Assembly (NCBI GenBank): GCA_002269645.1 | Contig: NIVC01000513.1 | Coordinates: 124,001 to 188,000, forward strand | Reading direction: 5' to 3' | Length of the DNA stretch: 64,000 nt | DNA from: Macrostomum lignano | Taxonomy: Eukaryota | Shown here: positions 1-64,000 of the stretch, in pieces | Layout of the letters: every line of letters starts with the position of its first letter | Numbering within the stretch: position 1 is the stretch's first letter | Notes under the pieces: generated by a model | What the model saw: the letters and a program-made list of their open reading frames with translations, nothing else | Told to the model about the DNA's origin: nothing | The model's database searches: none | Made by a program: the position numbers and the translations under genes

Positions 1-90
1 GCTCCTTACGATGGCCTCAACGCCTTCCTCAACATTCCTCCGCTGGACATCTTGTCCGCAGGTATGCGGCTAAGACTTCCCGCCGTCTGA
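1..90 (+). mobile_element. Possible degenerate non-LTR retrotransposon ORF fragment (post-RT region)
   Basis: Frame 1 reads APYDGLNAFLNIPPLDILSAGMRLRLPAV*; LNIPPLD resembles the post-RT segment of I/R1-type LINEs. Only a short fragment is visible. Confidence 0.25.
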
Positions 91-224
91 TTGACGCTGA
101 CATTCGTATCCTGCCCCATAGGGCCATGGCTAAGCGCAAGCTTCTGCCCCACGCCGACCTCTGCGCTTCACGTCTTATCTGACGGTGAACCCCGCACTCT
201 CAACCTCTTTCAGCGCTCTTTCAG

Positions 225-1316
225 CCTGAGCACCCAACCCAGCAACCACCCTGAGCACCCAACCCAGCAACCACCCTGAGCACCCAACCCAGCAACCACC
301 CTGAGCACCCAACCAGCAACCACCCTGAGCACCCAACCCAGCAACCACCCTGAGCACCCAACCCAGCAACCACCCTGAGCACCCAACCCAGCAAGCACCC
401 TGAGCACCCAACCCAGCAACCACCCTGAGCACCCAACCCAGCAACCACCCTGAGCACCCAACCCAGCAAGCACCCTGAGCACCCAACCCAGCAAGCACCC
501 TGAGCACCCAACCCAGCAACCACCCTGAGCACCCAACCCAGCAACCACCCTGAGCACCCAACCCAGCAAGCACCCTGAGCACCCAACCCAGCAACCACCC
601 TGAGCACCCAACCCAGCAACCACCCTGAGCACCCAACCCAGCAACCACCCTGAGCACCCAACCCAGCAACCACCCTGAGCACCCAACCCAGCAAGCACCC
701 TGAGCACCCAACCCAGCAACCACCCTGAGCACCCAACCCAGCAACCACCCTGAGCACCCAACCCAGCAAGCACCCTGAGCACCCAACCCAGCAACCACCC
801 TGAGCACCCAACCCAGCAACCACCCTGAGCACCCAACCCAGCAACCACCCTGAGCACCCAACCCAGCAAGCACCCTGAGCACCCAACCCAGCAACCACCC
901 TGAGCACCCAACCCAGCAACCACCCTGAGCACCCAACCCAGCAACCACCCTGAGCACCCAACCCAGCAACCACCCTGAGCACCCAACCCAGCAACCACCC
1001 TGAGCACCCAACCCAGCAACCACCCTGAGCACCCAACCCAGCAACCACCCTGAGCACCCAACCCAGCAACCACCCTGAGCACCCAACCCAGCAAGCACCC
1101 TGAGCACCCAACCCAGCAACCACCCTGAGCACCCAACCCAGCAAGCACCCTGAGCACCCAACCCAGCAACCACCCTGAGCACCCAACCCAGCAACCACCC
1201 TGAGCACCCAACCCAGCAAGCACCCTGAGCACCCAACCCAGCAAGCACCCTGAGCACCCAACCCAGCAACCACCCTGAGCACCCAACCCAGCAACCACCC
1301 TGAGCACCCAACCCAG
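225..1316. repeat. 25-bp tandem minisatellite (CACCCTGAGCACCCAACCCAGCAA[C/G])n
   Basis: Directly visible, roughly 43 copies. Explains the three overlapping 25-aa-periodic minus-strand ORFs. Confidence 0.97.
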
Positions 1317-1768
1317 AACATGGTTAAGTACAGTGCGTGCAATATCATAATATCCTAAAAGTTTCTTCCAAGCCGTTCATCTGGGATCCTAAATAGACAT
1401 AGCAGAGTAACTGGATGCATGAACTGAGATGATTAAATTATAGTTAGTCATTATGGTTATAAGGGAATAATTGCACTTTAGGACTCATACAAGTACAGAA
1501 GCTCACCATCATTCAGAGGGGCCTAAACACGACGTCTGGATTAGCTTATTTTCTCTTGAATATACTTCGCATTATTTCTATAGACGCTTCACCTCCTGCG
1601 GAGGCAAATAATTTACAAAGCCATGTGGCTTCTGGACTAAATATATCGAGCTCATTAATATTCATACACTGGATTGATAGTCATACAGGCTCATACTTGA
1701 GAGTTGCCAATCACTAGTGACTGCTTTAAATTGAGTTTACCCATTCGGTGCCATCTGCAGCAGCAACT

Positions 1769-2200
1769 CTATGAGGCTGACACATCCGATGACAACACTG
1801 GGTCAGAATCGCCCTTCGGGTTTTCTACTGCCACATGCAGTGTTGCTGCCGTGGTAGTTGATTTCATTGGCCGAAACACTTCGCGGTTGCTGGTGACCGC
1901 TGAGGTGTCGGGGCAGCCGGCCAGCTCGCACCGGGTGACAAAGTGCGCCAAGCTCGATTCCCCGCTAGATTGGAAATCTCTCCAGCTGGTGTCAAAGCTG
2001 CATTGGCGCAAGCTTTCGGTCTTCTGGCAGCTGACAGAAGTGTCGCCGCTAGTTTGAACACCGAAAACTGCCACCGTGAGCAGCACGGAGAGCTGAAAGT
2101 TTCACAGAGCATTTTAGCTCGTAGTTGCTAATGTCAGCAGTAAGTAGCTTTCATTAATTACAATTTATTACATCAGAGAAACAGGTGCACCTACCTGCAT
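1769..2200 (-). CDS. Small putative secreted protein, about 109 aa, join(2200..2195,2092..1769)
   Basis: ATG CAG|gtaggt micro-exon and actttcag| acceptor in phase 0 give MQLSVLLTVAVFGVQTSG (signal-like), then a 4-Cys segment and a Ser/Thr-rich tail. The 3' end may be spliced differently. Confidence 0.45.
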
Positions 2201-2596
2201 GAAGGTAGCGAATTTCATTGAAGTGTTGGAATGCAAATTCCAGAATCTCTGTGAGTAATATTTTTTCCAACTGGATTCTGCATGATGACTGAGGAAAACT
2301 CAGAACCTTTATCTCCCAATTAAGTATTTGGCATAGTCCTGTTTGCTTGACATTTGAGGCGGGTGAAACTACCCAATTACATTATTTGAAAGCTTCTGTC
2401 TCCATTCGGTAGGCGGATAGTATCGATGGCATTTTTATGCAAATAAATTTAAGCAAATTTCCATGCAAGCATGATGTTTAACATGGGACATTGTCTTGTG
2501 CTAATGCAGTCACTGGTTATTCTTCAGTAAATATTTGAATGCTGGTAGTTTAGAATTGTCCTTTGGTTAAACTTGCAGTTGTCTACATGTACTTCA

Positions 2597-3008
2597 CTCA
2601 TGAACTGGTGAACTGGTGAACTCGTGAACTCATGAACTCATGAACTCGTGAACTCGTGAACTCATGAACTCGTGAACTCGTGAACTCATGAACTCGTGAA
2701 CTCGTGAACTCATGAACTCGTGAACTCGTGAACTCATGAACTCGTGAACTCGTGAACTCATGAACTCATGAACTCATGAACTCGTGAACTCATGAACTAA
2801 TGAACTCATGAACTCGTGAACTCATGAACTCATGAACTCGTGAACTCATGAACTCTTGAACTCGTGAACTCGTGAACTCGTGAACTCGTGAACTCATGAA
2901 CTCGTGAACTCATGAACTCGTGAACTCATGAACTCGTGAACTCATGAACTCGTGAACTCGTGAACTCATGAACTCGTGAACTCATGAACTCGTGAACTCG
3001 TGAACTCG
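2597..3008. repeat. 8-bp tandem repeat (GAACTC[A/G]T)n
   Basis: Directly visible. Confidence 0.95.
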
Positions 3009-3574
3009 CGAACGGACGAAAACGTTCGTTTTCTCACTTGATCTTCACAAGTGTCGCTACGGTTTACAGAGGAGGAAGCAGAATCAAGTAAAGCAAATTT
3101 GAATTTGACATCACCTTTTTGAAAGAAATTTTTCCAGTATCCCTGAGTTTCTTGGTAGATTTAGAAGTTTAAATTCTTATCTTCAATAATCTTATGGTTT
3201 CAGCTCGCTCAGTCACTGTAAAACTTTCGGCAATCAATGTATCAGAAAGTCAGCTTTGTTTGCTGACTAAAAAGCATTTTTTTCATTTTAGCAGCAATTT
3301 TCGCACTTACGGCTCTGGTTATTGGGGGGGGGGAACTCAGCAATAACCGCTAATGCTGTCAAATATTTGCATCTCACTGAGCGGCTTAACTTTGCAGCCA
3401 GACAAACGAATTATTGCTACATTACTCGTACTGTCTTATAAGTATTGTATGCGAGCGAACCTTAAGAAGCTGCATAATTTTAATATCTTTCAAATTTACG
3501 TCAAGATTTTTTTATTCACCAAAGAAGTCGTACGGGAAGTTTAAAATATGGGAAAGAGATAAGGCTAGAGGACA

Positions 3575-3897
3575 ATGGATAAGGGATGGGGATAAAGGAT
3601 AAGGGATAGAGGATAAGGGATAGAGGATAAAGGATAGAGGATAAGGGATAGGGGATAAGGGATGGAGGATAAAGGATAGAGGATAAGGGATAGGGGATAA
3701 GGGATGGAGGATAAAGGATAGAGGATAAGGGATAGGGGATAAGGGATAGGGGATAAGGGATAGGGAATAAGGGATGGAGGATAAAGGATAGAGGATAAGG
3801 GATAGGGGATAAGGGATGGAGGATAAAGGATAGAGGATAAGGGATAGGGGATAAGGGATAGGGGATAAGGGATAGGGAATAAGGGATAGGGGATAAA
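3575..3897. repeat. Purine-rich, about 7-bp tandem repeat (GGATAAG/GGATAGA/GGATAGG)
   Basis: Directly visible. Confidence 0.93.
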
Positions 3898-4196
3898 TAC
3901 AAGTAAAATATTTCAAAAATATGAAATCTGCATTTTTAATGCACACCAACGAATACAAAGTTATATCGTGTACTAAATTCGTTGAAGGTATGCTTTGATC
4001 TTTGATCAAAACCGGCAGGTTTTCTGTCTCCGTGCAGTCTGCATGCGCAGAGTTCGCAGAGCGTAGGTTCAAAACTGAAGTACGAGTAACTACCAACAAA
4101 ACCTGTGTTAGCGAAAGTTTGAAAATATGCTCCTAGTTTGATTCACAAAGCAGTTACTGCGTTGAATTGCGTTGACAAAATACCAGCTACGAGCAT

Positions 4197-5837
4197 TCTC
4201 GATACTCGACACTCGACACTCGACACTCGACACTCGACACTCGATGCTCGACACTCGATGCTTGACATTCGACACTCGACACTCGAAACTCGATACTAGA
4301 CACTCGACACTCGACACTCGACACTCGATAATCGACACTCGACACTCGATACTCGACACTCGACACTCGATGCTCGACACTCGACACTCGACACTCGATA
4401 ATCGACACTCGACACTCGATAATCGACACTCGACACTCGGTACTCGACACTCGACACTCGACACTCGATCGATACTTGACACTCGACACACGACACTCGA
4501 CACTCGATGCTCGACACTCGATAATCGACACTCGACACTCGATCGATACTCGACACTCGACACTCGACACTCGACACTCGACACTCGACACTCGACACTC
4601 GACACTCGATAATCGACACTCGACACTCGATACTCGACACTCGACACTCGATAATCGACACTCGACACTCGATAATCGACACTCGACACTCGATAATCGA
4701 CACTCGACACTCGGTACTCGACACTCGACACTCGATGCTCGACACTCGACACTCGATAATCGACACTCGACACTCGATCGATACTCGACACTCGACACTC
4801 GACACTCGACACTCGACACTCGACACTCGATACTCGACACTCGACAATCGACACTGGACACTGGACACTGGACACTCGATACTCGACACTCGATACTCGA
4901 CACTCGACACTCGACACTCGACACTCGACACTCGACACTCGATACTCGACACTCGACAATCGACACTCGACACTGGACACTGGACACTCGACACTCGACA
5001 CTCGACACTCGACACTCGACACTCGACACTCGATCGATACTCGACACTCGACACTCGACACTCGATGCTCGACACTCGACACTCGATAATCGACACTCGA
5101 CACTCGATAATCGACACTCGACACTCGGTACTCGACACTCGACACTCGACACTCGATCGATACTTGACACTCGACACTCGACACTCGATGCTCGACACTC
5201 GACACTCGATAATCGACACTCGACACTCGATCGATACTCGACACTCGATAATCGACACTCGACACTCGATACTCGACACTCGACACTCGATGCTCGACAC
5301 TCGACACTCGATAATCGACACTCGACACTCGATAATCGACACTCGACACTCGGTACTCGACACTCGACACTCGATCGATACTCGACACTCGACACTCGAC
5401 ACTCGATGCTCGAAACTCGACACTCGATAATCGACACTCGACACTCGATCGATACTCGACACTCGATACTCGACACTCGACACTCGACACTCGACACTCG
5501 ACACTCGACACTCGACACTCGACACTCGACACTCGATACTCGACACTCGACAATCGACAATGGACACTGGACACTGGACACTCGATACTCGACACTCGAT
5601 ACTCGACACTCGACACTCGACACTCGACACTCGACACTCGATACTCGACACTCGACAATCGACACTCGACACTGGACACTGGACACTCGATAATCGACAC
5701 TCGACACTCGATAATCGACACTCGACACTCGATCGATACTCGACACTCGACACTCGACACTCGATACTCGACACTCGACACTCGACACTCGACACTCGAC
5801 ACTCGACACTCGATGCTCGACACTCGACATTCGACAC
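4197..5837. repeat. 7-bp tandem repeat (ACTCGAC)n with recurring variants (ACTCGAT, AATCGAC, ACTGGAC)
   Basis: Directly visible, about 1.64 kb, CpG/TCGA-rich. Explains the long SSVECRV and STLDTRH ORFs. Confidence 0.97.
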
Positions 5838-6440
5838 TCGGCGCTCAGCACAATAAACTACTGATCGATCATTTCCATCTGAAAATTTTAACTCATGAAC
5901 GAAAATTTATTTCTATAGGAGGGTTAATTAAAAATAAAATGGTAGCAGAAAATTTTTAATAATTGATGAGGACGCACTTTTTTCCAAACCCCGCGCTAGC
6001 ACTGGGCTCTAAACTTACTAGCCTACTAACAGTGGGCAATGGGCATTTTTATCCTTTTTCTGCGAATAGTCATAGAATCTATACTAGATATAATGTCTGG
6101 TCATACTAGTAGTCATAATAACGTAGGCGCAGCTTTTTGGGTCATAAATCATCGCTTTCGAAGCTGGTCTGACAGCCACCTGCGCCTCACTCAGTGTTGA
6201 GGCGGGCGCCAGATGGTCTGAGAGGATGCGGGCGGTAGCTTTTTTCTCATCATTTTGACAGGCCATCAAGATTTATGAGGTCAGAGCCTATGGTTCGGGT
6301 TCACTCAAGCGTGTGACAGCTTTGACAGCTATGCGTTTTACCCCTAAAAGTACTTTGAGATTAGCGATTAGCGATTTCTCTTCATTATCTTCACCTTCTA
6401 TTTAATAAGAGCTTTCTAGTGTATTTTTTTCATTAATTTC

Positions 6441-7176
6441 TGTCAATCCTACGCGAAAAGTCATAAATCATTTTGTTGCGATTTTGATTGATTTATGGCC
6501 GCACCTATCATCTTTTTACGACCCTGTGGGAACTGATAGGATCTCCCGGTCACGTGATTCTGGGTAGCAACAAGCTTAGCCAATCAGAAAATTCGGCGCT
6601 CATTTTAACAAAACGGGTCAGCCAATCAGAATCGACGTGTTCCATTATAACAAACTGCGGTCCAATTGGCGGCTATTTAAACCGGTGTTTTTGGCCCGCT
6701 CGGACTCCAACTTGCTCGGGCCCAGCACGCAACTTCTGGTTCCCGGAGCGCGACCGTCGTTTCTTGATCCCCGGATTGCGACAACCCCCCCCCATCATCA
6801 TCAAGGACGAGTCCCCCGGTCATCAGCAGCGAACATCAAGCGAAGAGCATCACCTGCTAGCTATCTGCGAAGACTGTGACAGCATCATCCCGAGTCTACA
6901 GCTGCGAAGCACTAAGCCGATTCGGTCACTGTGGATTACCTGGTCTCCGGCTGTTGAGGTTCTGATTGGTTGGGTGAGAGGCTACCTAGACTTGCTTGAT
7001 TGGGTGATCCCCTATCTGTCCCCTGTTTCAGTAGCTGGATTAGGCGCACACTTTTGCTCATTTTGTTCAGTAGTGCTGTTACTGAGGCAGAAGTCATTCA
7101 ATAATACTGCTAGTAGTCTGATACTCCAATTCAATCTGAAGTGTGAAGTGATCTAAGGAGAAGGCTAAATCTGACA
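6441..7176. mobile_element. Possible solo LTR-like segment
   Basis: Bounded by TGTCA...TGACA, GC-richer core, two AGCCAATCAGAA boxes. No matching TSD found. Confidence 0.2.
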
Positions 7177-8344
7177 GTTATTTTTATCGGTTTTATTTCT
7201 TTGTTCGCCGATGGCTCAGATGAGTAGCTAAGCTAGTAGGCGCCGGTCACAGTGGACCAATGGCAAGGCAGTTCTCAGTCGATCAATCTATCAAATCAGT
7301 TAGCGAAATTGCCAATAGTGCAAAATAATAGTGCACTCTAGATTCGCCAAGCGGCTCGGGTAATGAATCATGCGGTCTCTGAAGTTCGAGTTAGTCTATC
7401 ATCAGCGCTATGAGAGGCTAGTTGGCGCGTTGAAGGCCAAAAGTACATATCTTCGTATTTAGCAATGTAATAGTACATGTAGGATGTAGCTACCCCATAG
7501 TCTCGCCACTGCAAGAATCCCCTGCACAAGTCCCCTCTGTACCTGCATGGCCAATGCGATCTAGTCCCAGCAGTGTCCCTTATCATCGGCTATGACTTCG
7601 AGATAGACAGCAAAAAGACACTGGTTGGCAGGTAAGTGCGAAGCCCCTTAGTCGGAAGCCCGATTTCGAGAGTCCCGGTGTGGTGAGCCAGGACGTACGG
7701 GCTGGTGGCAGCGAGTTGGCTAACCTGCGGGTTAACTAATTTCTACCTTCAAAATTCTCCCTGCTTGTCTCTCGCTGTCCCTCTCTTAGCTATAGGGCCT
7801 GGACTGCTCGCCACACGATCAAGCTACCATGGGGCTGACCATCTGACAGGAGTGGGGGGCCAGGACTCTAATTGATTTATTTCTGAGACCTGAGGCCCGA
7901 AGGCTTCCCCACAAGGGGGCCGAAAGGCCGAAACCCATCATAATATTTATGTAGTCTTGCAAAAACTTACTAATTTAAACAAAGCAGGTAAAGTTTCTAA
8001 AGTAAATGGCATATGGAGCGCATATTGTATTGAACACTGAAATACTGAATAAATGTGAAGCTCTAAGCTGGTATTTCGATTTTTATGATAATATAATATG
8101 GCCTAGTTTAAGGGGCAACACAAATATGCTTTCACGCTACTGTTAGTAGTTTCAGGTCCAGAAATATCTGTAGATAAATTGTAGTTAACGCTTTGCAAGA
8201 TTTTCTATAAGTAAAGAGTGGGGTGCGTATTTATTATTAAAATTTTGATTCATACAAGTCGAAAGTGTCTGGTTTAAACAGAAAATCTTATAATCATTGA
8301 TTTGACGTCATAAGTTACCAGTTTAGAGACTGAATACTCGTATA

Positions 8345-9358
8345 TCAGTCAGCCAGTTCAACAATCCAACGGTCTGGGTAGTTAGTGTACTCGCAGAAGA
8401 CATTGGTAGTTGAGCCTTCATATTTAATCATATATCCTCCGGGGTAGTACACATTCTGGATGGCGATCGAGTCACCCTCTCTCAGATCAGTTCTATCCAG
8501 CGTCCACAGCTGCTTCTCATTCGACAAGTCGCTGTCGTCTAGGTAGATCCCACCGGCCATGGACGAGTAAAGATACCTGTACCCGCTGAACCTGTATGAG
8601 TAGGCAACGATCCTGTAGGTACCTGGCCTGATTTGTTGAAAGCGAAACTTGTTACTAGCTGAGGATCCCAGCGTACCGGCGTCGTAGCCTCTTCTGTTAG
8701 TGGTTACCAAATACATATTCGAGCTTTCGTGCTTCAACTGCACCCAAGATTGCTCCGTGATGCGCCTCTTCACTTGGTAAGACGCGTGGCAGGACAGAAT
8801 TGGTGGGGGGCTCTCTCTGACTGATTGCGTTCTTTGGAATTTAAAGACTTCACTGTTAGTGCGGACAACAAGCTGCCAGATCTTGGCGACCGACTTTGCT
8901 GGGACAAGCATGGATCCGAGTGTCGCTCTCGGACGTCCGAGATTGGTGGAAATGAATTCCGACACTCCATGAGGGTCGCCAAGGATCTGGGTGGTCACCG
9001 AAATCGATATCAGAGTCTCCCAAGGGACTTTATGAGCATTGTGCAGACTGCGCAAGCCGACATGGTAGTGAAAATTTTGGAGAACTGCTCGTTTTTGAGA
9101 ATTTTCCAGCGTAGCAACCAGCATCCATTGAGCACTGCACGATTTGGATACCGTGTCGCCTGCGGCTTCGGCAGATGTACATATCGCCAGAGCGCACAGG
9201 GCAAGGAGGCTGAGCGCCTGGAGAATTTTTGTAAAAATGAAATGATGAAAAGCAATGGTAAATATGGTCACCACTCTGATCTTGCTACAATGACTCAGTC
9301 ACGTCTTCAAGGCACACAACGTTAAATAGGTTTCTTTTCTTACTTTCTGCTTTATCAT
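8345..9358 (-). CDS. Lysenin-like protein 1 (signal peptide, aerolysin-type module, lysenin-type beta-trefoil), 295 aa, join(9358..9344,9217..8345)
   Basis: ATG ATA AAG CAG AAA|gtaaga plus ttctccag|GCG gives MIKQKALSLLALCALAICTSA. C-terminal motifs SGYRYLYSSMAGGIYLD, KQLW, TNVFC, DRWIVEL match remembered earthworm lysenin SGYEYAYSSDQGGIYFD, KQRW, TNVYC, DKWILEV. The N-terminal W-x7-N-x14-G spacing and WQL are also conserved. Confidence 0.82.
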
Positions 9359-10033
9359 TGAATAGTTTACCTTGTCACTCTTTAATACTCAAGTTTTTAA
9401 TATGGTTTAATTTGACAAATTCAAACAAAATTGAATGAACTCAGATCTTGTTATGCTGCAAAATGCTAACAACGTGACTTCCAAAACTAAAACAAATTTA
9501 AAAAGAACAGGAATGCAAATTTTAACTGCAGGTATGCTTGAACATTAATAATTTGTTATCTATAAAATAGAACTGAGTATTATATGATTCAAACAAAAAG
9601 TTAGCGCACTTACTCGAACCATTTCGGAGCGATGAAGAACGTCGGATGCTGGGTACAAAGTTTGCGGAACTCCAAAGCCGGAGAGGCACGAATTTAAAGA
9701 ATTTATAACTTAGATTGAATTATCGGCTTGGGGCTGACTAAACTTAGTTTCAGATGTTAACATTAATTTATTTAAATTAAATGTAAACAGTTTAAAGAGA
9801 TGCCCTGACTATCGAATAACACTAATAATAGATCTACAAATTTTATTATTAGCAAGTTTTCATAACTAAAACTAGTTTGGAACCTGTCAATTCTGGTTCT
9901 GCAGTTCTGCAGCTCTGAGATGCGGATTTCTAAATGGTTAAAAATTTTGCGCGAAAATCGACTGACTTGTTTCTGGTACTCTATCTTTAAACTCACATAA
10001 ACCAGAGTTAAGAATAAACATAAGTAAATTTGT

Positions 10034-10266
10034 GCCCTGACACCCCTCAGCCCTGACACCCTCAGCCCTGACACCCCTCAGCCCTGACAGCCCTCAGCCC
10101 CCACACACCTCAGCCCTGACACCCCTCAGCCCCCACACCCCTCAGCCCCCACACACCTCAGCCCTGACACCCCTCAGCCCCCACACACCTCAGCCCCCAC
10201 ACACCTCAGCCCTGACACCGGCCTCAGCCCCCACCCCCTCAGCCCCGACACCCCTCAGCCCTGACA
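10034..10266. repeat. 16-bp tandem repeat (GCCCTGACACCCCTCA)n
   Basis: Directly visible between the two lysenin-like genes. Confidence 0.93.
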
Positions 10267-10815
10267 GCCTTGTTGACTGAGTTTTAGCTTGCTTTCAACA
10301 ACAACAACAAAAATACTCCGTCAGGGTCTTGAGAAGTCAGTGTCACATGGTGCACTTCTGGGAAAAGTAGTTAACGAAGGCCGAACGAACTCAGTAACAA
10401 AATTGCCTGTCAAACTCTCAGATGGCGACTCATTTAAGAGCGAAACCGCTGATGCAGCTGCGCCGTAGGATCTGACGGACATTTCCCATTCTCTCTACTG
10501 AAAAGTGGAAGACAAGACATGCAGCGATTTGTTTCGGTTACGCCAAACATCCATAGCGGTTTTAAATTGCTCATTTATTTGGTTATTCGAACAGTGAGAG
10601 TGAAGCAAATAATTTCTGTACCTGCAACGTATGCTATTTGGATGAAACAAAAATAATCCGGTAGAGTTTCAGAAAAAGGTTCGAACGTCTTTGTAGATAT
10701 TACTAATTATTTAGCCTAAATATTCTATTAAATAAAAATCTAGGAAAATCAACCATATTAGAATTCAGCCCGTGTTGTGTACGATTGTTAATTCGTTAAT
10801 TCAGTAATTTTTGGA

Positions 10816-11827
10816 TCAGGCCAGTTCAACAGTCCAATAGTCTGGGTGGCTCGTGTACTCGCAGAACACATTGGTAGTTGAGCCTTCGTACCGGATCATG
10901 TAGGCACCGGGGTAGTATACATTCTCGATGGCGATGGAGTCTCCGGCTCTCAGGTCGCTGGTGCTCAGCGTCCAGAGCTGCTTCCCGTTTGAGGTGTCGC
11001 TATCATCCAAATAGATGCCCCCGGCAAAGGAGGAGTACAGGTAATTGTATCCAGAGAAACGGACTGAGTCGGCAACTATTCTGTAGACACCCGATCTGAT
11101 CTCCTCAAACCTAAACTTGTTGTTCTTGCTTGAGCTCAGCGTCCCAGCGTCCCAACCCTTTCTGTTGGTGGTTGTCAAGTACTTTCCGGTGCCGTCGTGC
11201 CTGAGCTGCACCCAGGTGTTGCCAGTGATGCGCTGCGGCAGCTGGTAAGTGACTTGGCAAGATACTACTGAATACGGCTTTCGTTTATCTCTGAGAGCGA
11301 TCGTTTTCTCAAGGCTCGCAACCTCGCTGCCTGTTCGAGCAACCAGCTGCCAAACATTGACGGTCGCATAGGCTGGAACTTTAAAAGTGCCATATTTAGT
11401 ACTCGGAGTACCTATGCCGGCAGCTGTAGATGGGAATCGCATCCCATCGTCTTTGACTGTCACTAGAATGGACTTCAGTAAGTTCCGGGAGTTTTGAAGC
11501 TTGTGCGCGCCCACTTGATAGTGAAACGATTTCTCAGCTGGTTTCGGGCTCCAGTTCTGGTGCGTGGCCACCAGAGTCCACTGGGCAGAGCAGCGCCGGT
11601 GCATCAGGTCTTCATTGGCGCTTGCGCAGAGTGCCAGGGCAGCGCACAGGACGCCTGCTGCCAGTGCATGTAACTGCAATTTCACAGAGCCGAGTAGACA
11701 AGCAATGAATATTTTTATGAGTATTTTTGTGCACTCGATTCACTCTTTCTAGTCTCTCCCACCCTCTCGATCCATTTTTCTCGGTCTGAATGTAACGTTT
11801 GCAATCGGCTTTGCTTACCGATTTCAC
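10816..11827 (-). CDS. Lysenin-like protein 2; main exon 11673..10816, probable micro-exon 11827..11819 starting with GTG
   Basis: Open 858-nt exon after attgcag| encodes LHALAAGVLCAALALCASA and a clear paralogue of 8345..9358. The upstream GTG AAA TCG|gtaagc is phase 0, but no in-frame ATG was found. Confidence 0.78.
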
Positions 11828-29500: not shown

Positions 29501-30219
29501 TGTCCGCACTGCTCGGCCAGCTGCAGACACGAGCGGCCCAGCCGGTCCAAGTGGTCCACGTCAGATCCTCCGTCCAGCAGCAGCCTGATGACTCTGAGCT
29601 GGCCGGCACGACACGCCCTGGACAGGGCGGTCCAACCCTCGCTGTCCTCAGCTTCCACTGAGGCGCCACGATGGAGAAGTGCCGTGACGAGCTCGTGGTG
29701 TCCCGCGCCGGCAGCCAGCATGAGCGCTGTTTCGTCGCTGCTTATCTTCCAGTCGACATCGGACACGCGAGTCAGCAGGGTAAGCGCCAAAGCCAGGTGA
29801 CCAAGCAAGATACAATGGCGCAGCAACAGACTCGTCTGTTGGTCGGTCAGGTACGCCAGCGTGCGGTCCAAGTCTGCATTGTCCCCAGCAACTGCATTTC
29901 TAGCCATGTTGGACAATGGATTATCGGTTTGGTCGAGCCACATGGGCCGAAGCTCGCGCTGTTGAATTTTGCGCAATTCATCAGCTGGTATCTCTTGCTG
30001 GTCTGCTGAGCTCTTAGCCAGGTAAATTATGTCAAGAATTTGTTCAATGTTTTCACCTGCCCAAGCTGCAGCCGGATGCTCAGTAGACGGTGTATCGTTG
30101 ATCATCCGTGGGCCTTTCGTATCACGATAGTACGAGCTAGCAATGTAGTGGCTGCAGATTTTATTGCCACACAAGCCAGGGAGCGCCAAGCCGGGCCAGA
30201 TTTTAACTAATTGCAGCAT
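26541..30219 (-). CDS. Ankyrin-repeat / Mab-21 (cGAS-like, cGLR) nucleotidyltransferase fusion, about 889 aa, join(30219..29396,29262..28919,28042..26541); start uncertain
   Basis: ANK repeats (ETALMLAAGAGH, GWTALSRACRAG, GRSCLQLAEQCG). GACAA|gtaatg joins catttctag|C in phase 2; ACAG|gtgatc joins gtattcag|GA in phase 1. NTase TGSYADG and DSDID, third acidic residue in RDCVH. Mab-21 C-lobe RVSFSFEEK, LLKF, LKTYNAKT, MPHFFMP. AATAAA follows the stop. Confidence 0.85.
28191..28421. mobile_element. hAT-type MITE in cGLR intron 2
   Basis: Ends CAGGGGTGTATTT and AGATCCGCCACTG; flanks ATTATGGC / CTTATGGC (7/8 TSD); internal GCGCCCC motifs. Confidence 0.6.
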
Positions 30220-30483
30220 TATAAAGGGGCGCAAGAAGAATGATACAGCTAATAAATGGAATAATAAACAGTGGAAAGCAACCAAGCGTGACAAAACAGC
30301 CACAGTCCTTCCAGACAGAGCGAGCGCACCAAAGACAGGCGACCAAACCCCGAGGAGCTTTCGATGCGCACATTGCTCTTATAACTTAAACCAAAGTAAA
30401 AACAACCTACACTGTAACACCAGCTAATCTAGCCTGGCGTGGACTGCACAATGCGCCATGCACTTGCACGCTCAGTGCTTTTC

Positions 30484-30945
30484 GTGGGTGCCCCTGTCTC
30501 TTGGTAGGCGTCCTGGTGGCCGCCCCTGTCTCTTGGTGGGCGTCCTGGTGGGCGCCCCTGTCTCTTGGTGGCCGCCCCTGTCTCTTGGTGGGCGCCCCTG
30601 TCTCTTGGTGGGCGTCCTGGTGGGGCTCCCTGTCTCTTGGTGGGCACCCCTGTCTCTTGGTGGGCACCCCTGTCTCTTGGTGGGCACCCCTGTCTCTTGG
30701 TGGGCACCCCTGTCTCTTGGTGGGCGCCCCTGTCTCTTGGTGGGCACCCCTGTCTCTTGGTGGGCGCCCCTGTCTCTTGGTGGGCACCCCTGTCTCTTGG
30801 TGGGCACCCCTGTCTCTTGGTGGGCGTCTTGGTGGGGCCCCTGTCTCTTGGTGGGCGTCTCTGTCTCTTGGTGGGCGCCCCTGTTTCTTGGTGGGCGCCC
30901 CCTGTCTTTTGGTGGGCGCCCCTGTCTCTAATTGGGCACCCCGAT
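30484..30945. repeat. About 20-bp minisatellite (GGTGGGC[A/G]CCCCTGTCTCTT)n
   Basis: Directly visible. Reverse complement of the unit at 49820-50460. Confidence 0.95.
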
Positions 30946-30947
30946 CT

Positions 30948-31012
30948 TGGTGGAATCGAACCAGGGTTCGTGGCGCGAGAGTCAGACGCGTTTTGCCGCT
31001 GAGCACAAATCA
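30948..31012 (-). mobile_element. tRNA-derived SINE head abutting the minisatellite
   Basis: Minus strand reads GCTCAGCGGCAAAAC (A-box-like) ... GGTTCGATTCC (B box). No complete cloverleaf. Confidence 0.5.
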
Positions 31013-32132
31013 AAACACATGAAACAAACAAAACTATTGAAGGCTCACAGTAGCAGATTATACAGAGAAAAATCACGGATTAAATAAACACCGACAGAAA
31101 TCTTAAATAAAGTTCTGTCAATAGCATGCATATATTTATTCATATATCCTTCTCACCTTATCAATTGTAACACCAACAACTGCATATTGCTGAATTAAAA
31201 CCAATTTATCTAGATACATGTAGCAATTGTTATAATAATCATATCGGGAAACTCACGCATTTCAGCAAATATATGACTCTAAGAGAAATACAGAGAGATG
31301 ATTAACAATAACTCGACATTCATGCCAGTCAAGTGAATTTGGATTTGTAAACAATTTTAAACAAAACAAACCAAACGTAATGCTTTAAGTATTACATTAA
31401 TAGAAATTAATCATCCATATTTTTATGCACAACTCAGAACGTACTCGTAATTATATATATAAAAATTGTCAAAGTAGCATAGAACTAACTGAAGGAATAC
31501 ACAACACCATGGATGTTTCTGGGTGAGCCAGAACTGCAGTACATAGTACTAGCATGTAAATATGCATATTAAATATTGTATACATACATAATTTAATTAG
31601 CCGTTATAATCCGATATTATTCGAAAAAAGTTCTATCAATTATTAATTAGATGCGTCATTTGAGGAAAATTTTGAAAAAACCCGCCGTGACTACTTTTTT
31701 CAGTAGTTTCCTAAACTAAGAGTGCATGGGAACTAAATTTTTTTTTCTCATTTTAAAAAGGCTAAAAACGCTAATTTTGCTACTGAAAAAAGTGAGTAGA
31801 CTGAACGCATATTTTGCGACAGAAATTTTTAAACTCTACTAGGAAGACAAGAGTGAAAAATCTATCAGAAGAACCCAAATAATCAAAATTTCAAGAAACA
31901 GCTACGGTTCAAGGACATCAATGTGACTTTCTATATACAGTATAGGTTTTTAAGTCAGATGTAGTTCTCAGTGTATCATAATTTCATTTTAATAAAACTA
32001 TTTTGACATTCGCAATTGAAATAAACGGGGAATAGCTTTATAGTTTTTATTTCTAAATTTTGAAAAAAAAAATTGATCACTGAACAAAACATTGAAAAAA
32101 GCAACAGAATTCTCTACTAATCTATAACAGAT

Positions 32133-35100
32133 CTACTTTGTGTAGTACACTCGATAGTACAGCCACTTGGATCGCCATAGCGAGTAGGAATTGTCAAATT
32201 TCAGCAGGTACACACCTCTGCCAGGGTACTGGTGGCTGCCGCAGTACACCTCCTCGTGGCAGTCGCGCCGGAACACCGGGATGATCTCGTCAACCGCCTT
32301 GTCATCGTCAGGACGTCGCCGTTTTGATGCAGCTCCATCAGCGGGTTTGGAATCTGGCGATGGGTAAACAAGGACTCAGATGGGTCAAGCAGGACTTGCA
32401 GATGGGTCAAGCAGAACTCAGATGGGTCAAGCAGGACTTGCAGATGGGTCAAGCAGAACTCAGATGGGTCAAACAGGACTCAAATGGGTCAAGCAGAACT
32501 CAGATGGGTCAAGCAGGACTCAGATGGGTCAAGCAGGACTCAGATGGGTCAAGTAGTACTCAGATGGGTCAAGCATGACTTAGATGGGTCAAGCATGACT
32601 CAGATGGGTCAAGTAGTACTCAGATGGGTCAAGCAGGACTCACATGGGTCAAGCAGGACTCAGATGGGTCAAGCATGACTCAGATGGGTCAAGCAGGACT
32701 CAGATGGGTCAAGTAGTACTCACATGGGTCAAGCAGGACTCAGATGGGTCAAGCAGGACTCACATGGGTCAAGCAGGACTCAGATGGGTCAAGTAGTACT
32801 CAGATGGGTCAAGAAGGATTCAGATGGGTCAAGAAGGATTCAGATGGGCCAAGCAGGACTCAGATGGGTCAAGCAGGACTCAGATGGGTCAAGCAGGATT
32901 CAGATGGGTCAAGCAGGATTCAGATGGGTCAAGCAGGATTCAGATGGGTCAAGCAGGATTCAGATGGGTCAAGCATGACTCAGATGGGTCATTAGGATTC
33001 AGATGGGTCAAGCATGACTCAGATGGGTCAAGCAGGACTCAGATGGGTCAAGCATGACTCGAACAGGACAAATTGAAATCGGTTTGCTTGAAACATTTAA
33101 AAAGCAAAGTAGGTCACCCGAATCATTTTAGCAAATACCAATAGATGCCAACTCCGACCCACCTCCGTCAAGCTGTTGATGCTCAGCCTCGCCAGTCTCA
33201 TTATTGCCATCGTCTTTGGCCTCCTCTTCCTCCTCCTCATCTGAGCTCTCGCTGATGTGCACGGTGACGCGGTCAGAGGGCGAGATGGTCCACTCGAAGT
33301 ACACGCCGAACCCGATGTCGTAATGGTCAGTGGCGAATTCCCACACTATGCACGAGCCCTCCTCGTGGGTTGGCACGCGAACCTGAAAAAATAAACCATA
33401 GACATGCCCGGTTTGCACTACTTACAAGAGCTGGTGAGTAGTAGTATTAGCTAAGAATTTAACCGATACAAAACACAGGGACACAACACACATTGTCAAC
33501 TGAGTTGCCACATTCTCTGCAGTTTGCAATAATTCAACATGATTAAATATGCCATTTTGTAACAAATTATAAATATTAATAATTAAAGGATTAAAGGGTA
33601 TTACCAAGTACCGGCTGTGTCTAATGAATGAGCTTTCAGATCATCCAGCTAAATAATTGCCATTATTGCAAGACCAATTATCGAATATTTGTTAAATCAA
33701 ATGTAAGAGATTAAAGAAACTATTTATAGTTTAAAAAATTAACTTGTGAAAGTTATAAAATAATAAAAACGCTTGCTTAAAATCAGAGCAACTCATCTCT
33801 CCCTGATTGATACACACACTCTCTCTCTCGCTCTAATCTCCCCTCCCTCTCTAATTTAACTCCACTCAACTCGCTAAATCTATTCTCTAGTCTACTTTCC
33901 CATCTACTCAACCATCCTAACTCCACTATCTACTCATCTACACTATAATCTACTTTCCTATCTACTTATCTAGCCTCTAAAATGTACCTACCTACTCTTA
34001 TCTAATCTACCCTATTGTGCACTCTCCTACCTACTCCTCTACTCACAATCTACTTTCCTATCTACTTATCTACCCACAATCTACTCTCCTATCTACTCCT
34101 TTACCTCACAATCTACTCTCCCATCTACTACTCTACCCCCACAATCTACTTTCCTATCTACTCATTCTACCCTATAATCTACTCTCATATCTACTAATCT
34201 ACCCCACAATATACTCTCCTCTACCCCAAAATCTACTCTCCTATCTACACATCTAATCCACTGTCTCCAGCATCCTTACAGTGACAACCTCCCCAGGGCC
34301 AATCTTGAGCCTGGCATCGCTGTCAGCGGCCAGTTTAGCTTTGAACTGGGCGGCTGTCAGCTGCTTATCGCACCACATGCTTGGCGCGGCCATCAGGCTG
34401 TTTGTTGTTGCCGCTTCTCCGCTGGGCGACTGCGGCTGCAGCTCGGGCGACACTTTTGAAGTCGCCGCGTTGCCGTTGGTCAAAACCGGGGCCGGTTTGT
34501 CAGGCAAGGCTGCAATAAATTTATCATTTTTATTAAGCGCAAATTTTTCAGAAATTTTCCTAAAAAAACAGTTGAACACCCAAATTACTCTACTGTTAGT
34601 AAACCAAATTTAATTTAAAAAATTACGTAGAATTTTCACAAAGGAAAAAAGTAGCATTGCTAATCCGTTTAGAGCGTGCAAAGATTATTGACAACAAAAA
34701 TGAAGTGCATGATGTGCACCGCATTTAACACGCATGCGTTTCGGAAAGCGACACGTGAAAATAATATATTTGCTGAGTAGAAATAATAGAGACTTCTACT
34801 AGACTGTAGTACACTTCTAAGAAAAAATATACCTACTTAGACAATATTACATAGTCTACTACTTAATAAATAATCAACTGCAGGAATGTGGCATGATTAT
34901 AACAAAATTGACAATGTGGTTCATTGTTGTCGATCTCTGTTTTCGGCGCTAAACTACAGGATATATCATTTATAAAAGCAGTAATAACCTTTATTTGGGG
35001 TCCGAGTTTAAGGGATTTCAATCGGGACTTTATGAGGGATCTGCGATCGGGATTTTTAGGGATCTGCAATGATCGGGACTATTTAGGGATCTGCAATGAT

Positions 35101-38100
35101 CGGGACTATTTAGGGATCTGCAATGATCGGGACTATTTAGGGATCTGCAATGATCGGGACTTCTTAGGGATCTGCAATAATCGGGACTTCTTAGCAATCG
35201 GGACTATTTAGGGATCTGCGATTCGGACATCTGGGGAATGTAGAAGTGGGACTCATGTATTCGCAAAAGAAGAACATTGAAATACTACATTTTAAGGACT
35301 AAATTCGGGACTAAACTCGGGACTAAACTCGGGACTAAGCCTAGAGAAGAGCAGGCAGTCAGTCGGATTACCGTAGCCGTAGCCAGCGACCCAATCTTAA
35401 TGCAGCAGTGCCGGCTGTCGCGCAGAATCTCTTTCTTAAATTCGGCCGCATTGTTTCTCGTCCACATGCTGGCCGGAAGAATTTCCGGTCCAGCCTCTGC
35501 TTCATCATCTCCATCTTGTTGCAGCTGTTGCTGCAGCTGCTGATTGAAATCTTAATTAAATTGGATATTTTTCAGATGCGCAATACCAAAATACTGCTGA
35601 CCAATAGTACGAGAGTAGTAGCAGTAGTATAAACTGAATAATTTAATAAAATTACAAAAAAATAATAAAAAGTTGTCGCGATGCTAAACAAAATACTTGG
35701 CTTAAAAAGCAGTAAAAATTGATCTAAAAAAAAACAGAATTAAAATATTTTATATGCAACTTTTTTCAAACACTATAGATGTTGAATCCCAAAACTCAAA
35801 AGTCCCAGATCACTAAACTACAGATCCCTGATCCCAATACTCCAGAGTCCAGATCACTAAACTACAGATCCCTGATCCCAACACTCCAGAGTCCCAGATC
35901 ACTAAACTACAGATCCCTGATCCCAACACTCCAGAGTCCCAGATCACTAAACTACAGATCGCTGATCCCAACACTCCAGAGTCCCAGATCACTAAACTAC
36001 AGATCCCTGATCCCAATACTCCAGAGTCCCAGATCACTAAACTACAGATCCCTGATCCCAATACTCCAGAGTCCAGATCACTAAACTACAGATCCCTGAT
36101 CCCAACACTCCAGAGTCCCAGATCACTAAACTACAGATCCCTGATCCCAACACTCCAGAGTCCCAGATCACTAAACTACAGATCCCTGATCCCAATACTC
36201 CAGAGTCCAGATCACTAAACTACAGATCCCTGATCCCAACACTCCAGAGTCCCAGATCACTAAACTACAGATCCCTGATCCCAACACTCCAGAGTCCCAG
36301 ATCACTAAACTACAGATCCCTGATCCCAATACTCCAGAGTCCAGATCACTAAACTACAGATCCCTGATCCCAACACTCCAGAGTCCCAGATCACTAAACT
36401 ACAGATCCCTGATCCCAACACTCCAGAGTCCCAGATCACTAAACTACAGATCCCTGATCCCAATACTCCAGAGTCCAGATCACTAAACTACAGATCCCTG
36501 ATCCCAACACTCCAGAGTCCCAGATCACTAAACTACAGATCCCTGATCATAACACTCCAGAGTCCCAGATCACTAAACTACAGATCCCTGATCCCAATAC
36601 TCCAGAGTCCAGATCACTAAACTACAGATCCCTGATCCCAATACTCCAGAGTCCAGATCACTAAACTACAGATCCCTGATCCCAATACTCCAGAGTCCCA
36701 GATCACTAAACTGCAGATCCCTGATCCCAATACTCCAGAGTCCCAGATCACTAAACTACAGATCCCTGATCCCAACACTCCAGAGTCCCACATCACTAAA
36801 CTACAGATCCCTGATCCCAATACTCCAGAGTCCCAGATCACTAAACTACAGATCCCTGATCCCAACACTCCAGAGTCCCAGATCACTAAACTACAGATCC
36901 CTGATCCCAATACTCCAGAGTCCCAGATCACTAAACTGCAGATCCCTGATCCCAATACTCCAGAGTCCCAGATCACTAAACTACAGATCCCTTATCCCAA
37001 CACTCCAGAGTCCCACATCACTAAACTACAGATCCCTGATCCCAACACTTCACAGTCCCAGATCACTAAACTACAGATCCCTGATCCCAATACTCCAGAG
37101 TCCCAGATCACTAAACTACAGATCCCTGATCCCAATACTCCAGAGTCCCAGATCACTAAACTACAGATCCCTGATCCCAACACTCCAGAGTCCCAGATCA
37201 CTAAACTACAGATCCCTGATCCCAATACTCCAGAGTCCCAGATCACTAAACTACAGATCCCTGATCCCAATACTCCAGAGTCCCAGATCACTAAACTACA
37301 GATCCCTGATCCCAACACTCCAGAGTCCCAGATCACTAAACTACAGATCCCTGATCCCAATACTCCAGAGTCCCAGATCACTAAACTGCAGATCCCTGAT
37401 CCCAATACTCCAGATTCCCAGATCACTAAACTACAGATCCCTTATCCCAACACTCCAGAGTCCCACATCACTAAACTACAGATCCCTGATCCCAACACTT
37501 CACAGTCCCAGATCACTAAACTACAGATCCCTGATCCCAACACTCCAGAGTCCCAGATCACTAAACTACAGATCCCTGATCCCAATACTCCAGAGTCCCA
37601 GATCACTAAACTACAGATCCCTGATCCCAACACTCCAGAGTCCCAGATCACTAAACTACAGATCCCTGATCCCAATACTCCAGAGTCCAGATCACTAAAC
37701 TACAGATCCCTGATCCCAATACTCCAGAGTCCCAGATCACTAAACTACAGATCCCTGATCCCAACACTCCAGAGTCCCAGATCACTAAACTACAGATCCC
37801 TGATCCCAATACTCCAGAGTCCCAGATCACTAAACTACAGATCCCTGATCCCAATACTCCAGAGTCCCAGATCACTAAACTACAGATCCCTGATCCCAAT
37901 ACTCCAGATCCCTGACCCCAATACTGCAGAGTCCCGAAACCCTAATACGAGGTGTATTCAAAAAGTTCTTTTCGGTGCCCTACAAAACTGAACACAAAAC
38001 AACTGGAACTATGAAAACACTGTTAGATTGCTTAACATGATTCTGTCACTCAACATATTCACCGCCAATGTCTTTGCACTTCTGCCAGCGATTTACCAGG

Positions 38101-41100
38101 CCTCTGATTCCGGAACTCACACCACTCGCGTCCGTTTGGCGAACAGCTTGATTGCATGCAGCTTCGATGTGCTCGACGCTGTCAAATCGAATGCCCCGAA
38201 GGTGCTTCTTCACAGATGGAAATAAGAAGAAGTCGCACGGCGACAAATCAGGCGAATAGGGTGGATGTTGGAGCACTTCCCAGCCCCATTTGCTCAGGAG
38301 TTCCACGACGTTGTGCTTGCGATGTGCTGGCGCATTGTCGTGCAGCAGGATCACGCCAGATTCCAGCAGACCAGGGCGCTTCTTTCGTATTGCTGGGCGC
38401 AGCTTCTCCTGCAGAATCCACTTGTAGTAGTCCCCATTGACGGTGGTTCCTTGTGGGACTGCCCAGTTCAGCAGGATTCCTTGGGAATCAAAAAACATGA
38501 CGTGCATGATCTTTATCGCGCCCTGCTTCCTGATGGCCTTCTGAGGTCTTGGAGAATGTGCTGGAAGCCATTCGGCAGACTGGGCCTTTGTCTCAGGATC
38601 CCAGCTGTAAACCCACGTCTCGTCTCCAGCAACAATTCTTGATAGAAAATCCTCCCCTTCTCGATGGAACCGACGCAGGTGGCTGCTTGAAGCCAGAGTT
38701 CGCTGCATCTTTTGCTCACCTGTCAGCAGGTGTGGCACCCACTTGCAGAACTTTTTCTGTAGGAGAAGACGCTCAGTCAGAATAGTGTGGACGCTTCCTA
38801 CTGACACACCAACGTCTTCTGCCAACTCTTCGCAAGTCCGTCGCCGATCATCATCCAGGAGCTCTTGCACTTTCTTCACAGCAGTCTCTTTGGTTGCAGC
38901 CATCGGCCTTCCAGAGCGGCCATTGTCCTCAACGCTCTCTCTTCCCTCAGCGAACAGCCGGTACCATTTTCGAACTGTCTGCTCAGTTGGTGCACAGTTG
39001 CCAAGCACTTGCTGAAGCTCCCTAAACATATCCGGTGGCTTTTTTCCTTGCAGAAACTGAAACTTCATCAAGCTTCGAACGTCTTGCTTTGAAAATGATT
39101 CAGTCATGGCCAAGAAATTGAGTGGCAGCTGATAGAAATGTTCGCTGCTCTAACATAGTTGCAAACTGAGACTTAAAACCCTAGGAACGTTTAGGCCATA
39201 GACATAACTTGGTAAAATCGCTAAAATTCTGTTTACAACGCTTTCTAAAAATAAATGCCAAAGGACCGAAAAGAACTTTTTGAATAAACCTCGTAAAACA
39301 AAAGCAACAAATCCCCATAAAATAAATCCCGTCTCACCCTCAGCTGCAGCCGCCTCAACAGTTGCAGACTCATTCGTAGAATTCTGTTGACTTTGCTTTG
39401 GCTGCTGCTGCAACAGTTTTGCTTGCTCTTCTTCTTGTTGAATTTTCAACTGCTGCTGATAGACCTGAGTCATGTACTGCTGGAAGTGCTGCTCCTGCAG
39501 CTGAGCGATCAGCTCTGCCTGCTTGTTGGCGTCGCCTGGATGCTGCTCGGCGGCGTATTGGCGAAATTGGACAGCCGTCTGCTGGTTCAGCGCCGCCCGA
39601 ATCTGAGCTCTGCTCGGATATGGATGGTGAGAACGGGGGGGGGGAGATGAGTGCCTGAGGCGCTATGCTGAATCCATCCGCACTTGATGGGGCTGTAGCC
39701 TAGTCATACTATACATGCCTCTTGAAAGAAAGCTAAGCAAAAGAAACGTAATTTTGGGTAAACGGAAGGAGCAACTCTAACCATATTTTTAAGGCTAAAT
39801 GCCTCGCCACCTAAGTAGTATGGTTAGAGCGTCGGAGTTATGATTGAAAGGTTGGGGGTTCGAATCCCACTACCACTAGGAACAATTTGTGACCTTGAGC
39901 AAGATGGGTCCCAGCATTAGCTGGGGTAATTGAGGGTGTTTGTGGCGACCCCCCAGCAATAGCTGCGGCTGAGCTGTCGGTTGCACATCTGAGCATTAAA
40001 GGCAGGTATAATCAACTAACTATTAATTATTATTAAACCATTAGGGCCAATCAGTGCCAATAACATCTCAGGAGTCTGCAGAATGGGCAGTACTGCCGCC
40101 AGGGTGGCCCACACCATTCCTGCAGTACATTATATTACCCGTTGAAAACATAACGACTCAAATGCGACGGAGGCGTGATTTTCAGAATCGTAAAAGAGTC
40201 TCACGCAACTCAGTGATTCTAAAGCGACTCTTTGACGAGATTTTTCAATAAGCGAATTGCATTGCTAGTTCAGATGCTAAAAATAAGATGGAGCTGTCAC
40301 TCACTCCTGCTGATGACGCCGCGAGTCATCTCTGTTGGTTACAGGACCAGACACTGAGTTTGTCTTCTGATTGGCCAAGTTCTGCTTGGCTGCCGCTTCG
40401 GCTTGCTTACGCTGCTGCTGCTGCATCTGCTCCTGCTCTTGCTGCTTCTGGCGTTGAATTTCGCGTCTGAGAATTTTTTAAATAGGGCGCATTGTTGCAT
40501 GTCAGTTTCTTTTATTTTTATGATTCTAAAGATTAATCTCATGCTTCAACCTATCGATCTCTCACTCCAATCTATCAATCACACACTCCAACCTATCAAT
40601 CTCACACTCCAATCTATCAATCACACACTCCAATCTAACAATCTCGCACTCCAATCTATCAATCACACACTCCAATCCATCAATCACACACTCCAATCTA
40701 TCAATCTCACATCCCAATCTATCAATCTCGCACTCAAATCTATCAATCTCGCACTCCAATCTATCAATCTCGCACTCCAATCTATCAATCTCACACTCCA
40801 ATCTATCAATCTCACACTCCAATCTATCAATCTCGCACTCCAATCTATCAATCTCGCACTCCAATCTATCAATCTCGCACTGCAATCTATCAATCTCACA
40901 CTCCAATCTATCAATCTCACACTCGTCTATCAATCTCAGACTCCAATCTATAAATCTCGCATACTCTAATCTGCAAATCCCATATCTCCATGTCAATCTC
41001 ATACTACAACCCATCAATCGCTCACTCTTTGGCCTCGGCCTCCTCCTTAATCTTATTCTCCCGATCCCGTTTCTCATTGAGATGCGCCTCCAGGTAGGGC

Positions 41101-44100
41101 GCCAGCAGAGGACAGGCTCGGTCAAGAATTTCCACGAATTTCTCCTGAGCCCGTTCTCGACTCAGGTCTCCGAGCGACTGCCAGGTAGCCCTGGTTAAGA
41201 GACATGCGTGAATAATTTATTTATTGGGATAATTTTCCTAACTCGCATAGTCTACTCGCAACAGTTAATTAATTAGCCAAGTTTACTTTCTATCGCTGCC
41301 AACCACATCCAGCCACCCGACGCCAGGCGAAGCATCAGACTTGTAGGGGCCGTGGGCCACCTGCTTGCAGTGAGCCGCTAACTGAAGCCGGTCCTGGTAG
41401 CTCAGGTGAAATGCTTTGCCTTCTTTCTCTGGGAATTTCAATGAGATTGGCGCATGAATGTAGCTTAAGTGAGTATTTTAGCAAATAGTTAAATGACAGT
41501 GTCATTCAGCCTGATCAACAATAATATCAGATTTTTTATACATTTTAAGTTTGTTTAACTTGTTTTTTAGATAAAATTTCTATTGATGGTTTAGCAAACA
41601 TTAGGGAAAATGGAATTGATTTATTTTGTTATGAAATTTATATAAAATGTAAAAAATTTTCACACAAAAATTCTGGTAAAAAATTCAGATGTTAGGAGTG
41701 TAAGGAAAACCCTATACTTTAGTCATTGGGTGACTCTGCTAGTTAGCATTCTCCCCCCACATGGATCTTGGCTCAAGATGGGATATTTCTGACAATATTG
41801 CCTAGTTAAATAGTTGTATGATAGGCAATCATAGTTTATACTCAGGACCATTGCAAAGTAGTGGACCTTCTTGATATTTTTTTTACCCAAGTGCCCTGTA
41901 TGGCAATAAATGTATACTTTGCAGTAAGACACTGTCTCTGTAGCTAGTAAGCCAAACAGAACACAGAGTCATCCTCTGAAGACCTAAAAATAGCAGCAAC
42001 CTGGCTTAGCAAATCATTGGCATGACAACATAGCTAAAAGGGCAAAGCTAGCTGCAACCAATTAGTAAAAGGGTAAACAACAAAATACAAAGGCAGTAAA
42101 ACTAGGAAGATTGGTTGAAACTATTTGCAAATGCTTAAGCCAAAGCCAATTATACCTTTGCTTAACCATGGGTCATATACAACTGAAGGATAGGATACCT
42201 TTGCACAAAAACAAATGCAGCCCAGGCCATAGTATAAAGAAGTCATATAAAGTCTAATTTAATAAAAATAAAGCCCCTATTAGAAGAAGTATTCATTTGT
42301 GCATCTTCATCAAGTCTTTGTCTGACATGCTTAAGAAAATTTGGCAGGTGCAAGTGCACATAGATGTGCACATGTGTAGTTGCACACATCCTATAGATGC
42401 ATATGCGTACATGAGCTACCATGTGCACAAAAGGTATCCAGACAGAATCTTGTTGGCTTTGCTTTCTGAGAGTTTGACATACTCTAGAAATTTAAAGCAT
42501 TGCCATCATTTTTATAATGTCTATGGCCCAACTTCTGCCTGGAATTTTAACCCTGATATGCAAAATGGACTCATGCTATTCATCCTTTTATTTTGAAAGC
42601 TTTGTTTTCAATCCATGGATTTGTCACCCCAAGTTGTCACAAAATGGCAAGCTATTCCTTGGATCTCAAGAAGCATGTTGCTACCAACTTGACTTCTGGA
42701 ATGAGCATGCGAATGTGTGCTGAGAAGTACTCAGTAGGGAAGAGCACTGTCGGTGATTGGGAGAAGCTGCTGGATTCTGGCGACAGCCTGGAACCAAAGG
42801 AGAAATTGGGACGGCCACGGACAATCCGGACACCAGACTTCATGGCCAACCTCGAAGCCAAGCAGGCAGAAGACCCAACAAAGACAATGAGACAAATTGC
42901 CCGAGAGGAAGGAGTGCATATGAGCAATGTACCAGACTACATTATATGTATACATATACTCAGTAGCAAAGGGTACCTATATGTAAATTTTATATAGTAG
43001 TTTTTGCATCAAAAAAGTATTTGCATTTGAAGTGGCAATGAAGTTTTTGACTTATTTAATGGCTAAAAATAAAAAAATTCTGCTATATATACATGTATTT
43101 TGTTCCTCATGAGCAGTGAATTAGAAGTAAAAATTGAGTGTTAGTCATGCTAAACTTTGTTTTTTTGAATTTCAATTTTGGAAAATTTTGATTTTGATTT
43201 TGGAAAGTAAATGAATTTTGATTTTGATTTTGTTAGAAAATTCACTTGTAGAACATTTCTAATATATAGATTTATACATGTACATTTATATATATAAACA
43301 GTGTTGGGCACCATTAATGAAAATCTTAACTTCCATTAATAGCAAAAGCGTTAGCGTAAAACAAAAAATCTTAACTTTTTAACTCCTAATTTCGTTAAGT
43401 TAACTGAAAGTTAACTGATAATCATTAATAAGCGTTAATCCATTAACGTTAACACAGAAATACAGAAATCTTGCACATTTTTTTCCGAATCAGACTTTGT
43501 ATTGCACGTCTTTGCTATTCCATCTTTTTAGCAAAACACAGAGGTCATCTAAGCAATTTGAAAGCTTAAAAGGGTAATAAATAATCATTTTAAAAACTTG
43601 CATGCATAATACTACTAAAAGTAAAGCATATGGTAAAAAAGTAACTTATTTTATTTGAAACTTAAAAGCTAATAACAAGAAATTCATAATTTAATATGCA
43701 TAGGAAGGTTATTTCAGTACCATTAGCAGGCGCAGCAAAAAGTTGCGAAAGATTGGGACAGAAGTGAATCAAAGCAATTGATGCTCACGCGCAAGAAATA
43801 AAGTTTCACACTATTTTAATTCATTATTTTAAAGTTTATTTGTAAGAAGTTGTTAATTACATGTACGTCTGTATGATCATCGTCATAAATAAAGAGATTA
43901 TATTTAGGCATTTAGGTAAGCTCAAATACGTTCGTAATGTTTAAACTTCTTGTAAGGCTTCTATTTTTTGTTCCTTCTTTGCATCTTTGGTTATTGACAT
44001 AGACACTACCGTTAATGATGAATTTATCATTAATTAACAAAATTTTTAACACAAATTTGTTAATCCGTTAGTTCAAAAAAAATCTTAACGACAGTCCGTT

Positions 44101-44964
44101 AACATTAATTAAAAATCTTAATGCTTATTAATGCTTATTAACAGATTAACACTTATTAACGGACTGGTGCCCAACACTGTATATAAATAAAGTTTTATTA
44201 TAGGACAAGAAAGCTTGATTTATAATTTAATGTGTAATACTAGAAGAAAGATTAGATCTAAAATAGCATTTTTAAAATACTTATGCTTACTTATTTAATA
44301 GACTAGGCTAAAACAGAATTTGAATTTGTAAATATTTTTAAATTGAATATGACTATGTCTAAGATTAAAAAGAGAACATTTAGTAGCACCTATAACAATA
44401 TTAAGTAGAGGGAAATACTTAAATATTAAAGACCTATAAAGGTATAGCATAGGGCCTAATAAGTAACCTTTATCAATTGGTAGGCCTAACACTATAAACT
44501 TTCATAAGTAGGCATAAAATCATAGAACCCTACTACTTAGACACTATACTTAGTGACTAAGGATTTTCAGTAATTTACTAAGTAATTTTTTTGCAATAGG
44601 AAAGCCATTTTATATATTAATAAATAGGCCTAGCATTCTAACTTTCAAATTCAAAATTGTATCTTCAAATTAAATATTAGATGCAATTTGCATCATAAGT
44701 AATAGCAAGAAAAATCTAGGCTAGGCTTAGTTTTAATGCAATAGAAATGTAATGCAATATAGTAGTAAGTGGTAGTAATGTAGTAGTAGGTTGGGCCTAA
44801 GTAAAGCAAAAAAAACATTTAAATCTATTTTAGGTAGTAGAATATTGTATTAAAAACTGTAAATAGACTAAAATATATAATCAAAATCAACTACACTCAC
44901 GACTCACCTTTAATGAATCTGACGCAAAGTAAATACAACTCATCCAGGTTGAATGAGCTCTCAC
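32133..44964 (-). CDS. ACBD3: Acyl-CoA-binding domain protein 3 (GCP60); exons 44964-44908, 41428-41287, 41190-41026, 40466-40305, 39609-39338, [35550-35372 or 34509-34280], 33382-33163, 32353-32133; first exon not located
   Basis: ACB ([24 protein letters not shown]...[10 protein letters not shown]...W), Q domain ([24 protein letters not shown]...[11 protein letters not shown]), GOLD ([28 protein letters not shown]; [35 protein letters not shown]). All splice phases are compatible. Confidence 0.95.
32367..33060. repeat. 20-bp tandem repeat (GACTCAGATGGGTCAAGCAG)n in the last ACBD3 intron
   Basis: Directly visible. Confidence 0.95.
33880..34258. repeat. Degenerate CT/CTA-rich repeat (ACAATCTACTCTCCTATCTACT-like)
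   Basis: Directly visible low-complexity array. Confidence 0.8.
35030..35220. repeat. 27-bp tandem repeat (GATCGGGACTATTTAGGGATCTGCAAT)n
   Basis: Directly visible, lying between the two alternative ACBD3 exons. Confidence 0.9.
35800..37935. repeat. 45-bp (and 44-bp variant) satellite CCCAGATCACTAAACTACAGATCCCTGATCCCAA[C/T]ACTCCAGAGT
   Basis: Directly visible, about 2.1 kb, highly homogeneous. Confidence 0.97.
37948..39293 (-). mobile_element. Full-length mariner transposon (irritans/Hsmar2-like ends)
   Basis: 29-bp TIRs CGAGGTGTATTCAAAAAGTTCTTTTCGGT with one mismatch, TA on both flanks, single intact ORF. Confidence 0.95.
38046..39107 (-). CDS. Mariner transposase, about 353 aa
   Basis: WVPHLL, GDETW, HDNAPAH and [10 protein letters not shown] motifs (mariner DDD triad); no stops. 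Confidence 0.95.
   Translation of the reverse strand: MTESFSKQDVRSLMKFQFLQGKKPPDMFRELQQVLGNCAPTEQTVRKWYRLFAEGRESVEDNGRSGRPMAATKETAVKKVQELLDDDRRRTCEELAEDVGVSVGSVHTILTERLLLQKKFCKWVPHLLTGEQKMQRTLASSSHLRRFHREGEDFLSRIVAGDETWVYSWDPETKAQSAEWLPAHSPRPQKAIRKQGAIKIMHVMFFDSQGILLNWAVPQGTTVNGDYYKWILQEKLRPAIRKKRPGLLESGVILLHDNAPAHRKHNVVELLSKWGWEVLQHPPYSPDLSPCDFFLFPSVKKHLRGIRFDSVEHIEAACNQAVRQTDASGVSSGIRGLVNRWQKCKDIGGEYVE
39806..40035 (+). mobile_element. tRNA-derived SINE
   Basis: A-box-like TAGTATGGTTAG, B box GGTTCGAATCC (39857-39867), SINE-body motif TTGTGACCTTGAGCAAG, (TTA)n-like tail. Confidence 0.65.
40545..40950. repeat. 21-bp tandem repeat (CTCCAATCTATCAATCTC[A/G]CA)n
   Basis: Directly visible; the 7-aa-periodic ORFs are artefacts of it. 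Confidence 0.94.
42644..42931 (+). mobile_element. IS630/Tc1-like transposase N-terminal HTH fragment
   Basis: [12 protein letters not shown]...[12 protein letters not shown]...GRPRTI...[15 protein letters not shown]; catalytic domain absent. Confidence 0.7.
43299..44179. mobile_element. hAT-family non-autonomous element, 881 bp
   Basis: Perfect 15-bp TIR CAGTGTTGGGCACCA / TGGTGCCCAACACTG, perfect 8-bp TSD TATATAAA, subterminal TTAAC/TTAAT repeats. Confidence 0.9.
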
Positions 44965-45734
44965 CTAAATAATGCATTTTTTGAAAAATGATAACTACCT
45001 GTTTAAATTACTATATTTTGCGAATACAACATAGGCCTATAATGGGGGCCTGGTTCGAAATGAAAATTGTTTCTGATAGTAAATCGACCGAGTATGCCGG
45101 TAGTCAGATGTACCTACTTAGGATTTTGGATTTTATAAGTTTTTTAGTCTATTTTTTAATTATTTAACTTCCACACAATGCGCAAGTTGAATTTTCCACG
45201 CAAGCGCTTCATTTCGAAGAATCGGGTAGTACTTAAGTATAGTTTTATTCCATTGAAATAAGCAGTATTAAAATATACAGTTGAAATATTTTGAATGCAG
45301 CATGTGGCAAAATTTCTAAAAGTTTTTTCAAGTTTGTTATAATAAACTAACATTACACGTTTAAGCAAGGCAGAAAGGAACCGTGCGATCGAACTTCTGT
45401 TTCGTACGGGAGTCTACAGCAGAGCACTATAGTAAGCGGGCCGTTGCGTAGATCGGTAGAGCTGGTCTTTGCGGCGAATGTAATAGCTACACATGTAAAG
45501 CACATAAATCAAGCCGCTCACCCCGACACCGACAAGCTGACAAATAAAACAATTGCATGTACTTGTACATGTACTTGTATACATGTACTTGCATACATGA
45601 AATTATAGAATCCTAATTCCCCCAACAGAAATCCATAGACAGTCTGAGAATCCCTTATGGAAAATTATAGGAAGCTGTACATCTTTACTTGTGTGTCGTC
45701 TCTATCTGTCTGTCTATCATCTAAATTACTCTGT

Positions 45735-46395
<661 letters not shown>

Positions 46396-47720
46396 TCTGT
46401 CTTTCTCATTTACTGCCGCAGGCTATTGTCGCTCGCTCGCACACATGACTCCGCATCAGTGATGATGCGGCAGATTGCCTGTTTATTAGTATCACGACTC
46501 AGCATGTTCCAGTTCGATAATGGAATTATTGGAGCAAGGAGGTACTGAGTCACTGGAACCACCTGCAGAGTGTGATCACCGCAGCAGCTTCAAGGCAGGC
46601 CTCTTAATTGAGCAATGAACCGAAATAACTACTACACTTAGCTTGAAGTACAAGTACAAGATTTGGACTGGCCGGGTTGAGTCAAGTACATGTAGATGAC
46701 ATTCAAAGAAGTATTTTACAGCCGCTTATCATTCTTATAAGATTCTTTCTTTAAGATTTGAAATTCATTCTAAGCAAGGCTTACACGTACATGTATGATT
46801 GAATACAATATGTCTTAACACAACCAGCACGTCTTAATTTTTAGTCCACCAATTCCAGAATTCACTCCTCAGTTTCCGAATTCACTCCTCAGTTTTCGAA
46901 TTCACTCCTCAGTTTAAACAAATTAGTTTGCTTAAACTGAAAAAATTTCTAGACTTTCCAAGCCCCAAAACCTGTGCACTCAAACGAGCGTGCCATGTCC
47001 TCAGATATGGTTAATAAGCATAGACTGAGCACACAGCAGCATTTCATTGGCACATGAGCACAAGGAGCATGTCTGGATGGCGGGTGACACTAAATTATGA
47101 GATGGAGGCTCACGGCCTGGAATTGAGCGATCCAATCAAATTGTGGCAGGAGCTGAACAGGGCTGACAAACTGCCATCATGCCCGTCTATAAAACTGGAC
47201 AGGATCCTTGAGGTGACTCGTTGCCGCAGTTTACCGCTCGCTTGCCATCTCGCCAAGATCAAAGCGGCCGCCGACAATCCCGTCGAGAACACTTCATTCT
47301 CAAAGTGTGAGTCGCTTATTTTGTTTTTATTTAAATGTAACACGGTTTCTAACCAGCATTTGAATCCTTTGCTAATGGCTATTTTCTCCCCAAAAAATAA
47401 ACTCGTTAGTCTATTTTGATCACAAAATATCGATGTGAGCTGTCCGTTATTCGTCCAGGAAGGGGACACTCTTGACTAGGAGGGGCCTTTAATCTTTGCC
47501 GCTCTGCTATTCCCTTTTTGGTTTCGATCGGCTTCAAGTCCCTCTCGAATGTGCTTTAGCAGCTTTCACAGGCTTTTAGATTAATGGCTAGGCAAACAGA
47601 ATAGGGGCGCGGGGTCCAAGCGGTACAGCAGCATAAAATAGACCCAGCCGGAGCCCTCACACGCTTGCGCTCATCGCTTCTCACTCTCAGACAGGCAACA
47701 ACTCTCTAAACAACTCTGCC

Positions 47721-48221
47721 ATGGCCAACCGTCCGATCGTCTCCTTGGTGCTGCCACTCCTGCTGGCTTCGTTCGCCCTGATCGCCCTGAGCGCCGATGC
47801 CGCCGCTTCCGACGGGCTGGCCGGCGAGGCTCAGCGACGCGCCGGCTACGAGTCCTTCCGGCTGAAGCGCGGCTACCATTTCTTCCGGCTGCGCAAGGCC
47901 GCCGGCGAGATCTGCGGCGGTTTGAACGAGGTTGACGTCGCCGTGCTGTCCCGGCTGGCGGTGAGCACGGGACAGACATCGTCCTCCGATGCTTATTTGA
48001 CGATCACGTATTATTTGCATCTCTGTCAGAACCGTAGTCGCTCAGAACCTGTGCTTAATCGTGACCCGGCATGCCACATCGATCGTGAGAAGATCCACCA
48101 ACAGACTTTTAGTGCCCCCCCCCCCAACGCGGTTGGGTTTCCCTGTTTATTTCCGTACGCCCTGAACCACTCATTGATGCTAAATCTGCAGTTCTTGCCC
48201 TCGGATCCGGGGCCCAGGTGA
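47721..48221 (+). CDS. Neuropeptide prohormone (signal peptide; RR-AGYESFRL-KR-GYHFFRL-RK); 3' end uncertain, may be spliced after about 47930
   Basis: Hydrophobic N-terminus MANRPIVSLVLPLLLASFALIALSA and two related dibasic-flanked peptides. GYHFFRL is remembered from planarian secreted-peptide prohormones. Confidence 0.75.
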   Translation: MANRPIVSLVLPLLLASFALIALSADAAASDGLAGEAQRRAGYESFRLKRGYHFFRLRKAAGEICGGLNEVDVAVLSRLAVSTGQTSSSDAYLTITYYLHLCQNRSRSEPVLNRDPACHIDREKIHQQTFSAPPPNAVGFPCLFPYALNHSLMLNLQFLPSDPGPR

Positions 48222-48972
48222 ATAATTTAGTAGTTGTCTCCTGAAGTTCAACGCTCATCCATCTCTTTAGCCTCGGCGGCGGGGCATAAATCCATCTCAA
48301 TTTTTTTCTTAGAGCTGCTCAACGAACAATATATTATTTCCTGCATTTGTCTATTTTTAGAAAATGGCTCACTCTGGACATTTGAACGGCCAAGATCGGG
48401 AGCTTCTGCGCGAATTCGTTCAGGTACTGAAGCTCTGAATGCTGACAAAGTTTGGTTGTGACGACCGACGGTCACTTGTCGGAAAAGTTGAAATGTGCGA
48501 ATGCATCCGATTTGATCGAGACCTGCCCAGCCAAACTGCTTTACAACATGAACCATTTTAACAACGCGACAGAAAATAAATAAAATCGTAACTGAAAATC
48601 AACGATTTGGAATAATTATATTGCTCGACAACTTTGAGAAAGTTTTGCAAAGCTTAAAAGCTATACCAGCTTGGTCTTTCTGTTGTTTTACTTTGATCCA
48701 CTTTTATAAAATATTCGACTCAAAATTTGAACAATTGGTACAGTAATAAAACAAAGAATTATGTTTGTTCTCCTGACAACATAGCTACGATAATAACTAC
48801 GAGCGTACATGTATCTATAGAATCCTACCCTCCACCTACGAAGGTCTATACACCAGCCCAGCAATCCCCCCTATTGAAAACAATAGACTGTCTGTCTGTC
48901 TGTTTGTCTGAGGTGGAATGGAGCCTGACGGGACTTAGCGGGCGCTTGGAACCGCGAAGGTCTGAACAGACC

Positions 48973-49589
48973 TGATGGATAAACGTCTGGGTCACACCCG
49001 AAGTGATCACACAGTCTTGATTTCCAGAGAACCGCATGGAATTACTGAGCGGCAAAATATCAATCTGAAAAAAGGAAGCCACACACACGCGGTCGTAGGA
49101 AGCAAGTTCTGCATTTGCTGGTTTAGCGTCAAACATCTTTTTGTGCGGATGAAGCCACTGTATGATGAAGCCAGGATGAATCCAGAGGGTATTCGTGTTC
49201 TGCAGCTGGGGTGAAATCTTACTCTTTGCTCCCAGTAAGACAAAAATCCTTTTAATCGCTGTAGATTGAACCGTAGCTTTTCCTGTCATATATTGAAGTT
49301 TGCGGCTCAATGTGCAGCAAACACAGAAGTTGTCTGTTAGCACTTTGTTTGTCTTCAAGTTCTATCCCTGCCTTGCGATCTACAGTATGTCTGTCTCTTA
49401 TTCCGCTCACAACTTCATCGCGCTTACTTTTACTTGGCCTTTCCTTGGCTGCCAGGTTAGATATTGCAGACTCAAATAGCAGCCATTATTGTGAAGTGAA
49501 ATCGATCTCAAAGCAACACAGCTCTCTGATCCAGATGTAAAAAAATCTGACTCCGCGCCACGATCCCCGCGGTGTTCAATTTTGTGCAT
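48973..49589 (-). other. Possible internal exons of an unidentified gene (about 49589-49428 and 49206-48973)
   Basis: Open, phase-0-compatible segments bounded by AG and GT; no recognisable domain. Confidence 0.25.
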
Positions 49590-49674
49590 CTGTGGAGCTT
49601 ATGAAAGAACTAGGCGTCAGATTACACTGACAATGGATCTTCCCGAATGTTGCATGCCCCGGTTATGCAGAAGC

Positions 49675-50526
49675 CAGTGGCCCATGCAGACAGTGGGGTC
49701 AGCGAGGTGTCGCGGCCCCTTACCACCCCCATAAATCGGCCCCACATACAATGCGTTCCTCCAAAAACTAAATGAAAAAGCAATCAAGCTTTGCAAATAA
49801 CGGGAGCTCTACTTCTTGGACAGGGGCGCCACCAAAAGACAGGGGCGCCACCAAGAGACAGGGGCGCCACCAAAAGACAGGGGCGCCACCAAGAGACAGG
49901 GGCGCCACCAAGAGACAGGGGCGCCCACCAAGAGACAGGGGCGCCCACCAAGAGACAGGGGCGCCCACTAAGAGACAGGGGCGCCCGCTAAGAGACAGAG
50001 GCGCCCGCTAAGGGACAGAGGCGCCAAACAAGAGACAGAGGCGCCAAACAAGAGACAGAGGCGCCAAACAAGAGACAGAGGCGCCAAACAAGAGACAGAG
50101 GCGCCAAACAAGAGACAGAGGCGCCAAACAAGAGACAGAGGCGCCAAACAAGAGACAGAGGCTAGGCGCCAAACAAGAGACAGAGGCGCCAAACAAGAGA
50201 CAGAGGCGCCAAACAAGAGACAGAGGCGCCAAACAAGAGACAGAGGCGCCAAACAAGAGACAGAGGCGCCAAACAAGAGACAGAGGCGCCAAACAAGAGA
50301 CAGAGGCGCCAAACAAGAGACAGAGGCGCCAAACAAGAGACAGAGGCGCCAAACAAGAGACAGAGGCGCCAAACAAGAGACAGGGGCGCCTACCAAAGAG
50401 ACAGGGGCACCTACCAAAGAGACAGGGGCGCCTACCAAAGAGACAGGGGCGCCCACCAAGACATCAAATATTGGCGCCCCTTAGGGCAGCAGCCCACTTG
50501 AAATATAAATCCTGCGTACGCCGCTG
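49675..50526. mobile_element. hAT-type non-autonomous element with internal 19-21-bp minisatellite (AGAGACAG[G/A]GGCGCC...)n at 49820-50460
   Basis: Ends CAGTGGCCCATGCAG and CTGCGTACGCCGCTG; flanks GCAGAAGC / GGAGAAGG (6/8). The array is directly visible. Confidence 0.6.
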
Positions 50527-53181
50527 GGAGAAGGACATTGAACAGCGATTTCCTTAAAAGATTTACTGCTTATGTTTCGCAGTTGCTTTTTCAATTAATC
50601 CATGAAGCTGCGATATGCATGCATTGATAAAAAACTGCAAGATTAGTGTCCTCTAGCTGAGCTGGCAGAACCGACGGGACTATATGACTTTCTCGCAGAG
50701 AAAATACATAAATTTATGAGCTTTTGGTGGAGCAGCTAGATCTTTTCCAATTATTTAAGCAACTCAATTTATGAAAGCCGAGGATTACGTTATATTGTCC
50801 ACATGTAGAAATCATAATGGAACTGATTCGAAGCCAAGCTAAATTTGTACATTTATGTATTTCGCAAAGCCCCGAGGATCGTGGTAGCAAACGCTTGACG
50901 ACCTGAGGGCTTAAGTTGTTAAAAATTATAAGCCAACCCGTGGTAGGATACTATAACGAAAGAGTAAAATCGTTAAAACAAATCTAAGAAAATTATTCTA
51001 ATTGACTAGCTAGGAAATGCCTGCCATTTTCCAGATCGAAGGCTTCTGTAGTGCTGTCTGGTTGCCACACACACTGCTGCAGAGATTACGAGTTTTTAAT
51101 CCGTCTAGATTTTTCGACTTATCCTGCATCCAGGATGCTGACTATGCACCCGATTTTATATATGGTTAAAGGGGGCGGCAGGGCAGGCGGCCAGCTGAGC
51201 TGAGATTCTAAAAATGAATTATGGTGCCATTGTTTTTACACAAGTGATCCCTTCGACGAATATTTGATTGGCGCCGCAAGCGAAATTCCATATTCTTTTA
51301 ATACCGGGAGGAAAAGGTTAAGTCCGAAAAAGGACTTTCGACCATAGACCAAATTTCGACGGTTGAAACCGATTAGGGCGGGCGCGATCGAGGCGAATGG
51401 AAGGACAGGAAAGGGAGGGAACTTTCAATACCATAGACTAAATTCTAGTGCTCGTGATTAATTGACTCTGGCGGCTGAACACAAAGGCTTCTGGAAGGTT
51501 CACTAAACCAGTCGCTTCGGAAGACGTGTGCTACCACCCTAAACCAAGCTGGCGTCAAACGCAGTGACTGATTGCATGAATCATTGGGTCACCGCAGCAG
51601 TGCTGTCGAGAGCTGCAGCTATTGAACTCTAATTGCACTCTATTAACCAGCCTACTGAGTTAGTATAAAGTTGAGCGCCAGCACAATTCTTGGACTACTA
51701 ATTTTTCGCTACTTTTTTACGACTTTAAAACTCACGTGACGCGCTTGTGATGCAACAGGATCGCCTCTCCGTCGCATTTGAGTTGTTAAAAAAGTCCTGA
51801 GACTCCCCAGACGCACTAGAGAGATTTGTTTGCAACGAATTTTAAGCAACTCTTGTCTCGTTATCGTTTTCAACGGGTCTCTTCTAAGAGCAAGTTGATA
51901 GCCAACGGCACTGACAATTACATCGTGACCCATTACGTGGGAGTGACTACTGTACGAGTGATTAATAATAAGGACTATAAATGTACATGTACTTTTGCAG
52001 TTTTGTCGTACTAGCAGCAGCGTTTGATTGATTCTTACTATGTTTTTGCTGTTGCACACGAGAGGGCGTACATGTATAATTTGACCAAATAAATATTTTA
52101 ACCAGACTCAAGTTGAGGCCATGTTATAAAGTAAGTCGTTGACCATAGTCTACGCGAATTCCAGGGTAAAGAATAGGGCCAAAGTTTTTTTCAACGCGAA
52201 CAAAAAGAATGTTTGTACACGTATGCGAATATAAGCAATCAATTCCCACTTGAAAAATGCGACGTCTGTTCCTAGTTAAAGTCACTTTCTTCCATGTTAG
52301 CCAGCCGATCAGGTAAGTTGGAAGACGGAAGAATTGTAAAATTAAATAAGCGCCTCACAAATTTAGGAGTTATGTCCGAATTTATCTACTGCACTTAGTA
52401 GTGCGCAAAGTTTTTGGCAGTAGTAGTGATCCAAATGAGGAATTTCGTGTTTAGAAGCCCTTAGCACCAAATCTCAGTAGTTTTTGGCTTGCCGTAGCAG
52501 CGTTTTCATACTATTGAATTTGGCGAAAGTACGCAACTCTTATCAAGGATACGAGTCTGTTTAATGACAAAAACATGCACGTGCGTGTATTTACACTATG
52601 TCTATAAGTAAATAATGAACAATTTGCAAATAATGGAAATTATTAAGAAACAAAGTTAGAAAAAACTAGTAAATGTATTAACTATGCTACTAACAGGGGG
52701 AAATAGGGATTAAGAAAAGCAACAGTCTTATATAGCATGAAAAAACAGGGGAGTGGGAGGCTCCAGGGCCTCTGATAGTACTGATCGGAGTAGTACTGAT
52801 TGTCACTTCCGAGTATCAATATCGAGTACTCGCGCACCCTTATATATTCGTAATGTAATTTAATTTAATAAGACACCTAGTTATCCCGAGTACCGAGTAC
52901 GGAAAAGACCCCGAGTTATCCCAACTAATACCTTGAGTTCTACCTTGAGTAGGACACCACCACAGTGGAATGAAAATGGGTATTGTATAAAAAAGGCATG
53001 AGACTACACGGGCAGTTGCAGGCACAGAGGAGTGTTGCGCCGATCGCCCGAGATAAAAGGAACGACATTCTTCTTCTTGTACCTAGCCCGTGGTTACAAT
53101 TTAGGAATTGAATTTATCCACATTTTTATGTACAAAAAAGACAATATTTTTGTAAATTAATGGTAGTTAGCTCACACACTT

Positions 53182-54540
53182 CTAGGGAGCGAGCAGCTTG
53201 TCGAGTAAGTAGACGTGGACAGCGTCTTCGCCATTTAAATCATGGGCCTCAGGACTGGCGGAGGATTGTCTGAAGCTGGCTGATGAGGCCGTTGCTGTTG
53301 CTGCAGACCTCTTTCGGCTGGCTATTAGCACTTTCCTCCAACTCCGGATGGTCTCACGGACGCGAATTAGCGCAACTGAACAGTCTATTGACCACTTTCG
53401 GTGAACGAAGAGAACAATAGCTTTAATCCTATTGTCGTGACGGTTGTCCGCTAATAGGGTTTCCGGCTTTAGGCTCACATATGAAACTCTGCCTCCAGAC
53501 GAAGGAGCAACATAGGAGCCGGAGTCGCATGTGAGAGCATCACGGCCTGAAATATCGTGAAGTGATAGACATTTCGAAAAAAGCAAATTTAAATTTCGGG
53601 ACAATTCGTAGAAAGTGATAAGCCTCATACCTATTAGTTCGATTAGCAACTCCTTAGTAACAAACTTGGTGGCTGTCGTAACATCGAGCTCAGCAGCATT
53701 AGCCTGAATGGCGATGAGTCGTTGTTTATTTATTGTTACGGCCGGGAGCTCTTCAACCAGATGACATGTACCTCCCCCTTCATCGCCGTCCTGTCCAGTT
53801 GCGATGCCATTTCGCTCCTCCATCAACCTGTCCTGTGGTTCAGCCTCAGGCGTGCCTTCTTCTGTAACCTGTCCAACGGTCCTACCACCGTGACTCTGGG
53901 CGCTGCACAATTCGATCAACTTATCGAGCTTTTTGCTCATCTGCTCCAGTCGCACATTGCCGATTGTCGATGCCCCTAAAAAAGGTAAGGAGAATTCATG
54001 AAACGAAACGTAACGCAACTGCTGTACAGCTAAACTGCATTTTCTAATTTAGTTTTTAATTTACCAGCTGTCTACTTTGACAAATAAGTGCCAGGCGCTG
54101 TCCAGCATATGATTCTCACCGTCTCTATTCCCATGATTGGGAGGCGGTTCCTGATCAGAGAGTGTTTTATGCAGTCCGTCAATTTTACTTTTCGCAGCGG
54201 CGAGCTCTTGCTGCAAAATTTTGCAACGGTTGCAGCGGTTGGGCATCGCAACGCTTTTAGATTTGGCAGGACTCATCGATTTTTGAAATAAACTGAAGCT
54301 TGTACACATCGACTGGGCGAGCTCAAAGGTAGGCAAAGCAGGACCCATCAGAGTTCCGGGTTTTAAACTGCTTGAGGAGCGTCCAGCTGCAGCTACATGC
54401 ACTTTCCTCCCGTAGCATAGAGGTAGAGGAGCCTCTTCTTTGCTCACTGCAGAAATGACGTACAGGTCCTGCTCATTTACGGCTTGTATTGCATTATGAG
54501 CAAAGCGAACTACAAACCATTTGTTTGATTGGGGCTCCAT
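53182..54540 (-). CDS. Coiled-coil plus BEN-domain-like protein, join(54540..54120,53975..53182)
   Basis: GAC G|gtgaga joins ttttttag|GG in phase 1. C-terminal pattern ATKFVTKELL...LLFSKCLSLHDISG...NRIKAIVLFVHRKW...IRVRETIRSWRK resembles a BEN domain; upstream coiled coil LQQELAAAKSKIDGL. Confidence 0.6.
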
Positions 54541-55377
54541 GTGCAACCTGAAATAACTGAAGGGACAGTGAATGTAAAATTAGTCATGTGTGTCGATAAT
54601 AATGCAGTTTTTGTGTAGCATATTTTTTTATAAACTTTAGTGTTTCATCTACCAGCTTTTAAATTATTTAAGACAAATATTCCCTGGCCGTTTAATGATC
54701 AGTGCATTCAATTGCTTGCAAACAAATAACAAATACTGCTGTGGTTATAAATTAATTAGGAAAAACTCTCCCAGGGTTCTATTCAACCAATCCAGTGTGC
54801 CAATTGGTGAATATATTAGTGATGAGTAAGTGAATAAAGTAAAGCTATCGTTATGCTAGGAGCATATATTGGAAGAAAGTATTGCTTTCTGCAAAAAATT
54901 TAATTTGTTTGTGTTTTCTGAGTATCATAGAAATGTACTGAAAACAACTTCAAGATGTAAGGAGCATCTGATTTCAGAGCAAGAGCTCATCCTGGTTGTT
55001 TACATGAAGCCGATTGAACCCAAGGTATGACAGCTAGGCCCTCAGTTGAGACTGTGCACAAGGCAATAATTAATGGATTCTGGATCCACAGTGCACCATT
55101 CAGTTGTTACTGCTAATGGATCAACTCCGTTAATAGTAGAACAACTGCATTCAGATTAATCATATTGCTGACTCAAGTCGATTACTTTCACACTTCGAGT
55201 GTCAAGCTCCCTCACAGTTACATGCACCTGGCTGGTAGCATTGTTAAATGGACTTGTCTACTCTGTCACATCTATGCTCTGTACTCTGCGAAACTTTAAA
55301 CTAAACAAATGATGGTGATGTAATCCTTCCAGCATCTTGTAGGGGCTTAAAACTTTTGAATGTCAGGTCCTATGACA

Positions 55378-55690
55378 CTATAGCTTATTTGCATTAACTC
55401 CATACACCTCTGCTCCTGATGGAAACTTAATTCTAATCTTGCTACCACCAGTTGACTTCTGCATGTTCTTAGGCAAAGCGCAATTCAGTTGCAATACTCT
55501 GATACATTGACTAATATAGTTCCTGTGCTCAGTACCAGGCCTGTGACAACCCTGAATCATGCCCCGCAGTCATTGGTGACACACCTCAAAAATTCTATAG
55601 CACTGAGGTCAGTCAACGGACCAAAATTCATCACCAAACCAATCATGTGATCAAACAGTTGGTGTTGTATAGTGCGCATTGAACATTGAC
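55378..55690 (-). mobile_element. Decayed CMC/EnSpm-like transposase fragment
   Basis: HQLFDHMIGLVMNFGPLTDLSAIEF matches the H-x-L-x-H...V..FGPL...SA..F signature; surrounding frames are broken. Confidence 0.55.
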
Positions 55691-57177
55691 ACTCACACCA
55701 CAGTATATCTATAGTAGGACCTGAAATATACATTTAGTTTGTACTGTGTACGCATTAGTTCAACATCTGAGGCACCTGACAAGGTCTCAGCCAATTAGGC
55801 ATTTCAATACTGGGATCCAGGGATTTAGCCTCAAAACACGGGATTTCAATCCCAGGATTTTTTGAGACTTGAAATTTTGGGATTTATGATCCTTGGGATT
55901 AGAACAGTGCGGGATTGGGATCCTAGGATTTTAAGGCTTAAATCCTGGGATTGTTTTGGGATTCAAACTGATTTTAATTCTCTTGTTTTAACTAAAATAA
56001 TCATGTAAAATTTAAAAAAAGATTCAACTTTAAAAAATATGAAATAATATAACTGCAGCCTGCATGTCTGTATCGAAATCACACATAAAAAGCAGCAAAA
56101 TTTGTTAGAGCAGTTGTAAGGTGTAATTTAATTTCACATGTTTGTGAGTTGCGTGATGTCTAAAACTATAACGTGGCATTAAACATGACATTCACTTTGA
56201 TAATTTACATTGATATTACATAGCTAGCTATATAACCTATATTAAAACAAGTTATTATTGTTGTAATCAATTATTATCAAATATCTTTTATTGATAAATA
56301 TTATTTATTATTATCAAACAATCTTATATTTCTACTTGTACAATAACTAAGCAAAGAGAAGTTTATTGCATAAATATACCAGTTTGGACCATTAGCTATC
56401 ATTATAAATATCATTATAATTAGTAATATTATTATTAAAAATTGTCACAAAATTATTTATTATTATTACTCTCTATATCTACTAATATACTTCTAGATAT
56501 AGTAGGCCAAGCTTGCTTACTATACTAGCAGTAAGTAATGTAGTATTTATAAAGGTATGACTATGGTTGTAATTGTAACTTGTAATCATCTAAGGTCTAC
56601 CTGGTACTCTAGGTTCATTATTTCGTTTTTAAAAAAACTTAGTCCCAAGAGGGCCAAGACACTTTAAAATTGCTTATCTTATTAATTAGAATCCTAGACC
56701 AGCTAGCACTCTTTGATTTAATATCCCTCCTATTTATGCTTAAATGCAGATATTTCAGTGTATCATGGTATCAAATTCTGTAATAATGTTCTATACTCCT
56801 ATTTTAATTTTAACTTTAACTTAAAGTAAAGTTTAAAGTGAAGTGCTAAGCTAACAAAAATGATTATACTAACATAATTAAATTTAAAGTAAGTTTTAAG
56901 TACTATATAATTATATATTATAATGAGTTATACTAACTTGGGTTGTCATCATATGTATCAGTAAAAAATTTCAGAGCTTTTAATTTCACAAAATTATAAT
57001 TATCATGAGTACTTTAGTGTGTTTCTAAAATTTTCATTACAAATTTATCTAGGTCAACTTAAGAAAATTTACCTTGTAGGTATAATTTATGCTTGCATAT
57101 ATTTTATTTTAATTGTTAATGTTACATTTAGATATATATAACAAGTGCTTTAAAATGAAATAATATTTCAATTTCAG

Positions 57178-57330
57178 TGTCAATTTAACAATGGCACACA
57201 AAGCACACAAAAAGTCAACAAGGTTCATGCCTTGTGTAAAATTTGTGAAGCAACTATTTCAATTGCATGTGGCTCAACAAAGGGCCTGTTGACACATCTA
57301 TGGTCCAGACATCAAACTATGCTTAGCCAG
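57178..57330 (+). mobile_element. BED zinc-finger exon, likely a hAT transposase remnant
   Basis: ALCKICEATISIACGSTKGLLTHLWSRH (C-x2-C...H-x3-H) after a tttcag acceptor; GGGATT-rich subterminal-like repeats at about 55800-55960. Confidence 0.7.
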
Positions 57331-57358
57331 CACCAGCACCAGCAGCAGCAGCACAACA

Positions 57359-60300
57359 TGGCAAAAATACCGAAGACAACCCACTGGAGCGCATCCCGAC
57401 CAATAATCGCACTATTATCGGAGGCGACTTCAACGCCCACGGCGCTTGGGATTACCACATGGAAGAGGACCAGCGAGGACAGCGCGTCGAGGAATGGGCA
57501 ACCAGAAATGGGCTGGCTATCTGCAACAGCAATGCACATACCAGGACTAGCCCCGCCACCGGCAAACGGTCAACCCCGGACATTACCTGCGTTTCCGGCT
57601 CCTTGGCCAAAACGGTCACACGCAGCTGGAGGACTGGACCAGACTGCGGTAGCGACCACCTCCCGATCCTGTTCAACGCCGCGGCGCCCCGTCCAGTGCA
57701 TAAACGAGGCCCCCCGCTGGAACTATCGCAAAGCGAACTGGACAACCTACAAGTCGGAACTCCAGGCCAACCATTGCGCCCAACAGCCCAACCCTATTGG
57801 GTCAGCGGCGAACGCCATGACCATTGACCAGGAGGCCGAAGCGCTCAGCAGCATGATCCTGAAGGCAGCACATAAGAGCATCCCGAGAGGCAGCACGGCG
57901 GGACGTCGGGCCCCATTCTAGTCCGAAGCCTGCTCAAATGCTTGCGCGGAAACCCAAGCTGCCCGGTCCCAAGCTGAGGAACTTCAGACCCAAGAGGCCA
58001 TTACAGCCTTCAACAGAGCCCGTCACCAAGCCGCCAAGGTCATTAGAAAACAGCGCCGCGATCACCTCGAACAGCGCACGGAAGTGCTCGATGCCAACTC
58101 TGACCTTTTTAAGCTGCTCAGATCTATGCGCGGCGAAGCGCCCACGGGACGCGACCCTGCGGCAATTAGCAGTCCGGCCTCCGGCAGCCGCCCGGCGCGC
58201 ACCTGCAACTCCGATAAAGAAAAGGCAAATCTCTTCTGCCAGCTTTATGCCGAGGTTAGCAGGGTTGAACGACGGGCGAATGACGCAGCCATCCGCTACG
58301 AAGCCAACAGCGGCCTCCGGCAGTCCGAAGAGGAGGCCCAAGACCCGACTGCGGCCGACTTCATGCTGGCGAACTCCGCACCGCGCTCCGTAAATTGAAG
58401 TCCGGTAAGGCGGCCGGCCCGGATGGCGTCAGCAACGAAATGCTTAAGCACCTACCAGCGGAGATTGACGAACGCCTGCTGCACCTCATCAACCGCAGCT
58501 GGAAAGACGGCTCCACGCCGAACAGCTGGCGCCGAGCGGTCATCATCCCACCAGCGGAGATTGACGAACGCCTGCTGCACCTCATCAACCGCAGCTGGAA
58601 AGACGGCTCCACGCCGAACAAGCGGTCATCATCCCAGTGCCAGCCCAGAGCAGCTATCGACCGGTCGCGCTTACGAGCTGCGTCGCCAAGTGCGCCGAAC
58701 GTATAGTGCTAGCCAGACTCAACTGGACGCTAGAAACCAAGAGCCTCCTGACGCCCTGCCAGGCTGGCTTCCGCCGACACCGCGGCTGCGACGAGCAGAT
58801 AGCCAGGATATGTCAGGATATTTTCGACGGCCTTGAATCGCAGCCTCCCATCCGCAGCATTCTTGCCCTGTTAGACTTCTGTCGCGCCTACGACAGGGTT
58901 TGGAGAGCAGCGCTTTATGCCAAGATGCTCTGCATGGGGATCAACCGCCGCATCATCAGATGGGTCCGCGGTTTCCTCTGCCAACACAGGGCAGCGGTGA
59001 AGTGGAACGCTGCCACCAGCCGCGAGCGCTGCTTCAGGGAAGGACTGCCACAGGGCAGCGTCCTCGCACCTACGCTTTGGAACTGCTACATTAACGACCT
59101 ACCGGAAGCCATCTCGCGGGCAGCCCCTCAATCAGCAGTCAGCCTCTACGCAGATGACTCGGCCATCCTCTGCTCAGCCACCACTCTTCAGCGCTGCACA
59201 ATCAATCTTCAACCGGCCCTTGACGCAGCCGCTGAATGGTGCCGCCGGTGGAAGGTCGAACTTAGCCCCAACAAGTGCTGTTTCACGACCTTTTCGCTGG
59301 CACCCAACGAGACCAATGGGAAAGTTCGCCCGCACCTCAGCATCTGCGGCGAGCCTCTGCAGTTTGAGCTCCACCCGACTTTCCTCGGCGTCAAACTTGA
59401 TGGCCAGCTAACGTTCCAACATCATGTGGCGGATATCCGCCGCCGCATGGCAGTCCGCCGACGGCCCCTCGCCGCCCTGGCGACTCGTAGCGGTGGCGCC
59501 TCCTTCCACGTCCTCCGCACTGCCTACATCGCCACTGTGCGTGCTATTGCCGACTACGCATGCGGAATCTGGGGTGCCTTTGCAGTGCCGAGCAGCAGGC
59601 TTCTCATCGAACGGCAACAGTTCTGCTGCGCCAGGATCATCTCGGGGTGCATTAAGCCCACAAACGTCAGGGCGCTCCTCGCGGCCGCAGACCTGCCGCC
59701 CATCGGACACCTGATCCTGGAGAGAGCGGCGACCTTGCGGGAACGGGCTCTGAGGCTGCCCGGGGAGGTCCCGGTGCACCAGACTGCCGCTAGACCCTGC
59801 CTGCCCCGCCTGAAATCCCGTGCTCACGAGGCGTGGCTACGGGAGCAACACCCGGTGGATGACCAGGTCCTGCTGGAGAGCGACTACCGCAGGCCTTTCC
59901 GTGGTTGCTGGAGGCGCGCCGCACTGGAGCTCGGCATCAACGCCCTCGAGCCAGCGGGGATGCGCGCCCCCTTCCCGATGCCCGAGCCGCCATGGCAGTC
60001 ACCCAGCGAAGTCAGCTTCGACACCAGCCTGCAGGTCACCTGCGGCCGCAAAGTGCCGGACAGCATCAGACGGGAGAGAGCCATCAATGCCCTGGAATCC
60101 AGACCTCAACACGATATCGTCATCTGGACTGACGGCAGCGCCACGGACGGCTGCCGGGACGGCCATGGCGCGGCCGTCCTGCACACCCTCCTCTGGGGCG
60201 AAGTACACACGACAGCCGCTGGCTCCGTCTGCAGCAGCACGACGGCGGAGCTAGCGGCTATAGCTCTAGGCATCCGCCGCTGCCTACAGCTCCAGCAACC

Positions 60301-60941
60301 ACACGGGGGCAGCATCGACATTCTCACGGACAGCATGGCGGGCATCCTCACCCTGCAGCGCAGGCCAGCTGACCAACGCGAGCCCATGGGACAGCTGGTG
60401 TGGAGCCTGCTCAGTCAAGAAGCTCGCCCGGTCCGCATTACCTGGGTGCCGGCCCACGTCGGCGTTGATGGCAACAAAAGAGCCGACAAGGCGGCGAACC
60501 GGGCTTCGGACCTGACGCAGGACCAGCCCATCGCCTTCGAAGCCGCCAGGGCTGCCATCAAACGAGCCAGGCGACACCTCGATCTCAAGCTCTTGAACCG
60601 TAGCTCGCCCTGGAAGCGCTACGGCGGCCTGACTCGTGGCGAGACGGTGGCGGTTTGCCAATTGAGGGCCGGCTGCAGCACAGCCTGCGCGGCCACCCGC
60701 TACTGTATCGGCCTTACCGAGACTCCACTCTGTCCGGACTGCGGAGACGAAGACACAGAAGAGCACCTCCTGCAGCAGTGTCCACGCGGAGACTCCGCCC
60801 GCCTTGCTCACCCTCTCGACCTCAACGACGCGGGCGGAATCTGCCGGTATCTGAGGATGATGGGGCGGCCTGCAGGTCGCCCTCCCCCCCAGCCGCCGGA
60901 CAGCGGCGACGCGGGGGCTGCGTAGAAGAAAAAGAAGAAGA
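57359..60941 (+). mobile_element. LINE A: 5'-truncated Ingi/I-group non-LTR retrotransposon (partial APE, RT, RNase H, zinc knuckle)
   Basis: GGDFNAH...SDHLPI; RT with GLPQGSVLAP and YADD; RNase H WTDGS...TDS...WVPAHVG; CPDC..EHLLQQC; (GAA)n tail; 12-bp TSD AGCAGCACAACA at 57347-57358 and 60942-60953. Stops and frameshifts present. Confidence 0.92.
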
Positions 60942-60958
60942 AGCAGCACAACAGCACC

Positions 60959-63190
60959 ATGGCCGCGGTCATGGGCATCGCCTCTACCTGGCGACCCGGA
61001 TGGTTGGACAGCTACGACTGTGCCAAGATGCCCAACCCTAGACAACCGCCTCCCCTGGTACACGACTACATCACAACTGCGGCGCAAGGCGATGATCACT
61101 TCCCGGTGTCTAGACATGTCATCATTGTCATCAGCCTCTTTTTCTGGCTCAGTTTGCTCGCCCAGCTTGCAGGCGACATTGAACTAAACCCTGGGCCCGA
61201 CTGCGACTGCTGCGGTTGCCCCATCAGAAGAGGCTTGAACTTCCTCTCCTGCCAGTCCAGTTAGTGCCCCACCCGCTGCCACAAGCAACCATCTTGCAGC
61301 GGCATCTGCTGATACCAACAGAACCAACACTTGCACTGCCAACATTACAGCAGATCAGAGCGCACCCCCTGCAACTCGCCAACCGCGGAGGCAGCTACCC
61401 CTGGCAACTGCAGTGCCTGCTCGGGCCCAATCCACTCTGGCACCACTCCGCTACGGTGCGAAACCGCCGGCTGCACGTCAACCTGCCACCATACAACCAA
61501 ATGCAGCAGCATCCCGCGCTTCAAGGGCTGCCCTCGCTGGCGCTGCCCCATCTACACCCCACCTGCGGTGAGATCCCTGGCTGGCCGCCCGATCGTGGAT
61601 AGGCGCCCCGCGGCTGCCAGTCACCCCCACCCGCCGATTCAAGACTCCGGCTGCTGCAGCGGGTGCTATTTTCTCTTCCGCTCTAACCACCACCCCATCG
61701 CCTGCCGTCAGTGTAATGCTAAGTTCCACAAGAAATGTACCCGTCTTACCAGGCTTGCAGCCAACCTGGCTGCCACCCAGGGTCACTGGACCTGCCTGGC
61801 CTGCACCTCAACAAAAGTGGCACACGAGACGGCAGTCACTAACCAGACCACAACTCAGGCCCAGACTTCCACCCAGTGCGCCTGCCTCCGCACCACAACC
61901 CTCCAGGAACCCCTGCTGATTCTTCAGTGGAATGCGGACAGCATCTCAACCTGGGTCACCGAGCTGGCAAACTGCATCAACTCTCTCAAACCAGACCTGA
62001 TTCTGATCCAGGAGTCCAAACTGCTCCTGCAGGACCCCACCCCTTGCCTCCATGGTTACGCCGCAGTTCGGGTAGACCGCAAGCAGCCGGATGGTGGAGG
62101 TGGGCTGCTCACATTCATCCGGGACTGTCTCGCATTCGAACGCAAGCTGGTGACGACCTGCGAGCCAATCGAAACCTGCCGCGTACGTATCTTCCTAAGC
62201 TCTAAGAAATCCTTGGATGTGGATAACGTATACGTCCTGCCTGTCTATGGCGGCAAAGAACACAGCGAGGTACTCTGGTCAACCCTCCCAACAAACGCCA
62301 ACCTGCTCGCCGGCAACTTCAATGCCCACTCGGCCATCTGGGACCAGACCCAACTGGCCAATGGTTGTGGCAACACCCTGCTGGACTGGGCCACTGAACA
62401 TGGCTTGATGGTCATGAATAACGGCTCACCAACCAGAATTAACCGCGGTACAGGTGGCAAGAGCACGCCAGATGTATCGCTTTGCCGCAACGCTTGGCAT
62501 CACTGCACCTCTTGGAGTACCCTCGACGACCTCAGCTCCGACCACCTCCCAATCGCCATCCACCTCCGCTGCACCACCAAGAATCTCCATTGTCAGACCA
62601 GGACTTTCTAGAGAAGCACCGGGGTAGACTGGATAGCATTTGCCCAGGACGTCGACTCCCAAGTCGCCACCTTCAAAAGCACCGGCGTCTCATTCAAACA
62701 ACGAGCCAGCCGCCTCACGGAGGCCATCATAGCATCGGCATACTGCCATGTGGGGAAAAAGTCCTCCAACAACCAGCCCGGCCCTGGCTCTCCCAGGAGG
62801 CTTGCGAGGCCATCCGCAAGCGCAATTGCCTCAGCAGAGACGTCGGTAACCGCCGTGCCAAATGGCTCCAAGCCTGTGCAGACGCCACTACACTCTCCTG
62901 CAAGAGCAAGGAATAGAGCTGGCGGGAATTCCTGTGCGACACCGACCTATTCCAAGATGCCACCAAGGCCTGGCACCTTGTCCGCAGCCTTAGTGGTACC
63001 CCAGGCGATAACACCACTAATGAGGCCCTGTCCATCAGAGACAAAACCTACTGCAACAATGCGAGTAAGGCTGAGATCTTCATCAAGCACTACAAGGCGG
63101 TCAACCGTCTCCACTTCAACAAAGCTGACTGCGCCATCAACTGCTCTGCTAAGTCTGCCGTATGCGCCTACGACACCAACCAGGAGGCTG
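60959..63190 (+). mobile_element. LINE B: 5' part of an Ingi-like element (2A motif, PHD fingers, APE endonuclease), RT missing
   Basis: GDIELNPGP at 61172-61198; PHD-like C-x2-C...H-x2-C...W-x-C-x2-C; APE motifs QWNADS, IQESK, GGGLL, GNFNAH, TPDVS, SDHLPI. Broken frames; ends at a tandem repeat. Confidence 0.88.
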
Positions 63191-63194
63191 AAGA

Positions 63195-63460
63195 GTGCTT
63201 GCTATCTGGGGTTGCTTGCTATCGAGGGGATGCTTGCTATCTGGAGGATGCTTGCTATCTGCGGGATACTTGCTGTCTATCTGGGGGATGCTTACTATCT
63301 GGGGTCTGGGGGAATGCTTGCTATCTGGGGATGCTTGCTATTTGGGGTTGCTTGCTATTGGGGGGATGCTTGCTACCTGGGGGATGCTTGCAGTCTGGGG
63401 GATGCTTGCTATTTGGGGATCGATGCTTGAATGCTGTCTGAGGATGCTTGCTGTCTTGGG
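63195..63460. repeat. Degenerate, about 18-19-bp tandem repeat (GGGATGCTTGCTATCTGG)n
   Basis: Directly visible. Confidence 0.88.
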
Positions 63461-64000
63461 ATGTTTTGTTTTTAGAGGGAATGTCTATTGTTGTTTTTTG
63501 AAGGCTTTATTTCGCTGTCTATTTGTTATTTGTAAAAAACAAGGATTCTATCCAGATGTCCCCCACTGGGGGGCAAAGATTGCTAGTAAATTGCTAAAAA
63601 TTAAAATCGAGGAGAGTGCAACAAAAATAATATTTTCATAAAAATTCCCAGCTATTCTTTTTATTAGAAAAAGGAAATAATAATTTGATAAAAATAAATC
63701 AAAGATAACAATAAATTTTATATCAAGATATAAAATAAATAGATCTAATCGACATAAATGGCAAAATGACAAACCATTGACTAAAACAGTAACTGTTTAA
63801 ATAGCCTTAGAAGTAGCCTAGTACTAGGCCTAGTAGGCATGAATCAAAACTTATTCAAAAGAAGTTACTTTCGAGAGCGCGCAGTTGAAAAAAAGATGTG
63901 TTTGAGCGTGCGATAACATTCAAATCTATTACTTTTAAGCCGGCGTTTCATTTATGCGTAGTAAAGCTCAGCTTAATACTAAAATTTACTGTTTGCTTCG

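Follow-up and report, generated by a model that had tools for sequence, protein, structure and literature searches.

Introduction

Lysenin serves as a standard probe for sphingomyelin and as a scaffold for nanopores. Lysenin and LRP-1/2/3 of Eisenia fetida and E. andrei (PDB 3ZXD, 3ZX7, 3ZXG, 5EC5 and 5GAQ) consist of a pore-forming module at the N-terminus and a beta-trefoil at the C-terminus. The barrel of lysenin is 10 nm long and is built entirely from the hairpin segment Val34-Ile107 (74 aa), of which 33 residues cover the 4 nm beneath the cap (PMC4865846). The roles of lysenin residues in lipid binding have also been assigned (PMC3526787). Biomphalysin, natterin-like Dln1, LSL and the hydralysins follow a shared logic, in which a soluble monomer carries a lectin or trefoil targeting domain and an aerolysin-type module with an insertion hairpin. 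However, they have no direct sequence relationship to the proteins described here, and their domain order and targeting domains differ.

The lysenin family is reported only from earthworms in named protein records and the searchable literature. In a 2017 survey, Eisenia was the source of all four lysenin-like sequences retrieved (PMC5654971), and an annelid genome paper found the lysenin gene absent from Enchytraeus (PMC8460440). In this study, we analysed a 64,000-nucleotide stretch of DNA (the window) from the flatworm Macrostomum lignano. A sequence-only reading of this window had proposed two tandem secreted lysenin-family proteins. We found that both are members of an undescribed, divergent secreted lysenin lineage.

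Two adjacent two-exon genes on the minus strand

The window contains two long minus-strand open reading frames at 8345..9274 (309 aa) and 10816..11685 (289 aa). Both are mechanical calls that begin with GTG, and neither has an in-frame ATG upstream of its hydrophobic leader. A GTG start is not usable by a eukaryote. Upstream of each frame we read a 9-nt first coding exon followed by a phase-0 intron, giving gene A (8345-9622, minus strand, 293 aa) and gene B (10816-12080, minus strand, 288 aa), with the following parts.

12072..12080, minus strand: gene B coding exon 1, ATG ATT CCG (Met-Ile-Pro), followed by the donor GTGAGT (read from the sequence)
11674..12071, minus strand: gene B intron, 398 nt, phase 0, GT..AG, acceptor ...attgcag (sequence and sister-copy annotation)
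10816..11673, minus strand: gene B coding exon 2, 285 codons and TGA (99% identical to BOX15_Mlig014210g2)
9614..9622, minus strand: gene A coding exon 1, ATG GTT CGA (Met-Val-Arg), followed by the donor GTAAGT (read from the sequence)
9218..9613, minus strand: gene A intron, 396 nt, phase 0, GT..AG, with a pyrimidine-rich tract and ...ttctccag (read from the sequence)
8345..9217, minus strand: gene A coding exon 2, 290 codons and TGA (ORF, paralogue and lysenin alignments)
8230..8235, minus strand: AATAAA, candidate poly(A) signal of gene A, about 110 nt past the stop codon (read from the sequence)

The proposal of two tandem paralogues of about 290 aa was borne out, and the span first given for them, 8345-11827, had to be extended to 8345-12080 because the real genes have these 9-nt first coding exons. 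The two proteins share 55% identity across 273 residues (E 2e-106), and no third gene copy was found in the window by tblastn.

The pair is present a second time in the assembly. A tandem pair with the same FMO-like neighbours also lies on the sister contig NIVC01000472.1, which is 96-97% identical. In this sister copy (L003), the annotated gene B spans 1263 nt and has a 288-aa product, and the 15-mer of gene A exon 1 is also found upstream of its A copy. Together with the 99%-identical protein filed under M. lignano, the second genomic copy substantiates the flatworm host that had been considered probable. That protein, BOX15_Mlig014210g2, is on record as "hypothetical protein", and the second paralogue (A) has no annotation in the public assembly.

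Both genes are under purifying selection, with dN/dS of 0.12 between the B copies, 0.21 between the A copies and 0.27 between A and B (dS 1.39). We dismissed, on dN/dS, introns and synteny, the readings in which the frames are decaying pseudogenes or an assembly contaminant. With these we considered a very recent foreign insertion without function in the worm, and the set as a whole is very improbable. The missing annotation of gene A and the extremely patchy distribution of the family are what such readings would lead one to expect. However, both genomic copies have intact frames (dN/dS 0.12-0.21), both genes have spliceosomal introns with consensus sites, and both copies are flanked by intron-containing FMO-like genes and by M. 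lignano-type repeats and transposons. In addition, the divergence of the paralogues is ancient, yet both genes remain intact.

Predicted signal peptides

Since each gene has a 3-codon first exon and a phase-0 intron, the leader encoded at the start of exon 2 is completed to a predicted classical signal peptide. The remaining parts of the predicted signal peptides, assigned by hydrophobicity rules, are as follows.

11617..11673, minus strand: gene B, residues 4-22, LHALAAGVLCAALALCASA, predicted cut between ASA and NED
9164..9217, minus strand: gene A, residues 4-21, ALSLLALCALAICTSAEA, predicted cut between AEA and AGD

The 10-residue Kyte-Doolittle mean is 2.78 in the leader of gene B, which has small residues at -3 and -1, and 3.01 in that of gene A. 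These hydrophobic cores (2.8-3.0) and the Ala-x-Ala cut sites suggest that both proteins carry a classical cleavable signal peptide. Lysenin differs in that its aligned sequence starts without a hydrophobic leader. Signal peptides had been put forward as an added, novel aspect of these proteins. Their presence is supported by the rules once the gene models are corrected; their novelty is not, as N-terminal hydrophobic leaders also occur in P0012, P0035 and P0046, which are family members without names.

Alternatively, trans-splicing of the spliced leader to the acceptor of exon 2 might provide the start codon, giving M+LHALAAG... in B and M+ALSLLAL... in A. The spliced leader of M. lignano is 35 nt long and ends in ...TTGCATG, with a terminal ATG, and about 30% of genes are trans-spliced (PMC8629364). 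Both acceptors are in phase 0 directly before the hydrophobic core, and an AUG donated by the leader would also give a valid signal peptide. However, both paralogues have an ATG, two codons and a consensus GT donor on the correct strand 396/398 nt upstream. The A and B introns are parallel in structure although their sequences can no longer be aligned, and yet the mini-exons are common to both genes; the pattern ATGN6GTRAGT occurs 4 times in the window against 1.2 expected. The NCBI model of the sister copy (P0001) also takes the mini-exon as start, and its N-terminus, MIPLHAL..., is the same as that given by our gene B exon 1. We consider trans-splicing improbable here, and a signal peptide would be present in the protein whether the start comes from the cis mini-exon or from the spliced leader.

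Relationship to lysenin

We compared both proteins with 177,635 PDB sequences using phmmer. Lysenin was the only match, with E 4.6e-21 for B and 4.6e-20 for A, a similarity far beyond chance. The trefoil motifs SGY.Y.YSS..GGIY.D, KQ.W, TNV.C and D.W..E, which the sequence-only reading had matched to lysenin, all line up with PDB lysenin in HMMER alignments of both proteins. In the family alignment, the WQL motif aligns with that of lysenin, and the N-terminal W/N/G spacing is also the same (8 residues from W to N and 15 from N to G). Overall identity to lysenin is 26-27%, rising to 39% in the trefoil. A family profile that includes the M. lignano proteins covers lysenin residues 4-296 with E 2.4e-98. 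By hhalign, the C domain matches lysenin with a probability of 99.9 (E 3e-31) and the whole N module with E 4e-5 over 118 columns; profile similarity is weak (probability 21%) when the N-terminal 100 residues are taken by themselves.

Pfam contains no lysenin family. Its RicinB_lectin_2 model scored 16.6 bits for B, below the gathering cut-off of 25.6, and did not match A. Neither the family profile search nor Foldseek gave a direct match to aerolysin or epsilon-toxin, and the family profile reached only E 0.14-0.17 against parasporin-2 (2ZTB) and a natterin-like protein (5ZU4).

The structure was then predicted with AlphaFold (AF2) from a 15-sequence alignment of lysenin-family sequences. The model had a pLDDT of 87.1 and a pTM of 0.72; the alignment of the two paralogues alone gave a pLDDT of 37 and no usable model. 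In Foldseek, lysenin accounted for each of the 16 best PDB matches of the AF2 model (E 3e-21, TMq 0.58-0.67, 290 columns), whereas trefoil-only proteins did not exceed TMq 0.40. Despite the low RicinB_lectin_2 score, the predicted C-terminal fold is a trefoil, with matches to Mitsuba-1, ThreeFoil and Phifoil (TMt 0.70-0.75). Because the AF2 input was a lysenin-family alignment, the N-terminal fold is not fully independent evidence. The predicted domain order is the same as in lysenin, an N-terminal pore-forming module and then a C-terminal beta-trefoil, with the following limits.

11230..11616, minus strand: gene B N-terminal aerolysin-type pore-forming module, residues 23-151, with the hairpin segment at 49-102 and WQL (AF2, Foldseek and hhalign)
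10819..11229, minus strand: gene B C-terminal beta-trefoil, residues 152-288, homologue of the lysenin head (hhalign, hmmsearch limits and Foldseek)
9163..8762, minus strand: gene A pore-forming module, residues 22-155 (alignments and hmmsearch)
8761..8348, minus strand: gene A trefoil, residues 156-293 (alignments and hmmsearch)

The sequence-only reading had named two outcomes that would count against it, a predicted structure without the lysenin fold and best matches among unrelated trefoil lectins. As the lysenin fold is predicted and lysenin is the best match, neither outcome was found. The assignment to the lysenin family thus holds on the sole PDB sequence match, on the coverage of the family profile and on the match of the predicted structure to lysenin monomers. 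Compared with lysenin, the proteins also have a candidate for an extra conserved Cys pair, Cys31 and Cys142 in B.

Lipid-binding residues and hairpin segment

The sphingomyelin site of lysenin consists of Lys21, Tyr24, Tyr26, Gln117 and Glu128 with the supporting Trp20. Only Trp20 and Gln117 are kept in the M. lignano pair; Lys21 is replaced by Thr or Met, Tyr24 by Ala, Tyr26 by His or Leu, and Glu128 by Ser or Lys. In the phosphocholine pocket of the trefoil, three of the five residues are retained, Ser227, Tyr233 and Lys185 (Lys in B, Arg in A); Gln229 is replaced by Ala and Tyr282 by Phe. Because the Tyr24/Tyr26 platform for the sphingomyelin tail is absent, sphingomyelin specificity should not be assumed, and these replacements of specificity residues suggest that the target lipid is probably not sphingomyelin.

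In the L-INS-i alignment, the equivalent of Val34-Ile107 is 54 aa long in B and 61 aa in A, and is thus 13-20 residues shorter than in lysenin. In the other full-length family members it measures 73-78 aa, except in P0002 (62 aa). If the deletion lies below the cap, B would be left with 13 aligned residues there, too few to cross a bilayer. Aerolysin-type beta-pore-forming toxins are characterised by an elongated beta-sheet module whose amphipathic insertion loop is rich in Ser and Thr. The Ser+Thr content of the segment is 0.18-0.19, compared to 0.31 in lysenin. A candidate membrane hairpin in A consists of ISISVTTQI, the turn GDPHG and VSEFISTNL, and ranks second in amphipathic score within the hairpin segment; in B, the amphipathic hairpin is weaker than the clear one of A. 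Since the segment is shorter by 13-20 residues, pore competence should not be assumed, and a barrel, if formed, would be shorter than that of lysenin.

The shorter segment with its lower Ser+Thr content and the loss of the sphingomyelin site would also fit secreted lysenin-family proteins that do not form pores and only bind lipids or glycans in a lectin-like manner, for instance in pattern recognition or adhesion. Conservation between A and B is highest in the trefoil, with dN/dS of 0.19 compared to 0.34 in the N part and an identity of 74% compared to 55% overall, and P0011 and P0016 carry a lysenin-type trefoil without the lysenin N module. However, the N module is itself under purifying selection at this 0.34 between the paralogues and at 0.24 between the A copies. 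Its W, N, G and WQL anchors are retained, its predicted fold is lysenin-like, the amphipathic hairpin with its Gly/Asp turn persists, and a segment of 62 aa also exists in P0002. On this evidence, purely lectin-like proteins appear rather unlikely, though they deserve to be kept in mind.

We regard it as fairly likely that M. lignano has two functional, tandemly duplicated two-exon genes for secreted lysenin-family proteins that, by analogy, may act through a lysenin-like mechanism. By this analogy, the mature monomer would be secreted outside the cell, and its trefoil would dock on a lipid headgroup of the target membrane through a partly phosphocholine-like pocket. The monomers would then assemble into a ring, and the amphipathic hairpin of the N module would unfurl into a beta-barrel. 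Possible roles are immunity, defence or prey lysis; the proposed role in defence or predation is a conjecture.

Relatives and distribution

An exhaustive HMMER scan of 1.84 billion sequences gave 27 representative matches, indicating that the family is very rare. A word-indexed homologue search returned 1 match, and 4 with an alignment query. In the protein records, the sole relatives with names were from Eisenia. The same two-domain architecture was found at 20-30% identity in P0002-P0005, P0008, P0009, P0012, P0013, P0023 and P0046. P0002 resembles the M. lignano pair in its short hairpin segment, in contrast to the other unnamed relatives. The records that bear homologues are transcript-like contigs of about 1 kb from read archives or metagenomes, including runs SRR14039766 and SRR11827441, and no spliced leader or other diagnostic sequence was found in the homologue-bearing contigs of these two runs.

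The M. lignano pair shares with lysenin the domain order, the W/N/G and WQL anchors, the trefoil motifs, Trp20, Gln117, Ser227 and Tyr233, and differs from it in host, a flatworm as opposed to an annelid. A rough neighbour-joining tree of the trefoils, which has no support values, grouped the unnamed relatives with lysenin and placed the M. lignano pair outside. The lysenin-type trefoil is also joined to MACPF and beta/gamma-crystallin domains in other organisms.

No link between lysenin and flatworms was found in the searchable literature, nor any mention of Mlig014210, SRR14039766 or SRR11827441. With one copy filed in NCBI as "hypothetical protein", the other paralogue unannotated and no Pfam family, the lineage can be called undescribed, as had been suspected.

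Taken together, these observations may tentatively be joined into a single reading. The M. lignano proteins could form a separate secreted short-hairpin branch of a wide and very sparse lysenin superfamily, with a specificity other than sphingomyelin and a barrel several nm shorter (or an A/B hetero-oligomer), in which the trefoil serves as a portable membrane-targeting module. This combination is possible rather than probable.

These results suggest that the lysenin family is older or more mobile than previously thought. They also correct the public annotation, in which only one copy is called, as a hypothetical protein. Natural variants in hairpin length and in the lipid-binding surface would be useful for defining the determinants of barrel length and lipid specificity, and M. 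lignano would be a tractable model for the in-vivo role of a lysenin-type protein.

Gene structure of the lysenin-like pair

Two neighbouring minus-strand ORFs had been read from the sequence as secreted tandem paralogues of about 290 aa.

8345-9274, minus: long ORF of gene A (lower coordinates, downstream)
10816-11685, minus: long ORF of gene B (upstream)

Their products, of 293 aa (A) and 288 aa (B), share 55% identity over 273 residues (E 2e-106), which bears out the paralogy. No further lysenin-like copy was found by tblastn across the window. The spacer contains a G/C-strand-biased tandem repeat (10034-10266; 16-nt unit x 14.6 copies, or alternatively a 48-nt unit).

Neither long ORF has an in-frame ATG ahead of the hydrophobic leader, and the mechanical starts are GTG. 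In both genes, a phase-0 AG acceptor lies immediately 5' of the hydrophobic stretch. A mini-exon and donor were found 398 nt upstream of the acceptor in B (ATGATTCCG, then GTGAGT) and 396 nt upstream in A (ATGGTTCGA, then GTAAGT). Where 1.2 matches to ATGN6GTRAGT would be expected across the window, four were counted, including both mini-exons. The NCBI model from M. lignano starts with MIP..., just as the B mini-exon predicts, and the A mini-exon was also found in the sister contig NIVC01000472.1. The introns of A and B no longer align, which indicates that the two-exon architecture is conserved and not a result of recent copying. The spliced leader of M. lignano has an ATG at its end (PMC8629364), and trans-splicing at the exon-2 acceptors could supply the start codon instead; we considered this less likely than the mini-exons, and a signal peptide would result as well. 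With the mini-exons, A starts with MVRALSLLALCALAICTSAEA and continues after the predicted cut with AGD, and B starts with MIPLHALAAGVLCAALALCASA and continues with NED. The hydrophobic cores (10-residue KD mean, 3.0 in A and 2.8 in B) and Ala-x-Ala at the predicted cut sites suggest that both leaders fit classical signal peptides. The proposed signal peptides are thus supported only once the gene models are corrected by adding the mini-exons.

Homology to lysenin and predicted fold

Lysenin was the sole match among all PDB sequences for both B (5EC5, 3ZX7, 5GAQ; E 4.6e-21) and A (E 4.6e-20). B 101-288 was paired with lysenin 106-296, and the trefoil motifs previously quoted from lysenin were seen in the alignments of both proteins. 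A Pfam search of A and B gave no match above threshold. Lysenin itself matched no Pfam family, which is why the public M. lignano copy is unnamed. A 15-member family profile including A and B spanned lysenin 4-296 (E 2.4e-98). When profiles of the M. lignano pair and of the other members were compared by domain, the trefoil matched with probability 99.9 (E 3e-31) and the whole N-terminal module with E 4e-5 over 118 columns, while the first ~100 residues by themselves matched weakly (probability 21%).

AlphaFold gave a pLDDT of 37 with a two-sequence input and of 87.1 (pTM 0.72) with the 15-sequence alignment, and the N-terminal fold of the model leans on this alignment of lysenin-family sequences. 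In a Foldseek search of the PDB, all 16 best matches were lysenin (monomers: E 3e-21 to 1e-20, TMq 0.58-0.67, 290 columns, 24% identity), and trefoil-only proteins ranked after it (TMq <=0.40). The model therefore has the lysenin fold, and trefoil lectins are not its best matches. These results indicate that A and B are, as the sequence-only reading proposed, almost certainly lysenin-family proteins by homology.

Genomic context and selection

A protein 99% identical to B is the NCBI entry 'hypothetical protein BOX15_Mlig014210g2 [Macrostomum lignano]', from a macrostomorph flatworm. A 6.5-kb stretch of its contig, NIVC01000472.1 (GCA_002269645.1), matches the window at 96-97% identity. The contig carries the same tandem pair and FMO-like (flavin monooxygenase-like) neighbours, with the B copy annotated. 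Contamination of the assembly was rejected on the introns, the shared synteny and the dN/dS values. The locus is a genuine flatworm locus, and the suspected flatworm host is M. lignano. At 12507-13800 of NIVC01000472.1 (GCA_002269645.1), an intact A copy (protein 96% identical, same mini-exon) has no gene called.

Substitution rates of the pair
Two B copies: dN/dS 0.12, dS 0.025
Two A copies: dN/dS 0.21, dS 0.088
A versus B: dN/dS 0.27, dS 1.39

Between A and B, the trefoil was more constrained (dN/dS 0.19) than the N part (0.34). Both genes are old and maintained, and purifying selection acts on this long-standing tandem pair.

The window also contains FMO-like exons, retrotransposon ORFs, mariner ORFs and many tandem repeats.

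225-1316: tandem array, 25-nt x 44
2596-3013: tandem array, 8-nt x 52
3546-3896: tandem array, 14-nt x 25
4198-5840: tandem array, 7-nt x 239
about 13487-17300 and about 21950-25400, plus: exon fragments of two FMO-like flavin monooxygenase genes (GAGPSG dinucleotide-binding motif, Pyr_redox_3 match)
18258-19316: reverse-transcriptase fragment between the FMO-like genes
26541-28079, minus: intronless 512-aa ORF, match to the Mab-21 C-terminal domain at 23.7 bits, slightly below the Pfam cut-off of 24.1 bits
29392-30303, minus: adjoining 303-aa ankyrin-repeat ORF
30407-31076: Pro/Arg/Gly-rich tandem repeat, overlapping ORFs on both strands (e.g. ...PPRDRGAHQETG...)
38046-39113, minus: intact 355-aa mariner/Mos1-type transposase ORF (HTH_48, Transposase_1, DDE_3)
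58637-60925, plus: 762-aa non-LTR retrotransposon ORF, reverse transcriptase and RNase H
61331-62611, plus: separate 426-aa endonuclease ORF (Exo_endo_phos)

The four dense arrays just downstream of gene A give rise to spurious long ORFs in several reading frames. In the sister contig, the pair is bordered by similar arrays, and the same FMO-like pair adjoins it. The 512-aa ORF may encode a cGAS/Mab21-like nucleotidyltransferase, and the repeat at 30407-31076 is probably a non-coding satellite. The retrotransposon parts at 58637-62611 sit in a G+C-rich block (62%), and the endonuclease ORF is probably the start of a second non-LTR element.

Lipid-binding residues and hairpin segment

Lysenin residues, with roles taken from its structures (PMC3526787), were mapped onto A and B by L-INS-i alignment.

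Lysenin lipid-site residues in A and B
Trp20, supports sphingomyelin site: kept in both
Lys21, sphingomyelin headgroup: Met (A), Thr (B)
Tyr24, acyl-tail platform: Ala in both
Tyr26, acyl-tail platform: Leu (A), His (B)
Gln117, sphingomyelin headgroup: kept in both
Glu128, sphingomyelin headgroup: Lys (A), Ser (B)
Lys185, phosphocholine pocket: Arg (A), Lys (B)
Ser227, phosphocholine pocket: kept in both
Gln229, pocket gate: Ala in both
Tyr233, phosphocholine pocket: kept in both
Tyr282, phosphocholine pocket: Phe in both

Both tyrosines of the lysenin platform are replaced in A and B, and the lysenin Tyr24/Tyr26 double mutant nearly lost sphingomyelin binding. On these alignments, A and B should not be taken to be specific for sphingomyelin.

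In the lysenin pore, Val34-Ile107 (74 aa) builds the 10-nm barrel and Val54-Ser86 the 4 nm beneath the cap (PMC4865846). In nine further relatives of full length, the aligned segment has 73-78 aa, whereas it is shorter in A (61 aa) and B (54 aa); it is 62 aa in P0002, an unnamed database relative. A keeps a textbook amphipathic hairpin (ISISVTTQI, turn GDPHG, then VSEFISTNL), which is less clear in B. On these features, pore formation is a plausible prediction. The main alternative, that A and B are secreted binding proteins that have lost pore formation, appears less likely to us, and we lean towards the full mechanism, pore formation included.

Distribution and relatives

Searched exhaustively with HMMER, 1.84 billion representative proteins gave only 27 matches at E <=0.001 and 10 at E <=1e-10. 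Apart from the M. lignano protein, these were unnamed and lay on ~1-kb transcript-like contigs from read archives and metagenomes. With lysenin as query, the sole named match was Eisenia lysenin-related protein 2. Eisenia was the source of all four lysenin-like sequences listed in a 2017 survey (PMC5654971), and lysenin is absent from the annelid Enchytraeus crypticus according to its genome paper (PMC8460440). In the searchable literature, 'lysenin-like', 'lysenin-related', 'lysenin family' and 'lysenin homolog' led only to earthworms or to lysenin as a reagent, and no link of lysenin to flatworms was found.

A rough neighbour-joining tree built from trefoil sequences has no support values and calls for caution. 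It placed the M. lignano pair outside the group of lysenin and the other two-domain proteins, near proteins in which the trefoil stands by itself or is joined to MACPF. Among the unnamed relatives, the lysenin-type C-terminal trefoil is fused to a MACPF/perforin domain in P0015 (545 aa; Pfam E 8e-30) and to a beta/gamma-crystallin domain in P0017 (229 aa), and stands alone behind a signal peptide in P0011 and P0016. From these architectures, the trefoil looks like a portable targeting module.

With the public copy named only as a hypothetical protein, these results support the earlier suggestion of an undescribed secreted lysenin lineage in a flatworm, and mark this lineage as divergent. The short hairpin, altered lipid site and secretion signal could make them a mechanistic variant.

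What the first reader, a model, noticed from the sequence alone, without database searches (positions are those of the whole stretch)
34280..35550. Duplicated, mutually exclusive exons in ACBD3 at the start of the GOLD domain
Seen: exon A (35550-35372: ...[35 protein letters not shown]|) and exon B (34509-34280: ...[36 protein letters not shown]|) both encode the SMW...FK...IG...T segment that precedes VRVP. Both start in phase 1 and end in phase 0, so joining A to B shifts the frame. Inference: two isoforms differing in the linker and first GOLD strands, the region that in mammals mediates Golgi-targeting partner binding and picornavirus 3A docking. I know of no report of this.
Basis: partly seen in the sequence, partly recalled or inferred. 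Interest (0 to 1): 0.7.

Follow-up and report, generated by a model that had tools for sequence, protein, structure and literature searches.

The report
Ancient either-or exon pair in ACBD3
The flatworm Golgi adaptor gene ACBD3 has two alternative versions of one exon, a pair also found in molluscs, annelids and ribbon worms, so its GOLD domain can be made with two different edges; this kind of splicing is ordinary, but this case seems undescribed and public flatworm gene models get it wrong.

Summary
The window is Macrostomum lignano (a flatworm) and holds a nine-exon ACBD3/GCP60 gene on the minus strand. Exon A (35550-35372, 179 nt) and exon B (34509-34280, 230 nt) have canonical splice sites. 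Both start in phase 1, end in phase 0, and are 2 mod 3 in length. Either one alone gives a full ACBP+GOLD protein (476 or 493 aa). Both together, or neither, gives an early stop.

They are not a local oddity. A-type (…[10 protein letters not shown]|VRVP) and B-type (…IKIGSGETVT|VRVP) exons lie in the same order in gastropod, annelid and nemertean loci, and the phases were checked in Haliotis. RefSeq isoforms of nine mollusc species carry one type or the other, never both. Vertebrates, amphioxus, arthropods, nematodes and Lingula show only B-type.

The exon encodes the first strand, a helix, a second strand and the first half of the GOLD edge strand. In human ACBD3 that strand pairs with picornavirus 3A.

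No M. lignano transcript evidence was available, so use of both exons in this species is inferred. UniProt models of this gene join both exons through ad hoc sites and are probably wrong. I found no publication. Verdict: a real, ancient mutually exclusive exon pair, and a new member of a known kind.

The parts
44908..44977 (-). ACBD3 exon 1 (ATG at 44977; [23 protein letters not shown]; donor gtgagt)
   Evidence: tblastn with the N-terminus of P0001 gave 100% identity. The junction was checked.
41287..41428 (-). Exon 2, first part of the ACB domain
   Evidence: Splice sites and reading frame. Pfam ACBP match.
41026..41190 (-). Exon 3, second part of the ACB domain
40305..40466 (-). Exon 4, charged linker
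39338..39609 (-). Exon 5, the Q-rich region (homologous to the human PI4KB/TBC1D22-binding region); ends in phase 1
   Evidence: Alignment to orthologues.
35372..35550 (-). Alternative exon 6A (A-type, ...[12 protein letters not shown]); 179 nt; phase 1 to 0; residues 271-330 of the 476-aa isoform
   Evidence: A-type profile score 72 bits. dN/dS 0.18 against the paralogue's A exon.
34280..34509 (-). Alternative exon 6B (B-type, ...[10 protein letters not shown]); 230 nt; phase 1 to 0; residues 271-347 of the 493-aa isoform
   Evidence: B-type profile score 44 bits against 8.6 bits for the A-type profile.
34435..34436 (-). Internal AG|CC site inside exon 6B (the exon part would start at 34435), used by UniProt model A0A1I8G6G1 to join A and a truncated B in frame; probably a prediction artefact
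   Evidence: It sits in GC-rich coding sequence, with 3 T in the 20 nt upstream.
33163..33382 (-). Exon 7 (VRVPTHEEG...), constitutive GOLD core and start of the acidic loop
32133..32353 (-). Exon 8, C-terminal GOLD strands (…[16 protein letters not shown]) with stop TAG at 32133-32135
34510..35371 (-). 862-nt intron between 6A and 6B, long enough that steric exclusion does not apply

Best explanation
Exons 6A and 6B of M. lignano ACBD3 are the flatworm copy of an ancient tandem exon duplication. The spliceosome includes one of them per transcript.

Each exon encodes the same structural module at the N-terminal end of the GOLD domain: a strand (SMWTR or SMWCD), a helix (..FK..I/L..), a strand (IKI or LKI), a hairpin, and the first half of the edge strand that continues as VRVP in exon 7.

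Both exons are 2 mod 3. Transcripts with both or neither therefore hit an early stop and yield no GOLD domain. I infer that they are removed by nonsense-mediated decay.

The result is two ACBD3 isoforms of 476 and 493 aa. They share the ACB domain, the Q region and the GOLD core. They differ in the linker, the hairpin and the exposed edge strand: SLATAT versus GPGEVVT. In human numbering the type-specific changes fall at positions 400, 401 and 403.

I infer that this changes which ligand or membrane surface docks at that edge.

Shown here: exon anatomy, frames, homology, conservation across phyla, either-or use in mollusc RefSeq models, and fold compatibility. Inferred: either-or use in M. lignano itself, decay of aberrant transcripts, and a functional difference.
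For: Frames: A alone and B alone give full open reading frames. A+B or skipping gives premature stops. Both isoforms score as ACBP + GOLD_2.

Orthology:
- The same A then B then VRVP exon order occurs in Haliotis (A 134 nt, B 122 nt, both 2 mod 3, phase 1 to 0), Lymnaea, Lamellibrachia, Tubulanus and Dimorphilus.
- In a neighbour-joining tree all A exons of four phyla group together. All B exons group with the single exon of human, amphioxus, Daphnia and C. elegans.
- Profile typing agrees.

Either-or use: RefSeq X1/X2/X3 isoforms of Haliotis asinina, H. rubra, Littorina, Pomacea, Physella, Mytilus californianus, Biomphalaria, Aplysia and Pecten carry A or B, never both.

Selection: exon A against the A exon of the M. 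lignano paralogue gives dS 0.77, dN 0.14 and omega 0.18. All A-type invariant residues are kept.

Splice signals: both alternative exons have weaker pyrimidine tracts than the constitutive exons, 8-9 of 20 against 12-14 of 20. Exon A uses an AAG acceptor.

Structure:
- AlphaFold models of both isoform GOLD domains have mean pLDDT above 90 for each 10-residue block from 11 to 60, which covers most of the exon-encoded part. They show the same strand-helix-strand-strand layout.
- The A model superposes on human ACBD3 GOLD 5LZ1 with TM 0.92 and rmsd 1.8 A.

The edge strand V402-P408 and R399 of human ACBD3 are the 3A-pairing strand and part of the membrane-binding site (PMC6695192).
Against: - No M. 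lignano RNA evidence could be reached. The exact 476- and 493-aa isoforms are not in the protein collection. Two further searches found no Macrostomum transcript-derived fragments.
- The only public models of this gene (UniProt A0A1I8G6G1, A0A1I8GSA4, A0A1I8HEC4) contain both exons.
- Exon B is unusually diverged. The otherwise near-invariant TR after SMW is CD, there is a two-residue insertion, and it scores only 44 bits against the B profile.
- M. lignano also has a separate A-only paralogue, which could make exon A of this gene dispensable.
- No conserved competing RNA structure was found, so regulation is unexplained beyond the frame rule.
Confidence: 0.78

Rival explanations
1. Both exons are used together in one mRNA through non-canonical internal sites, as in the UniProt models. 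This would give a protein with a duplicated SMW...KIG segment.
For: A0A1I8G6G1 and A0A1I8GSA4 join 35372 to an internal acceptor at 34435 in frame. A0A1I8HEC4 reads exon A frame-shifted and leaves it at an internal donor after 35392 to enter full exon B. The Dimorphilus model P0074 likewise merges part of its A exon with B.
Against: - The sibling gene copies are 'rescued' by two different tricks, which is typical of gene predictors forced to keep a frame.
- The internal acceptor lies in GC-rich coding sequence with 3 T in the 20 nt upstream.
- Mollusc B exons (122 nt in Haliotis) are too short to hold a comparable internal acceptor. No RefSeq isoform of nine species has both exons.
- The product would displace a strongly conserved A module from the fold it is built to complete.
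Confidence: 0.1
2. Only one of the two exons is still functional in M. lignano. Either B is a decaying relic, or A is redundant because the A-only paralogue supplies that form. The gene would then make one isoform.
For: Exon B has lost the near-invariant TR and carries an insertion. The flatworm paralogue and the S. japonicum gene have lost B entirely, and all neodermatan GCP60 proteins seen are A-type. The A0A1I8HEC4 copy reads exon A out of frame, which may reflect a 1-nt deletion or an assembly error.
Against: - Both exons keep open frames (59 and 76 full codons), canonical AG/GT sites and exon-like GC of 0.53 and 0.61, against 0.36-0.46 in the three flanking introns.
- Exon A is under purifying selection.
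- Exon B keeps the B-type C-terminal signature and models confidently into the fold.
Confidence: 0.12
3. The resemblance of A and B is chance, or a recent Macrostomum-specific duplication unrelated to other animals.
For: Within the window the two peptides share only about 29% identity over the core.
Against: Exon A scores 72 bits against a profile of non-Macrostomum A exons, and exon B scores 44 bits against the B profile. The tree separates types, not species. The same exon order is found in three other phyla.
Confidence: 0.01

Closest known systems
RefSeq 'Golgi resident protein GCP60-like' isoforms X1/X2/X3 of molluscs (for example Haliotis asinina XP_067681298.1 and XP_067681299.1; Aplysia, Biomphalaria, Pomacea, Littorina, Physella, Mytilus californianus, Pecten)
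   Same: The same two exon types at the same position. The genomic loci checked (Haliotis, Lymnaea) have the same order, and the phases match in Haliotis. One type occurs per isoform.
   Different: - These are automatic annotations that no paper I found describes.
- The mollusc exons are short (122-134 nt) with little linker. The M. lignano exons carry long, unrelated 5' linker extensions, and its B exon is much more diverged.
Human/mammalian ACBD3 (GCP60) GOLD domain (PDB 5LZ1, 5LZ3, 5LZ6, 5TDQ, 6HLN and others)
   Same: The same domain architecture and fold. The isoform-A model superposes on 5LZ1 with TM 0.92. The alternative exon corresponds roughly to human residues 367-404, including R399 and V402-T404 (plus the alignment).
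   Different: Vertebrates show only the B-type sequence (GRGEVVT) in all hits examined. In amphioxus the B segment is fused to the next exon.
Classical frame-enforced mutually exclusive exon pairs (FGFR2 IIIb/IIIc, PKM exons 9/10, tropomyosin, SNAP25 5a/5b); recalled from general knowledge, not tested here
   Same: Tandem homologous exons with identical phases and lengths that are not multiples of three. Double inclusion or double skipping therefore breaks the frame. The swap replaces one structural module of a folded domain.
   Different: A different gene and clade. No regulatory factors or RNA structures are known or found here.
A-only, ACB-less GCP60 genes of flatworms (M. lignano PAA58780/PAA89512/PAA63949; Schistosoma, Taenia, Echinococcus proteins)
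   Same: They carry the flatworm flavour of the A exon (AEFK.EIL...CCIKI.SLA[TS]AT|VRVP).
   Different: - They have no B exon. The intron to VRVP is 83 nt in L001, and the 6.5-kb intron in S. japonicum has no B-like hit.
- Most lack the ACB domain. The window gene keeps ACB, A and B.

Membership tests
ACBD3/GCP60 | N-terminal acyl-CoA-binding domain (PF00887) | tested here: met
   Both spliced isoforms score 49.6 bits against a cutoff of 28.3, over residues 17-93.
ACBD3/GCP60 | C-terminal GOLD_2 domain (PF13897) with the ACBD3-type fold | tested here: met
   208 and 215 bits. PDB sequence hits to ACBD3 GOLD at E about 4e-66. The model superposes on 5LZ1 with TM 0.92.
ACBD3/GCP60 | Q-rich coiled-coil region between the two domains (the PI4KB/TBC1D22 site in human) | tested here: met
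   Exon 5 aligns with the conserved ALNQQTA.QF.QYA.QQ.PG...LI.QLQEQH.QQY block of orthologues. Binding itself was not tested.
Mutually exclusive exon pair | Adjacent exons in one intron-exon cluster, homologous to each other | tested here: met
   The exons are 862 nt apart. Shuffle test: 9 of 5000 reach the observed score. Both match the exon profiles.
Mutually exclusive exon pair | Identical entry and exit phases, so that each alone keeps the frame | tested here: met
   Both run from phase 1 to phase 0. A-only and B-only reading frames are complete.
Mutually exclusive exon pair | Joint inclusion or joint skipping is non-productive | tested here: met
   Both exons are 2 mod 3. A+B stops at 34482-34480, and skipping stops within exon 7. 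Decay of such transcripts was not tested.
Mutually exclusive exon pair | Mature mRNAs of this organism contain one or the other, never both | not testable with these tools
   No M. lignano transcript data could be reached. It is met in the RefSeq models of nine mollusc species.
Mutually exclusive exon pair | Both copies conserved across species (evidence of function) | tested here: met
   A and B exons are present in Mollusca, Annelida, Nemertea and Platyhelminthes. Omega is 0.18 for A against the paralogue. B conservation within Macrostomum could not be tested.

The most novel reading that the evidence does not exclude
The A/B switch is a spiralian-wide, more than 500-million-year-old device. 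It toggles the exposed GOLD edge strand and hairpin of ACBD3 between two endogenous docking modes, for a beta-strand-donating partner or a membrane surface. This is the same surface that picornavirus 3A proteins exploit in mammals.

In flatworms the two modes are being partitioned between genes: an A-only, ACB-less gene alongside an A/B gene whose B exon is evolving fast. If so, the pair would point to an as yet unidentified cellular ligand class for that edge.
Probability: 0.3. Interest if true: 0.65.

Novelty: new member of a known kind. Interest (0 to 1): 0.45.

Why it matters
1. It corrects the gene model. The public M. lignano ACBD3 proteins (A0A1I8G6G1, A0A1I8GSA4, A0A1I8HEC4) almost certainly describe proteins that do not exist. 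The gene should be annotated with a 476-aa isoform and a 493-aa isoform.

2. It is an evolutionary marker. The A-type exon was found in four spiralian phyla. It was absent from every non-spiralian ACBD3 protein examined, and from the one brachiopod locus (Lingula) and the one amphioxus locus I inspected.

3. It bears on ACBD3 function. The swapped module includes the edge strand and hairpin that form the viral 3A docking site and part of the membrane-binding site in human ACBD3. The cellular ligand of that surface is poorly defined. A deeply conserved natural two-state variant of that surface offers a comparative handle on what it normally binds.

The kind of feature, mutually exclusive exons enforced by reading frame, is well known, so this is not a conceptual novelty.

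Tried and rejected
- **Insect origin.** My first guess, from AT-rich introns and a mariner element, was wrong. The best hits are M. lignano.

- **Transcript evidence for M. lignano.**
  - Exact look-up of both isoforms found neither in the collection.
  - A chimeric ex5-A-B-ex7 query against the 90% clusters found nothing new. That search oddly failed to return even P0001 and P0002, so its negatives are weak.
  - The same query against the 1.84-billion representatives gave only P0002 and paralogue models.

- **Competing RNA structures (docking/selector).** I searched 33300-35760 for inverted repeats. Only three weak pairs appeared, at 74-83% complementarity. Rejected as evidence.

- **Gene conversion or an RNA element in exon A.** A run of identical third-codon positions against the paralogue looked striking. 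Similar runs occur in exon 8, and similarity does not extend into the introns. I make no special claim.

- **Orthology of the A-only paralogue with neodermatan GCP60.** BLAST identities to the window gene and to the paralogue are equal, so this is unresolved.

- **Loci that could not be fetched.** Mytilus edulis, Owenia and Lineus.

- **Literature.** Searches combining ACBD3 or GCP60 with mutually exclusive exons, alternative splicing or Macrostomum found nothing relevant.
Full report
**What is at the coordinates.**
- Read on the minus strand, 35550-35372 and 34509-34280 are two open exons with canonical splice sites: aag|AT…ACG|gtaatc and cag|CC…ACT|gtaagg.
- I rebuilt the whole gene. Its exons are 44977-44908, 41428-41287, 41190-41026, 40466-40305, 39609-39338, then A or B, then 33382-33163 and 32353-32133.
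- The exon ending at 39338 leaves one base over. A (179 nt) and B (230 nt) both complete that codon and end on a codon boundary. The next exon begins VRVPTHEEG in phase 0.
- With A alone the product is 476 aa. With B alone it is 493 aa.
- With both, a TGA appears nine codons into B (34482-34480). With neither, the frame breaks and stops 18 codons into exon 7.
- Both isoforms score as ACBP (PF00887) plus GOLD_2 (PF13897).

**Whose gene it is.** The best protein hits are Macrostomum lignano, a free-living flatworm. The next best are GCP60/ACBD3 of molluscs, nemerteans, brachiopods and vertebrates. The three M. lignano entries are instructive:
- A0A1I8G6G1 (and its twin A0A1I8GSA4) contains all of exon A. 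It is joined in frame to an internal AG inside exon B, so the exon part starts at 34435.
- A0A1I8HEC4, from a sibling copy, reads exon A out of frame. It leaves exon A at an internal GT after 35392 and enters the complete exon B.
- PAA58780 (P0035), a paralogue about 60% identical, joins an A-type exon directly to VRVPTHEEG.

The two models that contain both exons get there by different ad hoc routes. That is what gene predictors do when they meet an either-or exon pair.

**The pair is ancient.**
- Aligning orthologues showed two sharply different versions of the segment before VRVP. The 'A-type' ends …[CS]KEN[VI][10 protein letters not shown]. The 'B-type' ends …KDKDSVIK[IV]GSGETVT, with GRGEVVT in chordates and GHGETVT in arthropods and nematodes.
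- The window's exon A is A-type: 72 bits against an A profile built without Macrostomum, and 41 bits against the B profile.
- Its exon B is B-type: 44 bits against 8.6 bits.
- I fetched genomic loci. Both exons lie in the order A, B, VRVP exon in Haliotis asinina, Lymnaea stagnalis, the annelids Lamellibrachia and Dimorphilus, and the nemertean Tubulanus.
- GT donors follow every A exon and the B exons of all but Dimorphilus, where the B hit stops short of the exon end. Phase-1 acceptors were confirmed exactly in Haliotis, where A is 134 nt and B is 122 nt, both 2 mod 3.
- A neighbour-joining tree of the exon peptides separates types, not species. All A exons of four phyla group together. All B exons group with the single exon of human, amphioxus, Daphnia and C. 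elegans.
- The duplication therefore predates the split of molluscs, annelids, nemerteans and flatworms, and B is the ancestral form.
- Lingula has only B. In amphioxus the B segment is fused to the next exon.

**Either-or use.**
- The 90%-identity clusters hide isoforms, so I listed cluster members and typed them.
- In Haliotis asinina, H. rubra, Littorina, Pomacea, Physella, Mytilus californianus, Biomphalaria, Aplysia and Pecten, RefSeq annotates isoforms of one gene that carry A or B.
- None of the 36 proteins examined carries both.
- This is the best available evidence that the pair is spliced in a mutually exclusive way.
- For M. lignano itself I could reach no transcript evidence.

**State of the two exons in M. 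lignano.**
- Exon A is very well kept. All residues invariant among A exons are present.
- Against the A exon of the paralogue, dS is 0.77, dN is 0.14 and omega is 0.18.
- Exon B is intact but fast-evolving. The near-invariant TR after SMW is CD, and two residues are inserted. It keeps the B-type end [10 protein letters not shown].
- Both have exon-like GC (0.53 and 0.61) against 0.36-0.46 in the three flanking introns.
- Both have weaker pyrimidine tracts (8-9 of 20) than the constitutive exons (12-14 of 20). Exon A uses an AAG acceptor. These are features usual for regulated exons.
- The 862-nt intron between them rules out steric exclusion. No convincing competing RNA structure was found.
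- The frame rule is the only enforcing mechanism I can point to.

**What the exon encodes.**
- AlphaFold models of both isoform GOLD domains are confident across the exon-encoded part, with mean pLDDT above 90 for each 10-residue block from 11 to 60. Both give strand (SMWTR or SMWCDKQLT), helix, strand (CIKI or RLKI), hairpin, then a strand that runs across the exon junction (ATAT|VRVP or EVVT|VRVP).
- The A model superposes on the human ACBD3 GOLD crystal structure 5LZ1 with TM 0.92 and rmsd 1.8 A.
- Horova et al. 2019 (PMC6695192) report that a beta strand of enterovirus and kobuvirus 3A pairs with the ACBD3 strand V402-P408. They also report that R399, L514, W515 and R516 form a membrane-binding site.
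- With the human sequence …GRGEVVTVRVP, I infer this numbering: R399 G400 E401 V402 V403 T404 | V405 R406 V407 P408.
- The exon boundary therefore falls inside that strand, and R399 lies in the alternative exon.
- The consistent A/B differences sit at positions 400 (G to L), 401 (E to A) and 403 (V to A). Others lie in the preceding loop (KDKDS against CKEN) and just before SMW (AAA against MPA).
- PI4KB and TBC1D22 bind the Q region, which both isoforms share (PMC3622926).
- My mechanistic reading is that the switch alters what docks on the GOLD edge or hairpin, whether a partner or a membrane, and leaves kinase recruitment untouched. This last step is inference.

**Flatworm context.**
- M. 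lignano has a second gene family (PAA58780, PAA89512, PAA63949) with only the A exon. An 83-nt intron separates it from the VRVP exon.
- All neodermatan proteins seen (Schistosoma, Trichobilharzia, Taenia, Echinococcus, Anoplocephala, Sparganum, Schistocephalus) are A-type. All but one are listed without the ACB domain; the exon fragment P0134 has no Pfam entry on record.
- The S. japonicum locus has no detectable B exon in the 6.5-kb intron after A.
- Whether the Macrostomum paralogue is the orthologue of the neodermatan gene is unresolved.

**Novelty and verdict.**
- Full-text searches combining ACBD3 or GCP60 with mutually exclusive exons, alternative splicing or Macrostomum returned nothing relevant.
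- The pair is implicit in RefSeq isoform annotation of molluscs, and mutually exclusive exons enforced by frame are a textbook mechanism.
- I therefore rate it a new member of a known kind: real, deeply conserved, mis-annotated in M. lignano, and of moderate interest because of where it sits in the GOLD domain.
- The main open point is direct junction evidence in M. lignano.

Noticed in passing
window 38049-39149 (-): An intact 367-aa Mos1/mariner-like transposase ORF (PF01359, PF17906, PF13358) lies inside the ACBD3 intron between exon 5 and exon 6A, in the same orientation as the gene.
   Followed up: partly
window 35786-37912; 35021-35194; 35296-35338; 33926-34220; 32359-33060: Tandem arrays crowd the alternative exons. 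A 45-bp unit repeated 47 times ends about 235 nt upstream of the exon 6A acceptor. 27-bp and 12-bp arrays lie in the A-B intron. A 32/65-bp array starts about 60 nt after the exon 6B donor. A 20-bp unit repeated 35 times ends 6 nt before the last-exon acceptor. Any effect on splicing is unknown.
   Followed up: no
UniProt A0A1I8G6G1, A0A1I8GSA4, A0A1I8HEC4 (P0001, P0145, P0002): Public M. lignano ACBD3 models include both alternative exons through an internal acceptor (34435), or through a frame-shifted exon A plus an internal donor (after 35392). A0A1I8HEC4 also skips the acidic loop. They look like mis-annotations. The frame shift in the sibling copy may be an assembly indel or a real lesion.
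   Followed up: partly
L001 11305-11421 and 11505-; L009 10305-10430 and 16993-: M. lignano has a second ACBD3-like gene family with an A-type exon only. S. japonicum GCP60 is likewise A-only and starts without an ACB domain. This suggests B and ACB were lost in one flatworm lineage or paralogue.
   Followed up: partly
L008 5260-5373; L007 25372-25485: The A exons of Dimorphilus (…RRRATHTFKVPSLSSAT) and Tubulanus (…KTGDSVIKVGSLSTAT) are much more diverged than those of molluscs. The Dimorphilus protein model P0074 splices part of its A exon onto B. This may mean the A exon is decaying in some lineages, or it may be another annotation artefact.
   Followed up: partly
window 35372-35478 versus L001 11315-11421: Seventeen consecutive codons of exon 6A have identical third positions in the paralogue, although dS elsewhere is about 1. 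Similar runs occur in exon 8, and similarity stops at the exon borders. Possible causes are codon bias, patchy conversion or exonic splicing signals. Not resolved.
   Followed up: partly
window 58637-60925 (+), 61331-62611 (+), 18258-19316 (+): Retroelement ORFs lie in a 62% GC block: reverse transcriptase plus RNase H, then an endonuclease/exonuclease/phosphatase-type ORF. A further RT fragment lies at 18258-19316.
   Followed up: partly
window 29392-30303 (-), 26541-28079 (-), 4108-5823 (-): Other coding-looking ORFs were seen: an ankyrin-repeat protein, a weak Mab-21-like match, and a long coiled-coil repeat ORF in a strongly GC-skewed stretch. No gene models were built.
   Followed up: no
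window 40535-41027: A 21/63-bp tandem array lies in the intron between exons 3 and 4, starting directly after the exon 3 donor.
   Followed up: no
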